A stretch of DNA of 63,169 nt, counting the filler, from an uncultured bacterium (GTDB lineage: Bacteria > CAZDME01 > JAYEMH01), in NCBI GenBank assembly GCA_964506785.1. It is 8 parts of 8 records of this genome, joined end to end, with 100 filler letters (N's around TTAATTAATTAA, not from the genome) between each part and the next. Parts side by side here need not be neighbours in the genome. Positions count along the whole stretch, not along the records: positions 48,676 to 55,951 come from CAZDME010000062.1; 7 more parts are not named here. One strand, written 5' to 3'. The notes beneath the pieces were generated by a model that did no database searches, had not been told where the DNA came from, and worked only from the letters and a program-made list of their open reading frames with translations. The position numbers were made by a program, and so were the translations under genes. Shown one piece after another: positions 1 to 63,169 of this stretch (its first letter is position 1; each line of letters opens with the position of its first letter).

Positions 1-666
1 AACGGACTTTATTTCAAAGTGGAGAAAAGCACATTAATCGTCGTGGGAACCGACGGAAGAAGACTAGCTTGTGTTTTTAATAAACTTAAAGAAAATAAAG
101 GGAATAATTTTAGTTTTATTATACCAATTAAAGCGGTTCAAGAGTTGGCTCAAGTTTTAAACGATGAAGAAAGTGATATTGTTATGAAATTAGGGGAGAA
201 CCAAATATCCTGCCAAATTCCTTCTTCTTTTGGGTTAGGTGAGATTAATTTAACCAGCCGTTTAATAGAAGGAAATTACCCAAATTACGAACAAGTTATC
301 CCCAAAGAACTCACAAAAAAGATAAAAATAAACAGAGAAGAACTCTTAACAGCTACTCGAAGAGCGGCGATATTAACCAGTGAAAAAACCAATTCGGTTA
401 AATTAAATTTTTCTCCCCAAGGAAAGTTAATTATTTCGGCTAACACCCCGGAAATAGGAGAGGCGAAAGAAGAACTAGATATTCCTTATAAAGGAGAAGA
501 TTTGAGTATCGCTTTTAACCCTTATTTTATAATCGATATTTTAAAAAACATAGAAAGCGAAGAAATTATTTTTGGTTTAAATAATTCTTTAAGCCCGGGA
601 GTGATTCAGCCGGAAGAAAAAAAAGAGGAGTATATTTGTGTAATTATGCCGATGCGCCTAAGCTAA
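1..666 (+). CDS. dnaN: DNA polymerase III beta clamp, 5'-truncated
   Basis: Frame open from base 1; motifs GTDGRRLA, SRLIEGNYPNYEQVIP, IAFNPYFIID, C-terminal VIMPMRL; upstream of gyrB. Confidence 0.97.
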   Translation, partial: NGLYFKVEKSTLIVVGTDGRRLACVFNKLKENKGNNFSFIIPIKAVQELAQVLNDEESDIVMKLGENQISCQIPSSFGLGEINLTSRLIEGNYPNYEQVIPKELTKKIKINREELLTATRRAAILTSEKTNSVKLNFSPQGKLIISANTPEIGEAKEELDIPYKGEDLSIAFNPYFIIDILKNIESEEIIFGLNNSLSPGVIQPEEKKEEYICVIMPMRLS

Positions 667-668
667 TT

Positions 669-742
669 CGTTATATCGTTACCTTGTTGACCGGCAGCGC
701 GTTTTTTATAACGATATAACGGGATAACGATACGACGGGATA
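669..742. repeat. 13-bp inverted repeat overlapping a 16-bp direct repeat
   Basis: CGTTATATCGTTA (669-681) / TAACGATATAACG (709-721); ATAACGATATAACGGG (708-723) followed by ATAACGATACGACGGG (724-739). Confidence 0.8.
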
Positions 743-749
743 ATGGAAT

Positions 750-3681
<2,932 letters not shown>

Positions 3682-3688
3682 ATCTTTA

Positions 3689-4477
3689 TTATTTATTTTG
3701 ATGGAAGGTGTAGACTATAAAGCTTACCACTGTCCCGGCAAACAGGGCAAAAATTGTTATATAGATAACATAGCCGCTTTTACCTAACATAAATTTGGAG
3801 ACTCCCGAGCCTTTTTTTACCTCTTTTTTTAAATTAGAATCTTTTAAATGTGGTGGTGTAATTGTCTCGGGCGCGGTTTTTTCTGCGGGACTGAAAGCGA
3901 TCTCGTAAAGGTTTGACTGAACTGTTTTGATGAATTCCGGATTACCAAGGACAAGAAGCGGTGAAGCAATAGAGCTATTGTATTTTTTTTCTAGTGTTTT
4001 TTGAGAAGGAAGTATTTTGTTTCCCTTTTCATCCAGCCAATATTCGATTTCAGCCTCCTGGTTAAATTTCACCTCGCCAAGGGCTACCTCTTTGCCCGAG
4101 GCATCCTTTTTCACCTCTTTTATTAACCAGCTTTTGGGTTTTCCTTCCTCATCAAATTCCCAGAAGTAACGGGCTTTGATTTCTTTATTTCCGTCCATGT
4201 AATATTGCGGGATACGCTTTTTATCGCAGGCAACAATCCAAACAGTCTGTGTTTTACCCGAGGGATCTTTAATAAGATTAAAAACCCAATAGCCGGTGAT
4301 TTGTTTGGTTTTATCGAATCTCGGATGGAAAAAAATAAAGGGACGCTGCTGGTAAGTTGTCTCAAGAGCCCTCTCCTTGCCCGAGGCAAAGAAAGGGAAA
4401 AAGAGGCAAACAAAAAGGGCGGCTATAATAGAAAAAACCGCCAAATTTTTAGAGAGAAAAAAAGACCTCAAACACAT
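3689..4477 (-). CDS. Exported, C-terminally membrane-anchored protein (pilin cassette A gene 6)
   Basis: N-terminal hydrophobic segment and C-terminal TM helix; paralog of 54822..55577 (shared CDKxxxPQYYMDxNxxxKARYxW and KFMLGxxG...FIVYTFH). Confidence 0.8.
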   Translation of the reverse strand: MCLRSFFLSKNLAVFSIIAALFVCLFFPFFASGKERALETTYQQRPFIFFHPRFDKTKQITGYWVFNLIKDPSGKTQTVWIVACDKKRIPQYYMDGNKEIKARYFWEFDEEGKPKSWLIKEVKKDASGKEVALGEVKFNQEAEIEYWLDEKGNKILPSQKTLEKKYNSSIASPLLVLGNPEFIKTVQSNLYEIAFSPAEKTAPETITPPHLKDSNLKKEVKKGSGVSKFMLGKSGYVIYITIFALFAGTVVSFIVYTFHQNK

Positions 4478-4492
4478 GTGGTTTTAAAAACT

Positions 4493-4654
4493 TTACTCGC
4501 TTTCGCTCTGGGAAGAAACTTCTTCCCATCGGGTAATGCTAATTTCACTAGGAAAAACTAATGTTATTATCTTAGCCCGAACCAAAAAAATCTCCGCGGA
4601 CATCCCCCAGAGAAAAAAAGTTACAAGCAACACTTCGATAATTTTCTTAAACAT
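4493..4654 (-). CDS. 53-aa secreted micro-protein with EISITRWEE motif (cassette A gene 5)
   Basis: ATG at 4654 with GGGAG RBS; signal peptide MFKKII...VRA; paralog of 54630..54815. Confidence 0.75.
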   Translation of the reverse strand: MFKKIIEVLLVTFFLWGMSAEIFLVRAKIITLVFPSEISITRWEEVSSQSESE

Positions 4655-4677
4655 TGCAATCTCCCTTAACCGGTGTG

Positions 4678-6033
4678 TCAATTTTTTGGATGCATGATTG
4701 CCGACTCTGCTTTGTAATTTGCCGTTTTGGCTTCATCAAGCTGCTTATGTACAACCTTGCAAGCCTGAACATATTCGGTGGTGTCAATTATTCCAGCCAT
4801 ATAAGTGTCTTTCAATGACTCAAAAGATTGATATGCATAGTCCTTCTGGGTTTGGTAAACGGAGTTCACAGCCGTTAGCGAGGAAGTATAATCCCAACCG
4901 AATCCCGCCGCCGCATATTCTGTATTTGCTGTTGATACCGTCGCTTTCACGGCACTATCTAATGCGGATATTTTATTAACGGTGCTATCTACATACGTGC
5001 CAATGTCTACTACGGCACTTATGTTTTTATATCCAGCTGTATTTATGTCGTAATAAGTTCCTGTTAAAAGCCCATCCTCTATTGTGACAGAGCCATTAGC
5101 CCCTGACAGGCTGCCCAAAGCGTCTATAAGGGATGAATTATTGTTGCTTGAGACTGTTGTATAACCGGCGATATCAACCTCATCCCACCCCATCATTTCT
5201 CCGGTCTCTGGAGACATTATGCCTAAAGGGTCGCTAGCTTTCAACACAGCTACAGAGTAATCTGCGTTAAAGTCAATTAAATAGGAATTTCCATCACCTA
5301 CATCTACTCCAAGAAAGCTAGCGTCAAACATCGAGTCATCAAGAATTGACTGGGCAACGGTGTTTCCGATCGCGTACATAACAGGAAGAACGGAGTTAAT
5401 ATCCATGCCGGCCGCGAGTAATTCAATAGCCCATGTTCCCATCATCCCCGAAATGAAATTGGAATAATCAGAGTTTTGCAATGCCTCGTCATTTGTAGGG
5501 TTAAGCAGGGCGATATCGTCTGGAACTTGGCCTTCCTCGAAAATTAGTGGTGAGGAACCAGGAAGATGATTTCCGTCATCATCAACCGACCAAACCCCCG
5601 GAACAATTTTTGCTGTTCCTCCTGAATCGCTTGGAATGTACCCATAGAGAGGTGTTGGTAATGTCGGCCGGTAATCTTCCGGAATAGGCAGTTCATCTGG
5701 AAGATCAGGGTCCGGCGAATCATATTGATAGGTGTCTACCGTGAGCCGTACATCTGTTTCTATAGACCGCTCTTTACCCCGGGGGTTTTCTCCTTGAGAG
5801 GCCACCTTAAAGTTTTTATACCGCGTACCCTCTTCTTCTCCGCTGTCCAATTCTATTACCTTAACCGGGATTTCAAAATCGGCCAGGGAGCTGGTGCCTC
5901 CCAATGTAATAGTTGTCTCAACTAATACCGTCTCGGCCTTAGCCGCGCTGGCAAAGAAGAGACAAACTACACAAGCTACGGTTAAACCAAGTACACCGTG
6001 TATGAATTCTTTAATGCCCTTTTTCACTCTCAT
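4678..6033 (-). CDS. 451-aa signal-peptide protein whose N-terminal region resembles a PilX globular domain (cassette A gene 4)
   Basis: Start ATG 6033 with GGAGG RBS (ORF-track start 6150 is too long); signal peptide ending AAKA; FKVASQG...RSIETDV; paralog of 53238..54605. Confidence 0.75.
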   Translation of the reverse strand: MRVKKGIKEFIHGVLGLTVACVVCLFFASAAKAETVLVETTITLGGTSSLADFEIPVKVIELDSGEEEGTRYKNFKVASQGENPRGKERSIETDVRLTVDTYQYDSPDPDLPDELPIPEDYRPTLPTPLYGYIPSDSGGTAKIVPGVWSVDDDGNHLPGSSPLIFEEGQVPDDIALLNPTNDEALQNSDYSNFISGMMGTWAIELLAAGMDINSVLPVMYAIGNTVAQSILDDSMFDASFLGVDVGDGNSYLIDFNADYSVAVLKASDPLGIMSPETGEMMGWDEVDIAGYTTVSSNNNSSLIDALGSLSGANGSVTIEDGLLTGTYYDINTAGYKNISAVVDIGTYVDSTVNKISALDSAVKATVSTANTEYAAAGFGWDYTSSLTAVNSVYQTQKDYAYQSFESLKDTYMAGIIDTTEYVQACKVVHKQLDEAKTANYKAESAIMHPKN

Positions 6034-6078
6034 TTTATTTGCCTCCCTCCCGCTTTTCACCCTTTCATCTCCATAATG

Positions 6079-6108
6079 ATTATACCATAAAGGGAGGGGG
6101 AAAAGCAA
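6079..6108 (-). promoter_or_regulatory. Internal sigma70-type promoter between pilX-N and gene 4
   Basis: TTGCTT-N18-TATAAT with extended TGn; conserved at 53163..53192 in cassette B. Confidence 0.7.
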
Positions 6109-6115
6109 ATTTATT

Positions 6116-6325
6116 TTAGGGGTTGGCCTGTTTGATTTTCCAGAGGCCATACCGGATTCCGGCTTCCGCTAAATAGAAAGATTTAATAGAGTTAATCTCT
6201 TTATCTACGAGCTTACACTCGTTGGTTATTATCGCGAAATATGTCCCTCCGGCCAGGAAGCAAAGAAACATAAAAATTATGGCAAAAATAATTATCATTC
6301 CTTTTTTGGTCTGTTCCGCTCTCAT
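6116..6325 (-). CDS. PilX-like minor pilin, N-terminal helix only (60 aa mature)
   Basis: Class III signal KKG|MIIIF lacking Glu+5 (PilX/GspK trait); SFYLAEAGIRYG; stop after QANP. Confidence 0.8.
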   Translation of the reverse strand: MRAEQTKKGMIIIFAIIFMFLCFLAGGTYFAIITNECKLVDKEINSIKSFYLAEAGIRYGLWKIKQANP

Positions 6326-6385
6326 TTCTCCTTCCCCCGAAGCCAGTTCCCAGAAAATGCAGGCAAAGTCCTTGGCAGCGGATAT

Positions 6386-6904
6386 TCAGTTTCTTTTGTA
6401 GGCAAACGAACTTAAATCGATGCCCTGGTAACCATCCTTGGCATTTATGTCGATTATTCGAATTCGAATGTAACAGGTTGTTAACGAACCGGAAAAAATT
6501 TGGCTTTCGGGCTGAGGCCAGACGTTTTCAAGAAGAACCATTTGCCTGTCAGCATCCGGCCAGCTAGGGAAAAAGATTATCTGGTGTGTTTCAGCATCAT
6601 AGGTATATTTCATCTGGTCAGGAGGGTCTTTTTCTAGGCCGTCCAATTTAACTAAAGCAAGTGTTTTGCCTTCATCGGCTATACTTATCAATTCGCTTTC
6701 CCGTATATTGCGGCATATATGGTTTAAGGCAACCCGGCCCTGGCTCTGTAAGACAATTTGTTTGGAACCTCCACCCCAGCTTCGCTGAACGACTAAATAA
6801 CTAGCAATTAACCCGCCTATCACCAGAGAGGTAATTAAGATAGCCGTTACTATTTCTATTAAAGTCAGCCCGCTTGAGTCAAAGATTTTATTTTTCTTTT
6901 TCAT
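6386..6904 (-). CDS. PilW-like minor pilin
   Basis: SSG|LTLIEIV prepilin motif with Glu+5; long helix ending RVALNHICRNIRES. Confidence 0.8.
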   Translation of the reverse strand: MKKKNKIFDSSGLTLIEIVTAILITSLVIGGLIASYLVVQRSWGGGSKQIVLQSQGRVALNHICRNIRESELISIADEGKTLALVKLDGLEKDPPDQMKYTYDAETHQIIFFPSWPDADRQMVLLENVWPQPESQIFSGSLTTCYIRIRIIDINAKDGYQGIDLSSFAYKRN

Positions 6905-6911
6905 TTTCTTG

Positions 6912-7370
6912 TCAGTTATCTATGTCGCTAATTGCGGAAGCCAATATTTCTGTTTGGGGTTTACCTTTCCATTCCCAGGAAACACTGACAATAATACGCA
7001 GGCCCACTTGCTCTGTTTCTCCAGAGACCATCCAGGGCTCATATTTTATTTCCCGGGTACCTACTAAATCATCTTCATTCGAGTCTACGTCCGGCCCCCT
7101 ATCTATGATTACAGAATCTGATTCATCACCAAGCGCCGCAAGATCATCATAAGTAAATTTAGTCCTTTCTTCAAGAGCCTCCTGGCAAAGATGGATAGCG
7201 CTGAGGCGATGCTTAGCGTTTTTTATCCGGAGGTAGCCAAAGGAAAACATCTGAAACAAGACGGCGAAGGCGGTCAAGGTGAGAAAAATAGCGACTATAC
7301 TTTCAATTAAGGTAACGCCGGATTTGTTTTTAAGGGTGGAGTAGAAACAATATCTTCCCATCTTGTTCAC
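6912..7370 (-). CDS. PilV-like minor pilin
   Basis: KSG|VTLIESIV prepilin motif; AIHLCQEALEE; C-terminal IIVSVSW strand; AGGAGG RBS. Confidence 0.82.
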   Translation of the reverse strand: MNKMGRYCFYSTLKNKSGVTLIESIVAIFLTLTAFAVLFQMFSFGYLRIKNAKHRLSAIHLCQEALEERTKFTYDDLAALGDESDSVIIDRGPDVDSNEDDLVGTREIKYEPWMVSGETEQVGLRIIVSVSWEWKGKPQTEILASAISDIDN

Positions 7371-7447
7371 CGTTCCTCCTTGGTATGGGTAAGGGAAAAT
7401 ACTCTCTGCAAGGGAAGAACCTAATTGGGCTGAGGCAACTGATGAAA

Positions 7448-7513
7448 AGTATATCAGTAAAAAAAGGAGGGTGTCAAGAAAAATTTGACAAGGGCTAAAA
7501 AATATGGTATAGT
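7448..7513. promoter_or_regulatory. Back-to-back divergent sigma70 promoters
   Basis: Minus strand: TTGACA(7477-7472)-N18-TATACT(7453-7448). Plus strand: TTGACA(7485-7490)-N17-TATAGT(7508-7513). Both have extended TGn. Confidence 0.75.
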
Positions 7514-7531
7514 TATGGTGCCAGTAAAGAG

Positions 7532-7638
7532 GCCCGAAAAAGGCAAAGCCACCGCAAGGTGGCCTCGCAAAACCGCGGACCCTGAGTGAAGCGAAGGGAA
7601 GCCGGGTTGCCGAAGGTGGGGTAACCCGGATTTTTTAT
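7532..7638 (+). ncRNA. c-di-GMP-I (GEMM) riboswitch 1 with overlapping intrinsic terminator
   Basis: GGCAAA-GCCACC-GCAA-GGTGGC-ctc-GCAAAACC...AGCCGGGTTGCCGAA; terminator CCGGGTTGCC/GGTAACCCGG followed by a T tract. Confidence 0.9.
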
Positions 7639-7647
7639 TGGCCAATA

Positions 7648-7765
7648 TCCCGAAAGGGCAAAGCCGCTGAAAAGCGGCCGCGCAAAGCTACGGACCCTGA
7701 AAGAACTGAAGGGTAGCCGAGCTGCCGAAGGAAAAAGGAATTCTTGGCAGCTCGGTTTTGTTTTT
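7648..7765 (+). ncRNA. c-di-GMP-I riboswitch 2 (tandem) with overlapping terminator
   Basis: GGGCAAA-GCCGCT-GAAA-AGCGGC-cgc-GCAAAGCT...TAGCCGAGCTGCCGAA; terminator CCGAGCTGCC/GGCAGCTCGG followed by TTTTGTTTTT. Confidence 0.92.
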
Positions 7766-7790
7766 ACAAAGAGAAAGGCTGGTGAGGGCG

Positions 7791-8063
7791 ATGTTAAATG
7801 GAAAGCAGAAGGCGATTATTTCGATGTGCCGTTCGGCAGACCGCTGCATTAACCAGGCCTTGAGTAAAAAGGAGCCTTTCCTATTTTGTATAATGTATGT
7901 TAGCCCCGGTTCGTCTTTTCGTCCGGGAGAGACTAAAAATATAAGCGGGTTTACGGAATTTCTGGTTTTGAAAAAGGCTGGCCGGCATACTTACATTAAC
8001 CATATTGTCAAGCCGGGTCTGGTCATCAAGAAAAGCGGTGTTGGATATGGAAAAACAAACTAA
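7791..8063 (+). CDS. Hypothetical protein, first ORF after the riboswitches
   Basis: ATG 7791 with GGTGAGG RBS; overlaps the next start; no recognisable motif. Confidence 0.4.
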   Translation: MLNGKQKAIISMCRSADRCINQALSKKEPFLFCIMYVSPGSSFRPGETKNISGFTEFLVLKKAGRHTYINHIVKPGLVIKKSGVGYGKTN

Positions 8064-8718
8064 GAAAAAACCGAATAGTTTTCTAAAAATAGGTGTATGT
8101 TTCTTTATTATATCTGGACTTATCGGCCAGTTTTCTTGCGCTGCCCGGGCCAATCCCATAAAAAATATCCATCAGGCCATTCAGCAGAAGGTGTATTTTA
8201 GCGAAGTAAACGGAAAGGTTTTTACTCACACCCATATCCCCAAGACAAAAGCCCTTTTTGGCGAGAAAACCCTTACTCCCCTTGTCCCCAAAACCCCGAG
8301 TCCGGCGAATAGCCGGGCTCGGGGAACCCTCCTGTTTCGGAATGCGCCAAAGCCTGATTTTGACCGGGAGGTTTTCAAGAGAGATATAAAGAAAATAGAG
8401 GGGTATATAGAAAAGGGTATTGGAAAAAAGGTTGTAAAAAGAGGGAAAAAGGCAGTAGGAGAGATTATAAAAACAGTAAAAGGGGTAGGTAAAGAGATTA
8501 AATTAAGCCGCGAAGGAAAGAAAACTGAACAATCATTGCTGGTTAAAGTTCGAGGGGCGATAAAGGAAGCAAGCCATGTTTTCCGTGCCGTGCCAAAAGA
8601 GAAGGCTGCGACAGGCAAAGTTTCCCCAAATAGAAATTTATTTGCCCCGGACCGCCAGAGACTGGGAACAAACCAGCCGACGTATCCTTTGGGGTTAAAG
8701 AAAGAGAAGCGGTTTTAA
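8047..8718 (+). CDS. Lys-rich secreted hypothetical protein
   Basis: Signal peptide MEKQTKKK...FSCAARA; very basic mature region. Confidence 0.6.
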   Translation: MEKQTKKKPNSFLKIGVCFFIISGLIGQFSCAARANPIKNIHQAIQQKVYFSEVNGKVFTHTHIPKTKALFGEKTLTPLVPKTPSPANSRARGTLLFRNAPKPDFDREVFKRDIKKIEGYIEKGIGKKVVKRGKKAVGEIIKTVKGVGKEIKLSREGKKTEQSLLVKVRGAIKEASHVFRAVPKEKAATGKVSPNRNLFAPDRQRLGTNQPTYPLGLKKEKRF

Positions 8719-8736
8719 CAAAAGGAGGTAAATAAA

Positions 8737-8819
8737 ATGAGTAGAATAAGTAAAGCAGGGTTAATAGTATTAATCTTAGGAGTGTTTGTTTTTACCGGAA
8801 TGGGCGGTGCTTGGGCGGA
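8737..8819 (+). CDS. Secreted protein, 3'-truncated (signal peptide only)
   Basis: AGGAGG RBS; MSRISKAGLIVLILGVFVFTGMGGAWA runs into the contig end. Confidence 0.7.
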
Positions 8820-8919
8820 NNNNNNNNNNNNNNNNNNNNNNNNNNNNNNNNNNNNNNNNNNNNTTAATTAATTAANNNNNNNNNNNNNNNNNNNNNNNNN
8901 NNNNNNNNNNNNNNNNNNN
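8820..8919. other. Artificial contig linker 1
   Basis: 100-nt N-run with central TTAATTAATTAA (stops in all six frames). Confidence 0.99.
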
Positions 8920-8986
8920 CAAAATCGGTTAAGGGATTCTGCTTATATTTTTCTGCTATTTCAACTGCTATGACATTATCATACAT
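8920..8986 (-). CDS. Hypothetical protein, 3'-truncated, downstream of the lexA-like gene
   Basis: AGAGGGA RBS; MYDNVIAVEIAEKYKQNPLTDF runs into the contig end. Confidence 0.55.
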
Positions 8987-8999
8987 ATTTGTCCCTCTA

Positions 9000-9623
9000 T
9001 TAAAATTTTGGTATTACCGTAATAACTACTCCCTGCACCTTAAAATCACGATCTAAAATAATTGGTTTATGTTTTTTATTGGTAGAACGTGGCTTAAGAA
9101 GCACCGCATTCTCAGACATTGATAACTCTTTAATCGTTACGCCATCATCAACCAGAGCAACAACCCAATCCCCATTTTTTGCTGTCTGCTGTTGCCTCAC
9201 AAGAACCAGATCGCCGTTATTGATCCCAGCCTTATTCATTGAATCGCCTGACACTTTTAAAAGAAAATGCTTTGCGTTTGGCTTCGCCAGCTTATTTGAA
9301 ACAGGAATCATGGCTTCAATATTTTCTTCAGCAAAAATAGGCATCCCGCAAGAAACAGTCCCGACTAAGGGAACATTTACTGTCTGTGCGTGAATTGAAT
9401 TGTCGCCAAGATCTATAAATTGAAAACTTCCGTTTTTTTTCTTTTTCAAAATTCCTTTGGACTCAAGTCGGTTAAACATTAGAGAAGATGATCGGGGAGA
9501 TCTATACTGCAAGGATGCCATAAGCTCACGAAGTGAAGGCAATCGCCCTTTGCTCGCAATAGCGTTCCGTATTACCTTAATTGCTTCTAACTCTTTTGAA
9601 GATAATGTTGCTTGATTGTTCAT
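9000..9623 (-). CDS. lexA: LexA-family repressor (wHTH + S24 peptidase)
   Basis: PSLREL wHTH; VPLVGTVSCG cleavage site; catalytic GDSM Ser and VTIK Lys; start ATG 9623 or GTG 9632. Confidence 0.9.
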   Translation of the reverse strand: MNNQATLSSKELEAIKVIRNAIASKGRLPSLRELMASLQYRSPRSSSLMFNRLESKGILKKKKNGSFQFIDLGDNSIHAQTVNVPLVGTVSCGMPIFAEENIEAMIPVSNKLAKPNAKHFLLKVSGDSMNKAGINNGDLVLVRQQQTAKNGDWVVALVDDGVTIKELSMSENAVLLKPRSTNKKHKPIILDRDFKVQGVVITVIPKF

Positions 9624-9671
9624 AGTATACACCAGTATACACTTTGTGAGCAGATTGTCAAGAAAATTTTT

Positions 9672-9711
9672 AAAAACAAAAAGCCCGCTAGTCGTTGAAA
9701 CTAACGGGCTT
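9672..9711 (-). terminator. Intrinsic terminator downstream of tRNA-Asn
   Basis: Minus-strand AAGCCCGTTAGT/ACTAGCGGGCTT stem followed by TTTGTTTTT. Confidence 0.8.
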
Positions 9712-9761
9712 CTGTATTGCGAAACAGAACGAACTATTCAGTTTCGTCTGTTCGTCAACAA

Positions 9762-9837
9762 TGGCTCCCCGGGCTGGACTCGAACCAACGACCCGGTGGT
9801 TAACAGCCACCTGCTCTGCCGACTGAGCTACCGGGGA
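9762..9837 (-). tRNA. tRNA-Asn(GTT)
   Basis: 76-nt cloverleaf TCCCCGG TAGCTCAGTCGGCAGAGC...GTT anticodon...GGTTCGAGTCC...CCGGGGAGCCA with encoded CCA. Confidence 0.98.
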
Positions 9838-9838
9838 A

Positions 9839-10063
9839 TTAATGCAATAACTCTTTCTTTTTCTTATACTTCCGAGAGGCAAACTCAAGAAGTTCAGGCT
9901 CAATACCCATCTCTTTGGCTGAGTTAAGATAAAAAAGGAGTACCTTTTCCATCCTTTTTACCGCCTGTTCCCGGGTAGCCGCTGACATCTCCAAATTCAG
10001 TTCCGGACAGGCAGCCACATAATTTTTTCTACCTTTTTTATGAACTTCTATAGAGAAATACAT
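9839..10063 (-). CDS. HicB-like partial RNase H-fold protein
   Basis: YVAACPELNL...AATREQA pattern; abuts the porB stop; no hicA nearby. Confidence 0.6.
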   Translation of the reverse strand: MYFSIEVHKKGRKNYVAACPELNLEMSAATREQAVKRMEKVLLFYLNSAKEMGIEPELLEFASRKYKKKKELLH

Positions 10064-10984
10064 CTACCCCTCGCATTTTTTCAAAAGTTTGTTCCATTTT
10101 GTATCAATATAACTTTGGGTCTGTTCGATAATATGTTTATTCTCCGGTTTAAAGAGGTGCTTAAACCGAACCTGCATTTTAAACAATTCTTCAACCGGTT
10201 TCTTTTCTCTGGGAGTATAATTTATTTTGTATTTCCCTTCATCTACTTCGTAAAGAGGCCAGTAGCAGGTTTCGGCGGACATCTTGCCAATATCAACAGT
10301 CATAGACGGGTCATAGCCCCACCCCAAGCGGCAAGGGGCAAAAACATTTATAAAAGAAGGGCCGTCTTTAGCCAGGGCCTTTTGCACTTTAGTCACCAGG
10401 TCATTCCAGTAACCAGCCGCCGTCTGAGCCACAAAGGGAATCCCATGAGCAGCGACAATCTCCGTCAAATCCTTACTAAATTGAACTTTACCGGGGATGA
10501 CTTTCCCGGCCGGAGCCGTGGTCGTGCTGGCTCCCCTGGGAGTAGCCCCGCTTCGCTGAATTCCGGTATTCATATAGGCCTGGTTGTTATAGCAAACATA
10601 AAGAAAGCGATGCCCGCGCTCGAGGGCCCCGGATAAGGATTGTAACCCGATATCATAGGTGCCCCCGTCGCCGCCAAAAGCAATAAAACGAATCTCGCCT
10701 TTGATTTTTCCCTGTTTCTTCAAGGAGCGGTAAGCCGCCTCTATGCCGCTGGAAGTAGCCGCTGAGTTTTCAAAGGCGCTATGGAAAAAAGGCACCTTCC
10801 AGGCAGTATAAGGAAAGATAGTTGAGAAAACCTCAAGGCAACCAGTGGCTGAAGTCACTACCACCGGCTCCTCAGCCGCCAGAAGAATCTGCCGGACAAG
10901 AAAAGGGACACTGCAACCGGCACAGGCGCGGTGGCCGCCGCTAAATTTATCTTCTTTTTTGGCTAACTCTTTTAAAGAGGCCAT
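10064..10984 (-). CDS. porB: Pyruvate:ferredoxin oxidoreductase beta subunit
   Basis: GHRACAGC, GGDGGTYDIG, YNNQAYMNTGIQRS. Confidence 0.95.
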   Translation of the reverse strand: MASLKELAKKEDKFSGGHRACAGCSVPFLVRQILLAAEEPVVVTSATGCLEVFSTIFPYTAWKVPFFHSAFENSAATSSGIEAAYRSLKKQGKIKGEIRFIAFGGDGGTYDIGLQSLSGALERGHRFLYVCYNNQAYMNTGIQRSGATPRGASTTTAPAGKVIPGKVQFSKDLTEIVAAHGIPFVAQTAAGYWNDLVTKVQKALAKDGPSFINVFAPCRLGWGYDPSMTVDIGKMSAETCYWPLYEVDEGKYKINYTPREKKPVEELFKMQVRFKHLFKPENKHIIEQTQSYIDTKWNKLLKKCEG

Positions 10985-12151
10985 CTATTCCCGCACTCCT
11001 AAATAATTAACCTCACTTTTTACCTTATCCAGATGTAAATCTTTCAGTGTGCCGCTTATATCCTTAACCTTAATATCCCTGCCGCCTAAACCGTAGACAA
11101 AATTAACTACTTCAGGATGAGGCGATTGTTTATATAAAGCACTTTTTATTTCCATAAAGACCGGGCCTCCAGAGGAATTCAAAGCATCGGCACGGTCAAA
11201 AACAGCCACTTTCTTTACTTTACTCAAAGCCTTAATTATTTCCTTGTAAGGAAAGGGGCGAAACATTCTGATTTTTATGAGTCCGGCCTTTATTTTTTGG
11301 CTTCGCAGTTCATCAATGGCTATTTTTGCCGTCCCGGCCGTTGAGCCAATGGCAATCATGGCTACTTCGGCATCATCCATTCTATATGATTCGAACAGTT
11401 CATAGCGGCGCCCAAATTTTTGAGAGAACTCCCGGCTTACACCGTTTACCGCCTCTTCGGCCTGATTCATTGCCTCAATCTGGGCTCGTTTATGTTCAAA
11501 GAAATAATCGGTAAAATCTAAAGCCCCCAGGGTAACCGGCTTTTCCACATCAAGCAGCGGATACTGAGGCTGATATTCGCCGATAAATTTTTTTACCTCG
11601 CTGTCAGAAACCATCTCCAACCGCTCCATGGCGTGGCTGATAATGAAACCATCTACCGTCACCAGAACCGGCAGGAGGGCTTTTTCCGCCATACTAACGG
11701 CCTGAATAACGTTATCGTATCCTTCCTGGGGGTTTTCGCTATAAAGCTGAATCCAACCGGAATCTCTCGCCCCCATGGTATCAGAATGGTCACAATGAAT
11801 ATTTATTGGTGCCGAAAGAGAGCGGTTAACTACACACATAACGATAGGAAGGCGTAGGGCCGAAGCGATATAAAGCATCTCCCACATTAAAGCTAACCCT
11901 TGAGAAGAAGTCGCCGTCATTGCCCGCGAACCAGCCGCTGAGGCGCCAATGCAGGCACTCATGGCGCTGTGTTCGCTTTCTACGGCGACAAATTCTGTAT
12001 GGACCCGGCCGTCAGCCACAAATTGGGCAAAAATCTGGACGATTTCTGTCGCCGGGGTAATCGGATAGGCGGCAACGACATCAGGATTTATCTGCCGCAT
12101 GGCTTCGGCCATGGCTTCGTTTCCGGTTTTAGCGACAATTAATTTTTCCAT
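10985..12151 (-). CDS. porA: Pyruvate:ferredoxin oxidoreductase alpha subunit
   Basis: AAYPITPATE, VESEHSAMS, ATSSQGLALM, YGLGGRD. Confidence 0.96.
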   Translation of the reverse strand: MEKLIVAKTGNEAMAEAMRQINPDVVAAYPITPATEIVQIFAQFVADGRVHTEFVAVESEHSAMSACIGASAAGSRAMTATSSQGLALMWEMLYIASALRLPIVMCVVNRSLSAPINIHCDHSDTMGARDSGWIQLYSENPQEGYDNVIQAVSMAEKALLPVLVTVDGFIISHAMERLEMVSDSEVKKFIGEYQPQYPLLDVEKPVTLGALDFTDYFFEHKRAQIEAMNQAEEAVNGVSREFSQKFGRRYELFESYRMDDAEVAMIAIGSTAGTAKIAIDELRSQKIKAGLIKIRMFRPFPYKEIIKALSKVKKVAVFDRADALNSSGGPVFMEIKSALYKQSPHPEVVNFVYGLGGRDIKVKDISGTLKDLHLDKVKSEVNYLGVRE

Positions 12152-12160
12152 ATTGCCTTC

Positions 12161-12457
12161 CTATTTTGCTTCCCGTTCCATTTTTATCGCTTTGCCCTTA
12201 ACCGGGCAGACTTTTTCACAAATTCCGCAGCCCTTACAGTGTTTATAATCCACCCCGACAACCTTACCGTCTTTAACGATAATCGAACTGTCCGGGCAAT
12301 AAATCCAGCACTGGAGACAATGGATGCATTTCTCGGCGATATGGACCGGACGCATGCTCCGCCAGCCGCCGGTTTCATATTTATCGGCATTACCGGCTTC
12401 TAAAATTAGTCCCCGGAGAGGTAATTCGCGCCAGGTAGGTTCTTTTTTATCTTTCAT
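12161..12457 (-). CDS. porD: Pyruvate:ferredoxin oxidoreductase delta subunit (2x[4Fe-4S])
   Basis: TGGWRSMRP; CIHCLQCWIYCP and CKGCGICEKVCP; likely start ATG 12457. Confidence 0.93.
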   Translation of the reverse strand: MKDKKEPTWRELPLRGLILEAGNADKYETGGWRSMRPVHIAEKCIHCLQCWIYCPDSSIIVKDGKVVGVDYKHCKGCGICEKVCPVKGKAIKMEREAK

Positions 12458-12467
12458 ATCATTCTTT

Positions 12468-12574
12468 ATCCCGTTAGAAGTGAGTTGCCACCCCATACTA
12501 TCTCTTACAGCAAGCTACGCGTCAGGTAGGCAACTGCCCCGCGAGCATTTGCTCGCGGGGACTTCTACTAGGGT
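12468..12574. repeat. Structured palindromic element (REP/MITE-like) between porC and porD
   Basis: TAGAAGT/ACTTCTA, AGTTGCC/GGCAACT and CCCCGCGAGCA/TGCTCGCGGGG stems. Confidence 0.65.
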
Positions 12575-13149
12575 TCGCTCTTTACTGCCGTATAAGCTTT
12601 CTTAATCGCCTCTAGATTCCCGGTAATAACCTCGGGTTTATGACGGAATTTAGCCTCTAATTTCCTTTTCATATCTTCAATCATCTTATCAAGCTTGAGA
12701 AGACCGCTCACTTTAGCTAACGCCCCAAGCATCGGGGTATTGGGAATATCCCGTTTGATATTCTCCAGGGCAATACCCGAGGCATCGATAGTATAAATCT
12801 GGCCGACTTTAATATTAAATTTCTCCCGCAGTTCCCCGGGAGATAATTGGGTATTAACAATTAATTTACCGTTTGCAGGTAGTCCTTGAGTGACATCGAG
12901 AGTATTCATCAGGGTAGAATCAAGAACAACAACAATATCCGGGCTGGTTACTGCGGCATGAATAGTAATCGGTTTATCGCTTAAGCGGTCAAAGGCCTGA
13001 ACCGGAGCTCCCATTCTTTCCGGGCCGTATTCTGGAAAGGCTTGAATGAATTTCCCTTCGCTGATAGCCGCATCTGCAAAAAGAAGGGCAGCGGTTTTGG
13101 CACCCTGCCCTCCTCGGCCATGCCATCGAATTTCAATTAAATCCTGCAT
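12568..13149 (-). CDS. porC: Pyruvate:ferredoxin oxidoreductase gamma subunit
   Basis: IEIRWHGRGGQGAKTA, QAFPEYGPERMGAP, PNTPMLGA. Confidence 0.96.
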   Translation of the reverse strand: MQDLIEIRWHGRGGQGAKTAALLFADAAISEGKFIQAFPEYGPERMGAPVQAFDRLSDKPITIHAAVTSPDIVVVLDSTLMNTLDVTQGLPANGKLIVNTQLSPGELREKFNIKVGQIYTIDASGIALENIKRDIPNTPMLGALAKVSGLLKLDKMIEDMKRKLEAKFRHKPEVITGNLEAIKKAYTAVKSEP

Positions 13150-13158
13150 TTATCTAAA

Positions 13159-13983
13159 TTAAAGATTAGGAATTTCTGTTGAAGTCCCCTCTTGGGCTGC
13201 CGCCGTTTGAGACCCGCCTTTCAAGGTGAAGTAATAGGCCATTAACACAGAGACTAAAGCAATGTTAAGATAGGCCCCTACGGCACCAACAATAAATATC
13301 CGGTAAAGGTTAGCTAAGATTACCACCTTCCTCAGTAAAACCTGGGGAAGAGAAATGGCTAAGTTAACCAAAAAAGCCACTAGTACCATAATAACGACTA
13401 GAGCCAAAATTTTGAAAAGATTAACTATTGGCTTCCTGGCTATTTCAATGCTTTTCTTAAGCCCGGCAATAACGCCAATATCTTCACTGACTAAGGCATA
13501 GGGCCAAAAAACTAACATCACAGTTAAAGTGATACCAAAAAGAATGTAGATAGCCAGAAGCAAGCCCAAAATAATTTTTATCACTGTCTCCCCGGCAGCC
13601 ATACCTCCGACTAAAGCGGCAAAGATAAAACCATAGACGGCGGCAATGACAAATCCCAAAAGCCCAGAGAGAAGAAGCCGGAGATAATATTTCTTCCCAA
13701 AAGTGACAAACTCCGCGATATTAGCCGCGCCCTTTTTAATCGCTTCCTGGACAGAGCCTAAAACACCGCCCATAACAAAAATTTGAACCAAAACAGATAA
13801 AATAATAATGATCAAGAATCCCCCTCCAGGTATCACTGGAGCTATTCCTGGAGCGGCCGCCCCCATCCGGCGGATAAAAGGTAAACTAATCAATCCAAAG
13901 ACTATGCCAACTCCATAAACAATCAAAACAAGTTTTAAATTTTTACTGGCCACACTAAAGCCTTTTTTGATCGCTTCAATCAT
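13159..13983 (-). CDS. Multi-pass membrane protein (about six TM helices)
   Basis: Hydrophobic helices; PYALVSED...AGLKKS motif; promoter TTGACA-N17-TATATT at 14095-14067. Confidence 0.75.
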   Translation of the reverse strand: MIEAIKKGFSVASKNLKLVLIVYGVGIVFGLISLPFIRRMGAAAPGIAPVIPGGGFLIIIILSVLVQIFVMGGVLGSVQEAIKKGAANIAEFVTFGKKYYLRLLLSGLLGFVIAAVYGFIFAALVGGMAAGETVIKIILGLLLAIYILFGITLTVMLVFWPYALVSEDIGVIAGLKKSIEIARKPIVNLFKILALVVIMVLVAFLVNLAISLPQVLLRKVVILANLYRIFIVGAVGAYLNIALVSVLMAYYFTLKGGSQTAAAQEGTSTEIPNL

Positions 13984-14146
13984 TATTCCCCCCCCCTTTC
14001 TCGTAATGGTAAGGTTATTTATCCAATGTATAAAACTTATGCGAACCGCCAATAATGTATAGACTCAATATAGCAGATTGAGGAGATAGTGTCAAGGATA
14101 AGTTGCCCTATTTAGCTGGTTACCGGTCTTAAACCCTTTATTTTCC

Positions 14147-14743
14147 CTACATCTCTTTTCTTCCCTCGAGCGACTTGGCTAAAGTAGCCTCATCAATAAA
14201 TTCTAATTCACTCCCCATAGGAATACCCCGGGCTAACTGGGTTACCTTGACCTTTAAAGAATTAAGTGTTTTAACCAGATATAACGCCGTGGCTTCTCCT
14301 TCGACACTGGGGTTAGTGGCTAAAATCACCTCTTTTACGCCGCCTTTTTTACAGCGTTCAATCAGCTCATTTATCTTTAAATCGTTAGGCCCAATACCTT
14401 CAAGGGGGCTAATTAACCCTAAAAGAACATGATAAACACCCCGAAAACTGCCCGTCTTTTCAATGGAGACGACATCGTGCGGACTTTCCACCACACAAAT
14501 TTGAGTTTTATCACGGGAATGATTCGAGCAAATAGAGCATGGGTCAGATTCGGTCAGATTGAAACAGATAGAACAATAGCGGACATTATTTTTAAAGGCC
14601 ATTAAGCTCTGGGCCAAAGAAATAATATCGCCTCGGGAGGATTTAAGAAAATGCAGAGCTAAACGCTCGGCGCTTTTTGCCCCCAAACCGGGCAGTTTCT
14701 TTAATCTATTAATTAAATCCTCAACCCTTTTTGGATAATACAA
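14147..14743 (-). CDS. recR: Recombination mediator RecR
   Basis: LPGLGAKSAERLA HhH, CxxC...CxxC zinc finger, YHVLLG, ATNPSVEGEATA; TTG start 14743 with AGGAG RBS gives 198 aa. Confidence 0.97.
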   Translation of the reverse strand: MYYPKRVEDLINRLKKLPGLGAKSAERLALHFLKSSRGDIISLAQSLMAFKNNVRYCSICFNLTESDPCSICSNHSRDKTQICVVESPHDVVSIEKTGSFRGVYHVLLGLISPLEGIGPNDLKINELIERCKKGGVKEVILATNPSVEGEATALYLVKTLNSLKVKVTQLARGIPMGSELEFIDEATLAKSLEGRKEM

Positions 14744-14744
14744 A

Positions 14745-16454
14745 TCAATCTCCTTCGATAATTTCTCCTTTAAAAAGATGTAACATTTTTTCAATCAGGG
14801 GATCGTGAGATTTTGCTTTAGCTTGAAACTTTGGATTTTTATCTTCAGCTTCCACTTCGCCCTGGGATAAAATGCATTTAATGGCTAAATCTTCATCTAA
14901 TTTTTCCTTGATAATTTCTTGTATCAGACGTTTATTATTCCCGCCCTCGACGCTTTCTTTGTGAAACTTACAACTGGGTTTAAAATCTAAAGTAAGCACT
15001 TTATCCATTAGTTTAGACGGCTTCGCTTCAGCCAGAAAGGCCCCCGCGGTAATCTTAGCCTTTCGGACCTGTTGGACAATCTCCGGCCAGAACTTTTCTA
15101 TCTGAGAAAGGGAAAGTATCTTCCCCGTTTTATTGTTCGGCGTTGCTCCTTGATCTCCCCCCTCGTTTCCTTCTTCTTTTCTGTCTACCTCCTCGGCCTT
15201 TTCCCTGGACCCACCCCTGGAGCGAACTCCATGTCCAGCCTGAGAGTGGGCACTAAAATCGCTGCTAGCCGGAACTTCTGATACCTTGAGACTATCATTA
15301 TTTTCTCCGGCTAATTTCCTCTCCAACTCAGCCAACCGTTTAAGAATATCCTGGAAAGAGGCTACCTTAGGCAATTCAGTCAAGCTGATAATGGCCATCT
15401 CTAAGGCGAATTTGATTGAGTGAGTCCCTTTCGATGCTCCTTCGACCTCAGCTAAAAGATAGATTATCTCCAGCAACTCCTCCAAGCTGAACTGATTGCT
15501 TAATAAATCCAACCGCTGAATTGTGTGAAACGGCAAATCCACCAATTGCTTTGAATCCTCACCTAATTTCAACATAACCAGATTACGAAAATGTTCTAAA
15601 CAAGAACTTAAGAAAAACCGCAAATCTTTTCCTTCGTTTAACAGGTTGTTTATAATCTTAAGCCCTGCGGCCGTATCCCGCCTGGCAATGGCTGAAGTAA
15701 GCTCTTCAAACACTGCTTCTTTAACTGTCCCCAGTAAAATATAAACGTCTTCTTCGGTTATTTTCTTTTCAGTAAAAGAAATTAATTGGTCGAGAACGCT
15801 CTGCGCATCACGCATGCTTCCCTCGGCACTCCGGGCGATAGAGATAAGGGCCTCATCAGTAATTTTTATTTTCTCCGCTTGGATGATCTTTTTGAGCTGT
15901 TCGACTATTTCCTGGACGGTAAGCAAGCGGAAATCAAAACGCTGGCAGCGGGAAAGAATAGTCGAAGGGACACGGGAGGCTTGAGTGGTGGCAAAAATGA
16001 ATTTGACATGAAGCGGCGGTTCCTCCAGAGTTTTCAAGAGGGCATTAAAAGCTTCGGTAGTCAGCATATGCACTTCATCTATTATATAAACTTTATACTT
16101 TCCTGCGGCCGGGGTAAATTTTACGTTTGCACGAAGATTCCGAATTTCATCAATGCCCCGATTGGAAGCGCCGTCAATTTCTAAAACATCTAAACTTGTC
16201 CCTTGCGAAATCTCCTGGCAAGACGGACACTTGTTACAGGCAGTCGGGGTGGGCCCTTTAAGACAATTTAAAGATTTGGCCAGGAGGCGGGCGGTAGTGG
16301 TTTTGCCGATCCCCCGGGGTCCAGAAAAAAGGTAGGCGTGAGCCAGGCGGTCGGCCTTAATGGCATTTTTTAAGGTGGTAGTAATATGTTTTTGCCCGAC
16401 AACTTCTTCAAAGGTCTTGGGACGCCACTTACGGGCAAGAACAATATAGGCCAT
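14745..16454 (-). CDS. dnaX: DNA polymerase III gamma/tau
   Basis: LARKWRP, GPRGIGKTT, IDEVHML, FNALLKTLEEPP, SRCQRF. Confidence 0.98.
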   Translation of the reverse strand: MAYIVLARKWRPKTFEEVVGQKHITTTLKNAIKADRLAHAYLFSGPRGIGKTTTARLLAKSLNCLKGPTPTACNKCPSCQEISQGTSLDVLEIDGASNRGIDEIRNLRANVKFTPAAGKYKVYIIDEVHMLTTEAFNALLKTLEEPPLHVKFIFATTQASRVPSTILSRCQRFDFRLLTVQEIVEQLKKIIQAEKIKITDEALISIARSAEGSMRDAQSVLDQLISFTEKKITEEDVYILLGTVKEAVFEELTSAIARRDTAAGLKIINNLLNEGKDLRFFLSSCLEHFRNLVMLKLGEDSKQLVDLPFHTIQRLDLLSNQFSLEELLEIIYLLAEVEGASKGTHSIKFALEMAIISLTELPKVASFQDILKRLAELERKLAGENNDSLKVSEVPASSDFSAHSQAGHGVRSRGGSREKAEEVDRKEEGNEGGDQGATPNNKTGKILSLSQIEKFWPEIVQQVRKAKITAGAFLAEAKPSKLMDKVLTLDFKPSCKFHKESVEGGNNKRLIQEIIKEKLDEDLAIKCILSQGEVEAEDKNPKFQAKAKSHDPLIEKMLHLFKGEIIEGD

Positions 16455-16633
16455 TTATTACCGTCCTTATCTATATCTATGCGGTGAAGAAGGAGAGTTT
16501 TCTAATTTCGGGAAGACCTTTCGCTTCGAACCTATTTTAAGAGAAAGTATTAAAATAATCAAGGAAAATTTCTACCCAGCAATATCAAGTTTGGCAGCCT
16601 CGACAATGATTCTATTTTAAATTTAAGAAAAGC

Positions 16634-17188
16634 CTAGATTCCTTTTTTTAATTCTCTGTCATAGAAAAAACTCCACATTAGTTGAGAGAGTCGGTCATAA
16701 AGCCATCCCAAGGGCAATCTAGCTAAAACAGGAAGGATACATTTGACTATAGGAATTTTTACAGTTAGCATGAATAATTTTTGCAATCTGTAGATTTTTA
16801 CTGAATCCTTGCTATAGCTATGGCTTACCTTGAATCTATTGAACCGGGGAGACAGAATGTCATGCCTAACTTTATCTGAAAAAAATTTGGTGCCCGGGTA
16901 GGGTTGAAATATTGCTGACCATACGATGTCTGGTTTTAGTCGGACATTCAGATCGACCGTTTTTAATGCTAGTTTAAAATTTTCTTGTGGTAAACCAAAC
17001 ATATTAAATGTATGAAAGCTTATTTTTTTCTTTTTCAATATTTCCACACCCTTTTTTATCGTCGCATCTGATAAATTTTTATTTAAAACTTTATTGCGAA
17101 TATATTCGTCGCCAGATTCTATTCCTATTCCAACCCTAAAACAGCCTGCTTCTATTAGCTGCTCAATTATATTTTCAGAAATATAATT
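16634..17188 (-). CDS. Radical SAM protein (B12-binding type), C-terminal fragment
   Basis: EAGCFRVGIGIESG...NMFGLPQE...FQPYPGT; frame open to 17188; an in-frame TAA lies about 30 nt from the contig end. Confidence 0.8.
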   Translation of the reverse strand, partial: NYISENIIEQLIEAGCFRVGIGIESGDEYIRNKVLNKNLSDATIKKGVEILKKKKISFHTFNMFGLPQENFKLALKTVDLNVRLKPDIVWSAIFQPYPGTKFFSDKVRHDILSPRFNRFKVSHSYSKDSVKIYRLQKLFMLTVKIPIVKCILPVLARLPLGWLYDRLSQLMWSFFYDRELKKGI

Positions 17189-17220
17189 TTAACAAGACCT
17201 GTTGTTAAAGCATTGATTGA

Positions 17221-17320
17221 NNNNNNNNNNNNNNNNNNNNNNNNNNNNNNNNNNNNNNNNNNNNTTAATTAATTAANNNNNNNNNNNNNNNNNNNNNNNN
17301 NNNNNNNNNNNNNNNNNNNN
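17221..17320. other. Artificial contig linker 2
   Basis: N-run with TTAATTAATTAA. Confidence 0.99.
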
Positions 17321-19357
17321 GCTACTTTTATTGGGATGAATGCTATGGGAATGACCATAAATGTCGTTAGTATGTTTGGCTTGATTATCGTTCTGGGTAT
17401 GCTGGTTGATGACGGTATTATTGTCGCTGAAAATGTTTACCGGCATATTGAAGAAGGGGTATCACCGCGGTTAGCCGCGGTTAAAGGGACAGAAGAAGTG
17501 ATGGGAGCCGTTATTACCGCGGTAGCGACAACTATCGCTGCCTTTTCTCCCTTGCTATTTATGTCCGGTATCATGGGAAAGTTTATCTGGAATTTACCGG
17601 CGGTGGTAATTGTGGCTTTGCTGGCATCACTTGGGGAAGCCCTTATTATCCTACCTTCCCATCTGGCTGATTTTGTAAAAGCAAAAGTTAACGACCAGGT
17701 TAAGGCCTTAAAGTCAGTTAAAAGTATTCCCTGGTTCAAAAGGCTGGTTTCTTTCTACTCCAAAATACTCCAGGCGGCCATCCAGAGGAAATATCGAGTC
17801 CTGGGCGGTTTTTCACTTTTTTTTATTATTTGCATGATTTTGTCTTTCACCGTTATAAAATTTATTCTTTTCCCAAGTACCGGCATAGATTACTTTTTTA
17901 TCAGGGTTGAAGCCCCCATTGAAACACCTTTGGAAAAGACAAATAAGCTGATGCTTCCCATTGAACGTATTGTCTCCGAGCTGCCGAAAAACGAGCTGGA
18001 TACCTATGTTACCACCGTGGGTGAAAGTGCCGAGGACCGTCAGGATCCGTTTGCCGGCCGGGGAAGTAATCTCGGACAAGTAACAGTTTATCTTACTCCG
18101 GAACAAGATAGAAAAAGAAAAGCCGATGAAATAATTGCCGAATTGCGGGAAAAAACCAAGAAAATCGAAGGGCTTACTGACCTTAGATTTGATAAAGCCG
18201 AAGGTGGTCCGCCGGTAGGCAAGCCGGTTGAGGCGCAAATAAGAGGCGAGGATTTTAATATTCTTGACCAAATAGCCGCCGAATATATGGATTTTTTATC
18301 TGCCGTTGACGGCACCTCCGATATTACCTGGGATCATAAACCCGGTAAAGAGGAAATTCGGGTCAGGGTTGACCGGGAAAAGGCAACAATGGCCGGTTTG
18401 ACCATCAGAAAGATTGCCCAGACAATCCGGGGGGTTTTCGAAGGAAATATTGCCACTGCTATCAAACCAATTAAAGCCGAAGAGGAAACTGATGTAACCA
18501 TAAGATTTAATAAAGAGGAAACCAAGGATGTTTCTGTTTTCGAAAGTATTTTTGTCTTAAACCAATTCGGCAATTTAATTCCGCTCAAAAAAGTGGCAGA
18601 CATTGAAAAAGTCCCGGGGACAACCACTATTCGCCACTTGGATGGGAAACGGGTAGTCACGGTATCAAGTAATGTTGATAATGAAAAAGCAACTTCAATG
18701 AAAGTAAATAAAATGCTGGAGAAAAAATTTCGTGATATCCCGGATAGGTACCTCGGGTATTCGGTTAAATATGGCGGAGAACAGGAAGAAACGGTAGAGT
18801 CGCTAAAAAGTTTGCTTAAGGCAGGTTTTTTTGCCTTTCTGGTTATCCTTTTAATCCTGGCATCATTTTTTAGGTCATTAATTCAACCGTTAATTGTTTT
18901 AATGGCTGTTCCGTTTGGTCTTATTGGTGTAGTGGTGGCGTTTTTATTTCACGGTTTACCTTTGTCTTTTCTGGCAATTTTCGGCATCATCGGCTTAATC
19001 GGCATTGTGGTTAATGACTCGATAATCCTGGTTGACTTTATTAACAAATTGAGGAGAGCCGGAATAGAAAGAAGGGAGTCGATTATTAAAGCCGGCCAGA
19101 TGAGAATAAGGCCGGTTATGCTGACTACCATTACTACCGTTGGCGGACTTTCCACCGTAGCCTATGGTATTGGCGGTAAAGATCCTTTTTTGGTGCCCAC
19201 GGCTATGGCTTTATGCTGGGGGCTTTTATTTGCTACCGTTCTCACCTTAGTGATTATCCCCTGTATCTATTCTGTCCTTGATGATTTGGCCATAAAAATA
19301 ACCAAGCACACCAGTTTGATTAGCCGGTGTAAAGTAAATAATGGTCAGCCAGAATAG
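17321..19357 (+). CDS. RND efflux permease (AcrB family), 5'-truncated
   Basis: GMLVDDGIIVAENV, GIVVNDSIILVD, RIRPVMLTTITT. Confidence 0.95.
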   Translation, partial: ATFIGMNAMGMTINVVSMFGLIIVLGMLVDDGIIVAENVYRHIEEGVSPRLAAVKGTEEVMGAVITAVATTIAAFSPLLFMSGIMGKFIWNLPAVVIVALLASLGEALIILPSHLADFVKAKVNDQVKALKSVKSIPWFKRLVSFYSKILQAAIQRKYRVLGGFSLFFIICMILSFTVIKFILFPSTGIDYFFIRVEAPIETPLEKTNKLMLPIERIVSELPKNELDTYVTTVGESAEDRQDPFAGRGSNLGQVTVYLTPEQDRKRKADEIIAELREKTKKIEGLTDLRFDKAEGGPPVGKPVEAQIRGEDFNILDQIAAEYMDFLSAVDGTSDITWDHKPGKEEIRVRVDREKATMAGLTIRKIAQTIRGVFEGNIATAIKPIKAEEETDVTIRFNKEETKDVSVFESIFVLNQFGNLIPLKKVADIEKVPGTTTIRHLDGKRVVTVSSNVDNEKATSMKVNKMLEKKFRDIPDRYLGYSVKYGGEQEETVESLKSLLKAGFFAFLVILLILASFFRSLIQPLIVLMAVPFGLIGVVVAFLFHGLPLSFLAIFGIIGLIGIVVNDSIILVDFINKLRRAGIERRESIIKAGQMRIRPVMLTTITTVGGLSTVAYGIGGKDPFLVPTAMALCWGLLFATVLTLVIIPCIYSVLDDLAIKITKHTSLISRCKVNNGQPE

Positions 19358-19367
19358 TTTCATTCCT

Positions 19368-20105
19368 ATGCTGATAAAAAAAAATTCCGTTTTTTTCCTA
19401 TTTATATTTTCCTTTCTTTTAACCGGCTGTGCCGGCCTTCATTTCAGCGCCCCTGGGCCTCTTCAACTTTTTGCCCTTAAAAAGAATCTAAATGGAATTT
19501 ATCATCGAGTAAAGAAAGGGCAGACTCTCTGGCGGATTGCCAAAACTTATGGCGTCCCCCTGGAAGAGATTGTCCGGGTAAACCGTATTCCTGATGCTCA
19601 TCGGATTCGAGCCGGACAGTTAATTTTTGTTCCCGGCGAAAAGAGCAAAAAAAGTGTAGTTACCTATCAACCCGGATATACAAAGGGAAAAAGAAAAGTA
19701 AAAATCAAGCCTTCGGAGGAAATCCCTGATTTAGCCAAGGGGGATTTCATCTGGCCGGTTAAGGGGCGTCTTTCCTCTTACTTTGGAAAGCGAAAGGGGG
19801 GTTTTCATTACGGCATAGACATTGCTGCTCCCCGGGGGAGAGCGGTTAGGGCCAGTCGGAAAGGGACAGTTTCTTACAGCCAGGTGATGCGGGGCTATGG
19901 CAATGTAATTATTATTGACCATGGTGACGGTTTTTCTTCGGTTTATGCCCACAATCAGGTAAATTTAGTTAAAGAAAACGAAAAGGTTAAACAAGGACAG
20001 TTAATTGCCAAAGTTGGTTCTACCGGGCGGGCCCGGGGAAACCACCTTCATTTTGAAATAAGAAAAGGGACTAAACCAAAAAACCCTTTATTTTACCTTC
20101 CTTAA
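19368..20105 (+). CDS. LysM + M23 peptidase lipoprotein (NlpD-like)
   Basis: LTGC lipobox; YHRVKKGQTLWRIA LysM; HYGID, YAHN, HLHFE. Confidence 0.93.
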   Translation: MLIKKNSVFFLFIFSFLLTGCAGLHFSAPGPLQLFALKKNLNGIYHRVKKGQTLWRIAKTYGVPLEEIVRVNRIPDAHRIRAGQLIFVPGEKSKKSVVTYQPGYTKGKRKVKIKPSEEIPDLAKGDFIWPVKGRLSSYFGKRKGGFHYGIDIAAPRGRAVRASRKGTVSYSQVMRGYGNVIIIDHGDGFSSVYAHNQVNLVKENEKVKQGQLIAKVGSTGRARGNHLHFEIRKGTKPKNPLFYLP

Positions 20106-20373
20106 TTTTTGTAATCATTTGATTTATAAGGATTTATATGACTATTTAGAGAAATCACTTTAAAAGGTTTTGCTTAAACTTGGTTGTTTTTGCTTATTCC
20201 TGCTCATTTGAAGCCGTTTTTTGCAGATAGAAAGCTTGAAAGGAAGTATGGCGCATTTGAAGCTTATGCCTATCAAAACAATCTCGAGATACACGAATCT
20301 ATTGACAAAAATCCGGATTTAGTTTAGTATGAACGAAATTAAATAAAACCGGGAAAAAGAGCAAAGATATCAG

Positions 20374-20793
20374 ATGGATATTAAAACACAAAAAATAAGG
20401 TTTTCAACCAAGGGGCATACGGATATAATCGACCTTACCGATAAAGTGGAAGATGTAATGGAGAAGTCTGGTTTTAAGGAGGGGACTGTTAACATTTTTA
20501 CCGTTGGTTCAACGGCTGGTATTACCACGGTTGAATATGAACCTGGTTTGATTCAGGATTTGAAAACTTCCTTTGATAAAATTATACCGGAAAATGCGCA
20601 ATATGCCCACAATGCCCGTTGGGGCGATGGAAATGGCTACGCTCATATTCGTTCTTCTTTTTTAAAATCATCTTTGAGCGTGCCGTTTACTCAAAATAAA
20701 CTTTGCCTGGGTACCTGGCAGCAGATTGTTTATCTTGATTTTGATAACCGCCCCCGGGAACGTCAGGTGGTCATCCAGGTAATGGGAAAGTGA
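20374..20793 (+). CDS. yjbQ: YjbQ/UPF0047 family protein
   Basis: GSTAGITT-x-E, HN...DGNGYAHIRS, LGTWQQI. Confidence 0.92.
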   Translation: MDIKTQKIRFSTKGHTDIIDLTDKVEDVMEKSGFKEGTVNIFTVGSTAGITTVEYEPGLIQDLKTSFDKIIPENAQYAHNARWGDGNGYAHIRSSFLKSSLSVPFTQNKLCLGTWQQIVYLDFDNRPRERQVVIQVMGK

Positions 20794-21323
20794 AATCGAT
20801 GGATTTATTTGAAGTCATTGAAAAGCGCAGAAGTGTAAGAAGCTATCTGCCTGATGAAATTGACGAAAAAGATATACAAGAAATTTTTGAAGTGGTAAGA
20901 AAAGCCCCTTCCGCCAAGAATCTTCAGCCTTGGAGATTTATCGTTATTGATGATAAAGCCATTCAGAAAAAGTTAGTTCCGGCCTGCCGCAATCAAGCTT
21001 TTATTTCTGAAGCTCCTCTTTTAATTGTCGGTTGTGCCAACGAAGAAAAATGTTTCACCCATATGGGCCAGTATATGAAGAGTTTTTCTGTAGATTTAGC
21101 TATTATTTTTGACCATCTTACCCTGGCAGCCCGCTCTAAAGGGTTAGGCACCTGCTGGATTGGCGCTTTCGACGAAAAAGAGGTAAAAAGAATCCTTCAG
21201 CTTCCCAAGGCGGTAAGGGTTGTTGCTTTAACCCCATTGGGCTATCCAAAGGAGTGGCCGGAAGCCAAACCCCGCCGGGAGCTCCCCGGCATTATGGACT
21301 ACAATAAATATAACGATGATTGA
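20790..21323 (+). CDS. Nitroreductase family protein
   Basis: RRSVRSY, APSAKNLQPWRF, GLGTCWIG. Confidence 0.93.
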   Translation: MKSMDLFEVIEKRRSVRSYLPDEIDEKDIQEIFEVVRKAPSAKNLQPWRFIVIDDKAIQKKLVPACRNQAFISEAPLLIVGCANEEKCFTHMGQYMKSFSVDLAIIFDHLTLAARSKGLGTCWIGAFDEKEVKRILQLPKAVRVVALTPLGYPKEWPEAKPRRELPGIMDYNKYNDD

Positions 21324-22851
21324 ATTTAACTGGAGATTAAAAGACCAGAGAGGGAAAATATATACCCGAAAGCACTTTCCTTCATTAATGCGGGCTTACC
21401 GCCGGGGAGAGATAGCCGAAGGGGATTTACTTTTCCAGAGTGACGAAACAAAACCCTGGGTTGAAATAAAAGACCTAAAAACCTTTTTTCAGAGCTTCCA
21501 AAAGAAAGATATTTTACGCAAGGAAAAATTAATTAACAAAAAGGTGCTCAATGTCCGCACCTTCCATTTTACTTTCCTATTGTTTGTTTTCATAACGCTT
21601 TCTTTTATCGTTATTTATCTGGGTTTTACTGGACGGGTGCTTCCTTCTTTCTTTGGAAAAATCATCAGTGTTCGCTCAAAGACGGTTTCCATTGCTTTGA
21701 GCTTGGTGTTTTTAGCGTTTTTTCTATTTTTCCCCATAACTATTTTTTATACGGCTATCCTTCGCTGGGTCAATAAAATAAAAAAATATTTTCTGGAGCA
21801 GGAAGAAAAACAAACTGACCAAACAGCGAGTTTCAAAGCGGTTGAAAAGCTATCTAAAGATTTAAACTCCAGCTTGGAAAAGACCGGTTTGGTTAGATCA
21901 ATCCTTAATTCTGCGGTCAAAACCTCGCAGTTTTCCGCCGCGTTTCTTTTGTTGCATAGTTATCAAATTAACTCGTTTATTTACGAAGCTGGTTTAAAAG
22001 TCGACCGGACGATGTTTAAAAAAATTGAATATAAATTTGAAGAGCCGATAATTAAAGAAATCCTGCGGGATAAAGACAATATTTGGCTTGAGGATATTGC
22101 CAATCCAAAGTTTAACTTTTTTTTGCGTCCAGACAAAATTCCGTTATTGGAAGGAGCTACATCCTTTCTATTAATTCCTCTGGTAGTGGGGGATGATTTT
22201 TTAGGCCTCTTAGGGCTCTATGGTCCAAGGGATAAATTCAAGCAGTTCCAGCAGCATCCTATTCTTTCTTCTATTTTAAAGAGCCAGGCATCTTTAGCTT
22301 TAGGGAGCGCCATTCAGTCCGAATTGGCAATTTTAGATAGACTTACCGGTTTATTGAATCATGAGTATTTTATGATGCGTTTAGCGGAAGAAATCGAACG
22401 TTCCCGCCGGTTTCATTTAGCAACCAGTTTTTTAATGATTGATTTAGACCATTTTAAACGAATAAATGACACTTATGGACATCAGATAGGCGATGAAGTT
22501 TTAAAATCGGCGGCGGCAATTTTTAAAGAAAATATCCGGATAGTCGATTTCTGCGGCCGTTATGGCGGTGAGGAATTTGCTATTATCCTGGTCGATACCG
22601 ATATCGATGGAGCCAAGACGAAGGCAGAAGAGCTAAGAAAAATTATCGAACAAAAATCTTTTTCTTTTCAGAACCAAGATTTAAAATTGACCGTTAGCCT
22701 TGGTTTACATACCTGGAAGTGGCCGGAAGATAGTGATTTGTCCATCCCGGATTTAATAAAGAGGGCTGATAAAGAACTGTATCGCGCCAAAAAAGAAGGA
22801 AGAAATAGAATCTGCTTTACGGTTAACGGCCAGCCTTTAAGCCTGCCTTAA
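21316..22851 (+). CDS. Membrane diguanylate cyclase (GYF_2-like N-terminus, 2 TM, GAF-like, GGDEF)
   Basis: DRLTGLLN, DLDHFKRINDTYGHQIGD, RIVD I-site, RYGGEEF. Confidence 0.92.
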   Translation: MIEFNWRLKDQRGKIYTRKHFPSLMRAYRRGEIAEGDLLFQSDETKPWVEIKDLKTFFQSFQKKDILRKEKLINKKVLNVRTFHFTFLLFVFITLSFIVIYLGFTGRVLPSFFGKIISVRSKTVSIALSLVFLAFFLFFPITIFYTAILRWVNKIKKYFLEQEEKQTDQTASFKAVEKLSKDLNSSLEKTGLVRSILNSAVKTSQFSAAFLLLHSYQINSFIYEAGLKVDRTMFKKIEYKFEEPIIKEILRDKDNIWLEDIANPKFNFFLRPDKIPLLEGATSFLLIPLVVGDDFLGLLGLYGPRDKFKQFQQHPILSSILKSQASLALGSAIQSELAILDRLTGLLNHEYFMMRLAEEIERSRRFHLATSFLMIDLDHFKRINDTYGHQIGDEVLKSAAAIFKENIRIVDFCGRYGGEEFAIILVDTDIDGAKTKAEELRKIIEQKSFSFQNQDLKLTVSLGLHTWKWPEDSDLSIPDLIKRADKELYRAKKEGRNRICFTVNGQPLSLP

Positions 22852-22859
22852 AATTCCCC

Positions 22860-23567
22860 ATGTTAATTCGACTAAATAAACTGTTTTCGCAAGCCGGCAT
22901 AGCTTCCCGTCGTCAAGCAGAAAAATTCATAAAGCTGGGGAAAGTCAAAGTCAATGACAAGGTGGTAAAAGATTTAGGGCGAAAGGTTGATTTTGAGAAA
23001 GATAAGATTGAATTTCAGGGAAAGCCCGTTCTTATCCAGGGAAAAGCCCATTTTATCGTTAATAAGCCGAAAGGATACCTTTGTACCACCCGTGATAGAT
23101 TTAACCGGCCCAAAGTTACCGATTTGGTTAAGGATAAAAAAACAAGGTTTTATCCGGTTGGCCGGCTTGATTTGGACACCGAAGGTCTTTTAATTATGAC
23201 CAATGATGGGGATTTAGCCTATAAATTGACCCATCCGCGCCATCATATTCCTAAGGTTTATCAGGCCGGCTTAAACAGGCCTTTATGCCAAAGGGATAGA
23301 AAAAGATTAGAGAAAGGGGTTAAATTACAAGAAGGAAAGACACTGCCGGCTAAAATTTTAAACTTAGGCGGAAATAAAATAGAGATTACTATATATGAAG
23401 GAAAAAAAAGACAAATAAAAAGGATGTTAGCTTTATTTAATTATAAAGTGAAGGAACTTAAAAGAATAGCTATTGGACCGCTCAAGTTAGGAAATTTAGC
23501 CTCAGGTGGCTCAAGAAAGCTCAAACCCGGGGAAATAGCCGCCTTACTTAAAAACAGGCATATTTGA
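22860..23567 (+). CDS. rluB: RsuA/RluB-family pseudouridine synthase
   Basis: S4 domain IASRRQAE; NKPKG; PVGRLDLDTEG; EGKKRQIKRM. Confidence 0.9.
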   Translation: MLIRLNKLFSQAGIASRRQAEKFIKLGKVKVNDKVVKDLGRKVDFEKDKIEFQGKPVLIQGKAHFIVNKPKGYLCTTRDRFNRPKVTDLVKDKKTRFYPVGRLDLDTEGLLIMTNDGDLAYKLTHPRHHIPKVYQAGLNRPLCQRDRKRLEKGVKLQEGKTLPAKILNLGGNKIEITIYEGKKRQIKRMLALFNYKVKELKRIAIGPLKLGNLASGGSRKLKPGEIAALLKNRHI

Positions 23568-23616
23568 GCGTGAAAAGGTAACATAAGATATAGCAACGGG
23601 CATCGTTATATCTTTC

Positions 23617-23674
23617 CTCTTTCCAGACCCACTCCAGACACATTCCAAACACATTCCAAACACAGAGCAAACAC
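23617..23674. repeat. Five imperfect 11-bp tandem repeats
   Basis: CTCTTTCCAGA CCCACTCCAGA CACATTCCAAA CACATTCCAAA CACAGAGCAAA CAC. Confidence 0.8.
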
Positions 23675-23863
23675 AAGTTTTGTTTTTCTCCCTTTTTCCT
23701 CAAAACTCTTTACCTATCTTTTTTACTCACCTTTTTCCAATGACGGGAAAAGTATAACACATAAAATCGGAAAAGTCAAATTTATCTATCCCATCTGGTT
23801 TAAAACTGGATGGGTTTTTTGTTTTTAAATGGGGTTTTAAATAAAAAGAGAGGGGGGTGAAAA

Positions 23864-24064
23864 ATGCAAGCAAAACCGAATTATAGAGTAAAAGCTGAAA
23901 TTATTCGTAAAGGATATCTCTTGCAGGATTTTGCGAAAAAGGCCGGGATTAATAACAAAACATTATCGCGTGTAATTAATGGATGGGAAATCCCGACACT
24001 TACGATTGAGAGAAAAATCGCTAAAGCTTTGCGGATAAAAAGAGAAAAGCTTTTTAAAAAATAA
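23864..24064 (+). CDS. XRE/Cro-type HTH protein
   Basis: FAKKAGINNKTLSRVINGWEIP...KIAKAL; GGGGGTG RBS. Confidence 0.85.
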   Translation: MQAKPNYRVKAEIIRKGYLLQDFAKKAGINNKTLSRVINGWEIPTLTIERKIAKALRIKREKLFKK

Positions 24065-24084
24065 CGAAGAAAGCCAGGTGAAAA

Positions 24085-24981
24085 ATGGAAGAAAAAAAAG
24101 CAACAATCGGGGGAAGCGAAATTTCTATTGTGCTGGGCCTCAATAGATGGAAAACGCCTTTAAGACTTTGGGCCGAAAAGACTGGGAAAATTAAAACAGA
24201 GGATATTTCAGACAGAGAATATATACAGCTGGGGAATGAGCTTGAAGATTTTGTGGCCCGGAAATTTGCCCGGATAACAGATAAAAAGGTAAGGAGAGAT
24301 ACCAAAACATTCAGACACAAAGGCTATCCTTACATGATAGGCCATATTGACCGCCGGATTGTAGGGACCGATGAATTATTAGAATGTAAGACTTGCAATG
24401 CCTGGAAAGCTCATGAGTGGGAAGGAGACGAAATTCCTCAAGAATATATACTCCAGGTTTTATGGTATCTCGGTATTTTAGGAATGTCAAAGGGGTATAT
24501 TGCTGTTTTAATCGGCGGCCAGAAATTTACCTGGAAAGAGATTGCTTTTGATAAAGACCTTTTTGACAAAATGGTAGAAGCGGCGAAAGAATTTGTTGAG
24601 CATTACATAGAGGAAGATATAGCGCCGGTAGCGATGTCTGGTGATAGCTCAACGCTTAACAGGATATTCCCGGAGCAAAAAGAAGATATTATCCAAACCG
24701 AAGATAAAGATATAGTCGTATTACTTGATGAGCTTCAAGCTTTAAAAAGGATAATTGCTGATACTGAAAAAGAAAAAGAAGAAAAAGAAGCAAAGCTAAA
24801 ACAGAAGATAGGAGAATCAGAGGGATTGGAAACTCCTTTATATAAAGCTGTTTGGAAGGCTCAGACGTTTTCTCGCGTGGATACCAAAAAATTAAAAGCG
24901 GATGGAATCTACGATAAGTATTTAGTTGAAACACCAACAAGAGTGTTACGGATAAACAAAAAGAAGAAAGGAGATAAATAA
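24085..24981 (+). CDS. YqaJ-family viral recombinase/exonuclease
   Basis: IGGSEISIVLGLNRWKTPLRLWAEKTG, GHIDR, LECKT, YILQVLWY. Confidence 0.93.
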   Translation: MEEKKATIGGSEISIVLGLNRWKTPLRLWAEKTGKIKTEDISDREYIQLGNELEDFVARKFARITDKKVRRDTKTFRHKGYPYMIGHIDRRIVGTDELLECKTCNAWKAHEWEGDEIPQEYILQVLWYLGILGMSKGYIAVLIGGQKFTWKEIAFDKDLFDKMVEAAKEFVEHYIEEDIAPVAMSGDSSTLNRIFPEQKEDIIQTEDKDIVVLLDELQALKRIIADTEKEKEEKEAKLKQKIGESEGLETPLYKAVWKAQTFSRVDTKKLKADGIYDKYLVETPTRVLRINKKKKGDK

Positions 24982-24983
24982 AG

Positions 24984-25340
24984 ATGGCTAAGTTGAATGA
25001 AGTTAAAAAAGCAGTTACAACAACAAACAAAACAGATTTGCCGACTCTTATAAAAAATAGTGTTGGGGAGCTTAAAAAAGCATTGCCGCAACATATGAAT
25101 GCTGAAAGATTGGTTAGAATTGCCTTAACTTCTATGAGGCTCAATCCAGAATTATATAAATGCACATCAGAAAGTTTTTTGGGTGCTTTGTTTCAATCGG
25201 CCCAGCTTGGATTAGAGCCGAATATTGAAGGGCAGGCATATATTTTGCCTTTCAACAATAGGCGTAAATTCGGGGAAAGGGATTATAGAACAATTAAAGA
25301 GGCGCAGTTCTTAATTGGCTATAAAGGGTATGCAGAGCTC
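24984..25340 (+). CDS. recT: RecT-family single-strand annealing protein, 3'-truncated
   Basis: KALPQHMNAERLVRIALT, SAQLGLEP, GQAYILPF, QFLIGYKG. Confidence 0.93.
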
Positions 25341-25440
25341 NNNNNNNNNNNNNNNNNNNNNNNNNNNNNNNNNNNNNNNNNNNNTTAATTAATTAANNNN
25401 NNNNNNNNNNNNNNNNNNNNNNNNNNNNNNNNNNNNNNNN
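25341..25440. other. Artificial contig linker 3
   Basis: N-run with TTAATTAATTAA. Confidence 0.99.
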
Positions 25441-26100
25441 GACTTCAAGAGAATCCAAAAGCCCTCTTAGTTTTTTCCCTATTGGCGCCATTAATTCACT
25501 ATGAAAAGGCCCGGAGACCCTAAGCAACACCACCCGTCTGGCGCCTCTTCTCCGGGATAGTCTCACCCCTTCATCTACGGCCAAACTTTCGCCGGAGATA
25601 ACTGTTTGATTCGGAGAATTAAAATTAGCAATGGAAATTACACCTTTAGATTCTGCCGCCTGGCAAATTTTTTGAATTTCTGCGGCCGGGAGACCAATAA
25701 TTGCCGCCATTTTGCCCGGATGTTCCCGGGACGCCTCAGCCATCCAGAAACTGCGTTTTTGGACTAATTTTAAACCGTCCGGAAGAGAAAAAGCACCGGC
25801 CGCCGTTAAAGCGGAATATTCCCCTAAACTGTGTCCAGCCATAACCTCCGGGAAAATATTTGCTTCATTCAACCTCTGATAACAGGATAAACTAGTCAAA
25901 AAAATGGCCAGCTGGGAAAGAGAAGTATCCTCTAAAGACTCTGCTTCCCCGTTAAAAATTTTTTCTTCTAACTTAATATTTAACATGTCTTGAGCCTGCC
26001 TATAGAGACTTCGGCTTTCTTCCGAACTCTCGAAAAAATCCTTGCCCATACCCGGATATTGCGAGCCCTGTCCGGGAAATAAAAATGCGATTCTATTCAT
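25441..26100 (-). CDS. fabD: Malonyl-CoA:ACP transacylase, 3'-truncated
   Basis: FPGQGSQ, GHSLGEY, VSGPFHS. Confidence 0.97.
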
Positions 26101-26184
26101 CTCTAAAAGCAGTTTGTAAACGGCATTAAATACACAGCAGAAAAATTACTGATTAACACCTGCTCTTTATTGTTTAATTGTTAC

Positions 26185-27171
26185 TCACCACTTAATTACA
26201 CAGGAACCCCAGGTCAAACCTCCGCCAAAGGCAACTAAAACAACGACATCACCCGGTTTGATTCTTTTCTCCCGAAGGGCGTCGTCTAAACCAATAATGG
26301 TTGAGGCCGCCGAAATGTTGCCGTATTTTTCAATATTAAGGAAAATTCTCTCCTCCGGCAGTTTTAATCTTTTTGCCGCGGCATTAATGATGCGAATATT
26401 GGCTTGATGCGGAATAAGACAAGCAACATCCTCACAGGTTAAACCACACTGAGCTAAGGCCCTTTGGGCAGATTCAGCCATGAGTTTAACCGCTATTTTA
26501 AATAATTCATTGCCGGACATTCTCATATAATGCATGCCTTCCTCGACTGTTTTATGACTAGCGGGAAGACGAGAACCACCAGCCGGTAGTTTCAAAAGGT
26601 CCCCAGCGCTGCCATCGGCTCCCAAATAAACAGAGATAATACCTTTCCCTTCGGGAACCGGCCGGATGACAGCCGCACCGGCCCCATCGCCCAAAAGAAC
26701 ACAGGTACCTCGATCCTTCCAGTTAGTAATCTTGGAAAGAGTTTCGGCGCCAATCACTAAAATATTTTTATACATTCCGCTGGCAATATATCCCTTCGCT
26801 ATGGACAAACCATAGATAAATCCAGAACAAGCCGCGCTCACATCCATTGCCGCCGCATTTACGGCCTTGAGTTTGTCCTGGACAACACAGGCGGTTGAGG
26901 GAAAAATCGTATCCGGGGTAGCCGTGGCCAGAAGTATTACTTCAATATCCCGAGGAGTAAGTCCGGCGGCAGCAATTGCTTTTTTTGCCGCCTCCACGGC
27001 TAAATCAGAAGTAGCCACATCGTCATCGGCAATTCTTCTCTCTTTTATACCGGTTCGGCTAACAATCCACTCATTACTGGTATTGACCATTTTCTCTAAG
27101 TCGGCGTTAGTAAGAATTCGCGGCGGAAGGTATGAACCAACACCAACAATCCCCGCGTTAATTTTAGCCAA
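26185..27171 (-). CDS. fabH: Beta-ketoacyl-ACP synthase III
   Basis: AACSGF, PHQAN, YGNISAAS, FGGGLTWG. Confidence 0.98.
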   Translation of the reverse strand: MAKINAGIVGVGSYLPPRILTNADLEKMVNTSNEWIVSRTGIKERRIADDDVATSDLAVEAAKKAIAAAGLTPRDIEVILLATATPDTIFPSTACVVQDKLKAVNAAAMDVSAACSGFIYGLSIAKGYIASGMYKNILVIGAETLSKITNWKDRGTCVLLGDGAGAAVIRPVPEGKGIISVYLGADGSAGDLLKLPAGGSRLPASHKTVEEGMHYMRMSGNELFKIAVKLMAESAQRALAQCGLTCEDVACLIPHQANIRIINAAAKRLKLPEERIFLNIEKYGNISAASTIIGLDDALREKRIKPGDVVVLVAFGGGLTWGSCVIKW

Positions 27172-27281
27172 ATCTTCCTCCTTGCTGCCTAACTAATATG
27201 CCTCCGCATGGCCTATCACAATAAAAAGATACAGATTGATTTCCCTTTTTTGACACAGGCAGAAAAATTAGCGGATATCCC

Positions 27282-28271
27282 TCATGCATATTTGCTTATG
27301 CTTTCTGTAATATGCTTGTTTATTTCGAAATCAATGAATTTCTCGGCTACAAGAATAGCATTTTTAATCGCTTTAGCCGAAGAGGCGCCATGAGCAATAA
27401 TGCAAACTCCATTTATTCCTAAAAGAGGAGCTCCGCCATATTCCGAATAATCGGTTTTCTTTTTCAAACCTTTAAAAGCGCTGCCCATAAAATATGCTCC
27501 AATTTTAGCGACAATTTCTTTAGATATTTCTTCGCGGAGAAGCTCCTTAAACGTCTGTCCCAGGCTTTCACTGACCTTTAAGACGATATTTCCCAAAAAA
27601 CCGTCACAAACAATAACATCAGCCTTGCCGCTAAAAACTTCTGTCCCCTCGATATTACCGATAAAATTTAAAGGTGACGATTTAAACAACTTATAGGCGG
27701 CTTTAGTCAATTCATTCCCTTTGCTTTCTTCTTCCCCGATACTTAATAAAGCAATGCGGGGTTTACGTTTTTTTAAAATATAGCCGGCATAAATCTCTCC
27801 CATCACCCCAAATTGAAAAAGATGCTTCGGTCGGCAATCTACATTAGCCCCAACATCTAAAAGAACAGAGGTTCCCTGCATGGTCGGTAAAGGAATGGCA
27901 ATAGCCGGCCTGGCCACTCCCTTTAAAGTCCTTAAGTTTAAAATACTGGCGGCAACGGCGGCACCGGTATTTCCAGCGGTAACTACGGCTATCATTTCCC
28001 CGCCTTTAGCAAATTTGATTGCTTTGACAATGGAAGAATCCTTTTTCTTGCGGATAGCCACGGTGGGGGCTTCATGCATCTGGACAACCTGGCTGGCCGG
28101 ATAAATAGAAATATTCGAGGGTTTTTTATATCTGCCTAATTCTTTTTTAATAGCTGATTCATCTCCGACAAGAATTAACTCGGCATCAATATTCTCCGAA
28201 GCCTGAACGGCCCCTTCGACAATTGCCCGGGGAGCATATTCTCCGCCCATGGCATCAATAGCAATTTTCAT
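27282..28271 (-). CDS. plsX: Phosphate acyltransferase PlsX
   Basis: IAIDAMGG, AGNTGA, LDVGAN, CDGFLGN, YGGAPLLG. Confidence 0.98.
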   Translation of the reverse strand: MKIAIDAMGGEYAPRAIVEGAVQASENIDAELILVGDESAIKKELGRYKKPSNISIYPASQVVQMHEAPTVAIRKKKDSSIVKAIKFAKGGEMIAVVTAGNTGAAVAASILNLRTLKGVARPAIAIPLPTMQGTSVLLDVGANVDCRPKHLFQFGVMGEIYAGYILKKRKPRIALLSIGEEESKGNELTKAAYKLFKSSPLNFIGNIEGTEVFSGKADVIVCDGFLGNIVLKVSESLGQTFKELLREEISKEIVAKIGAYFMGSAFKGLKKKTDYSEYGGAPLLGINGVCIIAHGASSAKAIKNAILVAEKFIDFEINKHITESISKYA

Positions 28272-28281
28272 GATTGGCCTT

Positions 28282-28482
28282 TTATTCTTCTTTCTTCTTC
28301 TCTTTTACCTTGATTTCCATAACCTTTTTGCCGCCGTAAAAGCCGCAATGAGGACAAACGCGGTGCGGCTTTTTAGGACGGCGACATTGCGGGCAAAGCG
28401 TAATATCAGGAACATTTAATTTTTGATGCGTCCGTCTTTTAGCCTGCCGCGCGCGGGAATGTCTTCTTTTCGGTAAACCCAT
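28282..28482 (-). CDS. rpmF: 50S ribosomal protein L32 (Zn-ribbon type)
   Basis: PKRRHS; CPQC...PHRVCPHCGFY. Confidence 0.97.
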   Translation of the reverse strand: MGLPKRRHSRARQAKRRTHQKLNVPDITLCPQCRRPKKPHRVCPHCGFYGGKKVMEIKVKEKKKEE

Positions 28483-28598
28483 TTTTTCTCCTATCTTGAA
28501 CTTTAGAGACTTCCAAACCCTAAATTACTTCAAATAAGCATTGAAACAGGTAAAACGGAAAATGCAGAACCATAGCGTAAAACTCGGAGATTCCGCCT

Positions 28599-29798
28599 TT
28601 ATGATTTCACTAATTCGAATGTTTCCTGGGCAATTCTCAGCTCTTCATTTGTCGGAACAACTAAAACGATAACCTTGGAATCAGGAGAGCTAATTATTCT
28701 TTCTCGGGGAAACCCGGCCTCGTTTTTCCCTTTATCAATCTTAATACCTAAAAAATCCATATTTTTACAAATTAATTCTCTAATCTTCTCCTGATTTTCT
28801 CCGATACCCGCGGTAAAAATTAAGACATTTAAACCATCCATAACGGCAGCATAGGAACCAATATATTTTTTAATTCGGTAAACAAAAATTTTTAAAGCCA
28901 ACTCAGCCTGTTCGTTCCCTTCTATAGAGGCCTTGTAAATATCCCGCATGTCATTGCTGATATCAGAAAGCCCCAGGAGTCCACTTTTTTCATTTAAAAG
29001 CCTATTTATCTTTTTAAGCCCCAAACGTTCTTTCTCCATTAAATAGAAAATCACTCCGGGATCAATATCACCACAACGGGTGCCCATAATCAAGCCTTCT
29101 AACGGAGTAAGCCCCATAGAAGTATCAATCGATTTTCCATCTTTAATTGCCGTCATACTACAACCGTTCCCTAAATGGCAGGAGATTAATTTCAAAGTAT
29201 TGAGGGGCTTTTTGAGCAACTCGGCGGTGCGGAGGGATATAAATTTATGCGAAGTACCGTGAAATCCGTAGCGCCTCACCTTATCTTTTCTATATAATTC
29301 CATCGGCAATCCGTAAAGATAAGCATAAGGAGGAATGGTTTGATGAAAAGCGGTATCAAAAACAGCTACCTGAGGAATACGCGGGAATAAACTTTCCGAG
29401 GCTAAAATCCCTTCAAGATTATGGGAATTATGAAGCGGGGCCAATCTTGCGTATTCTTTGATATTTTTCTTGACCGTTTTATTGATTATAATCGAGGCTG
29501 TGAATTTTTCCCCGCCGTGGACAACCCGATGGCCAATAGCCTTAATCTCTTTAACGCTTTTAATGACACCATGTTGTTCGGAAGTAAGAAATTTGATCAT
29601 TACTTTTATAGCCGCCTTATAAGTGGTAACCCGTTTTTTTTCTTCTATTTCGAGTCTCCCTTGAGGATGATAATGGCAAAGGCAGCCTTTCCGGCCAATG
29701 CGTTCAATCAAGCCTTTGGCCAGAAGATTTTTTAACCTCATATTAAAAAGTTGATATTTAAGGGAAGAACTACCGCAGTTTATGACTAATATTTTCAT
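28599..29798 (-). CDS. ackA: Acetate kinase
   Basis: INCGSSSLK, GHRVVHGG, FDTAFH, YGFHGTSH, TNEE. Confidence 0.98.
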   Translation of the reverse strand: MKILVINCGSSSLKYQLFNMRLKNLLAKGLIERIGRKGCLCHYHPQGRLEIEEKKRVTTYKAAIKVMIKFLTSEQHGVIKSVKEIKAIGHRVVHGGEKFTASIIINKTVKKNIKEYARLAPLHNSHNLEGILASESLFPRIPQVAVFDTAFHQTIPPYAYLYGLPMELYRKDKVRRYGFHGTSHKFISLRTAELLKKPLNTLKLISCHLGNGCSMTAIKDGKSIDTSMGLTPLEGLIMGTRCGDIDPGVIFYLMEKERLGLKKINRLLNEKSGLLGLSDISNDMRDIYKASIEGNEQAELALKIFVYRIKKYIGSYAAVMDGLNVLIFTAGIGENQEKIRELICKNMDFLGIKIDKGKNEAGFPRERIISSPDSKVIVLVVPTNEELRIAQETFELVKS

Positions 29799-29896
29799 CT
29801 TATTGTCTCATTTTTCTATGTTTCTTAGCTTTTATCTTTTTGAAAACTTTATTCTTCTTTTACCATGGGCTATGAGCTATCAGCCAAGTCAAACTG

Positions 29897-30889
29897 TCAA
29901 GATAATGCCGCCATAATGGCACTGCAATTAGTAACATCCCGGACACAACAACCCCGGGAAAGATCACTGACCGGTTTACTTAAACCCTGAAGAATTGGGC
30001 CGTAGGATTCTGCTTTTGCTAAACGTTCTACTAATTTATAACCGATATTCCCGGCGTCAAGATCGGGAAAAATAAGAACGTTAGCCCGGCCTTCAACCGG
30101 ACTGCCCGGCGCCTTTCTCGCGGCAACCTCCGGGGAAATAGCCGCGTCAACCTGCAATTCGCCGTCAATAATCAATTCGGGCCTTTTCCCTTTGACAATC
30201 CATGCAGCTTTTTGAACCTTTTCTACCATCCGGTGCACAGCACTGCTTTTAGTGGAGAAAGAAAGCATGGCCACTCTGGGCTCGTAATTTAATAATGAAA
30301 CAAGATTATCCGCCGTGGAAATAGCAATATTGGCTAACTGCTGGGAGGAAGGTTCAGGAATAATACCGGCGTCGGCAAAAAGAAACGTTCCTTCTTCGCC
30401 GTAAGAACAATCGGGAATAATCATCAAAAAATAGCTGGAAATAGTCTGCCCCTTCTTGGCCGGCCCGATTATTTGGAAAGCCACCCGAAAAACATCAGCG
30501 GTAGTATTGGCCGCGCCAGCTACCATGGCATCTCCCTGACCTTTGGCCACCATCATGGCTCCGAAAAATAAAGGATTGCTAAACTCTTTTTTCGCTTCGT
30601 CTTTATCTATTTTATTTTGAAACATGCCGCAGAAATTCTCAATGAATTCCTCGGCTCTTGAATCCTTTAAAAAATCAATAATCTCAATTTTGTCCAAATC
30701 CAAGTTTTCACCAATTCTTCCTGCCTGATTTATAATGTTGTCGGGCTGACCGAGTAAAACCGGCTTGGCTAAATTTAAATTTACAATCTGGGAAGCAGCC
30801 TGGATTACCCTGTCATCATTCCCTTCGGGAAGGATTATTGTCTTTTCTTTAAGCCTCGCTTTTTCGTAAATAATTTCTAAAGGACGCAT
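29897..30889 (-). CDS. pta: Phosphate acetyltransferase
   Basis: LPEG, LSFSTK, DGELQVDAA, FPDLDAGNIGYK, DLSRGC. Confidence 0.96.
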   Translation of the reverse strand: MRPLEIIYEKARLKEKTIILPEGNDDRVIQAASQIVNLNLAKPVLLGQPDNIINQAGRIGENLDLDKIEIIDFLKDSRAEEFIENFCGMFQNKIDKDEAKKEFSNPLFFGAMMVAKGQGDAMVAGAANTTADVFRVAFQIIGPAKKGQTISSYFLMIIPDCSYGEEGTFLFADAGIIPEPSSQQLANIAISTADNLVSLLNYEPRVAMLSFSTKSSAVHRMVEKVQKAAWIVKGKRPELIIDGELQVDAAISPEVAARKAPGSPVEGRANVLIFPDLDAGNIGYKLVERLAKAESYGPILQGLSKPVSDLSRGCCVRDVTNCSAIMAALS

Positions 30890-30925
30890 TTCTACAGTTT
30901 ACGGTTAACCATGTACAGTGTACAG

Positions 30926-31411
30926 TTAGGCGCGATTTAACTTCGTTTTTAACTTTTCTTCCACATAAGACGGAACAAAATGTTTCGCATCCCCTCCCAA
31001 AGCAACGATTTCTTTAAGAATGCGCGAACTAAAATAGGCGTATCTTTCATTAGGCATCAAAAAAAGTGTTTCAACCTTGCCAGCTAAACTCCGGTTAGTC
31101 AAAGCCATTTGAAATTCAAATTCAAAATCAGAAATAGCCCTAAGACCCCGGACAATTACCTTAGCTTCTTTCTTCAGGGCATAATTTACCAACAACCCCT
31201 TAAAATCGTCTATGACAACATTAGAGAACTTTTTAGTCGCTTGTTCAAGCAGAAGTCGCCTCTCGGCAACGTTAAAAAGTGTCTTCTTTGCTTGATTGCG
31301 GGCAATGGCCACAATCAACCGGTCAAAAATAGCCGAAGCCCTCTCTATCAAATCAATATGCCCGTAGGTAACAGGGTCAAAACTTCCTGGATAAATGGCG
31401 ACTTTTTTCAT
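30926..31411 (-). CDS. coaD: Phosphopantetheine adenylyltransferase
   Basis: YPGSFDPVTYGH, VRGLRAISDFEFE; start ATG 31411. Confidence 0.97.
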   Translation of the reverse strand: MKKVAIYPGSFDPVTYGHIDLIERASAIFDRLIVAIARNQAKKTLFNVAERRLLLEQATKKFSNVVIDDFKGLLVNYALKKEAKVIVRGLRAISDFEFEFQMALTNRSLAGKVETLFLMPNERYAYFSSRILKEIVALGGDAKHFVPSYVEEKLKTKLNRA

Positions 31412-31949
31412 TTTTTTTATAGAAGGAAAGGACGGTCTGGCCGTAAACCTTTCGACGGGCAAGAATCAAACCTTCTAATCTAGAAGGAACAATATCCTTC
31501 TTACTATGTTCTACAATCGTAGTAGAAAACCCCGATACTATACCACATATATACAGATTATGCAAGATTTTTTCTATGGGATAAGCGCTATAGGGAGGAT
31601 CCAAGAATATATAATCGAAAGTAGACAGGAGTTTTTTTATTGCTTGTCTGAAGGAAAGATTATAAACCTTCACCCCTTTAGAAAAGCGACAATTTTCCAG
31701 GTTTTTGCGGATGTAATCGGCATTTTGGACATCCTTTTCCACAAACATAACTGGCTTTGCCCCCCGGGAAAGGGCCTCGATGCCAATACTGCCTACTCCG
31801 GCAAAAAGGTCAAGAAAAGACTTCCCTCTCAAATCCTGGCCTAAAATATTAAAAAGAGAATCTTTTACCCTATCAGCGGTAAACCGGGTTTTTCTCCCTT
31901 TGGGCGTAGAAAGGATTCTTCCTTTAGCCAGGCCGGCAATTACTCTCAT
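31377..31949 (-). CDS. rsmD: 16S rRNA m2G966 methyltransferase
   Basis: MRVIAG, LDLFAGVG, EALSRGA, FLDPPY. Confidence 0.95.
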   Translation of the reverse strand: MRVIAGLAKGRILSTPKGRKTRFTADRVKDSLFNILGQDLRGKSFLDLFAGVGSIGIEALSRGAKPVMFVEKDVQNADYIRKNLENCRFSKGVKVYNLSFRQAIKKLLSTFDYIFLDPPYSAYPIEKILHNLYICGIVSGFSTTIVEHSKKDIVPSRLEGLILARRKVYGQTVLSFYKKNEKSRHLSRKF

Positions 31950-31958
31950 TAGGAATAA

Positions 31959-33345
31959 CTATCGTTTATTAACTGATAACGATTGCATCCAATTAAAAAG
32001 CCTTTGCTCAAGTTCATAGGCAAGCTTATTTTCTTTCTCAAGTAAATTATTCAATTCATTCGGATCATCATTTAGATTATATAACTGGCGTTTCCCTGTA
32101 TCCATCGAATAAATAAATTTCCAACCGTCGTTTGTCCGCAGGCAGCGCTTAAAATAATTAAGCAGGTAGTCGGTCTCCGAAAAAACATCCAAGGCGCGAG
32201 AGCTTCCCTCCATCAAAGGAATTAAGCTTTGCCCTTTCATCTGTCTCTCGATTTTATCACCGCAACTTACATTTAACAAATCCAACACCGTAGGCATAAT
32301 ATCCATGGTACTAACCTGAGTTTCTACTGCCCTGCCTTTCTCCCCCGGGATTTTAATTATCAAAGGGACACAAATCAATTCATCGTAGAGGCTGTATCCA
32401 TGGTCAAACCTTTTATGTTCATAAAACTCGTTGCCGGAGGCAGAAGAAATAACAATTATGGTTCTGTCGGTTATTTCTAAATCATCAAGGGTTGCAAGAA
32501 AAACCCCCAATTTTCTATCAGCTTCATATATCTTCCCGTCATACCAATCGCGCCAGAAGGTTATGTCTTTAGCGCTCATTTCGATATCTTCGCTATCCAA
32601 ACTTAAGTTGCGCAAATCCCAGTATTCATCAGGTGTCCCTTTGTATTTCCCTTTATAATCTGGGTCACTAAATTTATTTCTGAAACTTTCCGGATGCTGA
32701 TAACGCCCATGGACATCATAAGCCTGGATAAAGAGAAAAAACTTTTGATTCTTTTGCTTTTTAAGCCAGTCTAAAGCCATAGGTAAAACCAGATCGAATC
32801 CGGCAAAGGTGGTTTTATCGTAATAAAGGTCGAAACCTAAATTATAACCGAACATACCGTTAATGCCGGCATCTCCGGTAAAGCCGGCAGTAGAATAGCC
32901 GTTTTCTTTAAGAATTTGCGCCAGCGTAATAACTGAAGGGGAAAGCTTTGACAAATTAGAGATAGTATCTTTTTTATCTTTAGAAACGGTATATTTATTC
33001 AAAATCTTATGCTGACTCGGATATAAAGAAGTAAACCAGGACATAAATACCGGCAGAGTCCAGCTGGAAGGACTTATGGCATTTTTAAAGAAAAATGACT
33101 TTTTTGAAAGTTTATCAAAATTAGGGCTTGTAGTTCGAAAATAGCCATAGGAAGCAAGGTGTTTTGCCCCCAGGGGGTCAAATCCGATAATAATCAAATT
33201 ATAATCTTTAAAATTAGTTTTCCTGCGGCCGGTTTTTTTTAGATTATTTCTTTTCTTCTTAATACTAATAAATTTCCCTTTGCCGGTTTTAGGTTGTTCT
33301 TGAAATTTAACTGAGCGGAATATATTTAAAATTTCTTCTTTTTTA
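31959..33345 (-). CDS. Sulfatase-like/alkaline phosphatase superfamily protein, 5'-truncated
   Basis: SSWTLP...FTSLYPSQH, YDGKI, HGYSLYDE, LYNLNDDPNE; lacks the canonical [CS]xPxR formylglycine motif. Confidence 0.85.
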
Positions 33346-33445
33346 NNNNNNNNNNNNNNNNNNNNNNNNNNNNNNNNNNNNNNNNNNNNTTAATTAATTA
33401 ANNNNNNNNNNNNNNNNNNNNNNNNNNNNNNNNNNNNNNNNNNNN
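33346..33445. other. Artificial contig linker 4
   Basis: N-run with TTAATTAATTAA. Confidence 0.99.
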
Positions 33446-33500
33446 TGAGCAAATATACCCTAATCGAGTGGTTTTAAATAGAAAAGGAAAAGAAGTAATT

Positions 33501-33653
33501 TCAGCTAAGCAAATGCATACAGGGAGCTGCAGTTTTACAGAGCAACCCCATATCTCCCCAGACCGTATCACAAACGGCCGAGAGCACTTCTATCTCTTTC
33601 TCATAAACAATTTTAGGCTGGAGATATTTCTTTAAAGTTTTCTTTCTCTCCAT
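33501..33653 (-). CDS. Putative RiPP precursor, 50 aa (not in ORF track)
   Basis: Hand translation MERKKTLKKYLQPKIVYEKEIEVLSAVCDTVWGDMGLLCKTAAPCMHLLS*; GAGGT RBS; starts 1 nt after the rSAM stop; YxxPxI leader motif. Confidence 0.85.
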   Translation of the reverse strand: MERKKTLKKYLQPKIVYEKEIEVLSAVCDTVWGDMGLLCKTAAPCMHLLS

Positions 33654-33654
33654 T

Positions 33655-34686
33655 TTAAGCCACCTCTTTCTCCTTTAGTCTTTCCTCTGTAACTTTTTTC
33701 ACTATTTCAGCTACCTCGCAGGCACGGCTTGATTTCCCCCAGAGATTTCCGTCTTCCATCTGAGCTATTCCATAGCAGCGGCTACAATACGGGATTAAAA
33801 GACATCCCTGGCAGTCACTTAAAAAGCTTATTTTTCTTTTTCGCAATTTCTCTAATAAAGGCGCCCTTTGTAATTTATCAATTGAATCCTCAAGAATATT
33901 ACCAATCTTTTCCCTTATCCCTACACAGGGAAAAACTTCGCCTCCGGGCGAGATAGCGAAATTATTAACTCCGGCGTTACAAAAAAGAGAGTTCGTAGAT
34001 TGGGAAGAAAGGCATTCTAAATTCATCGGCCGGCTGCGGATAAATTCCTCTAAATCTTTACCGGTCAGGCGTTTTTCTATCGGGACTAAAGAACCATCCC
34101 TTCGGGGAGCGATATTAAAATCATAGATAAATTTAGCCTCAAGATTTTGGCTTAATTTTTCCACCTCCTTAAATTCCCCCAAATTTTCCTTTAAAACCAT
34201 ACACTTTAAGGCTATATTTATGTTTTCTTCCTTTAATCTAAAGAGCGCCTTAAAGGTCTTATCGAAGGAACCTTCAACCTGGGTAATCTTATCGTGGGTA
34301 CTGGATTTTATTCCATACAGACTAACCTCAACCGATAAAGGATGGATTTTCTTTATCTCTTTGATTATTTCTTTACTTAGCCGGGTGCCATTAGTAAAAA
34401 TTCTCTGGGCAAAGCCAAGTTTATAGGCAAAGCGGATAATCTCTAAAAAATCCTCCCGGCAGAGAACTTCGCCGCCGCTCCAGATTAAAAATAAAGCATT
34501 AGCCCGCGCCAATGCCGAAAGAATCTCCTTAACCTTCCTTGTGTCCAATTCCTGCTTTCCATCTTCGGGTATTACATAACAATGCTGGCATTTAAGGTTA
34601 CAGCGATAAGTCAACTCCCAATGGATAATGAAAGGAATTTTTTGCTCAATGGTTTTTCCAAAAATTTTACTATAATAATTCACCAT
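33655..34686 (-). CDS. Radical SAM/SPASM peptide maturase
   Basis: CNLKCQHC, SGGE; SPASM CNAG...GEVFPC...CQGCLLIPYCSRC...C. Confidence 0.94.
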   Translation of the reverse strand: MVNYYSKIFGKTIEQKIPFIIHWELTYRCNLKCQHCYVIPEDGKQELDTRKVKEILSALARANALFLIWSGGEVLCREDFLEIIRFAYKLGFAQRIFTNGTRLSKEIIKEIKKIHPLSVEVSLYGIKSSTHDKITQVEGSFDKTFKALFRLKEENINIALKCMVLKENLGEFKEVEKLSQNLEAKFIYDFNIAPRRDGSLVPIEKRLTGKDLEEFIRSRPMNLECLSSQSTNSLFCNAGVNNFAISPGGEVFPCVGIREKIGNILEDSIDKLQRAPLLEKLRKRKISFLSDCQGCLLIPYCSRCYGIAQMEDGNLWGKSSRACEVAEIVKKVTEERLKEKEVA

Positions 34687-34687
34687 T

Positions 34688-35008
34688 TTATTCTTTTACC
34701 TTATCTGCCATTTTCTTGCTAATCAGGACAGCAATGAATTCTTTAGTATCGGTAAGGGCTTTACCCTTTGAAACCTCAAATTTCTGAGTGAGTGCCCGGG
34801 AAATCTCTGAAATTTTATTTTTCCCGTCAATGGCTTCCCAGATAAACGAACCCGCCTCATTTAACACCCTCACCATGCCTGCCTCCGGCAGAACTATCAC
34901 CGCTTCTCCATCAATGATTCTGGAAGCCGCTCCCGGAGATTTCCTGAGCACCGAATTTTCGTCCAAATTCTTTAAAATATGGGGCAATTTATTAAGTTTA
35001 TCAGCCAT
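34688..35008 (-). CDS. PqqD-family RiPP recognition element
   Basis: SRIIDGEAVIV...LNEAGSFIWEAIDG...LTQKFEV...D...FIAVL. Confidence 0.92.
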   Translation of the reverse strand: MADKLNKLPHILKNLDENSVLRKSPGAASRIIDGEAVIVLPEAGMVRVLNEAGSFIWEAIDGKNKISEISRALTQKFEVSKGKALTDTKEFIAVLISKKMADKVKE

Positions 35009-35017
35009 CGGTATAAC

Positions 35018-35046
35018 AGTTTAACAGGGATAGGAAAAGCTGTCAA
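35018..35046 (-). promoter_or_regulatory. sigma70 promoter for the PqqD-rSAM-precursor operon
   Basis: TTGACA-N17-TAAACT with extended TGn. Confidence 0.65.
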
Positions 35047-35064
35047 GGGAAACGGAATCATCTA

Positions 35065-38000
35065 TTAACGGGCGGCTAAGAAAAGCTTGTTGAAAATAAG
35101 GGTTATTTTCTCCATTAATTTCCTAACTGCCTTTCTGACTGCATAAGGCAGTTTCTCAAAATTTTCTTCTGCCATTTCTAATTGCTTTTCCAGGTTTTTC
35201 TTTAAATCTCTATTTTCACGAATTACTTTATCCATTACCTCAGCGGCCGAAATACCTTTTACTTCCTTCTCCATCATCTTCTCATACTTCTCCTTCAGTT
35301 TATTTACGTAAGAAGCAAGCTCTGCTTTGCCCGCTTCCTTAGAATCCGATAAAGATTCCATCTTTTTACCCAGTGATTCTAAAAGCCGGGTCATACCAGA
35401 TTTAGGAGCCAAAGAGGTTTTCCCCTTCTTAGTTGCTTTTTTCTTCCGGGGCTGACGGAGAGAATTCAAAGAATCCTCCGTTTCTTCTTCAGAAATCTCC
35501 TCTTTCTCTTCCGATTCTTCAATAACCGCCGGTTTGGGCTTAACTATCTCATCAATCCTGACTGCCGGGGCCGAAATTTCTCCGGCTCTCTTTGCTTCTC
35601 CAGATATGGCGGAAAGAAAATGTGTCTTGTTTTGTTCATCAAATTCGCGTATAGCCCTGGCAATTCTATCTACGGAAATATCAGGATTCGTTATTTTTTC
35701 CTGTAAGCTTTTTATCTGGTTAAGCTTCTCGGCAACTCTCTGAAGAAGCTGGCTAGCCGCTTTTTTAGCGTCTAAAGTAGGCTTTATCTGTATAGATCTT
35801 ATATACCTTAACTTCTCTTCAACAATTTCAAGAAGGCTTTTAACTTTCTTCTTGGAAGTTGTTTCTTCCTCATTTTCGGCAGGGCTGCTGCTTCCCGCAT
35901 CTTCTTCTTCGCTTTCATCTTCAGGGGCATTAACAACGGTGGTAGAAATATCCCCCAAAGCGGGCTGAGAAATCGGCAGCTCTAAAGCCGGGTCACCAAA
36001 CAAACAATAGGTTTGAATTAAATCTTCGTAGATATTTCCTGTTTCGGCAAAAAGTTTAATCTTGGCCTGGGTGGTAGCCGCTCCCAGGGAACGGTGGTAA
36101 TCCTCAAAAACGGCCTGGAACAGGCCTTGATTTAGCACCCGATGCCCCTGCGGCTCACCCATACCCGTCGGAGACCAGCAGGCAATAGCACCTTTTTCGG
36201 CTGGCAAAAACATTGCTTCAGCCAGACAATCCCCAAAGGGCTGAATAAAGAAACCATTCAGACAATTCATGGTAATGACAAAAGGATACTTTCCCAGATT
36301 ATTGATAGATTCCAGGTGGTAGCTCTGGAAAATGTATTCTGCCGCCCAGATATCAATAGAGCCATGGCCGACGTAATTAAGTATCAAGCTCCCTTTATCG
36401 AACTGCTCAATAATATCTTCGGTGCAAGCCGCCGGCGTCTCATACTGGCTTAGATAAACCTTAGCCGTTTCATAATCAGCCGGCAGGATACTTTGAAGTA
36501 AATCGTTGGTTTCTTCAAACACTGTCTCGTCATTATCCGCCACAAAGACCACCCGTTTTTCCCATCCGGTAAAAGCAGCCGCTTCATAACTAAATATCTT
36601 ATTTACCGCCTGGGTAAGTTCTTCTTCGGTTTTGACCGAAAATCTTCCCAGAAACATATCCGGCAGTAAATCATCCTCGCCATCCAAACAGACAAACCAG
36701 TTATCACTGGCTGTTTCGCCTAAATAGGGAGTAACCATAAGATAAGAGGGCAAGATATTTTTATCCCCCCGTCCCCAATAGTATTTATAGTCATAGGTGG
36801 CATCCCCCACCAAAAGCACATAGGTAGGCGCCGGCTTCAGCCAGTATTTATATGTGAAAGTCAGAAAATCCTTAATGGCATGAGGGGAGGCAATACCAAA
36901 GTTAAACTCATCATAGATATCCTCTAATTTCACTACTTTAACCGCTAATCCCTGGGCCGCTCTTAACTCGGCTAAAGGTAAAATTTCCTCATAAAAAGCC
37001 TCCGGGGTGATAAATAGATAATCAGCCTGTTGAAAGATTACCTGCAGGCTTGACGGTTCATTTTCCTCGATTGCCGCCGCTTCTTTAATCTTATCTTCAG
37101 TTAAAGCCAGGCCTTGAGAAAAGTCAGCGGCAAAATTAAAGGTATGATTAGCGCCTTCAACCTCCACCAGGCTGGGCGCGCCCAAATAAACGGGTGAAAG
37201 GGAATTACTGATATCATAAAGTTTAACCTCTGGTTGACTGAAATTGGAAATCTGGATAGTCGCTTCAGCTTCTGAATTGGTAAAGGCGCATTCATCCTCT
37301 TCAGCCATAAATTTCTTCCAGTACTTTATATCAAAATAGTCAACCAGGATTAAATCATAGGCACAGCCGGTATCCAGCACAGGAAGAATAGTTACGGTAT
37401 TTGTCCCTTCATTAAGATAACTCTGCGGAAAATCTATGGTTAACGTTTGAACCGCGCGCCCGTCCCAGGTAGTTTCAATTAACAGATGGTCATTTAGATA
37501 AAGATAGACATGGTGATTGGGATGCGGCTCAACATCAAAAAATCCCCAGAGAACGATTTCTATCTGCGCCGGATTATCAAGATTCTCCACATCAATGTTA
37601 GCCAGGTTAAATGATATCTCTCCGCCTGAGCCGCCCCAGAAATATTTCTGCCAGAGCCAGCGCTCCTGTTCATTATCGCCGGGTTGCTCGCCCCAATAGA
37701 GGCTGTTCGTTTCCTCGTGGTGGATGGCACCGAAACTATAGAGAGGGGCGCCTAATCCCATCTGGACAGAATTTTCTTCCATCCTTAAACCCTGGCCGTC
37801 AGTATTAACCAGCCAGTAAACATTGGTATCAGTATATTTAGTTTCTTTCTTCTCTCCGTAGAATTCCACATAGTCGCTGGAAGAGAAACTTAGAGAATCA
37901 GCGCTGACCACCCGGATAGCCGTCTCTTCTCCGGATTGGTAGAGTTTAAGTTCAAGAGGATTAATTTGAGAGAGGTCTATGCCGGCCGCTTCTAAATCGG

Positions 38001-40866
38001 CTCCGGTCAGGCGGTAAATGCCGTCTTCCTTGACGGAAATTTTAGCCGCCATTTGGGCAAAACTGGCCTCAGGATTAAGCATCCCACTCCAGCCTTCGGG
38101 GAAACCCTGCCATTCAGCGGCATTGGAATAATTAGCTACCAAGTTCCCGACAATATCCTGAAATTCATCCAGTGTTTCATCGGTAACGATTTCTTCTCCG
38201 CCTTCCTGATAGGTGAATTTGAGTTTAACCTTTATCCGTTTATTCAAGGTTACTTCTTGAATGGCAGAATTATACTGAATTGGCGAGAAAATAATCTGGG
38301 CTACCCGCTGACTGCGCAGGCGGCTGATGGAATTAATATCCGCAACTGCCTCCGGATAAAGGCTGTCTTCAACAATAAGTTCTTCTCCGATAGCCGGGGC
38401 TAAAAGGTAGCCGGAATAGGAGAAGGGTTCAGTCTCCAAAATCTCCAAACTTAAAGAAGCTCTTTGGGGAACAGCTAAGAGAACACCTTTAATCGGCACT
38501 AGAGGGCGATTCTCTTCATTGGTCTCGCCATGAATATATCCGGGCAGGGTAATGCGCTGATAGGTATCTTCACCAACGGTTTTTTCTTCAACTTCAAACC
38601 TTCTGGTATATAATTCTAAGATTATGCCGTCTGCATCTAAAGAAAGAATCTTCACCCCTTCAAAAGCGCCTTCGTCTGTCTGGGTGTTAGTTCTTTCATC
38701 CCGTAAAGGACTGGTCCCGGCCAGAAATTCCTCCAAATTAGTCAAACCGTCATTATCCGGGTCTAAACTGCTGTCGCTCGTGTAAGGGTCAAGGCCGTAA
38801 AACTGCTCCCAGTCATCGGTCATACCGTCACCGTCAGAATCCTGTCCCGGACGGGCCATTACCGGGCCGTAGAATCTGGAAGAACCATTATATTCCACCG
38901 CTTCTAATTTGTAATAATAGATTTCGCCGTTTAAAACGTTGTAGTCGATATATGAATAGGATTTACCGGTAGTGGAATCTCCCAGTCCCGGAATCAAAGC
39001 CCGGTTAATCTTTATATATTCGGTGTTTTCACCCGGGTCAGTGCTTACCCTCTTTCTATAGATGTTGTATCCGGCGCTGTTAACCTCACTGGCGGTTTCC
39101 CAGATAACCTCTACCTTGCCGAAAAGGCCCAGGGCCTTAAACAGGGTTAACTTAACCAGGGTGGGCGTAAACCAATTGAGGGTGTTGCCGCCGTCAGTAG
39201 AATCAGAAGGGTTTATATAAGTGCTGTTTAAATTAGCCGAATTAGAGACGTTGACATAAGAAACACTCCAGGTAGTCGTCCCTGAAGGATAGATTTCCCA
39301 TTTGTCAGTGCCGCTTCCGTCGTAGCGGTCAAGGGTAATTTCGTTACCGGAGGTACCGGTAAGCGTCAAACTATTATCATCTGTGCCGGTTATCTTAGCC
39401 TGCTCCCAGGTTTTAAATTTCAGCGAAGAGCCGGCGGTAGCCGCCGTAAATTTTTCAGTAATAAAGCCATCGGCGAAACTAGCCGTATCGTTAGTAAGAG
39501 TAACCACTAAATGACTCCAGTTAGAACCACCCGAGGTAATTGTGCGTCCCCTAGTCCCATCAATGGTCACGGTTGAAGTGCCGCAGGTAAAGGTTCCAGT
39601 ACTGGTCCAGTCTCCAGCAGTATATATATTGGTGGCGGAAGAATCTGAAGCAAGGGTTCCGGCAAGAATCACATCGCCGTTAATATCCAGGGTAGAGCTA
39701 CTATTAAAAGTTAACTGACCTCCGGAACTGATCGTCAAATCAGGGGGATTGGCCTCACCCTCAAAGGTAATTAAACTGTCGTTGCCGGAATTGTAGGAGG
39801 CTTTAATCCAGGCGGCCGAACGAGAGATGTCAGAAATGCGGACTTCGTCTAATTTGCCATCAAGATATGCGTACCCATTTATATATCCGAGATAGTTATA
39901 CCCATCTGATGTAGCTATAGTACTACCAGAAGTTGTATCTGTTGAACCACTTGTGCCATTTGAAAACGGTGTGCCGGTGTCACCATTCCAATTAAAAGCA
40001 AAATTTCCCCAGCTAGTGGATGCTGTAGATCCTAGTATCAAATCGTTTACACCAGCATTGGTTTCCATATAGAGACTTATTGAAGAGGCAGCATCAACTC
40101 CCCAGACCCACGGAACTCTTTGCCCATCATCACCAAAAGCAATAATTCCTTGATGCCCACTAAATGGCAAACTATCTGCTTTTAACCAAAACTCAATGCA
40201 CATACCATTTTTAGCATTAAGGACTGGGTTAATAGTGATTGTATCACTACTAAAATCCTGCGCATTTCCTATTTGTCCTGATGTGATAACCTGTGGGTTA
40301 TTTGCAGAGCCTTTTGTCCCATCGTTATTATTAGAAGTAGAATCCAGAATGCTGCTTGTGGTATTATCATCCATATGGTAAACCACCTTAAAACTACCAT
40401 CCCAGACATTTTCCGCCGGGGTGGAATTTGTATCCCCTACATAGGTAGTATTATCGGCATGGTCGGAGTCATAATATAGGTAAAGAACGGTATCGCTGCT
40501 ACTGCTTACGCTATTCTCTCCGAACACCTTGACCCAGAGCCAGGCTTTCTCATTGGCATCATCCCACTTTTCAATTTCTACATAACATTGGGATAGACCA
40601 TCGGATTTAGTTACGGCTATTTTCTTGCGGTTGGCATCGGCCGTCAGCTCATCAAAAACGCAGGATACATCGACATCGCCGATACCAGAGGCGGCACTAA
40701 GATAGACCAAAACCGGGAAATCAGATAAATTTGCATCAACCTTGCTACTGTCAATGGTTAATCTGATCCGCTGGTCCCATCCAGGAAGCCAGTCCGCTTC
40801 TGCCGGAGAAGCCGCCAGCAATATAAAACCAACACAAATTGTCAATCCAACTACCCGCTTAATCAT
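35065..40866 (-). CDS. 1933-aa secreted multidomain C25 (gingipain-like) cysteine peptidase
   Basis: Signal peptide; DUF2341-like and LamG-like (DEVRIS) N-terminus; DSDGDG/DPDNDG Ca-binding repeats; DIYDEF, YVLLVGD, YVGHGS and MNCLNG catalytic dyad, LFGDPAL; charged helical tail. Confidence 0.9.
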   Translation of the reverse strand: MIKRVVGLTICVGFILLAASPAEADWLPGWDQRIRLTIDSSKVDANLSDFPVLVYLSAASGIGDVDVSCVFDELTADANRKKIAVTKSDGLSQCYVEIEKWDDANEKAWLWVKVFGENSVSSSSDTVLYLYYDSDHADNTTYVGDTNSTPAENVWDGSFKVVYHMDDNTTSSILDSTSNNNDGTKGSANNPQVITSGQIGNAQDFSSDTITINPVLNAKNGMCIEFWLKADSLPFSGHQGIIAFGDDGQRVPWVWGVDAASSISLYMETNAGVNDLILGSTASTSWGNFAFNWNGDTGTPFSNGTSGSTDTTSGSTIATSDGYNYLGYINGYAYLDGKLDEVRISDISRSAAWIKASYNSGNDSLITFEGEANPPDLTISSGGQLTFNSSSTLDINGDVILAGTLASDSSATNIYTAGDWTSTGTFTCGTSTVTIDGTRGRTITSGGSNWSHLVVTLTNDTASFADGFITEKFTAATAGSSLKFKTWEQAKITGTDDNSLTLTGTSGNEITLDRYDGSGTDKWEIYPSGTTTWSVSYVNVSNSANLNSTYINPSDSTDGGNTLNWFTPTLVKLTLFKALGLFGKVEVIWETASEVNSAGYNIYRKRVSTDPGENTEYIKINRALIPGLGDSTTGKSYSYIDYNVLNGEIYYYKLEAVEYNGSSRFYGPVMARPGQDSDGDGMTDDWEQFYGLDPYTSDSSLDPDNDGLTNLEEFLAGTSPLRDERTNTQTDEGAFEGVKILSLDADGIILELYTRRFEVEEKTVGEDTYQRITLPGYIHGETNEENRPLVPIKGVLLAVPQRASLSLEILETEPFSYSGYLLAPAIGEELIVEDSLYPEAVADINSISRLRSQRVAQIIFSPIQYNSAIQEVTLNKRIKVKLKFTYQEGGEEIVTDETLDEFQDIVGNLVANYSNAAEWQGFPEGWSGMLNPEASFAQMAAKISVKEDGIYRLTGADLEAAGIDLSQINPLELKLYQSGEETAIRVVSADSLSFSSSDYVEFYGEKKETKYTDTNVYWLVNTDGQGLRMEENSVQMGLGAPLYSFGAIHHEETNSLYWGEQPGDNEQERWLWQKYFWGGSGGEISFNLANIDVENLDNPAQIEIVLWGFFDVEPHPNHHVYLYLNDHLLIETTWDGRAVQTLTIDFPQSYLNEGTNTVTILPVLDTGCAYDLILVDYFDIKYWKKFMAEEDECAFTNSEAEATIQISNFSQPEVKLYDISNSLSPVYLGAPSLVEVEGANHTFNFAADFSQGLALTEDKIKEAAAIEENEPSSLQVIFQQADYLFITPEAFYEEILPLAELRAAQGLAVKVVKLEDIYDEFNFGIASPHAIKDFLTFTYKYWLKPAPTYVLLVGDATYDYKYYWGRGDKNILPSYLMVTPYLGETASDNWFVCLDGEDDLLPDMFLGRFSVKTEEELTQAVNKIFSYEAAAFTGWEKRVVFVADNDETVFEETNDLLQSILPADYETAKVYLSQYETPAACTEDIIEQFDKGSLILNYVGHGSIDIWAAEYIFQSYHLESINNLGKYPFVITMNCLNGFFIQPFGDCLAEAMFLPAEKGAIACWSPTGMGEPQGHRVLNQGLFQAVFEDYHRSLGAATTQAKIKLFAETGNIYEDLIQTYCLFGDPALELPISQPALGDISTTVVNAPEDESEEEDAGSSSPAENEEETTSKKKVKSLLEIVEEKLRYIRSIQIKPTLDAKKAASQLLQRVAEKLNQIKSLQEKITNPDISVDRIARAIREFDEQNKTHFLSAISGEAKRAGEISAPAVRIDEIVKPKPAVIEESEEKEEISEEETEDSLNSLRQPRKKKATKKGKTSLAPKSGMTRLLESLGKKMESLSDSKEAGKAELASYVNKLKEKYEKMMEKEVKGISAAEVMDKVIRENRDLKKNLEKQLEMAEENFEKLPYAVRKAVRKLMEKITLIFNKLFLAAR

Positions 40867-40888
40867 TTTGAATCACCCTGCTTACTTC

Positions 40889-40919
40889 AAAAACTTGCAC
40901 CTCGTAGGTGCAAGTTTTT
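40889..40919. terminator. Perfect 14-bp inverted repeat (bidirectional terminator or REP-like)
   Basis: AAAAACTTGCACCT-CGT-AGGTGCAAGTTTTT. Confidence 0.7.
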
Positions 40920-41041
40920 TAAGGATTTATGGTTAATTTAGAGCTATTGTCAATGGTCGCCTCTCCATCACTGCTTATAATAACCCCGAAATTAGATGGA
41001 GTAAAATTTCTTGTCTCTGGGGCCCAGGCATTATCATTTCC
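40919..41041 (-). CDS. C-terminal fragment of an upstream gene
   Basis: Open frame GNDNAWAPETRNFTPSNFGVIISSDGEATIDNSSKLTINP* from the contig edge. Confidence 0.55.
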   Translation of the reverse strand, partial: GNDNAWAPETRNFTPSNFGVIISSDGEATIDNSSKLTINP

Positions 41042-41042
41042 T

Positions 41043-41142
41043 NNNNNNNNNNNNNNNNNNNNNNNNNNNNNNNNNNNNNNNNNNNNTTAATTAATTAANN
41101 NNNNNNNNNNNNNNNNNNNNNNNNNNNNNNNNNNNNNNNNNN
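41043..41142. other. Artificial contig linker 5
   Basis: N-run with TTAATTAATTAA. Confidence 0.99.
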
Positions 41143-42650
41143 TTAACATACTTTTTATTGTTTTGACGCAGGGTCTTTTTTATAATCCTAAACGCGATTT
41201 TTACCGCATATAAAAAATTTTCTTTCGAAAGAATTTTGGGAAGTAAATATTTATAAAAGTTACTAGGGGGTAAGTAAAACAGTAGCTTAACGAATAAGTA
41301 TTGCCTGCTGGCTTTATCTCGCAAATATTGCAATTCGGATGCTTTCACCGTTTTGGTATCATAATTTGCAGTTTCAAGATTAGAGCCTCTGGCAACATCT
41401 GTTAGCAATCCTTCTTTTTTAAATATTTCATACATTTCAGCGCCAGCATATGGTTTCGCTACGTAGAAAATTACATAATCAAGACCGGACTGAAAAGCAT
41501 AGTTGATTGTATCCTGAATTTCATCCCTGGTTTCATAAGGGAAACCTATGATAAAGTTCCCCTGAGTCCATATTCCAATTTGATTAGCTAACTCAACTGT
41601 TTTCTTTGCTTTGGTCAAATTTACAGGCTTTCTGATAAATTTTAAGGTCTCCTGATTCCCAGTTTCTATCGGAAAACATAATCTATAAAATCCTGCTTTT
41701 TTCATTTTTTTAAGCAGACGCTCATCCGCTAGCCAAACACTGGTTCCGGGAGGAATGGTTAAAGTAATATTCAAAGATTTTTCTATTATTAAATCGCAGA
41801 TGCTGTTTACTCTATTTCTGTCTAGCATAAACTGGTCATCCATTATGGCGATCTCCCTTGCACCATAAATTTTCATAAGCATCTCTATTTCTTCGATAAG
41901 TTTTTCAGCTGATTTAGGCCTCCATTTTCTTTCCCACATAACTTTTGTGCTGCAGAAGATACACTCATAAGGACATCCACGGCTTGTCAAAATCGATGCC
42001 ACAGGCTCTCTTTTAGCAAAGGGCATTGCTAAACTGTTTACCTTGAGGTAAAATTCCATAGATAATTTTTTTCTATCGGGAAAAGGAAGAGAATCTAAAT
42101 TTTCAATTAACTTTCGACTGGGATTCGATTTCACTCTTCCATCTTTTTTTCTATAACTTATCCCATCTACGAGTCCAAGATCCTCTCCATTTTCTATCGC
42201 TTCAACTAATTTTTTGAGAGTAACCTCTCCTTCCCCTCTAACTATTATATCTGCGGCCGGGTTATTCTCTAATATGTTTTCTGCATCTATTGTTACATGA
42301 GCACCGCCCAAAATAACTAATCTATCTTTAAAATTATCCTTTACTAATTTTGCTATTTCATATGCATCCGGCGCAAATGAAGTAAAATTACACGTAATAC
42401 CGATAATTTTGGGATTAAAATCGTCTATTAAACGAACTATCCTATTATAATCAGATAAGCCTTTTCGATAAAAATGTCCGATCTTCTGCACTTTGGTGAA
42501 TCCCAAAGCAAACAAATCTAAAATTTCCACATCGTAGTCTTGAAGGCAAGAAGCTAAACAGGCTAAACCTAATGGTTCCGTTAGGACTAGATTATGACAT
42601 TCATGCAAGCTTTCTGTTGTTACATATGGATGTATAAGCAGTATCTTCAT
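41143..42650 (-). CDS. Cobalamin-binding radical SAM protein (stop not reached)
   Basis: PLGLACLAS, GGAHVT, RGEGE, SRGCPYECIFC, FIIGFP. Confidence 0.92.
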
Positions 42651-42673
42651 CTTTCTTTCAGGCTCATTTTAAA

Positions 42674-43819
42674 TTAATAATATTTCCATCGTTTTGTCTG
42701 TCTTGTATTTTCCCTGCCAGAGAGATCTTTATTCAGAATAGCCAGGGTTTCTTCTGCTGACTTATCCCAGGAGAATTCTTTACCTTTATTTAATGCCGTC
42801 TGCTTCATTTTAGCGTATAAATTTCTATCGGTCAATAAAGTGATAATTCCTTCAGATAAGACCTGAGGATTATTTTTCTTTGTTAATAAACCGGTCTGCC
42901 AGTCTATTATGGCATCCCGTACTCCATGGATATTATAGGCTACAGCCGGCGTGGATAAAGCGTTGGCTTCACTGACCACAATTCCCCAACCCTCCCTTAC
43001 TGATGCCAGGATAATAAGGTGCGAATTTTTTATTAAATCCCGCTTGGTTTCTTCATTGACATGCCCATAGAAGGTAATATTGCCTCCCAGATTATATTTT
43101 TTAACTAAACGCTTTAATTTTTTAGCGTAGCCAGGTTTACCGCCTGAACCGACTATCTTTAACTGAATTTCAGGTATATCCTTTTTAACCATTTGCAGGG
43201 CTTCTATTATATGGTGGATTCTCTTTGATTTTCTTAACCGGCCGACAAATATTAAGCTGGGATTAAAATCTTTCGCTAAAGGCTCTTCCAAAGGCTCAAA
43301 AGGAATCCCCACCGGTAAAATAGAAATCTCTTTATTAAAACCTAATTTTAATAAATCCTGCTTTGTGCTTTCGGATATAGTCAGTACTGGAATCCTTCTA
43401 TAAAGTTTTAAATAAAAAAACTCCATAGCAAAGCCAATTAGCGAAAGCGGGAAAAAAGTTTCATAGAACCAAACCTCCCTGGCCAGCTGAAAAATCAGTG
43501 CCGCTTTTTTCTCTTTTACATAAAGAGGCGTAAGAAAAGGGATTGTGTTTATCTGGTCTATCACTAAATCAAACTTCCCTTTAAAATTTTTTTTATAATG
43601 CCTGAAGGCTTGATAATGGACCGTTATCTCAGTGCCTCTGCGGATTATTTTAATACCTTCAATAATTTCCTCCTTTGGGCAGTTCCCAAAATCCGAGGAA
43701 AACCAGGTAACTTCATGGCCGGCGGTAACCCAGCGTCTGGCATTTTCATAGGTAAATATTTCCGCCCCTCCTGAAAAAGGGCTTTTAATATCCCGCCAGC
43801 TTAAAATTAGAATTTTCAT
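42674..43819 (-). CDS. GT4 glycosyltransferase
   Basis: GGAEIFT, FVGRL, EGWGIVVSEA. Confidence 0.93.
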   Translation of the reverse strand: MKILILSWRDIKSPFSGGAEIFTYENARRWVTAGHEVTWFSSDFGNCPKEEIIEGIKIIRRGTEITVHYQAFRHYKKNFKGKFDLVIDQINTIPFLTPLYVKEKKAALIFQLAREVWFYETFFPLSLIGFAMEFFYLKLYRRIPVLTISESTKQDLLKLGFNKEISILPVGIPFEPLEEPLAKDFNPSLIFVGRLRKSKRIHHIIEALQMVKKDIPEIQLKIVGSGGKPGYAKKLKRLVKKYNLGGNITFYGHVNEETKRDLIKNSHLIILASVREGWGIVVSEANALSTPAVAYNIHGVRDAIIDWQTGLLTKKNNPQVLSEGIITLLTDRNLYAKMKQTALNKGKEFSWDKSAEETLAILNKDLSGRENTRQTKRWKYY

Positions 43820-43820
43820 A

Positions 43821-44804
43821 TTATTTTATCCGATCCTCTTTTCTCTTTAAATCAGCATCAACCATGATTTTGACTAATTTTTCGAATTTAACCGTGGGAC
43901 TCCAGGGAAGTCTTTTCTTGGCCTTAGAATAGTTGCCTAAAAGTAAATTCACCTCCGCCGGGCGGTAAAACTTCTCATCACTAACCACATAATCTTCCCA
44001 TTTCAGTCCAACATAGCTAAAAGCCAATTTCACGAATTCCTTGACAGAATGTGTTTCGCCTGTAGCAATAACATAATCGTCGGGCTTATCCTGTTGAATC
44101 ATAAGCCACATCGCCCTCACGTAGTCCTTGGCATACCCCCAATCTCTTTTTGCCTCTAAATTTCCAAGTCGCAGTTCTTTAGCTAATCCTAATTTAATGT
44201 CGGCAACTCCATTGGTTATTTTTCTGGTCACAAATTCAAATCCCCTGCGGGGAGATTCATGATTGAAAAGCATCCCGGAAGAAGCATGGAGGTTATAACT
44301 CTCCCGATAATTTCTGGTTAAATGGAATCCCGCCACTTTAGAAATCCCATAAGGAGACCTGGGGTGAAAAGGAGTCTCCTCGTTCTGCGGCGTTTCCTTT
44401 ACCAGTCCAAACATCTCACTTGAAGCGGCAAAATAGAATTTACAGTGAGGGGCTTTTCTTTTGATTGCCGAAAGCATGTAATGAGTCCCTCTGATGTTTG
44501 TATCAATGGTAGAAAACTCATCTTCAAAAGAATAACTAACGAAGCTTTGCGCCGCCAAATGGTAGCATTCATCAGGCTTTACTTCTTCAACTACATTAAA
44601 AATACTGGCGTAGCTTTCTAAAGAAGCCGGGCATAAAGTTATTCTATCCATAATATGTTTTATCCTTCCCAATCTATGTCCGGGATCCTCCAAAGCAACC
44701 CGCCTCACCATTCCATAAACTTCATAGCCTTTTTCTAATAAAAGCTCCGCTAGATATGACCCGTCCTGTCCGGTTATCCCTGTAATTAAGGCTTTTTTCT
44801 TCAT
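43821..44804 (-). CDS. gmd: GDP-mannose 4,6-dehydratase
   Basis: ITGITGQDGSYL, LAAQSFV, PRSPYGISK, FNHESPRRG, FVTRKI, RDWGYA. Confidence 0.96.
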   Translation of the reverse strand: MKKKALITGITGQDGSYLAELLLEKGYEVYGMVRRVALEDPGHRLGRIKHIMDRITLCPASLESYASIFNVVEEVKPDECYHLAAQSFVSYSFEDEFSTIDTNIRGTHYMLSAIKRKAPHCKFYFAASSEMFGLVKETPQNEETPFHPRSPYGISKVAGFHLTRNYRESYNLHASSGMLFNHESPRRGFEFVTRKITNGVADIKLGLAKELRLGNLEAKRDWGYAKDYVRAMWLMIQQDKPDDYVIATGETHSVKEFVKLAFSYVGLKWEDYVVSDEKFYRPAEVNLLLGNYSKAKKRLPWSPTVKFEKLVKIMVDADLKRKEDRIK

Positions 44805-44840
44805 GGCATTGACTCCTTTTAGAATATACTGTTCGTTTTT

Positions 44841-46361
44841 CTAGTTATTGTTTCTTCCGTCAAAATCCAATATATGCCCGCTGACTTTTTTAACGGCTCG
44901 GAAGAAATATTTTATATCTTCTTTATCGCGGATACTCAAAATCTTTCTGAGTAAAAATTCCGGATTAAATGCGGTTGAATAGATGCCGCGGACCAACTTT
45001 GCCAGTTGAGAAGGCTGAAAATTTAATTTCATTACCGGCTCTTTCATATCGTATCTGGACCAGTCTAAAGTGTTAAGCAGGTCTTTCCTTTTGCATTCCT
45101 CGAATAATGGGGTGCCGGGGTAAGCCATAATGATGGTTGCCTGCAGCGTATAGGCAAAACCCTTCCTGAGGAGCCAATTGCCAAGTTTCAAGGTATTTAA
45201 AGCCTCTTCATAACTTTCCCAGGGATACCCAAACATTATGGTGATGTGAGGGTAAAGGCCGGCAGTCCTTGCCAGTTTACAGGATTCGATAATTTCCTTA
45301 ACCGTCAAATTTTTATCTATTCTATCCAGGGTGTTCTGGTTGGCACTTTCTAATCCAAAAAGCAGGAATCGGAAGCCTGCTTTTTTCATTAACCTATAAT
45401 CCTCTAAGCTCGCCGCCCCAAAACGCATATTACAATCCAACCCGATTCTTCTGTTATATCCCCTTTTTATCATCCCCCGGCAAAAATCCCCGAGCCATCC
45501 TCCCGGGGTAATAGAGCCGGTATCGTCCATAATTTCTTTTATCGGATAGTTTTCAATTATATCGTCTATTTCATCTAAAACATTTTCAACCGGTCTTACT
45601 CTAAAATGCGGATAAAGCGTTGTCCAGCTGCAAAATTTGCATTTTCCCCAGAAACAGTCTCGTCCCGACATAATATAAGTACCTGGCGTGCGTTTATAAT
45701 TACCGTTTTTATAGGCATAAAGAGGCCATTTGGTTAAGTCTCTATCAACGAATGGCAGACTGTCAAGATTATGATTAAGCTGGAATTGACCGGTATTTTT
45801 AACGGCCCCATTTTGCCGATACCAGATTCCTGGCTCTAAATTTCGCATTTCGTCTCCCGCATCCCCTTTCCCCTTTACCTTTTTCAAAACCTTACAAAGA
45901 TTAAGAAGCAGGAAATCGTAATCGCCGCCGGTTAAAACAAAATCAACCTTAGAATTTTGGAACGATTCTTCCGGAAGGGCGGTGACATGATCCCCAAAAA
46001 GAATAATTTTAGCTTCCCACTTTCCATCTTCCGTTTCCCTTTTCCCTTCTCCCATCTCCCGTTTTATATCATCAATTATCTTCCAGTGCTGCTTTACCGT
46101 CGGGGTTTTAGTTTCCATGGCGATTAAATCAGGCCTTTCAGCCTTTAGGAAATTTAAGAATTTATCGTAGCTCCAATTTTCGGCAATACAATCATTCCAG
46201 ATAATCTCAAACCCATTTTCTTTAAGCAAGGTAGCCGCGATAGCCGGCACAACGGGATAAATATAGGTTGGGCTGTGAAAATACTGGAATTGCCGATTCT
46301 GTCCCAGAGTAGCCCAGCCTTTCTCTTTGGATATCGGAGGATAAGAAATCATTATCTTCAC
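44841..46361 (-). CDS. Cobalamin-binding radical SAM protein (CX4CX2C) with two heptamer-repeat insertions
   Basis: FGDHVTALP, RDCFWGKCKFC, FGLESA, MFGYPWE, YPGTPL. Confidence 0.9.
   Translation of the reverse strand: MKIMISYPPISKEKGWATLGQNRQFQYFHSPTYIYPVVPAIAATLLKENGFEIIWNDCIAENWSYDKFLNFLKAERPDLIAMETKTPTVKQHWKIIDDIKREMGEGKRETEDGKWEAKIILFGDHVTALPEESFQNSKVDFVLTGGDYDFLLLNLCKVLKKVKGKGDAGDEMRNLEPGIWYRQNGAVKNTGQFQLNHNLDSLPFVDRDLTKWPLYAYKNGNYKRTPGTYIMSGRDCFWGKCKFCSWTTLYPHFRVRPVENVLDEIDDIIENYPIKEIMDDTGSITPGGWLGDFCRGMIKRGYNRRIGLDCNMRFGAASLEDYRLMKKAGFRFLLFGLESANQNTLDRIDKNLTVKEIIESCKLARTAGLYPHITIMFGYPWESYEEALNTLKLGNWLLRKGFAYTLQATIIMAYPGTPLFEECKRKDLLNTLDWSRYDMKEPVMKLNFQPSQLAKLVRGIYSTAFNPEFLLRKILSIRDKEDIKYFFRAVKKVSGHILDFDGRNNN
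46013..46061. repeat. Seven degenerate 7-bp tandem repeats inside the rSAM CDS
   Basis: CTTCCCA CTTTCCA TCTTCCG TTTCCCT TTTCCCT TCTCCCA TCTCCCG; a second array lies at 45841-45882. Confidence 0.75.
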
Positions 46362-47341
46362 TATTTCCCCTCCTTAAGCTTCCTGGAAAATAATCCCCTG
46401 ATAAACCAAGCCCCATAACAAAAATGGGTGCCAATTATGCCTATAAAAATGAGGGGAATCAATCTGAGGTCTTTCTTTAAACTGGAGATGAAAGTTAGGA
46501 TAAGATATATACCTATCGCTGTAAAATAGAAAGGCCGGATGAAAGGGAAAAATAAAGACAGCAACCCGCCCAGTAAAACAAACAGGATTAAAAATGAGGG
46601 CAAAAAGTAGGAAAGCTTCCGGGAACTCTTATATCCTTTTTTCACAAAATATCCGCGATGGAGGGCATAATTAGACAATTGCCGAAGGTGGGGCAAAAAT
46701 AGCGCCCGCCGGTGATGATATACCAATACCGCCGGGTCATAAACAATCTTTTTTTTAAGCTTTTCGATTATTCCGGAACATAAAAAAGTATCTTCGCCCG
46801 GCCAAAAATTAGTATTAAACCCGCCCAACTCTCTCATTATAGAAGTGCGGATAAGTAAATTACAGGTTGGATAATCATCAACATTCCTTTTGGCGAAAGG
46901 CTTAAATCTAAATAACTGGTCACCACTTACCAAAATCGACTCATAAACACCCCCCCCTGCTTTCTTTCTTAATGTTCCACCAGGGGCTGTCACCGCCGGG
47001 CCGCATATTCCCCCAACATCACTATCTGAAAAATAAAACGCCGCATTCTTGAGCCAATTTCTGTCCGGATAGGCATCATCGTCGATAAAAGCGAGAATCT
47101 CTCCCTTTGCCTCTTTCAAAGCTAAATCCCTCTTTTTAGGCGGAGACATCTTACCGGTAGCAACAACTTTAACCTTGGAATGATTGAAAATAAACGGATT
47201 ATCAGGGAAGACAATTATTTCAAAATCTGGATAGTCTAGATTCAAACAATACCTTATGCATTCTTTTAGAGCATCGTTTAACTCTTTGGCAGCAATGACA
47301 ACTGATACAAAAATAGATTTTTTTACCTCGGGAGTTTCCAT
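46361..47341 (-). CDS. GT2 glycosyltransferase with C-terminal TM helices
   Basis: VSVVIA, AFIDDD, GGF...GED, VYHHRR. Confidence 0.92.
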   Translation of the reverse strand: METPEVKKSIFVSVVIAAKELNDALKECIRYCLNLDYPDFEIIVFPDNPFIFNHSKVKVVATGKMSPPKKRDLALKEAKGEILAFIDDDAYPDRNWLKNAAFYFSDSDVGGICGPAVTAPGGTLRKKAGGGVYESILVSGDQLFRFKPFAKRNVDDYPTCNLLIRTSIMRELGGFNTNFWPGEDTFLCSGIIEKLKKKIVYDPAVLVYHHRRALFLPHLRQLSNYALHRGYFVKKGYKSSRKLSYFLPSFLILFVLLGGLLSLFFPFIRPFYFTAIGIYLILTFISSLKKDLRLIPLIFIGIIGTHFCYGAWFIRGLFSRKLKEGK

Positions 47342-47342
47342 T

Positions 47343-48575
47343 CTATCTTGGCACCACCGGTTTTTTTATTAAAAACAAATTATAAATAAACAAAAGGGAA
47401 GAGTTCGGTGTAATTATATAAAGGACCTGAGGTAAAGTCCTATGGAAAAAGCAGATTAAAATAATCTGCGAAACTGAAAAGAAAATTAAAGGTCGTATAA
47501 AATTAAAGCGGTGAATGGAGAGATTATAAAGAAGCAAAGTGTATGTTAAAGAAAAAAAAGTCATGGCAATTCCGAAGAGCCTGGCCAGAGGGAAACATTC
47601 CACATACGCCTTACCTGATAAAATCCTGATAATTACGGAGGGAAATAAAAAACAGATTAATGCTCCGATGGCACAGGGGACCCCCACAATCATCAAGGTT
47701 TTTTTCAACATAGAAATTGTATCTTTCCCCCGGGCATGAAGGTAAGAAACTTTAGTGAACATTACCATAATAATCGCCGCAGGCCAGAATAGCATTATTT
47801 TCCCCACCAGCTGGGCAATAGAGTAGTAACCCGCCTCTACCGGAGAAAAAAAGCGCTTAACCAATAAAATATCAAAATTGGTAAGTGCCGTAAAACAAAG
47901 GAAAGTTATGGAAACCGGGATAAAATATTTGTAAACTTTGCTAAAATTTAATTCTTTATTTTCTGCTATTTCTTTATCGGGAATAAAGTCGCCGGGATTG
48001 ACTGGCGGGCCGCTTTCGGATAAATCCGGGGGGCTTTCTAATGCGCTTCTCAACATAAAAAGTGATAAGATAAGGGGAATAAATGTAGCAAGGCCAACGG
48101 CTGTCAAAACACCGCCTACCTCTAATCCGGCGGTTATCAAAAAAACACCGACCAAAAGTTTTAATGCCCCCGAGAGGATTATATTTATACTTAAAAAGCC
48201 AAATCTCTGGAATCCTTGAAGCGCCCCGTAGCTGAAGGGCAGAACAAGGGAAAAAAACATTATAGCTCCAGTTGCTATAACAAAATGACTTGAGCCGATT
48301 TGAAAAAAGGCAGCGATTATTCGGCTGCCAAAAGTAAAGGCAAAGAACAGAAGCAGGCCAAATAACGATATCCTTTTCCCTAACTTGAACAGTAGATGCT
48401 TTATCTTCGCTAAATGCCCTTGGGCATAAAAGCTGGAAACAAACTTAGTAGCCACAGTTTGAATCGGCCCGAAAGAGGCAGAAACCAACATCATCATTGC
48501 AAATAACGTCGTGACAACTCCGAAATTTGAAAGGCTAAGATTTCTTGCCATAAACAGGGAAAAAAGTATACTGAA
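47343..48575 (-). CDS. Wzx-type polysaccharide flippase, 5'-truncated
   Basis: Many TM helices; GALQGFQRF, DILLVK, AGYYS. Confidence 0.88.
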   Translation of the reverse strand, partial: FSILFSLFMARNLSLSNFGVVTTLFAMMMLVSASFGPIQTVATKFVSSFYAQGHLAKIKHLLFKLGKRISLFGLLLFFAFTFGSRIIAAFFQIGSSHFVIATGAIMFFSLVLPFSYGALQGFQRFGFLSINIILSGALKLLVGVFLITAGLEVGGVLTAVGLATFIPLILSLFMLRSALESPPDLSESGPPVNPGDFIPDKEIAENKELNFSKVYKYFIPVSITFLCFTALTNFDILLVKRFFSPVEAGYYSIAQLVGKIMLFWPAAIIMVMFTKVSYLHARGKDTISMLKKTLMIVGVPCAIGALICFLFPSVIIRILSGKAYVECFPLARLFGIAMTFFSLTYTLLLYNLSIHRFNFIRPLIFFSVSQIILICFFHRTLPQVLYIITPNSSLLFIYNLFLIKKPVVPR

Positions 48576-48675
48576 NNNNNNNNNNNNNNNNNNNNNNNNN
48601 NNNNNNNNNNNNNNNNNNNTTAATTAATTAANNNNNNNNNNNNNNNNNNNNNNNNNNNNNNNNNNNNNNNNNNNN
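48576..48675. other. Artificial contig linker 6
   Basis: N-run with TTAATTAATTAA. Confidence 0.99.
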
Positions 48676-48732
48676 ATAACTTTTTCTAATTTTTTCTGAG
48701 CATTCCTAAAGCTAAAAGCGCCTTTTTTGGGT

Positions 48733-48816
48733 TTACTTACCGCGGGTAGGGCCCCGCCTTTTATTAGCCCTTTTGGAACGCCAGCGTAATTTACCTTTTC
48801 TTTTAGCTTTCGACAT
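48733..48816 (-). CDS. 27-aa basic peptide resembling ribosomal protein bL37 (not in ORF track)
   Basis: MSKAKRKGKLRWRSKRANKRRGPTRGK*; AGAGG RBS. Confidence 0.6.
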   Translation of the reverse strand: MSKAKRKGKLRWRSKRANKRRGPTRGK

Positions 48817-48885
48817 AAATATGCCTCTTCTAAATGAAGCCATAAGGTAACAATCTTGCCCCGCTTACCTTATACCTGTCACCTA

Positions 48886-49032
48886 TTATCTATTTTCTGC
48901 TTCTCCCCAAATAACAAACCCCTGGGTTTCCCTTTGTTTTTTTTCTTCTGCTTTTTTCGATGGCGAACAACTAAAATTAAAAGTTATTAAAAAAACTGCA
49001 AGAACCAAAAAAATTGAAAAATTTTTATCCAT
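48886..49032 (-). CDS. 48-aa lipoprotein (not in ORF track)
   Basis: MDKNFSIFLVLAVFLITFNFSC-SPSKKAEEKKQRETQGFVIWGEAENR*; AAGGA RBS; lipobox-like FSC. Confidence 0.55.
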   Translation of the reverse strand: MDKNFSIFLVLAVFLITFNFSCSPSKKAEEKKQRETQGFVIWGEAENR

Positions 49033-49065
49033 TTTGATTTCCTTTTTACCAAACCGTTAAATAGC

Positions 49066-49097
49066 AACAAAGCAGGAGCTTCCGCTCCTGCCTTGTT
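49066..49097. terminator. Intrinsic terminator hairpin after the poly-Lys ORF
   Basis: Minus strand AACAAGGCAGGAGC-GGAA-GCTCCTGCTTTGTT. Confidence 0.75.
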
Positions 49098-49127
49098 TTA
49101 AAAAAATTGAATCCAAAGAACTAAAAT

Positions 49128-49175
49128 TTATTTTTTCTTTTTTTTCTTCTTTGCTTTCTTCTTTTTCTTCGCCAT
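49128..49175 (-). CDS. 15-aa poly-lysine micropeptide MAKKKKKAKKKKKKK (not in ORF track)
   Basis: AAAGGAGG SD 7 nt before ATG; mixed AAG/AAA codons; has its own promoter and terminator. Confidence 0.7.
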   Translation of the reverse strand: MAKKKKKAKKKKKKK

Positions 49176-49209
49176 TTTATCCCCTCCTTTATTTAAATCT
49201 CCAAATGTC

Positions 49210-49239
49210 ACTATACAGTAAAACAAACCTCTTTGTCAA
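49210..49239 (-). promoter_or_regulatory. sigma70 promoter of the poly-Lys ORF
   Basis: TTGACA(49239-49234)-N18-TATAGT(49215-49210). Confidence 0.7.
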
Positions 49240-49319
49240 GAAGAAAATGAGAAATTTGTATTTTTTTTACCCGGCTGGCATTTTAGTAAATTTTCCCGTC
49301 GATAATTTTTTCGAAGCGA

Positions 49320-50366
49320 TTATAAAAAATTTTTGAATTTTTTTCTAACCAAAGATTTTTTCAGGTTTTTCGAAACAAAAATCTTAAATCCTTTGTCTTT
49401 TTCCGTAATAACAATGCCTTCCAAATCTTTTGTCTTTTTAATCAAGCTAATCCCTTTTTTTTCTCCTAAAATAAAAACTGCCGTCGCCAAAGCATCAGCT
49501 TCCATAGCATCAGGGGCGATAATTGTCACGCTGGCAACTTTACTTTCCGACAAACCCGTCCGGGGGTCTATCAGGTGATGAAACCGCTTCTTGTTTAAAA
49601 TTTTAAACCGCTCATAATCCCCGGAGGTAGCTACGCCCTGATTAGCGCATTTGAATTCAAAAATTAAATCTGAGCCCCTGGGATTCCTCACCCCTATCCT
49701 CCAATTTTTTTTATTCTTCCCTTTACCCGAGGCGAAAAGGTCGCCGCCTGCTTCCACTAAAGAATTTTCTATGCCATTTTCTTTAAGAATCTTCACCGCC
49801 CGGTCAATGGCATAGCCTTTGGCTATTGCCCCCAAATCAATCTTTATTCCTTTCTTCTTAAGTCTTATCCGGTTCCGGCGGCTGTCTATTTCGATGTTTT
49901 TGTAGTTTACCAGCGACAGCTTCTTTTGGATTTCAGCCTCACTTGGTATTTCATCTTTCTTTAATTTTCCCTTCCACAATTCTACCAACGGCCCGACAGA
50001 AACATCAAAGGCACCCTGGCTCATATCGGAAATCTTTCTGCTTTCTTCGAGCAAAAAGATAACTTCCGGAGTGGTTTTAAAAAACTTTAATTCTTCGGAC
50101 TGATTCAGTTTATATATCTCGCCGGACTTATCTTGACTTGAAAACATCTTTTCTATCCGCTGGAGCTCTTTAAAAGCACAATCAGCAGCCCGGCTGGCTT
50201 TTTTCATGTCCCTATCGATTACAGTAATGTTCACTACCGTGCCCATTAAAACCCGGCTTTTTTTAAAAATTTCGGGCTGCTGCCTTCCCCTCGTAAAAAA
50301 CAAAGTTAGAAGAGAAAAAAAACCTATTATGATAATTATTTTAGTTAAAAATTTTTTGGTTTCCAT
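49320..50366 (-). CDS. apbE: FAD:protein FMN transferase
   Basis: LMGT, FDVSVGPL, DLGAIAKGYAID, ATSGDYER, HHLIDPRTG, ADALATA. Confidence 0.95.
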   Translation of the reverse strand: METKKFLTKIIIIIGFFSLLTLFFTRGRQQPEIFKKSRVLMGTVVNITVIDRDMKKASRAADCAFKELQRIEKMFSSQDKSGEIYKLNQSEELKFFKTTPEVIFLLEESRKISDMSQGAFDVSVGPLVELWKGKLKKDEIPSEAEIQKKLSLVNYKNIEIDSRRNRIRLKKKGIKIDLGAIAKGYAIDRAVKILKENGIENSLVEAGGDLFASGKGKNKKNWRIGVRNPRGSDLIFEFKCANQGVATSGDYERFKILNKKRFHHLIDPRTGLSESKVASVTIIAPDAMEADALATAVFILGEKKGISLIKKTKDLEGIVITEKDKGFKIFVSKNLKKSLVRKKFKNFL

Positions 50367-50368
50367 AT

Positions 50369-51736
50369 TTAGATAAGGCTAAAAACCCAAATAGCGATGC
50401 GGAAATAAATAAGAAGAGTGGTAATGTCAATGATGGTGCTGATTAAGGGGCCGGAACTAATAGCCGGATCCACTCCTAATTTTTTAAAAAGGAGCGGCAA
50501 AACAGCGCCAATGGTCGTGGCCACCGATATGACGGCAATCATCGTTAAAGCAACACTTAAACCGAGTAAGGTATCCCCTTGAAAAATTAAAGCTCTCACG
50601 GCCGCTAATATTCCGATGACAGACCCTATCAACAAGCCAATCAATAGTTCCTTCCGAATAATCCGCCAGATATCTCCAAAGTTAAGCTCTCCGGTAGCCA
50701 ATCCTCTGACTACCACCGTAGCCGCCTGCGTCCCGGCGCCACCGCCTGTATTCATTAAAAGGGGGATAAAAAAAACCAGAGCCATAGTCGTGCTGAGCAC
50801 GGCTGTATTTTTTTCCATGACAAAACCAGAAAACAAACTGGCAACAACTAAAACTAAAAGCCAGCTGATTCGATGCCGCGCCATAGAAACTATATTGGCT
50901 TGGAAATAATTTTCTACCGGTTTAGTTAAGGCGCCAAAATGATACATGTCTTCGGTAGATTCGTCTTCCATAACGTCAAGCACATCATCAACGGTAATAA
51001 TCCCTTTCATCTTTTTCTGCTTATCCACGACAGGAAGAGCTAAAAAATCATAACGGGATATTTTGCGGGCAACATGCTCCTGATCCATATTTACCGGCAC
51101 AGAGATGATATGGCGATGCATTATCCTGGAAATAGGTAAAGCCGGGTCAGCCACCACTAATTCCTTTAAAGAAAAAACGCCAATAAGCCTATCCTGTTTG
51201 TCTAAAACGTAAAGGTAATAAATGGTTTCTAAGTCTTTGGCTAAGGCGCGGATTTTCTCCAGGGTTTCTCCCGCGGTATTATCTGGAGAGAAATGGGCAA
51301 ATTCTGTGGTCATCCGCCCGGCGGCAGTATTACTGTCATAACCGATTAATTCCTGGACGTCACGGGCCTCTTCATGCTCCATGATGCTTAAGAACTCTTT
51401 TACCATTCCTGCAGGCAAAACAGAAAATAAGTCAACCCGCTCATCCGAAGAAATTTTATTAAGAAGTTTAGCGCTTTCCGCGCGAGGCAAAGATTTAAGA
51501 AGAGCGGTTTGAATTAAACGGGGTAAATTTTCAAAAATATCAGCGGCAAAATCTTTATCCCAATTATTGAACAGAAATTGACGTTCTTTTGCCTTTAAAT
51601 GCTTAAGCACCTCAGCAATTTCTACCGGCTCGAATTCCTCCCAGATATCCTTAAGCTCTTCTAACTTCTTCTCGTCAATCAATTCTTTTATCTCCGGTAA
51701 AATTAAATTAACCCGAGAAATTTGTTTGTTTTTCAT
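50369..51736 (-). CDS. mgtE: Magnesium transporter MgtE
   Basis: AAGRMTTE, CBS pair, GIITVDDV, GTQA, DPAISSGPLISTIID. Confidence 0.96.
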   Translation of the reverse strand: MKNKQISRVNLILPEIKELIDEKKLEELKDIWEEFEPVEIAEVLKHLKAKERQFLFNNWDKDFAADIFENLPRLIQTALLKSLPRAESAKLLNKISSDERVDLFSVLPAGMVKEFLSIMEHEEARDVQELIGYDSNTAAGRMTTEFAHFSPDNTAGETLEKIRALAKDLETIYYLYVLDKQDRLIGVFSLKELVVADPALPISRIMHRHIISVPVNMDQEHVARKISRYDFLALPVVDKQKKMKGIITVDDVLDVMEDESTEDMYHFGALTKPVENYFQANIVSMARHRISWLLVLVVASLFSGFVMEKNTAVLSTTMALVFFIPLLMNTGGGAGTQAATVVVRGLATGELNFGDIWRIIRKELLIGLLIGSVIGILAAVRALIFQGDTLLGLSVALTMIAVISVATTIGAVLPLLFKKLGVDPAISSGPLISTIIDITTLLIYFRIAIWVFSLI

Positions 51737-51884
51737 CTCTAATTCTCCTCGCCTGTCGACAGAAAGGCTATTTTAATTTCTATTATTCGATTTTGAATGT
51801 ATGCGGGCTCAACCCCGCGCGCCATAAGTTATTATATCACAAAACGTTTAAGCGAAGACAAAAAATCTCAAGGATTATAACTTC

Positions 51885-51913
51885 TTGACACCTGCCTTAT
51901 ATGCCGATATAAT
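51885..51913 (+). promoter_or_regulatory. Consensus sigma70 promoter of pilin cassette B
   Basis: TTGACA-N17-TATAAT. Confidence 0.8.
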
Positions 51914-51934
51914 TTTCTTAGGGGAAGCGGTAAA

Positions 51935-52384
51935 ATGGGTAAGTATTTTTTTAAATCCTTATTTAAACCTAACTCCGGCGTCACCTTAATTGAAAGTGTT
52001 GTCGCAATTTTTCTCACCTTGACCGCCTTTGCCGCCTTGTTTCAGATGTTTTCCTTTGGCTACCTCCGGGTAAAGGGGGTAAAAAACCGCCTCAGCGCTA
52101 TCCATCTTTGCCAGGAGAAAATGGAAAGTCTCCTTGACCTACCCTATACATCCATTGCTCTTTATTCCCAAACCCAGGAAGAAGTAACAATAGATTACGG
52201 GGCCGATTCTTCTTCAGATGAAGATGACCTGAAAGGCACCCGCACTGTCCAGACACTGGAGGATTGGATAGTTGATGAAGAGTTGGTTGGCAAGAAAGTT
52301 ATTATCACCGTTGCCTGGAAACGGAACAATAAAGATTTAAGCGAGACCCTGATTACCGCCGTTTATGACGGCCATAACCAATAG
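51935..52384 (+). CDS. PilV-like minor pilin (cassette B gene 1)
   Basis: NSG|VTLIESVV; paralog of 6912..7370. Confidence 0.82.
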   Translation: MGKYFFKSLFKPNSGVTLIESVVAIFLTLTAFAALFQMFSFGYLRVKGVKNRLSAIHLCQEKMESLLDLPYTSIALYSQTQEEVTIDYGADSSSDEDDLKGTRTVQTLEDWIVDEELVGKKVIITVAWKRNNKDLSETLITAVYDGHNQ

Positions 52385-52390
52385 GTTAAA

Positions 52391-52912
52391 ATGAAAAGAA
52401 ACGAAACCCTGTTAAAGAAAATACCTCAAGGAATGGCAGGTTTCACCCTGGTAGAAGTAGTCATTGCTATCATTGTTGTCACCCTGGTTATCGCCGGCCT
52501 GATAGCAAGTTATCTGGTTATTCAGCGCAATTGGCAGGGCGGCTCAAAGCAAATAATTGTCCAGGGGCAGGGCCGGCTGGCTTTAAATCATATCTGCCGG
52601 CACATTCGGGAAGCAAGCAATCTCGGAGTATCAAACCTGGGCAGAACCCTGGTCATAATTCGGCTGGATGGAGGTAGCCTTGCTTATAAATATGATGAAC
52701 AGAGTCATACCTTGAATTACTACCCTGATTGGTCAGATCAGACTTCCAAGGAAGTACTGGTCAATAATCTGTATAAACAGCCGGGTAACCCAATTTTCCT
52801 AAGAAGCGGCTCCCGGAAAGTATATATTCACTTTAGAGTGATAGACGTAAACCAAATAGACGGCTATCAAGGGATAGACTTGTCCTCTTCTGCTTACAGC
52901 CGGAATATGTGA
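52391..52912 (+). CDS. PilW-like minor pilin (cassette B gene 2)
   Basis: MAG|FTLVEVV; shares DGYQGIDLSSxAYxRN C-terminus with 6386..6904. Confidence 0.82.
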   Translation: MKRNETLLKKIPQGMAGFTLVEVVIAIIVVTLVIAGLIASYLVIQRNWQGGSKQIIVQGQGRLALNHICRHIREASNLGVSNLGRTLVIIRLDGGSLAYKYDEQSHTLNYYPDWSDQTSKEVLVNNLYKQPGNPIFLRSGSRKVYIHFRVIDVNQIDGYQGIDLSSSAYSRNM

Positions 52913-52930
52913 TAAAAGGAATCAATAAAG

Positions 52931-53155
52931 ATGCCTGCCTCAGGAATAGAAGCAAAAAAAAGGCAAAAAGGGATGGTAGTAATGTTGGTTATCGTTTTCA
53001 TGTTCCTTTGTTTCCTGGCCGGAGGGACATATTTAGTGGTAGTCACCAATGAATGCCGGCTGATGAAGAAAGAAATAGATTCTATAAAGGCCTTTTACCT
53101 CTCTCAAGCGGGAATAGAATACGGCCTCTGGCAGATAAAAAAGCAAAACCCTTAA
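52931..53155 (+). CDS. PilX-like minor pilin, N-terminal helix only (60 aa mature; cassette B gene 3)
   Basis: QKG|MVVML lacking Glu+5; AFYLSQAGIEYG; stop after KQNP. Confidence 0.8.
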   Translation: MPASGIEAKKRQKGMVVMLVIVFMFLCFLAGGTYLVVVTNECRLMKKEIDSIKAFYLSQAGIEYGLWQIKKQNP

Positions 53156-53162
53156 ACTAAAT

Positions 53163-53192
53163 TTGCTTTTAGCCCTTCCTTTATGGTATAAT
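53163..53192 (+). promoter_or_regulatory. Internal sigma70-type promoter
   Basis: TTGCTT-N18-TATAAT; TTTATGGTATAATCATTATGGAGA is identical to cassette A. Confidence 0.7.
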
Positions 53193-53237
53193 CATTATGG
53201 AGAAAAAGGGTAGAGAAACAAAGGGGAGGCAAATAAA

Positions 53238-54605
53238 ATGAGGACAAAAAGGGGTAGTAAAAGGGTAATAAAAAGTGTATTATTTTTAAGCTTAGCCAGT
53301 GTAGTATGTATCTTCTTTGTCAATTTGGCTGAAGCCGCTGAAATCCAGCATTATACGATACCTCCCTTAGCAAAAGGCACCGCCCCGATTGAGGTAGAAA
53401 TAAAGGTAAAGACCGATTGGCTTGATGCTCAAGGAGAGCCCTGGACAGGCCCTGAAGCTGGAGATAGACATAAGTGCTTTGAAGTGAAAAGTAAAGGCCA
53501 AGATATTTCAGGGAAAACAGCAAAGCACACTAAAGTTGACACGGAACTGGCTACATCTTTCGATAAAGTTATCGTGCCGGATGACTTTCCGCCTAATCCT
53601 GATCCCCCGCCAGGTCCTGCACCTGCTCCTAATGTCTGGTTAATGCCCCAGCTTGTTAGCGCGAACTACATGCAGCCTGAAATCTTGGCTGTTTCAGCTA
53701 CTGCTTTATCAAATATGCGTTGGTGGGGTGGAGACCCTTTTAGTGCTAATATAGACCCTTTAATCGACAGAATTTACTTTGAGTCTGAAGTAGACGGAAA
53801 TTACGAAAGAATATGGGAAACTCCCTTGGGTTGGACAAGACCTTCTGATTTTGATCAAAAGAAAAACGAGACAATACAATATTTAAAAGAAAACGGTTAT
53901 GATTATCTGCCTCAATCTACATTAGGAACTATTGCCGAAGATGCGGTTGATTGGTCTCAAAGTTATTTTTCGGAGGATCATCCGCTATTAGAAGAGGAAC
54001 GAAGTCTCGGTGTTATGCCGGCACGTTATTATAGATTGCCCGATGGAACTCAAATCATATTTAATTTCAGGACAGACTATAGTGCTGCGGGACAACTCTA
54101 CATCCCCACCTCAACCGACCATGTTGAAGACGTAGCCCAGGGGGCCAATCTTGATAAATATGCGGGGGTAACAAGTCTAGACGCAGGCGATATGAAAAAT
54201 TCCCCGCAACAGACGACACCTCAAGAAACATTACCAGCTACCCGAGAAGAGGAACAGACAGCTATGATAATGCAAGCCCTGCAAGCAGCAGCAAATTATC
54301 AACCGAGACAAAGCGTACAAGAAACATTTTCTGAAAAAAGTTCCAGTGGCACCACTTATTATAGCCCTAGTAGTTCTTCTTCTGCTTCCAGCAATCCCAG
54401 CGCAACAACTCCTGTAGTAAATTCTTTAGCAATCGGCCTATCCAGTCTTTTCCAAAATGGCACGATTCAAAAAAGTTCCAGTGGCACTTATTATAGCCCT
54501 AGTAGTTCTTCTAGCTTTACTTCTTATGGTAATGCTACCTCTTCTGGCAGCACTGGTACTAGAACGAACCTCTATGATAGAACGAACCCTTATAGATTTT
54601 GGTAA
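53238..54605 (+). CDS. 455-aa signal-peptide protein with PilX-like globular region and Ser-rich tail (cassette B gene 4)
   Basis: GGAGG RBS; signal peptide ending AEA; FEVKSKG...TKVDTEL; Pro-rich linker; duplicated KSSSGT(T)YYSPSSSSS. Confidence 0.78.
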   Translation: MRTKRGSKRVIKSVLFLSLASVVCIFFVNLAEAAEIQHYTIPPLAKGTAPIEVEIKVKTDWLDAQGEPWTGPEAGDRHKCFEVKSKGQDISGKTAKHTKVDTELATSFDKVIVPDDFPPNPDPPPGPAPAPNVWLMPQLVSANYMQPEILAVSATALSNMRWWGGDPFSANIDPLIDRIYFESEVDGNYERIWETPLGWTRPSDFDQKKNETIQYLKENGYDYLPQSTLGTIAEDAVDWSQSYFSEDHPLLEEERSLGVMPARYYRLPDGTQIIFNFRTDYSAAGQLYIPTSTDHVEDVAQGANLDKYAGVTSLDAGDMKNSPQQTTPQETLPATREEEQTAMIMQALQAAANYQPRQSVQETFSEKSSSGTTYYSPSSSSSASSNPSATTPVVNSLAIGLSSLFQNGTIQKSSSGTYYSPSSSSSFTSYGNATSSGSTGTRTNLYDRTNPYRFW

Positions 54606-54629
54606 TCTTGAAGAATAAGGTGCATTAAG

Positions 54630-54815
54630 ATGTTAAAAAAAATAATAACCGTGCTTATTTTAGCCTTACTTTTCTGGGGATTATCTTCAGAAATTTCCCG
54701 AATTTGGGCTAAAGTTGTATATATACGCGGGGATACTGAAATCAATATTACCCGCTGGAAAGAAATCGTTCAATGGAACGAAGAAACTGACGAAGAAAAA
54801 CTATCCTCTAACTAA
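54630..54815 (+). CDS. 61-aa secreted micro-protein with EINITRWKE motif (cassette B gene 5)
   Basis: Signal peptide MLKKII...IWA; paralog of 4493..4654. Confidence 0.75.
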   Translation: MLKKIITVLILALLFWGLSSEISRIWAKVVYIRGDTEINITRWKEIVQWNEETDEEKLSSN

Positions 54816-54821
54816 ATCAAT

Positions 54822-55577
54822 ATGGCTAAATTAAAACAGAAAAGAGGAAGCAACTTGAAAAATGCTTCCTTATTTTTTTTGATTATTATAACCTTCCCTT
54901 TTATCTTTCTGGCTAAAGGCGAAACAGCTACTTTTAAAAGAAAACCCACCAGTCCAGAATACTCTACTATCACCCTATGCATACCAAATGAGAAAGGCAA
55001 TATCGTTAACTTCTGGGTAGAAGACTTAGTCAAAGATGATTCTGGAAAATCAAAGATTATCGGAATAATTGTTTGTGATAAAAACGGCCTACCCCAATAT
55101 TATATGGATGAAAACCAAAAGGTAAAAGCCCGCTACCTCTGGCAATCGGATGCTCAAGGCAATTTACAGAATCTAAAAATAGTGGAGGTAGAAACGGCCG
55201 CTGAAGGCAAAGAAATCGTTACCAAAAGCTGGAAATATGATTCTGAGGGGAAACTGGAATATCGGACTGATGCTGAAGGCAAAATAATAAAACCTTTAAA
55301 AGAAGAAGTTTCTTTCGATCCTCCACGCGAAATGGAAATCTTAGATAACACCAAAATTATTGCCCAAACAATTCCCGAGAGACATAAAAAGATAGAAAAC
55401 AAGAAAGAAAAAACTTCTTTAAAAAATAAGGATTCTTTATTGCAAGCAAAAAAACGCTATCCCTTCCCCAAGTTTATGCTTGGTCAAACCGGGTTCATTA
55501 TCTATGTAGCGGTTTTTGCTCTTTTTGCCGGAGCGGTGGTGGGTTTTATAGTTTATACTTTCCATAGCAGTAAATAG
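54822..55577 (+). CDS. Exported, C-terminally anchored protein (cassette B gene 6)
   Basis: Paralog of 3689..4477. Confidence 0.8.
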   Translation: MAKLKQKRGSNLKNASLFFLIIITFPFIFLAKGETATFKRKPTSPEYSTITLCIPNEKGNIVNFWVEDLVKDDSGKSKIIGIIVCDKNGLPQYYMDENQKVKARYLWQSDAQGNLQNLKIVEVETAAEGKEIVTKSWKYDSEGKLEYRTDAEGKIIKPLKEEVSFDPPREMEILDNTKIIAQTIPERHKKIENKKEKTSLKNKDSLLQAKKRYPFPKFMLGQTGFIIYVAVFALFAGAVVGFIVYTFHSSK

Positions 55578-55661
55578 TCTTTATATATACAGAAATCGGA
55601 AAAATTTGACTTTGTTGCAATAATATGTTATATAATATATGAACAGTTTATAATAGGTAAA

Positions 55662-55797
55662 ATTTCGATAAAGGCAATCTGCCATGATTTCCGCTACAAA
55701 AGTCAGCGGATAAGTATGGCAGAGCGCAAAACCACGGGTCCGAGTAAAGGATAGCCGAGTTGCCGAAACAGGAAGCAATTCGGCTTTTTGTTTTTTT
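55662..55797 (+). ncRNA. Atypical c-di-GMP-I riboswitch with extended P2 and terminator
   Basis: TCGATAAAGGCAA-TCTGCCAT...ATGGCAGA-GCGCAAAACC...TAGCCGAGTTGCCGAA; terminator AGCCGAGTTGC/GCAATTCGGCT followed by a T tract. Confidence 0.8.
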
Positions 55798-55798
55798 C

Positions 55799-55847
55799 AA
55801 AGGACAGCCGGGTTGCCGGAAGCTAAGGTAATCCGGTTGATTTTTAT
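55799..55847 (+). promoter_or_regulatory. Second c-di-GMP-I 3' half embedded in its own terminator-like hairpin
   Basis: GGACAGCCGGGTTGCCG...GGTAATCCGGTT-GATTTTT. Confidence 0.65.
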
Positions 55848-55858
55848 AGGAAAAACTA

Positions 55859-55951
55859 ATGCAAATCTGGCAAAATAAAAAATCAATATTTAGAATAATT
55901 GCTTCAGCAGCAATATTTCTCTTTATTCTATCCCAGACAGAAATTGCCTGG
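55859..55951 (+). CDS. Secreted protein, 3'-truncated (signal peptide only)
   Basis: MQIWQNKKSIFRIIASAAIFLFILSQTEIAW runs into the contig end; AGGA RBS. Confidence 0.65.
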
Positions 55952-56051
55952 NNNNNNNNNNNNNNNNNNNNNNNNNNNNNNNNNNNNNNNNNNNNTTAAT
56001 TAATTAANNNNNNNNNNNNNNNNNNNNNNNNNNNNNNNNNNNNNNNNNNNN
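55952..56051. other. Artificial contig linker 7
   Basis: N-run with TTAATTAATTAA. Confidence 0.99.
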
Positions 56052-56052
56052 A

Positions 56053-58188
56053 TACACCGGAAGTTTCGGCCATATTTCCACCTGCAGTTTCTATCCGGCG
56101 CATCATATGAGTTGTTCTAAAACTACTCCAATTCCATATTTAAATGAGAAAGGGAAATGGCAGTTAGATAAAATTGAGAAAATATACGAAGAATATGCCG
56201 ATAAACCTAATAAGATAAGGGTACTTTCATTTAGCAGAAATAACAAAGTAGAATGGTCTATACCATCGGCAGTTTTGAGGCACAAGCTCGGTACAAAAAA
56301 AATGTTAAGAATAGTATGCCAACATGGGAGAGAGGTTGAAGTAACGGAAGATCATAGCGTCTTTGTTTTAGATAAAAATACAGCGAAAGTTATTCCCAAA
56401 TTTGCCAAGGATATAAAAGAGGATGATTATATTGTCGCAACCAATAAAATTTCTCAACCTAGCCAAACAGAATATATAGATATCTTGAGTTATTTTAAGG
56501 ATAAAGATGCTTATGTTTCGAATTTTTCGCACTCAAATCTTAGATATGTAAAAAATGCTGACTACAGATGGCAGTTTAAGATAAGAAATTCACTACCTAT
56601 TAAATATCTACGGGAATACAATTCACAAACAGAGAAATTAACGGTTGGAATTTTACAATCAAATAAGATACCGGTTCATATTCCGATCAATAGAGAATTA
56701 TGCCGCCTTATAGGGTACTTTATTGCTGAAGGGTCTTATCAAAATGGAATAGTATTTTCCTTTAATGCCAAAGAAAAAGATTTAATAAAAGATGTGGAGA
56801 GAATCGTGAAGTCAGTTTTTGGTCTCTCAACTTCTGTAACAAGAATTAAAAACACAGCCGTAAATGTCGAAGTTAATTCGAAGAATGTAGAAAAAGTCTT
56901 TAAAGATATTTTTGGAATCAAAGGTGGAGCTCGCAAAAAAAGGATTCCTTGGTTTATTTATCACTCTAATGAAAGCTGCATACACTCTTTTATCTATGGG
57001 TATACAAGGGGAGACGGGTCTGTTAGAAAAATGAAAGACAATATAAACCGTATAGATGTTACAAGTGTTTCAAAAAAGTTATTGAACGATTTCCAATATC
57101 TTTTATCCATGGTGAGCATTAGTGCTTCTTTTTATAGGAGAAATGTTGCAGAAAAGAAAAAAATTGGGAAGATTGAAACGACTGGGAAAGAAAATTATTC
57201 TTTGTGTTTCAGTGGATATGTTTATAAGGACAAAACAATTGTAAAACAAAATACAAAAGATAGAAATAATGTTTCGGTCCAGATACCGTTGTTATCCAAA
57301 TTTCGAAAATACATTTGTGTCGGCAAAAAACAAAAGATAATATCTAAAAACAGATTAAAGGAGTATCTTAAATCTAATAAAGAATTATATTCGTTGGTTA
57401 CAGGCGAGATTTGCTTTTTAAAAATTAGAAGTATAAAAGAAATCTCTTATGGTAATAATGAATATGTTTACGATATTTCAGTCCCGGGAAAAGAGAACTT
57501 CTATGGTGGATTTCTTGGTATATTCTTACACAATACAATGGGCGAAGGCGGAGCAGTTTTAACCAGTGATCCTCTGTTGAGAAAGATAATACTTTCATTC
57601 AGGGATTGGGGCAGGGATTGCTGGTGTGAACCGGGGCATGATAATACCTGCGGCAGAAGATTTTCTCAGCAGCACGGGAAACTCCCCTTTGGCTATGACC
57701 ATAAATATGTCTATTCGCATATTGGCTATAATTTAAAAGTTACGGATATGCAGGCAGCAATTGGAGTTGCCCAGTTGAAAAAACTTAATGGGTTTATTAA
57801 AGCAAGGAAGGAAAATTTCTGGTTTCTTTACAAAAACTTAAGAAAATACGGGGAATATTTTATTTTACCTCAAGCGGCAAACCAATCTGAAGCGAGTTGG
57901 TTCGGCTTCCCGATTCTAATTAAGAAAAATGCGCCGTTTAACCGAGGGGAAATCGTTCGTCATTTAGAAAAAAATAAAATTGCGACACGAATGCTTTTTG
58001 GGGGGAATTTAACAAAACAGCCGGCTTATAAAAATATAAAAAGCAGGGTTTTCGGTGAATTAAATAATACGGATTTTGTTATGAATAATCTTTTCTGGAT
58101 TGGTGTCTACCCGGCACTGACAAAACCAATGCTTATTTTTGTTATAAAGTGTTTTAAAAACTTTTTTGAAAAAAAACCTGTAAAATAA
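56053..58188 (+). CDS. rfbH: RfbH/DdhC-type NDP-4-keto-6-deoxyglucose 3-dehydratase, 5'-truncated, intein-containing
   Basis: Exteins rejoin as [55 protein letters not shown]. Confidence 0.92.
56110..57534 (+). mobile_element. 475-aa intein with dual LAGLIDADG homing endonuclease
   Basis: N-terminal SCSKTT; block [15 protein letters not shown] and [10 protein letters not shown]; block F VYDISV; terminal HN followed by +1 Thr. Confidence 0.93.
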
Positions 58189-58212
58189 GGAGACTTTTAA
58201 TATAAAGGAAAT

Positions 58213-59325
58213 ATGCGTATTGGAATGGATGTGCGGGTTTTAAGCTTTGGCGAAACGGGCTTCAGCCGCTATATCAATAATCTCTTGAAACATTTAGTTG
58301 AGTTAGACAGAGAAAACACCTATACCCTTTATTTGAATCGGTCCCAAAGGATTGAGGCAATTGAAGGGAATAATAATTTCTTGGTAAGGGTAATTAATGG
58401 CCCTTTCCTGATTTATAAATCCCTGCTTCTGCCGTTTTATCTCTGGAGAGACAAAATTGAAATTTTTCACTCAATGACACATGATTTGCCGCCTTTTGTT
58501 TTTTGTAAAAAGATAATTACATTCTATGATTTGAATGTTGAATTTCTAAGGCGATTATATATTCCCAAGCTGCGGCTGTTATCCTATTTTAGGATATCCA
58601 GGCTTTCAGCTCGTTTTGCCGATAAAATAATTGCTATTTCTACTAATACAAAAACTGATTTGGTGAAATTATATAAAGTCCCGGCAGAGAAAATACAAGT
58701 GATCCTTCTGGCGGCGGAAGAAACCTTCCGGCCGGAGAATAAAGAATCAGCCAGGGGAAAAATCAAAAAAAATTTCGGAATTCAACCCCCATTTATTCTT
58801 TATGTCGGACAGATTAGGGTTCAGAAAAATGTCCCCCGGCTCTTAGACGCTTTCAAAAAAATAAAAGAGAAGGGGTTCCCGCATAGATTAGTCTTAGTCG
58901 GCAGCCATAACACGGGGAGCGAATTTTATGACCTTGCTTCAGAGATTGAAAAACGCGGGTTAAAGGACGAAGTAATTCACATTTCTAATTGTAACAGGAC
59001 CGAGGATTTAGCTTCATTTTATAATGCGGCCGATTTATTTACCTACCTTTCTTTATATGAAGGCTTTGGACTTCCGGTTCTTGAAGCGATGGCCTGCGGG
59101 ACAGCGGTTGTGGCTTCTCGAGTTGCCTCAATTCCCGAAGTGGCCGGAGGCGCCGGTATTTTAATAAATCCCTATAATGTAGATGAAATAGCGCAAACTC
59201 TATATCGGGTTTTGAAAGACAATGATTTGCGGAACGAATTAATCGATAAAGGACTAAAAAGGGTAACAAAATTCTCCTGGCTAAGAACTGCCCAGGAGAC
59301 TTTATCCTTATATAAAAAATGTTGA
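58213..59325 (+). CDS. GT4 glycosyltransferase (MtfB-like)
   Basis: TGFSRY, YVGQIRVQKN, SLYEGFGLPVLEAMACG. Confidence 0.94.
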   Translation: MRIGMDVRVLSFGETGFSRYINNLLKHLVELDRENTYTLYLNRSQRIEAIEGNNNFLVRVINGPFLIYKSLLLPFYLWRDKIEIFHSMTHDLPPFVFCKKIITFYDLNVEFLRRLYIPKLRLLSYFRISRLSARFADKIIAISTNTKTDLVKLYKVPAEKIQVILLAAEETFRPENKESARGKIKKNFGIQPPFILYVGQIRVQKNVPRLLDAFKKIKEKGFPHRLVLVGSHNTGSEFYDLASEIEKRGLKDEVIHISNCNRTEDLASFYNAADLFTYLSLYEGFGLPVLEAMACGTAVVASRVASIPEVAGGAGILINPYNVDEIAQTLYRVLKDNDLRNELIDKGLKRVTKFSWLRTAQETLSLYKKC

Positions 59326-59522
59326 ACTGTTTATGACATTGTCACCGGCTATATTTGATTTTCCCCTGTTTGATGAATGCATTATTTCAGGATGTTTGCT
59401 TAAGCAATATCTGTCAGTTCAGGAAATTTGCAGCATTTTTAAAAAGATGATATAATGATAAGCTTCAAGCGTTTTTTAATGTTGTGAACAGCAGTATTTA
59501 AAAACCATTTAAGGAGGTAAAT

Positions 59523-60275
59523 ATGTCAGTGATTAACTTGTATGTATCGTTAAAAGACCGGTGTGTCAATAAATTTTTTAAAAATAAGAAGTTTAAAATT
59601 CTTTTCGGACCGGCTAAGGGGCTAACCTGGCTCAATGACAGCCGGCCCTACCTTACCTATAACCTGGGCTTGTGGGAACATCGGAAACAATTTGCTATGA
59701 AGAAGCATGTAAGCAAAGGTATGGTTGCTTACGATGTGGGTGCTTTTCATGGATACTATAGCCTGGTCCTTTCACAGTTGGTAGGTAAAGAGGGCTTGGT
59801 TTATTCCTTCGAACCGGCCAGGGAAAACTTCGAGTTTCTAAAAGATGTTGTTGCTTTAAACAATCTGAATAATGTTCAGTTAAATCAGAAAGCGGTTGGC
59901 GGCCAGGATGGAGAAGTATATTGTAACCTTGATAAATCCAATCCTATGGCCGGGTGTATCTATGACTCCTCTGAAGAAGGATATAAGGTTGAAATTACTA
60001 CTATGAATTCTTTTGCTTTAAACGGCAAGAATAAAAAGCCAGATGTGGTAAAAATGGATATTGAGGGGTTTGAATTCGATGCCCTTAAAGCAATGGATAA
60101 AGTTATTGATTTATGCCATCCGATTTTTTTTATTGATGTACATAATGCCGAAAACCATTCCCGGTGCATAAAATTTCTGAAAGAACGCGGCTATGAAATA
60201 GAGATTTTACATGAAAGAGGGTTTGAAAACGGAGCTTTTCTAAGCGATGTATTGGCTTTTGTCAAGAAAAACTAA
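59523..60275 (+). CDS. FkbM-family methyltransferase
   Basis: YDVGAFHGYY, SFEP, KMDIEGFE. Confidence 0.92.
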   Translation: MSVINLYVSLKDRCVNKFFKNKKFKILFGPAKGLTWLNDSRPYLTYNLGLWEHRKQFAMKKHVSKGMVAYDVGAFHGYYSLVLSQLVGKEGLVYSFEPARENFEFLKDVVALNNLNNVQLNQKAVGGQDGEVYCNLDKSNPMAGCIYDSSEEGYKVEITTMNSFALNGKNKKPDVVKMDIEGFEFDALKAMDKVIDLCHPIFFIDVHNAENHSRCIKFLKERGYEIEILHERGFENGAFLSDVLAFVKKN

Positions 60276-60320
60276 AATTCTTAAAAAATTCCGAAAGTGT
60301 CCTATTGGGACTGAAAGACA

Positions 60321-61472
60321 ATGAGTAAAATAGATGTTCTGGCTTATAAATTTGACGTGGACAATACAGACTCATTTAATGAAGATATTATTGCCTACAG
60401 CCCCAATTCTATCATAGTTAACTGGAATTTGAATAAGATGTGGGTTCAATATAAACCGGATAATATCAAATTTAAAAAGATGGCGGTTAATTTCTTTAAC
60501 ATCCGAAATCAACGCGTGAGGTATTTCTTTTCGCCTTTAAGATTTATGGCGCAGTGTATCCAAATAACGAAACACTTCATTCTATTCTGCTGGAAATTCA
60601 GGCCAAAGATTTTTATTGTGGAAAACTATTTAGAAGGAATGATTGCCGGAATCATACGGAAATTTAATTTAGCCGATAAGACTATATACTTGCCAGCCGA
60701 CTGGTATGCCGGCTGCAGATATAAAAAATTGTTATCTAAATTAGCCAATAACGTAATTTTCCCTTACATTGACTATTTTGCCTGTAAACTCAACGATGTG
60801 GTAGTTGACCGCCAGGGGGGCAGGATAACCGAAAGCCGCAATAAATATTGGGGACGGGTTATACCAACCACAAAAAGACAGTTGATTCAGCCGCTTCGAA
60901 TCCAGGCAATCAATACTTGTTTAGACAAAAAAAGACCGAATATCTGTTTTATCGGAGAAATGAGGGAAGATTCGGGGTTGGATATCGCTATTAAATCCTT
61001 GGGAAAACTGCGAATGAATGGGGATTTCATCCTGAAAATTATCGGCTACAAGAGAATAGCTTATGAATACTTTATGAAATTGGCCGGGCAATATAAAGTA
61101 AGGCCCTATGTTAAATTTTTAGGTTTTGTGGAAAGGAAGGATTTCGGCGAGGTTTTGTCGGATTGTTTTTGCGGGATAAACGTTTTAACCAATATGAATA
61201 GCTATTCGACTGCCGGTTATCCGGCAAAAGTAACCTATTATTTTCAATATTTAGTGCCGGTCATCGTAAGCCAAGGTCTTGCGGAATTCGCACTCCAAAA
61301 TATCGAAGATAATGAATTAGGACTGGTGATTAAGCCTGATGAAGATAACTTTGTCGAGGCAGTATTAAAAATTTATTCCGAACAGGCCCGTTACCGGAGA
61401 AACATCATGGATTACATAAAGTCTTCGCCTAAAAGCGGCATAATAGACATTTTGAAAGACGAAAAATTATAG
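60321..61472 (+). CDS. GT-B fold glycosyltransferase
   Basis: ICFIGE...GLD, FLGFV, PAKVTYY...PVI. Confidence 0.8.
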   Translation: MSKIDVLAYKFDVDNTDSFNEDIIAYSPNSIIVNWNLNKMWVQYKPDNIKFKKMAVNFFNIRNQRVRYFFSPLRFMAQCIQITKHFILFCWKFRPKIFIVENYLEGMIAGIIRKFNLADKTIYLPADWYAGCRYKKLLSKLANNVIFPYIDYFACKLNDVVVDRQGGRITESRNKYWGRVIPTTKRQLIQPLRIQAINTCLDKKRPNICFIGEMREDSGLDIAIKSLGKLRMNGDFILKIIGYKRIAYEYFMKLAGQYKVRPYVKFLGFVERKDFGEVLSDCFCGINVLTNMNSYSTAGYPAKVTYYFQYLVPVIVSQGLAEFALQNIEDNELGLVIKPDEDNFVEAVLKIYSEQARYRRNIMDYIKSSPKSGIIDILKDEKL

Positions 61473-61481
61473 GGGAAAATC

Positions 61482-62474
61482 ATGAAAAAAATTAAAAGTG
61501 TTTTAATTACCGGTATTACCGGTTTTGTCGGCAGCCACCTGGCTGATTATATTCTTGGAAATAATCCTGAAGTTAAAATCTTAGGTTTGGTGCGCTGGAG
61601 GTCTCCTAAAGATAATATAAAGGGTGTACTTGGTAAGGTTCAGCTTTCTCACGGAGACCTATTGGACATGCCTTCTTTAAGGACAGTTTTAAGTACTTAT
61701 AGGCCGGATGTTATTTTCCATTTAGCCGCTCAGTCATATGTTGATTTTAGCTTTCGAGCCCCCATGGCGACATTAGAGGCAAATGTAATTGGGACGGCAA
61801 ATCTTTTGGAATCAGTGAAAGAGCTGAAAATAGAGAGCGGATACGATCCGGTTATCCACATTTGCTCCTCATCAGAGGTTTACGGTCAGGTCAAAGAGGA
61901 TGAGGTGCCTATAAAAGAGGATAATCCCTTTCGCCCGGCTTCTCCTTATGCGGTGAGCAAAGTGGGTGAAGATATGTTGGGGCTCCAATATTGGCTTTCT
62001 TGGAAGATAAAAACCATAAGAACAAGGATGTTTACGCATACCGGCGAACGCCGGGGTGAAGTTTTTGTGGTTTCTGCCTTTGCCAAGCAGATTGCCGCTA
62101 TTGAAGCCGGATTGGCGCCGGCAAAAGTTAAGGTAGGAAATTTAGAAAGTGTTCGGACATTTTTGGATGTAAAGGATGCGGTTAAGGCCTATTGGCTCTT
62201 GGTAAATAAATGCCAGCCGGGTGAGGTCTATAATATCGGCGGGATTGAGACAATGACCGTCGGTGAAATGTTAAATCGATTGCTCAAGTTTTCGAAAATG
62301 AAGGATATATCGGTTGAGGTTGACCCGGCCAGGTTAAGGCCTTCCGATGTAACCCTGCAGATTCCCTCCATTGATAAATTTGCCAGCTTAACCGGTTGGA
62401 AGCCGACGATTAAATTTGAAAAGACTCTGGAGGATACTTTAAATTACTGGAGGGACTATTATAGACGAATGTGA
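61482..62474 (+). CDS. GDP-mannose dehydratase/RMD-like SDR enzyme
   Basis: ITGITGFVGSHL, HLAAQS, SSSEVYG, SPYAVSK, VGNLESVR. Confidence 0.9.
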   Translation: MKKIKSVLITGITGFVGSHLADYILGNNPEVKILGLVRWRSPKDNIKGVLGKVQLSHGDLLDMPSLRTVLSTYRPDVIFHLAAQSYVDFSFRAPMATLEANVIGTANLLESVKELKIESGYDPVIHICSSSEVYGQVKEDEVPIKEDNPFRPASPYAVSKVGEDMLGLQYWLSWKIKTIRTRMFTHTGERRGEVFVVSAFAKQIAAIEAGLAPAKVKVGNLESVRTFLDVKDAVKAYWLLVNKCQPGEVYNIGGIETMTVGEMLNRLLKFSKMKDISVEVDPARLRPSDVTLQIPSIDKFASLTGWKPTIKFEKTLEDTLNYWRDYYRRM

Positions 62475-62531
62475 CCTATTTGATTATCCGAGGGTTGCAA
62501 TTTTTAAAAAGAATTAGAGAGGTAGGAAATT

Positions 62532-63169
62532 ATGGATAATTTAAACTCGAAGCTTTATAAAAGCCTTTATTTGATTAGAAAGGCCGAAGACAAAATCATC
62601 GCACATTATAATGAAGATGAGATGAAAACACCGATGCATATGTCTATGGGTGCCGAGGCGATTGCTTCAGGTGTTTGTGCTGCCTTAAAAGAAAAAGACC
62701 AGGTTTTTGGAACCTACCGGTCTCACGCCATATATCTGGCCAAAACAGGTGATATCGATAATTTTTTTGCCGAGATGTACGGTAAGGAAACCTCTCTTTT
62801 AAAAGGGAAAGGCGGTTCGATGCATCTGTGTGCTCCGGATTCTGGTTTTATGGGAACATCAGCGATTGTCGGCAGCGCCATTCCGGTTGCCGTAGGAGCG
62901 GCTTTTGCCAATAAAAGAGAGGAAAACGGCAAAAATGTTGCGGTATTTTTTGGCGACGGGGCAACTGATGAAGGTGTCTTCTGGGAAAGCTTGAATATTG
63001 CCTGTTTCATGAAATTACCCATTTTATTCATCTGCGAAGATAATGAATTGGCGGTGCATACCCCTGTTTCTCAAAGGCACGGTTATGACTCTCTTACCGA
63101 GATTGTTTCGAAATTCAACTGCCGGGTATTTAAAGAGAAAAGTACCGATGTAGAAATTATTTATAAACT
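62532..63169 (+). CDS. TPP-dependent dehydrogenase E1 alpha-like subunit, 3'-truncated (not in ORF track)
   Basis: Hand translation includes PMHMSMGAEA, TYRSH, GKGGSMH, FFGDGATDEG...ICEDN. Confidence 0.92.
   Translation, partial: MDNLNSKLYKSLYLIRKAEDKIIAHYNEDEMKTPMHMSMGAEAIASGVCAALKEKDQVFGTYRSHAIYLAKTGDIDNFFAEMYGKETSLLKGKGGSMHLCAPDSGFMGTSAIVGSAIPVAVGAAFANKREENGKNVAVFFGDGATDEGVFWESLNIACFMKLPILFICEDNELAVHTPVSQRHGYDSLTEIVSKFNCRVFKEKSTDVEIIYK

Follow-up and report, generated by a model that had tools for sequence, protein, structure and literature searches.

Can the tip pilin of a type IV pilus be encoded as several separately exported pieces? Tip minor pilins set the binding of type IV pili and prime pilus assembly. 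The question is raised by DNA from an uncultured bacterium (Bacteria; CAZDME01; JAYEMH01; assembly GCA_964506785.1), in which a PilX-like pilin gene stops directly after the pilin helix in each of two paralogous cassettes. Below, the window denotes the whole stretch of DNA that was analysed, which comprises 63,169 nt in 8 joined parts. A preliminary description of this DNA proposed that the helix and a variable tip domain are expressed independently and join to form one pilin.

Organization of the two cassettes

The six-gene order is identical in both cassettes, namely, pilV-like, pilW-like, helix-only pilin, and genes 4, 5, and 6, with a protein identity of 35-61% between the paralogues. Cassette 1 lies within positions 1 to 8,819 (CAZDME010000055.1). 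The features of both cassettes are as follows (slashes mark cleavage sites):

Cassette 1
7448..7477, minus strand: promoter-like site TTGACA-18-TATACT with TG before the -10, upstream of the pilV-like gene (consensus scan 11/12, consensus match only)
6912..7370, minus strand: pilV-like minor pilin, 152 aa, G/VTLIE with Glu+5 (ORF)
6386..6904, minus strand: pilW-like minor pilin, 172 aa, G/LTLIE (ORF)
6116..6325, minus strand: helix-only tip pilin (PilX-N / ComZ-N), 69 aa, 60 mature, ends QANP (ORF, family HMM)
6034..6115, minus strand: spacer, 82 nt (alignment with the cassette 2 spacer)
4678..6033, minus strand: gene 4, 451 aa, starts MRVKKG, hydrophobic core, AKA/E (ORF)
5935..6033, minus strand: gene 4 Sec-type signal peptide, residues 1-33, ...SAAKA/E (read by eye: basic n-region, hydrophobic core, AXA)
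5734..5934, minus strand: gene 4 constant N-domain, residues 34-100, candidate pilin beta-sheet (AF2, family profile; scores not significant)
4678..5733, minus strand: gene 4 Pro-rich linker and C-domain, residues 101-451 (no relatives found)
4493..4654, minus strand: gene 5, 53 aa from MFKK, N-terminal hydrophobic segment, ...EISITRWEEV (alignment, strand HMM)
3689..4477, minus strand: gene 6, 262 aa, N-terminal hydrophobic segment, YD-repeat-like middle, C-terminal membrane helix (alignment)

Cassette 2
51885..51913, plus strand: promoter-like site TTGACA-17-TATAAT (12/12 matches, consensus match only)
51935..52384, plus strand: pilV-like minor pilin, 149 aa (ORF)
52391..52912, plus strand: pilW-like minor pilin, 173 aa (ORF)
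52931..53155, plus strand: helix-only tip pilin, 74 aa, 60 mature, ends KQNP (ORF, family HMM)
53156..53237, plus strand: spacer, 82 nt, with a stop in the frame of gene 4 (alignment)
53238..54605, plus strand: gene 4, 455 aa (ORF)
53238..53654, plus strand: gene 4 signal peptide, constant N-domain, and Pro-rich linker, residues 1-139 (the DNA block common with contig L002 ends here)
53655..54605, plus strand: gene 4 strain-variable C-domain, residues 140-455 (no DNA similarity to the L002 counterpart)
54630..54815, plus strand: gene 5, 61 aa, ...EINITRWKEI (alignment, strand HMM)
54822..55577, plus strand: gene 6, 251 aa, C-terminal membrane anchor (alignment)

The short pilin genes sit directly 3' of the pilV-like and pilW-like genes in both cassettes. 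The pilV-like pilin of cassette 1 scores 17.7 bits with N_methyl, which is under the Pfam cut-off of 21.2, and its position matches that of a 138-aa pilin in the syntenic locus L001. The pilW-like pilin of cassette 1 is 52% identical to its cassette 2 paralogue and 29% identical to the product of the 177-aa gene that precedes the fused tip pilin in L001. No pilus machinery genes were found within the window.

The short pilins are the helix of a tip pilin family

The short pilin of cassette 1 begins with MRAEQTKKG/MIII and finishes with KQANP, and both short pilins contain 60 residues after the Gly. Their leaders are of class III (prepilin) type, i.e., ...TKKG/MIIIFAIIFMFLCFLAGG and ...RQKG/MVVMLVIVFMFLCFLAGG, with Gly at -1 followed by ~20 hydrophobic residues. 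Mature position +5 lacks Glu and is occupied by F (cassette 1) or L (cassette 2); Glu+5 is present in the pilV-like and pilW-like neighbours. The two short pilins are 61% identical, and in both cassettes the stop is located 13 residues past an AEAG motif, the beta-sheet head being absent from the polypeptide. The ORFs therefore agree with the earlier claim of a PilX-like gene that is cut after the pilin helix in both cassettes, leaving 60 mature residues up to NP.

Homology to complete tip pilins was found with several profiles. An HMM derived from 11 fused relatives retrieved the short ORFs at E 6.3e-19 (cassette 1) and 7.2e-19 (cassette 2) among the 995 window frames, and a 90-sequence profile gave 1.4e-21 (cassette 2) and 7.6e-21 (cassette 1), with matches spanning only positions 3-67 of 340. 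In the alignment to the family profile, the short pilin of cassette 1 covers positions 4-66 of 340. When the helix alignment was used for a library search, 11,915 proteins (tip minor pilin N-termini) were obtained at E<=1e-3, and 137 of the best 150 of these matches have a length of 104-642 aa. The family profile, constructed without the window sequences, matched Thermus ComZ (6qvi) at E 5.7e-18. Furthermore, the AF2 model of P0014, a 148-aa family member (pLDDT 93.4), aligned to ComZ with Z 11.1 (89 residues, rmsd 1.8) and, with Z 9.9, to one chain in the XcpGHIJK pseudopilus model. The helix in this model finishes 10 residues past the AEAG motif; by this model, the cut in the short pilins falls at the domain border. 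At E<=1, Pfam PilX_N (PF14341) matched neither of the short ORFs, nor did it match the fused protein of L001, and ComZ/GspK-like is the more suitable name for the family. Since the chain that contains alpha-1 has no head, the short pilin was filed as a split derivative and not as an ordinary ComZ/GspK/PilX-type member.

The comparison of fused and split forms suggested by the preliminary description did reveal fused forms: 13 genomes from the phylum to which the nearest locus belongs gave 13 matches, every one of them within an open frame of 136-539 aa, and the fused relatives in related genomes as a whole measure 125-539 aa. (In 4 of the 13 genomes, acetate kinase shows 54-59% identity to that of the window.) Locus L001 contains pilM/N followed by a pilin, a pilV-like gene, a pilW-like gene, and the gene for a 538-aa fused protein, the N-terminus of which is 42% identical to the short ORF. 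The short pilin and gene 4 product together (69+451 and 74+455 aa) are about as long as fused forms (520-538 aa). At the C-terminus, 95 of 140 family members contain the motif W.[EDQ]. A BLASTP comparison of the fused L001 protein with both gene 4 products returned nothing (E at least 0.3).

The split is conserved and selected

Contigs from 4 runs of 4 studies cross the stop and the spacer of cassette 1 and contain point differences only, with no indel. Cassette 2 is also present on two other metagenome contigs, and an identical cassette 2 short pilin is encoded on contigs L002 and L003. In total, five helix-only sequences of three types were found, all with 60 mature residues and an NP end; the helix-only relatives P0005 and P0154 are located on contigs of 1,631 and 841 bases. 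Another 11 proteins of <100 aa among the best 150 matches extend beyond the helix or end oddly, and these were left out of the count of split forms because they may be fragments. Between the cassettes, the short pilin has a dN of 0.234, the lowest within the cassette, with dS saturated; judged from these substitution rates, purifying selection acts on it. Together, the end shared by three types, the absence of indels in 4 runs, and the lowest dN identify a real, selected split gene, so that the argument of the preliminary description against pseudogenization and sequencing error is borne out. It was aware of no described split in a minor pilin, and none was found in the set of papers searched.

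The spacer between the short pilin gene and gene 4

The spacer is exactly 82 nt long in both cassettes, and 67 of its 82 positions are identical (44 of the first 48), with ~72% identity in the DNA around it. Within the spacer, TGGTATAAT and GGGAGG are conserved. The -35 TTGCTT has 3 of 6 consensus matches, which is why the site is absent from the sigma-70 scan lists. The consensus fold has -15.6 kcal/mol with 1 compensatory pair, the fold z-scores being -1.66, -1.82, and -4.15, and the bases of the putative promoter can alternatively base-pair with the ribosome-binding site (RBS) in a hairpin. The spacer may accordingly be read as an internal extended -10 promoter or as an RBS-sequestering hairpin, and both readings are equally good. 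Of the conserved promoter and RBS proposed earlier, the conservation of TGGTATAAT and GGGAGG stands, whereas the promoter assignment is weakened by the poor -35, the omission of the site from the scans, and the hairpin alternative.

Gene 4 combines a constant N-domain with a replaceable C-domain

The gene 4 products start with MRVKKG (cassette 1) or MRTKRG (cassette 2), followed by a hydrophobic core and AKA/E or AEA/A. Their own start, RBS, and signal peptide, the latter read by eye, are conserved in both cassettes, as anticipated from the earlier proposal of a separate Sec-signal protein after the short pilin. A lipoprotein or prepilin reading of this leader was rejected, because it lacks a lipobox and the Gly is followed by charged residues. 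The two paralogues are alike only across the first 93 aa (39% identity).

The proposal that the first ~70 residues of gene 4 represent the missing beta-sheet fared less clearly. In its favour, the motif FKVASQG..RSIETDV aligns with the I.S.G...R.I strands of the family, and AF2 predicts three antiparallel strands for the cassette 1 N-domain (mature residues 24-34, 37-49, and 55-66), at a low pLDDT of 52.6 and from three sequences. The full profile places this N-domain at positions 75-120 (E 0.7, rank 4 of 995 frames; not significant), and the beta1-4 profile covers it over 6-53 of 54 positions (i-E 0.85; not significant). Along the family profile, the order is thus helix 3-67, cassette 1 gene 4 N-domain 75-120, and gene 5 321-336. 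Against it, the other scores are at chance level (HMM E 4.2; hhalign E 0.39 and 0.51), the beta1-4 profile does not list gene 4 of cassette 2, the full profile scores the latter through its C-part and not its N-domain, and the N-domain is absent at E<=10 from the search with the 11-sequence HMM. A complex prediction for residues 10-69 of the short pilin and 34-112 of gene 4 gave scores of 0.01 and 0.02 (mark 0.32), which speak neither for nor against binding. With the co-linear motif and predicted strands on one side and chance-level scores (E 0.39-4.2) on the other, the identity of the gene 4 N-domain as the missing beta-sheet is plausible but unproven. A conserved disulfide between the pieces was also considered and rejected, because neither cassette 1 nor L002 has the Cys that the N-domain of cassette 2 contains.

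Contig L002, from a sister strain, is 99.2% identical to cassette 2 in DNA up to gene 4 codon ~139, then unrelated, and then ~79% identical across genes 5-6. Where cassette 2 has residues 140-455, L002 encodes a different C-part of 286 residues; over residues 1-139, dN is 0.038 and dS 0.183. In this DNA alignment, the sister strain retains the first ~139 residues of gene 4 and has the whole C-domain replaced. A constant N-module with a strain-replaced C-domain fits the earlier idea that a variable tip domain docks on a helix that stays constant. Neither gene 4 product matches any Pfam family at E<=1, including the PilY1/PilC C-terminal domain, protein word-index searches returned nothing beyond the queries and the L002 variant, and the ESM Atlas gave no usable match (Atlas model pLDDT 0.47).

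Genes 5 and 6

With an HMM of the C-terminal strand of the family, the gene 5 frames ranked 1st and 2nd of 995 (E 0.19 and 0.46), and hhalign paired gene 5 SITRWEEV with family SIVSWQEI at E 0.023. This short match (8-9 residues, E 0.02-0.5) was spotted by eye before testing; it hints that gene 5 carries the last-strand motif of the family, and with it at a three-way split. As the gene 5 leader has no clean AXA in all three versions, the product may stay in the membrane. The gene 6 paralogues share 34-35% identity and an invariant tail, FMLG..G..IY...FALFAG.VV.FIVYTFH. Structure neighbours of gene 6 with RHS repeats are weak (TM <0.4), and the ESM Atlas yielded no usable match (Atlas model pLDDT 0.54). 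Genes 4-6 contain no recognisable families.

Proposed assembly and alternative explanations

We lean towards the reading that each cassette encodes a type IV pilus priming/tip complex in which the gene of a ComZ/GspK/PilX-type tip pilin has undergone fission. The first piece would be the 60-residue alpha-1 helix, inserted in the inner membrane with its prepilin leader and cut by prepilin peptidase. The second, gene 4, would be exported via Sec, and its constant N-domain of ~70 beta-rich residues would replace the pilin head and pack against the helix along its C-terminal half. Next, a proline-rich linker would hold the C-domain of ~320 residues where relatives have an inserted beta-solenoid, making it the exposed tip module that is swapped between strains. 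Gene 5 may provide the last beta strand, which follows the inserted domain in ComZ-type pilins. Reassembled in this way, and joined by the pilV-like and pilW-like pilins, the pieces would present an exchangeable binding domain at the pilus tip. The stronger version, in which three consecutive genes with three export signals encode the helix, strands 1-4 plus the variable domain, and the last strand, is tentative and rather doubtful; in it, the pilin head would be built in the periplasm around the exchangeable tip domain.

A different account, unlikely in our judgement and yet deserving of serious attention, holds that the short protein is a helix-only minor pilin without a head, and that gene 4 encodes an unrelated Sec-exported tip adhesin like PilY1/PilC, the N-module of which docks on the PilV/W-like pilins, e.g., by beta-strand augmentation. 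Gene 4, with its Sec leader, does occupy the place that pilY1 takes in pilVWXY1 operons, no significant similarity links its N-domain to the family sheet, and a constant N-module with a variable C-domain fits an adhesin equally well; moreover, PMC13711793 describes non-pilin adhesins that dock on core minor pilins via a short conserved strand. However, gene 4 matches neither PilY1/PilC nor anything else in Pfam, the conserved docking part would be N-terminal here and not a C-terminal tail, and in relatives a single chain holds both head and large domain. It would also have to be by coincidence that the order is co-linear, that the summed length fits, and that I.S.G...R.I occurs at the expected profile positions.

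It is improbable that genes 4-6 form an independent variable unit for surface or secreted proteins with its own spacer promoter, unrelated to the pilus, next to a short pilin that is a tolerated remnant. Such a unit would explain the conserved TGGTATAAT in the spacer, the lack of recognisable families in genes 4-6, and the L002 pattern, in which the variable block is the gene 4 C-domain and genes 5-6 are more diverged than the flanks. Yet the six-gene order has been kept in two cassettes diverged to 35-61% protein identity, with a spacer of exactly 82 nt in both, and the lowest dN and the same end in three types are not expected of a tolerated remnant. A pseudogene, an assembly error, or programmed frameshifting or readthrough that bridges the break into one chain is hardly credible: the gene 4 frame of cassette 1 is indeed open upstream across the spacer and as far as the last part of the short ORF, but cassette 2 has a stop in that frame within the spacer, the short ORF and gene 4 are out of frame in both cassettes, the stop is unchanged and free of indels in 4 runs from 4 studies, and gene 4 has its own conserved start, RBS, and signal peptide.

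Comparison with known systems

The nearest likeness in fold is to Thermus thermophilus ComZ (6qvi), which shares the alpha-1 family, the GspK-like fold of that family, the lack of Glu+5, and a gene position after pilV/pilW-like genes. In PMC6561018, the ComZ solenoid is described as lying between the penultimate and the last strands, and PMC13759059 places a large extra domain of cyanobacterial solenoid-bearing PilX pilins after the penultimate strand, with the last strand at the very end. In contrast to these proteins, the chain in the window breaks off once the helix is complete, with a possible second cut ahead of the last strand. Each piece has an export signal of its own, and the large domain has no recognisable solenoid and differs between paralogues and strains. 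GspK (XcpX) is also a tip subunit without Glu+5, and the fold of P0014 aligns to an XcpGHIJK chain (Z 9.9, as above); GspK is a single chain, whereas the tip pilin of the window is split. Its alpha-helical insert is located at another point of the sheet, according to PMC6561018.

In gene arrangement, the likeness is to PilA-N/PilA-C of Geobacter sulfurreducens (GSU1496/GSU1497): a helix-only pilin gene is followed, here across the 82-nt spacer, by a gene for a signal-peptide protein. The Geobacter proteins are a ~60-residue helix-only pilin and a signal-peptide protein that forms the globular head, and their origin is explained as gene fission at the loop after the helix (PMC5174107 and PMC10710030). 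PilA-N/PilA-C is a major, filament-forming pilin with a 104-residue head, whereas the window encodes a single-copy tip pilin with a large variable second piece and a possible third; assembly of the pieces was shown by cryo-EM in Geobacter, while for the window it is what we infer. Like PilY1/PilC, gene 4 encodes a large Sec-exported protein after minor pilins, which in those systems is borne at the tip by the core minor pilin complex (PMC13711793). Unlike them, gene 4 has no PilY1/PilC domain, its conserved part is N-terminal, and the neighbouring PilX-type pilin is headless.

If the fission reading is correct, a pilin fold can be reassembled around a foreign domain once its parts are in the periplasm, and the two-chain principle of Geobacter would reach from the filament body to the pilus tip. 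It would further provide a natural template for showing chosen domains at pilus tips, and would help annotation pipelines, which now leave all three pieces unnamed. Were the three-way split to hold as well, exchange of the middle of the fold alone could give the pilus a new target, both in different strains and in paralogous cassettes. Lastly, the fission would explain how an uncultured, small-genome lineage alters its pilus specificity by the replacement of one gene segment.

Cassette layout and genomic context

Two paralogous six-gene cassettes were found on opposite strands of the window, each preceded by a near-consensus promoter-like site in a consensus scan.

Pilin cassettes from ORF calling and their genes, in order
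3689-7370, minus strand: cassette 1
51935-55577, plus strand: cassette 2
Gene 1 of each: pilV-like pilin, Glu+5 present
Gene 2 of each: pilW-like pilin, Glu+5 present
Gene 3 of each: very short prepilin-type ORF, 69 or 74 aa
Gene 4 of each: Sec-signal protein, 451 or 455 aa, after an 82-nt spacer
Gene 5 of each: small protein, single N-terminal hydrophobic segment
Gene 6 of each: about 255 aa, conserved C-terminal membrane helix; 3689-4477 (minus), 54822-55577 (plus) and 8331-9107 of L002, a metagenome contig with a relative of cassette 2

The short ORFs are exactly as described in the preliminary description, i.e., both encode 60 residues downstream of the leader Gly, have no Glu+5, and terminate in NP. 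In both cassettes, no Pfam family was found for the short ORF or genes 4, 5, and 6, and no pilus machinery genes were found beside either cassette within the window. Gene 6 closes with a C-terminal membrane helix that hardly varies (FMLG..G..IY...FALFAG.VV.FIVYTFH), preceded by a YD-repeat-like middle. Close to cassette 1, a DciA gene (750-1076, plus) separates dnaN from gyrB (1093-3681, plus), and a LexA gene is nearby (9000-9632, minus); the cassette is therefore located in the replication-origin neighbourhood. At 862 aa the GyrB is long, its Toprim and C-terminal domains being separated by additional sequence.

Elsewhere in the window, a DegT/DnrJ/EryC1-type aminotransferase gene (56107-58188, plus) harbours within it an intein that bears a LAGLIDADG endonuclease domain (Intein_splicing E 1.1e-21, LAGLIDADG_3 E 3.3e-15), and its 5' part adjoins a stretch reading as N. 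Such stretches lie at about 8790-8920 and 55950-56100, and both interrupt ORFs whose starts look like signal peptides. A 1,933-aa protein (35065-40866, minus) combines a Peptidase_C25 domain of the gingipain type (E 2.9e-94) with its propeptide and a Laminin_G_3 domain. A YqaJ-like exonuclease gene followed by a short RecT-family ORF (24085-25388, plus) may be the remnant of a phage recombination module; the latter (134 aa) reaches no further than the first third of the model for RecT.

The split of the tip pilin gene is real and under selection

Cassette 2 is present again on two other metagenome contigs (L002 and L003), and contigs (not raw reads) from four runs of four studies cover the cassette 1 stop codon and spacer; the differences in them are all single-base, and indels are absent. 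Comparison of the two paralogues gives the short ORF a dN of 0.234 with saturated dS, the lowest dN among the six cassette genes (0.415 to 0.648 for the others). The earlier argument that the break is neither a sequencing error nor a pseudogene is borne out by the absence of indels in the four-run contigs and by this low dN. A profile search with the helix alignment yielded three further helix-only proteins (P0005, P0154, and P0155); with the window pair, the helix-only set comes to five sequences belonging to three types, and each has 60 mature residues and an NP end. Recoding of the short ORF and gene 4 into one chain is not supported, because they lie in different reading frames and the cassette 2 spacer holds a stop in the frame of gene 4.

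The short ORF as the helix of a ComZ-type tip pilin

Judged by sequence comparison, the short ORF encodes the helix of a ComZ-type tip pilin. Scanning species genomes with the pilW-like pair returned one syntenic locus (L001, record titled Nitrospirota MAG), in which pilM/pilN, a pilin, a pilV-like and a pilW-like gene are followed by a gene for a 538-aa protein whose N-terminal 65 residues are matched by the short ORF (42% identity over 43 aa, E 5e-8). Across 13 genomes of this phylum, the helix alignment gave 13 matches, spread over 8 of them: 11 fall within open frames of 329-539 aa and two within frames of 144 and 136 aa, which encode whole pilins of 130 and 125 aa that include a beta-sheet; the helix-only form was found at none of the 13. 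The comparison of related genomes for fused versus split forms, raised in the preliminary description, thus gave fused forms throughout (13 of 13, open frames of 136-539 aa). In two genomes of this phylum the pilin in the pilW position is expanded, to 349 aa (L016, 1691-2740, minus) and to at least 478 aa (L018, 1682-3118, minus), and their PilX-type pilins are short (130 and 125 aa); the large extra sequence there is therefore on the pilW-position pilin, not on the PilX-type one.

An HMM of 11 such fused proteins retrieved both short ORFs among all 995 stop-to-stop window frames (E 6.3e-19 and 7.2e-19). When 1.84 billion representatives were searched with the helix profile, 11,915 proteins scored E<=1e-3, and 137 of the best 150 are 104-642 aa long. 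A 90-sequence family profile matches Thermus ComZ (6qvi; E 5.7e-18), and the AF2 model of a 148-aa member, P0014 (pLDDT 93.4), resembles ComZ (Z 11.1, rmsd 1.8 over 89 residues; E 0.04 by Foldseek alone), a chain of the XcpGHIJK pseudopilus model (Z 9.9), and a Streptococcus sanguinis minor pilin (Z 9.0). Since the modelled helix ends 10 residues past the AEAG motif and the window proteins stop 13 residues past it, the cut lies at the border between helix and head.

The spacer

The 82-nt spacer is identical between cassettes at 67 positions, compared with about 72% identity in the surrounding DNA. Of the promoter and RBS described earlier as conserved, TGGTATAAT and GGGAGG are indeed present and conserved, although the -35 is weak and promoter scans omit the site. 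The upstream half is predicted to pair with the RBS (fold z-scores against shuffles of -1.66, -1.82, and -4.15). The spacer may be an internal promoter, or a hairpin masking the RBS of gene 4 on read-through transcripts, and these readings are not exclusive.

Candidate locations of the missing beta-sheet

The N-domain of gene 4 is likely the missing pilin beta-sheet. In both cassettes gene 4 starts with a conserved basic-hydrophobic-AXA leader, and the mature N-terminus in cassette 1 (L-G-G-T...FEIPVKV...FKVASQG...RSIETDVRL) parallels the LG.G.Y.V...I.S.G...R.I.V of the tip-pilin family. A structure-guided beta1-4 profile aligns end to end with the cassette 1 N-domain (positions 6-53 of 54, i-E 0.85), the cassette 2 N-domain not being listed, and the full family profile places the former at positions 75-120, right after the helix at 3-67 (E 0.7). 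The summed lengths of the short ORF and gene 4 match those of the fused forms. Other scores against the family were E 4.2 and, with hhalign, E 0.39 and 0.51, and the 11-sequence HMM did not find the N-domain at E<=10 among the 995 window frames; every such score is at chance level. The proposal that gene 4 begins with the missing sheet keeps its co-linear motifs and the three antiparallel strands predicted by an AF2 model, the pLDDT of which is 52.6.

The last strand of the sheet may reside in gene 5. A W.[EDQ] strand such as SIVSWQEIY ends 95 of 140 family members, and EI.ITRW[EK]E[VI] occurs in all three versions of gene 5. Both gene 5 frames head the list of 995 when scored with a 14-position profile built on this terminal strand of the family (ranks 1 and 2, E 0.19 and 0.46), and hhalign pairs SITRWEEV of gene 5 with SIVSWQEI of the family (E 0.023). 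Because the match is short and was noticed before being tested, it is a lead rather than a result.

Relation to known pili and exchange of the proposed tip module

Tip pilins with an inserted domain, i.e., ComZ/PilX, are known already. Published work describes a Geobacter major pilin that fission has divided into PilA-N and a signal-peptide-bearing PilA-C (PMC5174107, PMC10710030), PilC/PilY as non-pilin adhesins that dock via strand augmentation (PMC13711793), and 'gene fission' of TadB/TadC-type platform proteins of Tad pili (PMC10191384, PMC10710030). A literature search, with subscription papers and supplements outside its scope, returned no split, truncated, or fissioned minor pilin.

The similarity of the window to L002 and L003 begins abruptly at about 48676, and L002 has 2,240 more bases upstream that do not match window positions 46000-48675; this may reflect another rearrangement between strains, or masking of the sequence. 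Gene 6 diverges between strains faster than its flanks (79% vs 99% DNA identity).

The gene 4 paralogues are alike over their first 93 residues only. L002 and the window are 99.2% identical up to codon ~139 of gene 4, just past the proline-rich linker; the rest of the gene has no DNA similarity at all between the two, and identity is back at 79% across genes 5-6. By this sequence comparison, the C-domain of gene 4, the proposed tip module, is exchangeable.

Follow-up and report, generated by a model that had tools for sequence, protein, structure and literature searches.

The locus raises the question of whether a 50-residue open reading frame that follows the genes of a PqqD-family protein and a radical SAM/SPASM enzyme (rSAM) is the substrate of a RiPP pathway and, if it is, what kind of peptide this pathway makes. 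The locus lies in a window of 63,169 nucleotides (the whole stretch of DNA analysed, joined from parts of one genome, which is 1.38 Mb in size, 91% complete and distributed over 112 contigs). Its three genes are tightly packed on the minus strand in the order PqqD/RRE, radical SAM/SPASM enzyme, 50-aa ORF, with a single base between the PqqD stop and the rSAM start and another single base between the rSAM stop and the start of the small ORF, and all three ORFs are intact. This arrangement, its coordinates and the translation of the small ORF are exactly those given by an earlier sequence-only reading of the same DNA. A Shine-Dalgarno-like GAGGTG, as read from the sequence, is found 7 nt ahead of the precursor ATG, within the 3' end of the rSAM gene (33661..33666, minus strand).

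A promoter-like site (35018..35046, minus strand), which consists of TTGACA, a 17-nt spacer and TG-n-TAAACT (10 of 12 matches, with a TG before the -10 element), is located inside the 56-nt gap upstream of the PqqD gene. It ends 9 nt before the start codon, so the mRNA would be nearly leaderless. The region contains four such sites versus 3.8 +/- 2.1 in shuffled sequences, and the TTGACA/TAAACT match is thus a good-looking site and not a proven promoter: of the promoter proposed earlier, the motif itself is present, and its statistical distinction is not. At the other end of the locus, contig CAZDME010000060.1 terminates at position 33446, 55 nt past the stop codon of the small ORF. Contigs from three other sequencing runs, among them a 13.7-kb contig of run X3, extend beyond this point, in one case by 6.3 kb, and the interior of the operon is identical base for base among the contigs of the four runs. 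With these extensions, and with the additional cluster genes that follow the precursor in relatives, the earlier suggestion that the cluster continues past the contig end holds.

The small ORF (50 aa; 33501..33653, minus strand, with the stop codon at 33501-33503) is beyond what chance would produce. With the 50-aa peptide as a query, homologous small frames are found in 15 other loci (E <= 1e-3), all on the rSAM strand and nearly all immediately downstream of the rSAM gene. An iterated profile extends the set to 120 peptides, which come from 117 of the 160 loci retrieved for rSAM relatives, every one on the rSAM strand, with 69 located downstream of the rSAM gene and 51 upstream, and the small ORF is therefore conserved beside rSAM homologues, as would be expected from the sequence-only reading. 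Over the whole genome, the family profile matches this ORF alone at E <= 1, and among 1.84 billion public proteins it finds 1510 representatives at E <= 0.001, of which 237 reach E <= 1e-10. The public collection lists the peptide itself among its called proteins (P0391, carried by 6 contigs, one of 88 kb), and a word-index search with it returned the peptide alone. The MAGs that bear the family are labelled Acidobacteriota, Omnitrophota, Chloroflexota, Planctomycetota, Nitrospirae and Patescibacteria, among others. The module is one of a very widespread family, the product of which is uncharacterised. While RRE-guided radical SAM/SPASM peptide maturation is of an already known kind, none of the Pfam and NCBIfam models matches any peptide of the precursor family, in line with the earlier view of the core as an uncharacterised one.

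The peptide is predicted to consist of a leader with a Lys-rich N-terminus (residues 1–23; 33585..33653, minus strand) and a core (residues 24–50, LSAVCDTVWGDMGLLCKTAAPCMHLLS; 33504..33584, minus strand), which carries Cys28, Trp32, Cys39, Cys45 and a C-terminal Ser50. A segment of the leader reads Y-L-Q-P-K-I-V-Y-E-K-E-I-E-V. It begins with a Y10-x-x-P13-x-I15 motif and ends with I21-E22-V23, where the family has F-E-T. In 109 aligned peptides, Pro13, Cys28 and Cys39 are invariant and Tyr10 is retained in at least 90%, which supports the proposed combination of an RRE and a radical SAM/SPASM enzyme with a YxxPxI leader–core precursor. A distance of 18 residues separates the Tyr from the first Cys in 106 of 121 peptides, and 149 of the 150 best representatives from the database show the same spacing. 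The published LppA leader ends in F-E-T and, by analogy, the leader here is probably cut after I-E-V23, i.e. two to three residues earlier than the L-S-A boundary suggested before.

The C-terminal Ser is found in 96 of 120 peptides. At the level of the clade to which the rSAM belongs, 12 of 17 peptides have Ser or Thr as their last residue, so C-terminal phosphorylation would not extend to the whole clade. All precursors detected in this 26-member clade have three or four Cys and are of the C-[DNS]-[ST] type; other rSAM clades have C-G-K cores, which form the majority class, or C-P-T cores. The rSAM clade and the core type co-vary.

The PqqD gene (34688..35008, minus strand) encodes a discrete PqqD-family RiPP recognition element of 106 residues (Pfam PF05402, 2.2e-14). 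Its NCBIfam matches are weak and all under cut-off, and they include PqqD (36.4 versus a cut-off of 46), ScmD (33.4 versus 100), GeoRSP PqqD (20.4 versus 100) and lasso PqqD. The PqqD gene adjoins the rSAM gene in 134 of the 160 related loci. Fused PqqD–rSAM forms also occur among the relatives (P0034, P0036 and P0052).

The rSAM gene (33655..34686, minus strand) encodes a radical SAM/SPASM peptide maturase of 343 residues (PF04055, 1.1e-20; PF13186 SPASM, 4.4e-07). The CX3CX2C motif is formed by Cys29, Cys33 and Cys36, and the SPASM domain has seven cysteines (residues 236, 254, 292, 295, 301, 304 and 323), which are conserved in 100% of the 26 clade members. At position 243, where 60% of the wider family have an eighth Cys, this enzyme has a Phe, and none of the clade members has a Cys. 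Seven SPASM cysteines without the eighth fit a putative auxiliary cluster having an open coordination site, as is found in the auxiliary cluster of CteB. The clade itself has a support of 0.996. The closest relatives of the enzyme (P0002–P0005) are 68–71% identical to it, and the 61 genomes searched contain no close kin, the best match being 36% identical.

None of the NCBIfam equivalog scores of the rSAM reaches its cut-off. The top scores are those of heme-d1/heme-b enzymes (NirJ2, 127 versus a cut-off of 500), but an identity as a heme-d1/heme-b synthase (NirJ/AhbD) was rejected because these matches are limited to the radical SAM half (residues 20–216) and to a quarter of the cut-off score. 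Membership of the mycofactocin or PQQ systems was also rejected (MftC 101.8 versus 265, PqqE 80.2 versus 381, and the PqqD score given above). ScmE (97.8), ScmF (72.2) and the GeoRSP rSAM (85.9) are each below their cut-off of 400, and the thioether-maturase models are not passed either (StsB 100.7 versus 625, AlbA 86.2 versus 850, SkfB 73.6 versus 300, PapB 58.1 versus 340). The predicted structure of the rSAM (pLDDT 91) has SkfB, SuiB, TigE, CteB, anSME and PqqE as its nearest solved folds; SkfB is first in a profile search of the PDB (3.7e-31) and is also the top Foldseek match. By profile and fold together, the nearest solved relatives are peptide maturases, with SkfB followed by PqqE, CteB, SuiB and anSME. 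SkfB is a thioether former and SuiB makes a Lys–Trp C–C link. In fold, SuiB, anSME and PqqE resemble the enzyme about as much as SkfB and CteB do, so the structure does not tell the chemistry.

Read as a whole, the locus is, with considerable confidence, the recognition-and-core-modification module of a RiPP pathway. In the proposed mechanism, the discrete PqqD-type RRE would bind the Y10-x-x-P13-x-I15 leader of the 50-aa precursor and hand the core to the radical SAM/SPASM enzyme, with Cys28 kept in register 18 residues past the Tyr. The likeliest enzymatic route would combine hydrogen abstraction by a 5'-deoxyadenosyl radical with a SPASM auxiliary cluster that has one free site, and it would join Cys28, Cys39 and Cys45 to carbons of other core residues in sactionine- or ranthionine-type thioethers. 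A Cys-cross-linked peptide of the thioether type would be the likeliest product, a judgement that is close to evenly balanced, and it is possibly phosphorylated at Ser50.

The same module might carry a different chemistry, which we consider somewhat unlikely: the rSAM would install a C–C or C–O link (at Trp32 or another residue), an epimerisation or an anSME-like Cys oxidation. The two invariant cysteines could then form a mere disulfide while the enzyme works elsewhere, or they might be cluster ligands during catalysis. The equal closeness in fold of SuiB, anSME and PqqE leaves room for such a chemistry, as do the sacti- and ranthipeptide maturase models, all under cut-off, but SkfB is first both by profile and by fold. 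Similarly, the Trp at position Cys1+4 is kept in 12 of the 17 clade peptides and no conserved acceptor residue is identifiable across the peptide family, but the two cysteines are the only core residues that are invariant family-wide, and most of the wider family, including the majority C-G-K class, has no such Trp. Furthermore, 7 of the 12 Trp-bearing clade peptides have Gly as the third residue of W-x-x, which excludes a three-residue cyclophane there.

The W-G-D cyclophane offered by the sequence-only reading was rejected on these grounds. Triceptides are defined by a conserved aromatic-X-X motif in which the third residue supplies the beta-carbon for the cross-link; here, besides the frequent Gly, the Trp itself is missing from 5 of the 17 clade peptides.

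The RiPP module is, in relatives, part of a larger set of genes. Around the rSAM gene, the 160 loci contain an HprK-like kinase next to PqqD (119), an S24/SipW-like peptidase (78), a PF14907 nucleotidyltransferase (43), an ABC-2 exporter (27) and, within flanks of at most 3 kb, a C25 protein (8). The cluster proposed earlier was correct in its core trio and had missed the kinase, the SipW-like peptidase, the PF14907 and ABC-2 proteins and the recurrent C25/PorU-like neighbour. The HprK-like kinase of this set would be expected to phosphorylate the C-terminal Ser (here, Ser50), and the SipW-like signal peptidase would be an RRE-dependent leader peptidase that is expected to cut after I-E-V23. 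The PF14907 nucleotidyltransferase and the ABC-2 exporter would complete the toolkit in the relatives, often with a secreted C25/PorU-like protease adjacent.

In this locus, the co-oriented upstream neighbour (35065..40866, minus strand) is a secreted-type protein of 1933 residues with Laminin_G_3, Propeptide_C25 and Peptidase_C25 (residues 1283–1630) domains and a PorU-like region (residues 940–1646). It is 41% identical over 561 residues to the C25 protein of another locus (L095), and four of the eight loci in which a co-oriented C25 gene flanks the cassette belong to the clade of the rSAM. Given this recurrence, the PqqD/rSAM pair might act on the C25/PorU-like protein, on another protein or on a small molecule, and the small ORF would be a conserved accessory or regulatory peptide. 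This is hardly credible. The peptide is present in 117 loci and a C25 protein in only 8, the peptide has a published type of RRE-binding motif in a fixed register to the first Cys, and its core type changes with the rSAM clade. The tetrapyrrole enzymes whose NCBIfam models score highest against the radical SAM half, which would point to a small molecule or other target, match only the segment and at only the fraction of cut-off described above.

The contig has no kinase beside PqqD (i.e. between the C25 gene and PqqD), no S24/SipW-like peptidase and no PF14907 gene. The module could be a stranded or decaying remnant, severed from its kinase, leader peptidase, transferase and exporter, in which the mature product is no longer made, and the absence of the kinase, S24 and PF14907 genes is consistent with this. 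We find such decay very improbable: the three ORFs are intact, with their catalytic and cluster cysteines, ribosome-binding site and 1-nt spacing kept, and the contig simply stops 55 nt past the precursor while contigs of the other runs go on. One relative (L099) displays the same kinase-less order (C25, PqqD, peptide, rSAM, S24). Moreover, another contig of the same genome (C23) carries an intact kinase, ABC ATPase, ABC-2 permease and PF14907 nucleotidyltransferase, orthologous to genes of the relatives and adjoining Wza, Wzz and Wzy genes; its ABC ATPase and ABC-2 permease are 54% and 47% identical, respectively, to those of one related locus (L085). A further contig (C16) carries S24, PF14907 and a second PqqD. 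As neither an RRE nor a precursor accompanies the kinase, ABC and transferase genes of C23, it is assumed that their products probably serve this 50-aa peptide in trans.

No description of this peptide family or cassette was found in the literature. Searches also gave no paper that unites a radical SAM enzyme with the HprK-like kinase, SipW-like peptidase and nucleotidyltransferase toolkit, none on PqqD and radical SAM proteins beside a gingipain-type protease, and, for PF14907, one unrelated phosphonate paper. The available part of a survey of biosynthetic gene clusters (Omnitrophota, RiPP, radical SAM; PMC9902471) contains nothing specific to this cassette. Identification of the product would define a new RiPP class, probably with a new variant of SPASM chemistry, and could explain why the cassette is sited in polysaccharide loci and beside PorU-like proteases.

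One speculative account, which we regard as decidedly doubtful, connects these settings. The cassette would make a new class of envelope-associated peptide that is not an antibiotic: stapled through its cysteines, bearing a novel SPASM link (e.g. a new cross-link at the conserved Cys-Asp/Asn-Thr/Ser or Trp positions), phosphorylated and perhaps also glycosylated at the last Ser, exported by the ABC-2 transporter and then passed to the secreted, PorU-like C25 transpeptidase encoded nearby or to the polysaccharide-export machinery. If true, this peptide would prime, anchor or regulate the assembly of surface polymers, and the recurrence of the toolkit in EPS/capsule loci and beside giant C25 surface proteins in several phyla would be explained.

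Several known systems resemble parts of the module. Like PQQ (PqqA/D/E) and mycofactocin (MftA/B/C), it is a trio in which a small precursor is accompanied by a discrete PqqD-type chaperone and by a radical SAM/SPASM enzyme; the MftC model aligns over rSAM residues 17–302. Unlike them, it has an unrelated, Cys-based core, and its precursor lacks the Glu/Tyr pair known from PqqA as well as the C-terminal Val-Tyr known from MftA. The SynChlorMet (ScmC/D/E/F), HPr-rel-A and GeoRSP systems, which are themselves uncharacterised, also bring together a protein related to HprK, a chaperone of the PqqD family and radical SAM/SPASM enzymes; a literature search for the SynChlorMet name found no paper. 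The kinase-like proteins of the relatives and of C23 match ScmC and HprK_rel_A/B weakly; every score for these systems is below cut-off (ScmC up to 39.9 versus 125).

The sacti- and ranthipeptide maturases (SkfB, PDB id: 6efn; CteB, PDB ids: 5wgg and 5why) share the radical SAM and SPASM/twitch fold and are the closest solved relatives. Their systems also have a short Cys-bearing core, and the seven SPASM cysteines suggest an open auxiliary-cluster site in common. In contrast to these systems, the RRE is a separate protein here and not an N-terminal domain, the scores are far below the cut-offs, and the models searched show no relationship of the precursors to SkfA, SCIFF or PapA.

Phosphorylated lasso peptide clusters (paeninodin, PadeK; pseudomycoidin, PsmK/PsmN) have a YxxP leader that is bound by a discrete PqqD-type B1 protein, an HprK-type kinase that phosphorylates the conserved C-terminal Ser of the precursor, and a nucleotidyltransferase-fold enzyme that decorates the phosphoserine (PMC9266682). 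They differ in that neither this locus nor the relatives examined have a lasso cyclase (C) or B2 protease; the position of the class-defining enzyme is occupied by a radical SAM/SPASM enzyme.

The most extensive similarity is to the LPP clusters of Bacillota (lppA-K-B-S-D-N; Popov et al., Nat Commun 2026, PMC13381572), in which, according to the available part of that paper, the kinase, SipW-like peptidase and nucleotidyltransferase toolkit was first characterised. Their core set is a SpI-like peptidase, a stand-alone RRE, a kinase of HprK-like type, an NTP transferase and an exporter; the leader consensus is YxxPxVLxHQxIxFETxxS, and the SpI-like peptidase, together with the RRE, cuts after F-E-T. 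Judging from the same part of the text, a discrete PqqD-type RRE, a YxxP leader followed by a hydrophobic-Glu-Thr/Val motif and frequent placement in polysaccharide loci (here, the C23 kinase/ABC/PF14907 operon) are shared with the locus described here, and an HprK-like kinase, a SipW-like, archaeal-type signal peptidase, an uncharacterised NTP transferase and an exporter are shared with its relatives. In the relatives these genes are contiguous; of the LPP core set, the contig of the 50-aa peptide carries the RRE gene alone. The leader overlap amounts to YxxPx[IVF] and hydrophobic-E-[TV]. Unlike in the published consensus, the F-E-T-like motif is two residues nearer to the Tyr, the exporter is of the ABC-2 type and not MsbA-like, and the phyla differ. 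The major difference is in the core: the LPP products are described as linear, and the text of that paper nowhere contains 'radical SAM', 'rSAM' or 'SPASM', whereas the central elements here are the invariant cysteines and a radical SAM/SPASM enzyme whose gene is translationally coupled to that of the precursor. The module of the relatives is the LPP toolkit plus a radical SAM enzyme.

The RRE, the radical SAM/SPASM enzyme and the precursor are encoded on the minus strand of a single contig (C60; positions 33446-41042) from a 1.38-Mb source genome that comprises 112 contigs and is 91% complete. The nearest named relative of the genome's Pta protein, at 70% identity, hints that the organism may be of the 'Candidatus Ratteibacteria' lineage. 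The 106-aa (34688-35008), 343-aa (33655-34686) and 50-aa (33501-33653) ORFs are separated by one-base spacers, and they follow, after a 56-nt gap, a 1933-aa ORF on the same strand (35065-40866). A GAGGTG motif lies 7 nt 5' of the ATG of the small ORF. The 56-nt gap contains a promoter-like sequence, TTGACA-17-TG-n-TAAACT (35046-35018, minus strand, 10/12 matches), 9 nt before the PqqD start, but such sites are not enriched in the region (4 vs 3.8 +/- 2.1 in shuffled sequences). The window consists of eight contigs and is not one molecule: N44-TTAATTAATTAA-N44 linkers occupy 8820-8919, 17221-17320, 25341-25440, 33346-33445, 41043-41142, 48576-48675 and 55952-56051, and genes flanking them are not genomic neighbours.

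Contig C60 ends 55 nt past the stop codon of the small ORF. The sequence-only reading had proposed that the cluster may run past this end, and it does, because contigs from three other public runs continue there (one of them, 13.7 kb long, reaches 6.3 kb beyond), and 30 letters of these contigs, read on the minus strand, contain an ATG and then hydrophobic-residue codons. These contigs carry other sequence from 33479 and differ from contig C60 in its last 32 bases (33447-33478), and several assemblies break at 33479-33497. The mismatch points to strain variation or, alternatively, to a contig end misjoined immediately past the precursor gene.

The 106-aa protein matches the PqqD family (PF05402, 2.2e-14), and the 343-aa protein contains Radical_SAM (1.1e-20) and SPASM (4.4e-07) Pfam domains. 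The ORFs, their domains and their tight coupling are as first read from the sequence. The enzyme carries a CX3CX2C motif (Cys29/33/36) and seven SPASM cysteines (236, 254, 292, 295, 301, 304 and 323), all kept across its clade. All NCBIfam equivalog scores fall far below cut-off: the highest, NirJ2 (127 bits vs a cut-off of 500), covers the radical SAM half only and is followed by MftC (101.8/265), StsB (100.7/625), ScmE (97.8/400), AlbA (86.2/850) and GeoRSP (85.9/400). A profile of 30 homologues run against solved structures places SkfB first (3.7e-31), then PqqE, CteB, TigE, SuiB and anSME, and Foldseek returns the same set, again with SkfB first, for the AlphaFold2 model (pLDDT 91.0, pTM 0.88). 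The predicted fold matches peptide-modifying SPASM/twitch enzymes but does not give away the chemistry. In three homologues of ~455 aa (P0034, P0036 and P0052), PqqD and the radical SAM/SPASM enzyme are joined in a single protein; RRE and enzyme therefore act as one unit in this family. The genome also encodes a second, distant radical SAM/SPASM-like protein (G000:C25:15469-16311, minus strand, within locus L002, G000:C25:13969-17811; 27% identity, E 4.9e-5).

The small ORF is conserved. The analysis covers 160 loci around homologues of the radical SAM enzyme, 80 from a genome collection (612 candidate stretches, 563 of them confirmed, the best 80 taken) and 80 from metagenomes (612 candidates, 578 of them confirmed, the best 80 taken). 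Searched alone with tblastn, the 50-aa peptide finds small frames in 15 other loci (E <= 1e-3), all on the strand of the enzyme gene and almost always directly after it. An iterated profile run over the 18,775 stop-to-stop frames of the 160 loci yields 130 rows at E <= 0.01, all on that strand, and an included set of 120 peptides, 69 downstream and 51 upstream of the enzyme gene. These peptides come from 117 of the 160 loci. The main original interpretation of the trio is supported. In the whole 1.38-Mb genome, the window ORF is the sole match to the same profile at E <= 1. In a set of 1.84 billion representative proteins, 1510 match the profile at E <= 0.001 and 237 at <= 1e-10; the best 150 representatives all end in Ser, and 149 of them have the 18-residue register described below and a C-G-K-type core.

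The alignment of the window peptide with 108 of the 120 (n=109; eleven lacked a usable start codon or had a long spurious extension, and one was an exact duplicate) has invariant Pro13, Cys28 and Cys39, with Met1 and Tyr10 in >= 90%. The YxxP Tyr lies exactly 18 residues before the first Cys in 106 of 121 peptides, and 96 of 120 peptides end in Ser. Of the 119 peptides with YxxP, 90 have two core cysteines, 23 have three and 6 have four; the spacing between the first two is 10 in 66 of the 119 and 11 in the window. The 109 peptides match no Pfam or NCBIfam family (single chance-level hits only, E 0.002-0.009), in line with the earlier view that the core is not recognisable as a characterised family. 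Locus L109 (1252-1974) carries three precursor genes of the family in tandem, downstream of one enzyme gene. In an Omnitrophota single-cell genome (L022, 1279-6743), three consecutive radical SAM/SPASM genes, one fused to PqqD, are accompanied by two separate PqqD genes, a gene for an S24 peptidase and one that is kinase-like; the peptide profile finds no precursor there. RRE, radical SAM/SPASM enzyme and precursor form a genuine module of a very widespread family, which is missing from curated libraries and from the searchable (open-access and bioRxiv) literature.

In a tree of 168 enzymes (160 from the loci, that of the window and seven database proteins), the window enzyme and four close relatives (P0002-P0005, 68-71% identical) fall in a clade of 26 (support 0.996). 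Wherever a peptide is detected in a locus of this clade, the core is of one type, C-[DNS]-[ST], with Trp at +4 in 12 of 17 cores, the second Cys at +9 to +12 and the third at +15 to +19. Cores in other clades are of the C-G-K type, mostly in Acidobacteriota MAGs, or of the C-P-T type. Because enzyme clade and core co-vary and the register is fixed, the enzyme probably acts on the core and the cysteines probably matter, and this is the best available evidence on both points. At SPASM position 243, 60% of the wider family have Cys; the window enzyme has Phe there, and no member of its clade has Cys. Two auxiliary clusters are thereby left with seven cysteines. In CteB, an open auxiliary-cluster site of this kind binds a substrate cysteine. 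A thioether, one of the two chemistries first proposed, has about an even chance of being the cross-link; radical chemistry of another sort is considerably less probable. The other proposal, a W-G-D cyclophane, fits the family poorly.

In relatives, the trio is part of a larger system. Pfam was scanned with 98 ORFs from 14 relatives (15 loci yielded 106 ORFs, of which the eight from L096 repeat those of L095 and are excluded), and NCBIfam with 24 of these. The recurring order is a C25 peptidase (sometimes), a kinase-like protein, PqqD, the radical SAM/SPASM enzyme, the peptide, an S24 peptidase, a PF14907 nucleotidyltransferase and ABC-2 permease/ATPase genes. The kinase-like protein (~275 aa) weakly matches HprK-related kinases and ScmC, and the S24 peptidase (~155 aa) matches archaeal-type signal peptidase I (TIGR02228, 46-66 bits) and SipW. 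HMMs built from the relatives' proteins find PqqD in 134, the kinase in 119, S24 in 78, PF14907 in 43, ABC-2 in 27 and C25 in 8 of the 160 loci, whose flanks are <= 3 kb and whose contigs are in many cases cut. The C25 genes share the cassette orientation in 8/8 loci, 4/8 belonging to the clade of the window, and C25/PorU-like genes, which may act in leader or product processing or in surface attachment, recur beside the cassette in other phyla. The 1933-aa neighbour in the window contains DUF2341/Laminin_G_3, Propeptide_C25 and Peptidase_C25 (2.9e-94) domains and a PorU-like region (287 bits vs a cut-off of 420). It also has a signal-peptide-like N-terminus, a TSP3 repeat and, after these domains, a ~300-aa Lys/Glu-rich tail.

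The remaining accessory genes are found elsewhere in the genome. Contig C23 encodes, in one operon (L163, G000:C23:8000-19831, 3928-7408), an HprK/ScmC-like protein, an ABC ATPase, an ABC-2 permease and a PF14907 nucleotidyltransferase; the ATPase is 54% identical to its counterpart in locus L085, a relative, and identity for the permease is 47%. Type II secretion/pilus genes flank the operon on one side and Wza-, Wzz- and Wzy-type polysaccharide-export genes on the other, and the contig has no PqqD/RRE and no precursor. On contig C16 (L164, G000:C16:2000-11000, 3204-6264), a SipW-like S24 peptidase gene adjoins another PF14907 gene (408-aa protein), and a second PqqD gene (125 aa), divergent from these two, stands beside a polysaccharide deacetylase gene; no precursor of the family is detected in this cassette. 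Contig C20 has another S24 gene. Since the genome has a single precursor of the family, these genes most likely serve the window peptide in trans. The most likely product is a Cys-cross-linked peptide that enzymes encoded on other contigs of the genome also phosphorylate and trim.

No description of a radical SAM enzyme combined with the PqqD, HprK, SpI and C25 components seen here was found in open-access papers and bioRxiv. In lasso precursors, according to excerpts of the review PMC9266682, the C-terminal Ser is phosphorylated by HprK-type kinases and decorated by a nucleotidyltransferase-fold enzyme. Linear polyphosphorylated peptide (LPP) pathways, in excerpts of PMC13381572 (2026), share the accessory set seen here: their core comprises an SpI-like peptidase, a discrete RRE, a kinase resembling HprK, an NTP transferase and an exporter, and their clusters often lie in capsular polysaccharide loci. 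There, the kinase phosphorylates the peptide and a SipW homologue cuts after F-E-T in an RRE-dependent manner. Unlike the present family, LPP pathways are described without radical SAM enzymes, three terms for which occur 0 times in PMC13381572. The LPP leader consensus, YxxPxVLxHQxIxFETxxS, has in common with the present leaders YxxPx[IVF] and a hydrophobic-Glu-Thr/Val motif, which here lies two residues nearer to the Tyr. By analogy, I21-E22-V23 would be the last residues of the window leader, leaving residues 24-50 as the core.

Follow-up and report, generated by a model that had tools for sequence, protein, structure and literature searches.

A conserved oligolysine micro-gene in an uncultured bacterial lineage and a patchily distributed class of similar short open reading frames

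On the minus strand of a 63,169-nt stretch of DNA from an uncultured bacterium (assembly GCA_964506785.1; the whole stretch is called the window below), positions 49066-49239 hold a complete micro-gene unit, with promoter, Shine-Dalgarno (SD) sequence, open reading frame (ORF) and hairpin all present, for a peptide of 15 residues that is lysine almost throughout. The unit is conserved in a second genus of the same family, and ORFs of the same kind, bearing the marks of selection on reading frame, peptide composition and codon choice, occur in other bacteria and in archaea. The analysis follows up an earlier interpretation of the DNA made from the sequence alone (the sequence-only reading), in which the unit had been described as a self-contained micro-gene.

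The window consists of joined contigs of a metagenome-assembled genome (MAG) of 1.38 Mb with 42% GC, 112 contigs and 91% completeness. The micro-gene unit is on a 7.3-kb contig (C62, positions 48676-55951 of the window), about 400 nt from the contig end; the first 55 nt of this contig overlap the end of another (C33), and an uninterrupted context of the micro-gene is provided by a 107-kb contig of this species from metagenome data. The phylum comprises three species in GTDB, and the genomes compared are the source genome (G000), a genome from a different genus of the same family (G002) and the third genome of the phylum (G001), which is 88% complete. Coordinates are those of the window, and the unit and the downstream genes given with coordinates lie on its minus strand.

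The micro-gene and its signals

The promoter, TTGACA-N18-TATAGT, agrees with the consensus at 11 of 12 positions. Its -35 hexamer TTGACA (49239-49234) is part of a block, CATTTTCTTCTTGACAA (49233..49249), that is identical at all 17 positions between G000 and G002, and the -10 hexamer TATAGT (49210..49215) is separated from it by an 18-nt spacer. Among the six promoter-like sites in 48400-49700, an interval for which shuffled sequences gave 2.6 +/- 1.6 sites, this promoter scores best. One population variant, C>T at 49224, falls in the promoter spacer, and the hexamers are without variants. The SD sequence, AAAGGAGGGG (49181..49190), has its GGAGG core 7 nt from the ATG and lies within a block of 31 nt, AAGGAGGGGATAAAATGGCGAAGAAAAAGAA, which G002 shares without change; its 7-nt match to the anti-SD is equalled or exceeded in only 53 of the 1035 long ORFs of the genome.

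The ORF itself, MAKKKKKAKKKKKKK (49128..49175), has 15 codons plus TAA and reads ATG (49175-49173), GCG, (AAR)5, GCA, (AAR)7, TAA (49130-49128), giving one methionine, two alanines and 12 lysines (12 of 15 codons). Every G of the lysine codons falls at a third position, and the longest A-run is no more than 8 nt. The ORF pattern has a single match in the window and none in 100 dinucleotide shuffles, and of the 53 short ORFs in the genome that follow an SD sequence and consist to at least 50% of Lys+Arg, the micro-ORF ranks first. The promoter, SD sequence, codon series and GNRA-capped hairpin of the sequence-only reading were thus all recovered as it had given them, on the minus strand, and its remark on the third-position G residues holds for each of them. 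It had also expected gene callers to pass the ORF over, as they would: their usual minimum gene length is greater than 48 nt, which is the length of this ORF with its stop codon.

Two longer versions of the coding region were rejected. One is a 32-aa product from a TTG start, which begins inside the promoter, has no SD sequence and carries extra residues that are not kept in G002; it found nothing at the curated cut-offs of NCBIfam and Pfam. The other is a frameshifted extension through the hairpin, the shifted frame of which stops almost at once in G002.

The hairpin and the genes downstream

Between the stop codon and the extended stem lies a U-rich spacer of poorly conserved sequence (49098..49127), followed by a GNRA-loop hairpin (49066..49097) and, 3' of the hairpin, a weak U-tract, TTTGTTGCTATTT (49059..49071). 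The 8-bp core of the hairpin, GCAGGAGC-GGAA-GCTCCTGC at 49091-49072, can be extended to a stem of 14 bp (about -25 kcal/mol) and is separated from the stop codon by 36 nt (G000) or 38 nt (G002). The predicted fold of the 171-nt transcript is more stable than all of 200 shuffles (z = -4.65). The hairpin is stable, but with its weak U-tract it is probably a leaky terminator; the G002 hairpin is not scored as a terminator. A REP-type repeat was considered for the hairpin and rejected, as the sequence is present in a single copy in the genome.

The next start codon, at 49032, is that of a gene for a 48-aa lipoprotein-like product (48886..49032), which has a 45-aa ortholog at the same position in G002. 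Beyond it are a 27-aa polybasic gene, MSKAKRKGKLRWRSKRANKRRGPTRGK (48733..48816), 78% identical in G002, and further downstream an 88-aa protein and then S-adenosylmethionine decarboxylase (AdoMetDC; PF02675, E = 2.7e-38), four genes from the micro-ORF. Neither the lipoprotein-like nor the 88-aa product matches a Pfam or NCBIfam family at cut-off. No promoter-like site was found in the approximately 40 nt between the hairpin and the start codon at 49032, so that the downstream genes are likely transcribed through the hairpin with its weak U-tract; for the lipoprotein and 27-aa genes such read-through is probable on the layout of the region. The description of the micro-gene as self-contained therefore stands in part: the unit is real and is conserved in G002 and in strains, but, with downstream genes that have no promoter of their own, it is not strictly self-contained.

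This layout calls to mind the attenuator leader peptides hisL, pheL and thrL, in which a short ORF with a run of regulatory codons is followed by a hairpin. The micro-gene shares with them a length of 14-16 codons dominated by one amino acid, a terminator-like hairpin and further genes beyond it. As a cis-regulatory leader, it would gauge Lys-tRNA or the capacity for translation through its run of Lys codons and would tune termination, and thereby expression of the lipoprotein and 27-aa genes. The classical architecture of about 15 codons dominated by one codon and then a hairpin, the Lys-only codon content, the lack of a promoter from the hairpin to the next gene and the preserved stop-to-hairpin distance (36 and 38 nt) all favour such a device, which the sequence-only reading had offered as a Lys-sensing leader. 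However, in minimum-free-energy folds of both G000 and G002 the hairpin stays intact whether the RNA is free, masked in mid-ORF or masked at the stop codon, and no mutually exclusive antiterminator appears. None of the downstream genes (lipoprotein, 27-aa, 88-aa, AdoMetDC) serves lysine synthesis, charging or transport, and ORFs of the wider class described below precede unrelated or opposite-strand genes and also occur as tandem duplicates. No Rfam leader family reaches its gathering score: the unit gave only four sub-threshold matches in Rfam, the best of them to L20_leader, on the opposite strand, at 30.1 bits (gathering score, 58.7). Furthermore, termination efficiency rises with stop-to-hairpin distance, according to PMC4824070, and the gap of 36 or 38 nt would keep a terminating ribosome clear of the stem, which counts against regulation by the ORF. 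The leader suggestion thus fared poorly, and we regard a sensing role as decidedly unlikely.

Conservation within the lineage

The sister genus represented by G002 carries the unit in the same gene order as G000, namely ApbE, micro-ORF, lipoprotein, 27-aa gene, 88-aa gene and AdoMetDC. There the promoter is TTGACA-N18-TATATT, again with 11 of 12 consensus positions, the SD sequence is that of G000, and the micro-ORF has 16 codons, MAKKKKAKKAAKKKKK, between SD-ATG and TAA bounds that are both kept; both hairpin arms are identical, and the loop, GTAA, is still GNRA. A three-way alignment displays fully identical islands within poorly conserved spacer, consisting of the -35 block, the SD-start block (31/31), the end of the ORF with its stop codon (21/21) and both hairpin arms. 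The ApbE DNA that flanks the unit is approximately 69% identical between the two genera.

A strain from another metagenome has a micro-ORF of 14 codons, with exactly one Lys codon lost in frame. Three alleles of 14, 15 and 16 codons are thus known, which differ by whole codons and keep the frame. One-base slippage would be the usual error in such a tract of Lys codons, which makes this frame-keeping noteworthy in its own right. Over 1725 nt, four DNA runs with this species show nine changes (8 substitutions, 1 insertion), none of them in the SD sequence, ORF or hairpin, a number too small to test constraint. A metagenome scan with the SD-start block returned seven loci, two of which are this species; the other five were rejected as ordinary longer genes that start MAKKK (GrpE-like, GyrA-like and a Lys/Ala-rich protein).

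The unit is carried by only two genera of the three-species phylum. G001 gave no match to the micro-ORF, the 27-aa gene, ApbE or AdoMetDC, the whole region being missing, and since that genome contains none of the genes of the region, absence of the unit from it is uninformative. Between G000 and G002, the ends of the ORF are identical even at synonymous sites. This degree of nucleotide identity exceeds what the peptide would need, and an added constraint at the RNA level, within this lineage, is possible.

A wider class of oligolysine ORFs

The sequence-only reading had proposed searching related genomes for SD-preceded MAKKKK micro-ORFs, and the search succeeded both in the G002 ortholog and far outside the lineage. 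When public genomes, one per species, were scanned with the strict pattern ATG-GCN-(AAR)4-N0-27-(AAR)4-TAA, at least 119 loci were found. Of 121 matches listed, 118 are in-frame "MAKKKK...KKKK" ORFs of 10-19 codons and the other three are the starts of ordinary proteins. Among these listed matches, a 5-nt SD core is present at -18..-4 in 95 of the 118 ORFs, compared with 88 of 908 (9.7%) other ATGs of the same loci; a strict hairpin with a T-rich tail lies no more than 110 nt downstream in 49 of 115, and a strong GC hairpin follows many more.

The taxonomic spread was tallied by hand from 80 titled loci of the at least 119. Approximately 20 belong to Methylomirabilota/Rokubacteria, about 20 to archaea (mostly DPANN), some 16 to Patescibacteria and eight to Planctomycetes, Verrucomicrobia or Omnitrophota, the rest including Acidobacteriota, Gemmatimonadales, Elusimicrobiota, Goldbacteria and Bdellovibrionota. 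Matches to the strict pattern occur in 6 of 60 other Methylomirabilota genomes, in none of 120 other Omnitrophota genomes and in none of 398 further bacterial genomes (274 families), in which a reversed-pattern control likewise gave no match. As defined by the strict pattern, the distribution of the class is patchy. With sequences of such low complexity, common descent across phyla is not demonstrable, and the class may be convergent, with repeated origin, rather than homologous.

These results also bear on the simplest explanation, that the micro-ORF is a functionless chance ORF in an A-rich intergenic spacer. The genome is AT-rich, at 42% GC, and the region is rich in A and T, as this explanation would have it. 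Against it, shuffling never reproduced the ORF (0 of 100), the 398 unrelated genomes hold no instance of the pattern, and the unit is kept in the sister genus and in strains; this conservation effectively refutes the chance reading, to which we assign a negligible probability.

Selection on the peptide

Between their fixed ends, the 118 listed ORFs contain 373 free interior residues, which are distributed as K163, A154, T22, G13, V10, S7, E2 and D2; arginine, proline and large hydrophobic residues are entirely missing from these 373. In the flanks of the high-GC loci (65-69% GC) among the matches listed, arginine codons number 4799 and lysine codons 724. The complete lack of interior arginine in spite of such arginine-rich flanks indicates selection for lysine and not for positive charge alone. 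The four alanine codons are about equally used in the interior of the listed ORFs (44, 41, 35 and 34), and in an Elusimicrobiota single-cell genome two tandem copies encode the same peptide with five synonymous differences and no non-synonymous one. The restriction to lysine would be compatible, too, with a mechanism based on the reading of Lys codons.

Codon choice within the lysine runs departs from that of the surroundings. The AAA fraction in the listed ORFs and in flanking ORFs is 0.45 vs 0.79 in low-GC genomes, 0.43 vs 0.67 in the middle class and 0.11 vs 0.41 in high-GC genomes, so that AAG is enriched over AAA relative to the flanks in every GC class, and A-runs in the 118 listed ORFs do not exceed 9 nt. 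Iterated AAA codons cause ribosome sliding on A-runs, as reported in PMC4363877, and the preference for AAG fits avoidance of such sliding, that is, selection for accurate translation. Poly(A)-track translational attenuators within coding regions, described in PMC4363877 and PMC4552401, resemble the class in their iterated AAA/AAG lysine codons. The micro-ORF differs from them in its A-runs of at most 8 nt, and the class in its enrichment of AAG over background; an A-tract RNA element, or a device for ribosome sliding or stalling, would call for the opposite of such short A-runs and AAG enrichment.

Taken as sequence evidence, the interior residues, the alanine codons, the tandem copies and the AAG bias point to the peptide, and not the RNA, as what is selected. 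A contrary case can be made in which function resides in the RNA: the unit would give a small RNA, its purine-rich (AAR)n tract would bind a partner, either protein or RNA, and the ORF would be incidental. G000 and G002 show very high conservation at synonymous positions, the transcript is short with a stable 3' hairpin (z = -4.65), and (AAR)n is also an A-R-N repeat; the distal face of Hfq binds an A-R-N motif, which the tract would fit. However, the indels are of whole codons, 118 of 121 listed matches are in frame with an SD core in 95 of the 118 (control ATGs, 9.7%), paralogs, and likewise ORFs of different phyla, diverge only synonymously, and ORFs of the same kind exist in archaea. We therefore consider an RNA product very improbable.

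Relation to ribosomal and histone-like polycations

The proteins bS22, bL37, eL41 and bTHX are tiny polybasic ribosomal proteins. The oligolysine peptide is like them in several respects: they have approximately 35 residues or fewer, more than half of them basic, are highly expressed, are missed by gene callers and are presumed to bind nucleic acids. It could accordingly be a stoichiometric ribosomal micro-protein seated, as they are, in a fixed rRNA pocket. It is tiny and polybasic and has top-tier expression signals, it adjoins a second tiny basic gene, and the class adjoins translation genes in other phyla (SecA, HPF, RsfS, class II aaRS and rpmB). Moreover, such genes are routinely missed, as the source genome itself illustrates: its bS22, on another contig (C22), is also unannotated, and was found by its match to PDB 7jil_5 (E = 3.4e-6), with 8fmw_V also matched.

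The neighbours of the class hint at a link to translation. Among the matches listed, for which 146 flanking ORFs were scanned, 11 loci have SecA and three have HPF downstream, all of them in Patescibacteria, RsfS is upstream in two loci and a class II aaRS upstream in six, and in Methylomirabilota rpmB is the next gene, on the opposite strand, in nine loci. These associations are lineage-specific, and the related genomes in which they occur are not independent observations; together with the patchy distribution, this counts against a ribosomal component. So does the sequence of the peptide. Across the class it ranges between 10 and 19 residues, within the lineage between 14 and 16, the runs of lysine are its only conserved motif, and the 373 interior residues of the listed ORFs include no arginine even in GC-rich genomes, unlike the Arg/Lys-mixed bS22. 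The known ribosomal micro-proteins as a group are Arg/Lys-mixed, with recognisable motifs and fixed lengths, from which the oligolysine peptide is set apart by composition (lysine and small residues, no arginine) and by whole-codon variation in length.

The neighbouring 27-aa gene, which the sequence-only reading had called bL37-like, is not demonstrably ribosomal either. A single-sequence phmmer search of PDB gave nothing at E <= 10, a 20-sequence profile gave only two non-ribosomal chance matches (E = 2.6) in PDB, and Pfam and NCBIfam returned no match, so that the comparison with bL37 was not borne out. This gene has at least 169 relatives, almost all in Omnitrophota MAGs, with the consensus MGKRKRRGKLNWRSKKANKGRKPCLG. 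Among 80 examined loci with a homolog of the 27-aa gene, a polylysine ORF is present within +/-1.5 kb in one, and that locus is G002; the 79 others without it indicate that the linkage of micro-ORF and 27-aa gene is specific to this lineage. On balance, we think a fixed place in the ribosome unlikely.

A second point of comparison is offered by the bacterial histone-H1-like proteins, such as chlamydial Hc1 and Hc2, Pseudomonas AlgP and Bordetella BpH1, which are Lys/Ala-rich, roughly 100-350 residues long and built of repeat units. The likeness lies in the low-complexity, Arg-poor, Lys/Ala-dominated polycation, as in the K163/A154 of 373 interior residues of the listed ORFs. The difference lies in size and organisation: the micro-ORF product, with 15 residues, is about as large as one or two of the repeats and is served by a complete expression unit of its own, and is not a long tandem-repeat protein. 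In its Lys/Ala-only composition with no arginine, the predicted peptide resembles H1-type tails more than it does the Arg/Lys-mixed ribosomal micro-proteins. A search of full-text literature found, in the portions of text it returned, no published description of oligolysine micro-genes. The closest published kinds are the tiny polybasic ribosomal proteins and the long H1-like Lys/Ala proteins, from which the oligolysine unit differs in its size, its lysine-only rule and its variable length.

Proposed function and implications

We propose that the unit is a stand-alone, strongly expressed micro-gene whose product is mobile and binds nucleic acids, ribosomes among them, electrostatically, a reading to which we give about an even chance. 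The sigma-70-type promoter would start a short mRNA, on which the near-perfect SD sequence would load ribosomes. The 15-residue product would likely lose its methionine, leaving AK5AK7 with a net charge of about +12. The GNRA-capped hairpin 36 nt past the stop codon would end most transcripts, and the weak U-tract would make it leaky, yielding much of the short micro-gene mRNA and a little read-through into the lipoprotein and 27-aa genes. The active product would be the peptide and not the RNA. We picture it as a lysine-only polycation, disordered, which could bind polyanions, whether rRNA and ribosomes, other RNA, DNA or polyphosphate. Which of these would be its target is at present a matter of pure inference. 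Binding would be electrostatic and dynamic, in the manner of a histone-H1 tail or of a gene-encoded polyamine. The presence of AdoMetDC four genes downstream argues against a peptide that merely replaces polyamines.

A broader scenario can be put forward only tentatively, and we think it rather doubtful. In it, an encoded oligolysine "peptide polyamine" of 10-19 codons would have arisen in many uncultivated bacteria and archaea, perhaps independently, with selection for lysine rather than charge and with AAG bias to keep the frame; the peptide would be abundant and would serve ribosomes, RNA or the nucleoid as a mobile counter-ion. In the lineage described here, its gene would stand first in a small polycation module, the other components being the 27-aa polybasic peptide and, four genes on, AdoMetDC.

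If the peptide is made, the micro-gene would be among the shortest conserved protein-coding genes known, and part of a class that is by construction invisible to standard annotation, tryptic proteomics and protein databases. For annotation, strong promoter-SD-hairpin units in seemingly "empty" spacers deserve a check for ORFs shorter than 20 codons. The class extends over candidate bacterial phyla as well as DPANN archaea and follows the lysine-only rule even in GC-rich genomes. It thereby raises a testable question, namely, whether cells encode an oligolysine polycation of their own and whether it acts on ribosomes, on the nucleoid or elsewhere.

A family of short basic peptides

The 15-codon polylysine gene (window 49128..49175, minus strand) shares its contig, C62, with the gene for a 27-aa basic peptide (window 48733-48816, minus strand), which belongs to a strongly conserved family of 26-27-aa peptides with the consensus MGKRKRRGKLNWRSKKANKGRKPCLG. 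At least 169 loci of this family were confirmed, nearly all of them from Omnitrophota MAGs, and the family has apparently remained unannotated so far; comparison of the peptide with PDB, Pfam and NCBIfam returned no match. In both Omnitrophota loci scanned (L144 and L207), a CsgG-like gene lies immediately upstream of the family gene.

The same genome encodes a further short ORF of 31 aa that lacks annotation, MPCGKKKKRKKIAKHKRKKRLRRDRHKKKKR. It lies beyond the window, on the minus strand of contig C22 (reverse-complement coordinate of the start: 8449), and is preceded by a strong SD. It matches the PDB entries 7jil_5 (E = 3.4e-6), 9i5v_10 (E = 1.6e-5) and 8fmw_V (E = 2e-5), and is a clear homolog of bS22.

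Several contigs of the MAG are joined in the window at 8820-8919, 17221-17320, 25341-25440, 33346-33445, 41043-41142, 48576-48675 and 55952-56051, each time by a spacer in which 12 bases are flanked on either side by 44 N; therefore, no feature should be taken to continue from one contig into the next. The first 55 nt of C62 also form the end of contig C33.

Genes downstream of the micro-ORF

Several other genes downstream of the micro-ORF are common to this genome and that of the sister genus (locus L002). A lipoprotein-like ORF of 45-48 aa, with a signal peptide, a Cys and a C-terminal FVIWGE motif (window 48886-49032, minus strand; L002 2344-2481), is without any family match. Downstream of the small genes, as seen in L002 and in L138, a 107-kb metagenome contig of the same species, both genera conserve an 88-aa protein that belongs to no known family (L138 633-899, minus strand; L002 2794-3060), together with an S-adenosylmethionine decarboxylase gene (PF02675; L138 106-531, minus strand; L002 3142-3597). 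A gene of the latter type also lies directly 3' of the polylysine ORF in one Saccharibacteria locus, L078.

Polylysine micro-ORFs in other genomes

In Patescibacteria, the polylysine micro-ORF occupies a conserved slot, preceded by a class II aaRS gene or murB (L019, L024, L028, L037, L044, L050, L055, L060, L067, L068, L077, L082 and L093). The gene directly 3' is secA in 10 of these 13 loci and hpf in three; across all 146 flank ORFs of polylysine loci, SecA accounts for 11 rows among the matches listed. The micro-ORF is duplicated in tandem in L052, where 129 nt separate the two copies, and in L063, also with two copies; the peptides of an Elusimicrobiota tandem pair are identical, their genes differing at five synonymous positions.

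In two metagenome contigs, L134 and L136, a longer Lys/Ala/Arg-rich protein opens with the SD-start block of the micro-ORF and ends in a small C-terminal domain, which looks like the GTP_EFTU_D2-type ORF adjoining the 26-aa gene in L144. Finally, a 164-nt contig present in two DNA runs (X1 record 2 and X2 record 6) matches window positions 49069-49091 and 49162-49189 and combines the hairpin with the SD-start block. The orientation of the two elements relative to each other is unlike that in the window, a hint that the same samples contain another, related unit or organism.

Follow-up and report, generated by a model that had tools for sequence, protein, structure and literature searches.

What could a probably secreted protein of about 60 residues, encoded between two longer genes near the end of a minor pilin cassette, contribute to a type IV filament? 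The micro-gene that raises this question lies in a stretch of 63,169 nucleotides (the window), which consists of eight contigs of one genome joined by N linkers. The genome (G000; assembly GCA_964506785.1, from an uncultured bacterium) has 1.38 Mb and is 91% complete, and its phylum is represented by three genomes in the collection that we examined. G000 encodes BamA, three secretins, a prepilin peptidase and PilB/GspE-type ATPases (four full-length matches and one partial), which together indicate a periplasm and a type IV filament machinery. As there is an outer membrane, an exported peptide would remain in the periplasm. A first-pass annotation had read the micro-protein as a candidate stand-alone donor strand, the third fragment of a split tip subunit that is supplied in trans.

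The micro-gene occurs twice in the window, in two cassettes with the same order: a pilV-like gene, a pilW-like gene, gene 3, a promoter-like element, gene 4, the micro-gene (gene 5) and gene 6. Cassette B is found on contig C62 (plus strand) and cassette A on contig C55 (minus strand), so that the two are unlinked in the window. Gene 1 of cassette B encodes a PilV/PilI-like minor pilin of 149 aa (51935..52384, with Glu at +5 and an N_methyl match below the cut-off), and gene 2 a PilW/PilJ-like minor pilin of 173 aa (52391..52912, again with Glu at +5); their counterparts in cassette A lie at 6912..7370 and 6386..6904. Gene 3, assigned by profile and tree, encodes a helix-only N-terminal part of a PilK/PilX protein, with 74 aa in cassette B (52931..53155) and 69 aa in cassette A (6116..6325). 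The spacer behind this gene is more conserved between the cassettes than the surrounding genes, and contains an extended -10 element. Read by eye, the promoter-like element before gene 4 is TTGCTT-18-TGnTATAAT in cassette B (53163..53192), and it is near-identical in cassette A (6079..6108); it is absent from the listing of the promoter scan, and its first hexamer reaches only 3/6. A variant at 6085 in sequencing runs X1 and X2 falls on a free position of the cassette A element.

Gene 4 encodes 455 aa in cassette B (53238..54605) and 451 aa in cassette A (4678..6033, ATG behind GGGAGG). Its product is composed of a predicted signal peptide, a constant domain of about 85 aa, a Pro-rich linker and a strain-variable outer domain; a 47-base direct repeat (54334-54380 and 54469-54512) is located in the Ser/Thr-rich end. 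Gene 6 (251 aa, 54822..55577 in cassette B; 262 aa, 3689..4477 in cassette A) encodes an N-terminal hydrophobic segment, a beta-rich domain and a C-terminal membrane segment that is nearly invariant. Gene 6 matches no known family, and was found only in this species, in one of the three genomes of the phylum, the window's own. Its look-alikes in the structure atlas are RHS/YD-like, all below the match threshold and with TM under 0.4 by query. That it acts as a membrane-held assembly factor is our guess.

Several neighbouring features deserve mention. Cassette B is directly followed by a c-di-GMP-I riboswitch (55663-55767, plus strand), and the gene behind it has a signal-like start and is cut by the contig end. 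A tandem pair of c-di-GMP-I-GGC riboswitches (7533-7615 and 7648-7730, plus strand) is oriented away from the adjacent cassette A. Elsewhere, the window encodes a secreted protein of 1933 aa with LamG, TSP3 and peptidase C25 (gingipain-family) domains (35065-40866, minus strand), and the segment 56107-58188 (plus strand), which is cut by the contig start, looks by eye like an intein with homing endonuclease inside a DegT-type sugar aminotransferase.

Gene 5 is a real gene. In cassette B it starts with ATG and encodes 61 aa (54630..54815, plus strand), and in cassette A its paralogue of 53 aa (4493..4654, minus strand) starts with an ATG behind GGGAG. A third allele of 59 aa is located at L026:7814-7993, on a metagenome contig from a conspecific strain whose flanks are about 99% identical to the window. 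A Shine-Dalgarno-like site precedes the gene in all three alleles, in cassette B as AAGGT at 54617..54621, with AAGG 9 nt upstream of the ATG. In the gap between genes 4 and 6, the frame of gene 5 is the sole open one of six in 3/3 alleles. The pattern EI.ITRW.E, searched in six frames of the window, occurs only at 54738-54764 and 4520-4546, and the relaxed form E[IVL].[IVL][TS][RK]W.E hits the same two places only across the 1.38 Mb of the genome. The two paralogues are 43% identical (tblastn E 5e-8), with a dN/dS of 0.33 (Fisher p 0.003). Conservation of the reading frame in homologous cassettes, the check that the first-pass annotation had proposed, was borne out: the gene is open in 3/3 readable split cassettes, which all stem from one species, so that the three alleles are not independent.

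These data bear on the idea that gene 5 has no current role and is what decay has so far left of the 3' end of an ancestral pilK, whether or not it is translated. Alleles B and C, both from the B locus, differ with a dN/dS of 0.75 that is not significant (p 0.31), and no relative was found outside the species, as might be expected for decay. A remnant, however, would not carry a ribosome-binding site, a start codon and a signal peptide in three alleles, and the purifying selection between the paralogues, together with a cassette A copy for which no change was listed in four runs, makes this explanation very improbable. The searches for further relatives had low sensitivity for so short a query: there were none beyond the three alleles in the 61 genomes searched, none among the four candidates that a two-row profile retrieved from a set of 5.8 billion proteins, and none in G001, G002, viral contigs or solved structures. 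In the signal region of the cassette A peptide, 37 bases (4583-4619) are matched with 7 differences by a short contig from runs X1, X2 and X4; the flanks of this contig are unlike cassette A, and the match may be due to chance.

The micro-protein appears to have three parts. Hydropathy and the alignment of the three alleles suggest a Sec/SPase I signal peptide at residues 1-27 in cassette B (54630..54710), with a putative cleavage site I-W-A/K that we placed by eye. All three alleles have a basic start, a hydrophobic core and a small-x-Ala site. If cleavage takes place after Ala-27 (Ala-25 in the L026 allele), mature parts of 26, 34 and 34 aa result, in agreement with the earlier description of the 53 and 61 aa paralogues as a signal peptide with a short mature part. 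The candidate terminal beta-strand EINITRWKEI (54738..54767), proposed on the basis of motif and profile match, follows the pattern W-x-E-hydrophobic, which is present in the alleles as WKEI, WEEI and WEEV. Behind it, the allele alignment delimits an acidic, variable tail (54768..54812 in cassette B), so that the strand is not at the extreme carboxyterminus: the Trp is followed by 10 residues in cassette A and by 18 in the other two alleles. The product (53-61 aa) has no beta-propeller, and no Pfam or NCBIfam family reached the cut-off. A pattern search for proteins of the genome that share the end of its signal peptide gave one irrelevant match.

It had been claimed that conservation resides mainly in EI[SN]ITRW[EK]E, which is not what we found. 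Between the paralogues, 13/27 residues of the signal region are identical (dN/dS 0.16, p 0.0007), compared with 8/22 in the mature core, and W16-G17, E21-I22 and A27-K28 are invariant across the three alleles. A signal region as conserved as the core is more than a plain signal peptide needs, and counts against the donor-strand reading. It is a point in favour of an uncleaved, small single-pass membrane protein, which would bind a membrane partner through W-G-x-x-x-E-I and either present the strand or regulate tip assembly. The stretch from the hydrophobic core to Ala-27 is also long (9-11 residues) and charged, which speaks for the same alternative. The hydrophobic core, on the other hand, is short for a membrane anchor (about 12 residues), the three alleles have small-x-Ala followed by Lys at the same place, and an anchored protein presumably could not travel with the tip of an extending pilus. 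We consider an uncleaved product quite improbable, and the sequence makes it likely that the gene 5 product is exported and cleaved.

The split cassettes have no terminal strand in cis. Gene 3 matches a helix profile of PilK/PilX relatives with E-values of 1.6e-21 (cassette B) and 5.6e-22 (cassette A); there was no match to Pfam PilX_N. It is the third gene of a pilI-pilJ-pilK run in both cassettes, an order also seen on contig C11 of the same genome and in G002, a genome of the same family. Its prepilin sites, KG/MVVML and KG/MIIIF, are without Glu at +5, the criterion for PilK-type prepilins according to excerpts of PMC13533445, while genes 1 and 2 have this Glu. The chain contains no globular beta-sheet: in both cassettes, as in L026, a stop codon stands directly behind the helix. 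Between cassettes, the gene is under strong purifying selection (dN/dS 0.09). Two near-identical helix-only PilK proteins from another organism, P0041 and P0171, both encoded on short ENA contigs, are 58-59% identical to gene 3, and all four helix-only sequences share their end residue.

A midpoint-rooted tree of the helices was built from 64 columns, with 45/57 rows retained. The four helix-only sequences form a group at 96/91, and their sister, at 99/85, is the unsplit PilK of G002. In that genome, the pilK behind the same pilV-pilW pair encodes 252 aa before the contig ends, and its product matches positions 3-232 of the family model. The simplest reading is that an unsplit ancestor was split once and the split form was then duplicated. 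The scan of species genomes with gene 3 retrieved the G002 cassette only. A stop that appeared to lie inside a PilK-like match in G002 turned out to flank a GspK that is intact and otherwise ordinary. When longer, fused relatives of gene 3 were sought through shared words, 0/664 candidates qualified; a later HMMER search found 9332 proteins.

The unsplit proteins show what a complete member of the family looks like at its end. The profile, built from four unsplit N-terminal domains and two helices, matched these 9332 proteins, of which 150 were listed; a repeat protein and the window's own helix were dropped. Among the matches listed, 120 have at least 240 aa; 75/120 of these end in W-x-[EQ], and 95/120 have a Trp within the last nine residues. 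Compact members of the family (133-166 aa) have a penultimate strand that leads directly into the Trp end. The four other PilK-like proteins of G000 (on C11, C13, C23 and C5) all have a Trp within the last five residues, and three of them end in W-x-E; the end on C5 follows masked bases. The split cassettes, in turn, have no Trp end on gene 3, 4 or 6, and both have the micro-gene. The earlier statement that neither gene 4 product ends in W-x-E is correct, and extends to all three gene 4 alleles.

The unsplit protein on C11, which ends in ISWWEE, was modelled from a 100-row alignment (pLDDT 95), replacing a single-sequence fold that was unusable (pLDDT 42). In the model, a helix (15-74) precedes four strands (85-93, 96-104, 115-124 and 130-141); after these come a solenoid and, at 414-425, the final strand with ISWWEE. 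The solenoid is placed between the penultimate and the last strand, the last strand is provided in cis, and DUF4900 is over the cut-off. The best match among solved structures is ComZ (E 3.5e-8), in which the solenoid likewise sits between the penultimate and last strands (excerpts of PMC6561018). The C11 gene belongs to an unsplit pilV-pilW-pilK cassette (C11 4549-7379) that is located inside a V/A-type ATPase operon.

Does the micro-protein resemble this terminal strand? A profile of 12 positions, built from 109/144 family ends, was run against 7531 Trp windows. The C11 end came first, and the three peptides ranked 32nd, 91st and 99th (top 0.4-1.3%). Only 30/4015 small reading frames reached 9.5 bits, and among the 114 with a signal-like start, the two gene 5 paralogues ranked 1 and 4. 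In a leave-one-out test, 27 and 38 of the 109 true family ends scored as low as the paralogues or lower. Shuffling of the mature parts reached the score of the peptides in 263, 295 and 144 of 5000 trials (p 0.03-0.06), and an internal window of gene 4B scored nearly as high as the peptide (9.3 vs 9.7). In addition, the Trp is followed by 2-5 residues in 74/87 family ends, and by 10-18, acidic ones in the peptides. We therefore regard the match as moderate: within the range of the family and unusual for the genome, but not decisive alone.

A likeness to PilY1 and PilX carboxytermini had also been proposed. In excerpts of PMC13711793, the PilC/PilY tail is described as W, charged, E, hydrophobic, with the Trp and the Ile three places on needed for function in Kingella, and the W-x-E-[IV] of gene 5 fits this pattern. 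The proposal holds as far as the motif and the ranks of 32-99 out of 7531 are concerned, but not for the position, which is internal. Of the two comparators named, the PilK/PilX ends are apt, as the ISWWEE of C11 illustrates, and the PilY1 tail is not the right one. As the unsplit family carries the strand itself, we set aside an origin from PilY1, and most likely the strand derives from a ComZ-type PilK. The search for the PilY1 family was blank in the 3 genomes, yet equally blank in all 14 controls, and is therefore uninformative.

The shape of the mature part suggests a further possibility, namely that the peptide supplies a two-strand hairpin, penultimate and last strand, which displaces or adds to the third strand of gene 4, or which leaves gene 4 aside and pairs with PilJ and the helix of gene 3. 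In the mature part, two stretches that read as strands are separated by a short turn, and in all three alleles a Lys stands 15 residues before the Trp; in the compact family members, the penultimate strand begins with a basic residue, found 16-28 residues before the Trp in 9/10 rows, the remaining row being anchored on the wrong Trp. However, the first mature strand is poorly conserved between the paralogues, the sheet profile did not list the peptides, and the penultimate strand of the family profile already has its match in gene 4 of cassette A. A hairpin is, in our view, rather improbable.

With a single strand from the peptide, the middle of the sheet would have to come from gene 4, and this is the weakest link, with faint sequence support in one of three alleles. 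In a genome-wide search, the sheet profile found none of the three gene 4 alleles (E above 50), and profile-profile comparison of the first domain with the PilK sheet gave 2% or less. Tested singly, the first domain of cassette A aligns in register to sheet strands 2-3 (E 0.003); it beats reversed sequences across 145 family sheets that are not independent (p 1.5e-4), and against the G002 sheet p is 0.05. Alleles B and C, tested in the same way, gave E-values of 0.05 and 0.02, with pairwise p of 0.27-0.37, which is not significant. MAFFT placed the S-x-G and the next strand of all three alleles on those of the family, and misplaced the first strand. Ten structure look-alikes of the first domain include the MSHA PilK homologue MshP (TM 0.60, below threshold), and no solenoid was recognised in gene 4. 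A complex prediction with gene 3 (34-74), gene 4 (34-116) and the mature peptide gave a median of 0.12 against a mark of 0.32 (runs of 0.50, 0.12 and 0.11); with no folded controls, and with just three rows in two of the three alignments, this score speaks neither for nor against the pairing.

Comparison between strains offers a view of what the peptide may bind. In L026, a tract of 1.9 kb (53636..55502, plus strand) is replaced by a divergent allele, with flanks about 99% identical; the replaced tract is bounded on one side by the Pro-rich linker in gene 4 and on the other by the membrane segment that gene 6 encodes. DNA identity between window and L026 is 92% in the first domain of gene 4 and falls to 48% in the outer domain, near alignment noise; it amounts to 75% in the signal region of the peptide, 80% in its core and 73% in the beta domain of gene 6, and to 99% downstream. 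Pieces of both alleles are present in the same samples, in runs X2, X4 and X5 from two studies, and one contig of X5 (3697 bases) spans the entire replaced tract. No RNA holder was among the matches listed. In four runs, cassette A showed no such swap, and no change in its gene 5 copy was listed. The three gene 4 outer domains seen have little or nothing in common. As the peptide is conserved although the outer domain is swapped, it most likely binds something constant; judged from the sequences, a pilin core would fit, and gene 6 would also be compatible. A role as immunity protein was set aside, because the peptide is conserved while the outer domain changes beyond recognition.

The swap also speaks for a different partner. 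The peptide could be an accessory of genes 4 and 6, for instance by serving the membrane-anchored product of gene 6 as a small chaperone or co-factor. Genes 5 and 6 are spaced by only 6 and 15 nt, and were exchanged jointly in the swap, with divergence of a similar degree (75-80% and 73%). Genes 4-6 would then form a separate unit that came to lie downstream of a shortened pilK, and the resemblance to W-x-E ends would be due to chance. The promoter-like element that precedes gene 4 in both cassettes makes such a separate unit conceivable and counts against the donor-strand reading, as do the failure of the sheet profile to find gene 4 and the p of only 0.03-0.06 in motif shuffling. Yet the accessory explanation leaves a helix-only PilK under strong purifying selection, without a globular part and with the same end residue in four sequences. 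It also needs two coincidences in the right order, the faint sheet match of gene 4 and the terminal-strand match of gene 5. We regard this explanation as unlikely.

We favour, with a probability of about 0.55, the reading that gene 5 encodes the free donor strand of a tip pilin that is likely made in three pieces. By homology, gene 3 supplies the membrane-anchored pilin helix. Gene 4 probably supplies the first strands of the sheet together with a swappable outer domain, and the last strand, next to the penultimate one, would come from the peptide. By analogy with PilC/PilY1, GspK and ComZ, the products of genes 1 and 2 (the PilI/PilJ pair) would recognise the completed sheet, which would thereby prime the type IV filament. 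Helix, sheet with passenger, and last strand would then be encoded by genes 3, 4 and 5 in the order of the unsplit chain, with two of the three pieces having their own predicted signal peptide. The first-pass proposal of a third fragment acting in trans is thus partly supported, by the helix-only PilK, the Trp-ended unsplit relatives and the reading frame open in 3/3 cassettes, while the sheet of gene 4 and the pairing are steps that we infer.

A separate gene for the last strand would have a consequence for the outer domain of gene 4, which would not need to loop its carboxyterminus back to the pilin core. As the passenger would no longer be an insertion, any C-terminal domain would be possible, and unrelated ones could be exchanged freely. 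We see even odds that the tip pilin has been dismantled into three genes, so that the free peptide is the licensing strand alone, a separately encoded key to assembly. Under the same reading, the three-gene tip would be an open-ended design that has taken the place of the insertion-domain one, with outer domains swapped by recombination. If true, the locus would be a natural case of a licensing strand that works alone in trans. Licensing would be separable from adhesin retention, a simple test would become possible, and the change of the whole outer domain of a tip pilin between strains would be explained. These implications are drawn from a peptide known from one species and from a pairing that we deduce.

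In chaperone-usher pili, donor-strand complementation finishes an incomplete fold with a strand from another chain. Their Ig-like folds and machinery are unrelated, and the parallel is one of analogy only. In the literature covered, with subscription journals thinly represented and supplements excluded, we found neither a stand-alone donor peptide nor a three-way split PilK. Closer to our case are two 2026 papers, in the excerpts of which assembly of type IV filaments is licensed by a strand some ten residues long, either in cis (GspK, CpaL) or on the PilC/PilY1 adhesin; there, deletions and PilK fusions were tested, and the strand was not given as a free peptide. According to excerpts of PMC13533445, the sheet of PilK is made complete by a terminal strand, which PilC/PilY1 provides in trans and which GspK and CpaL have in cis, and the PilI-PilJ pair then recognises the finished sheet. 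The micro-gene is likely a new variant of such beta-strand licensing. As far as the excerpts go, it shares with the C-beta strand of PilC/PilY1 and MshQ adhesins, which is added in trans to PilK/PilX (PMC13533445, PMC13711793), a W-x-E-hydrophobic pattern, on a chain that would here likewise be exported by Sec, and a putative donor encoded downstream of pilI-pilJ-pilK, beside a PilK without its last strand. Unlike PilC/PilY1, the donor has only 26-34 aa, without beta-propeller or adhesin, and the passenger is on gene 4 instead of on the donor. Moreover, 10-18 residues follow the Trp, compared with the extreme-terminal strands (last ~10 residues) in excerpts of PMC13533445, and PilK is cut after the helix.

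ComZ of Thermus thermophilus (PDB 6QVI; PMC6561018) and the solenoid-bearing cyanobacterial PilX (PMC13759059), as far as the excerpts describe them, represent the unsplit form of the family, like the C11 protein. They have the last strand in cis and the extra domain inserted, whereas in the split cassettes helix, middle and last strand would be distributed over three genes. A pilin with helix and globular part on separate genes is also reported, in excerpts of PMC11046646, for Geobacter sulfurreducens (PilA-N, 61 aa, and PilA-C, 104 aa), although this heterodimeric pilin is disputed in excerpts of PMC8844916. By these accounts, the Geobacter protein is a major pilin in two pieces; the cassettes described here would encode a tip pilin, likely in three pieces, and with a swappable domain.
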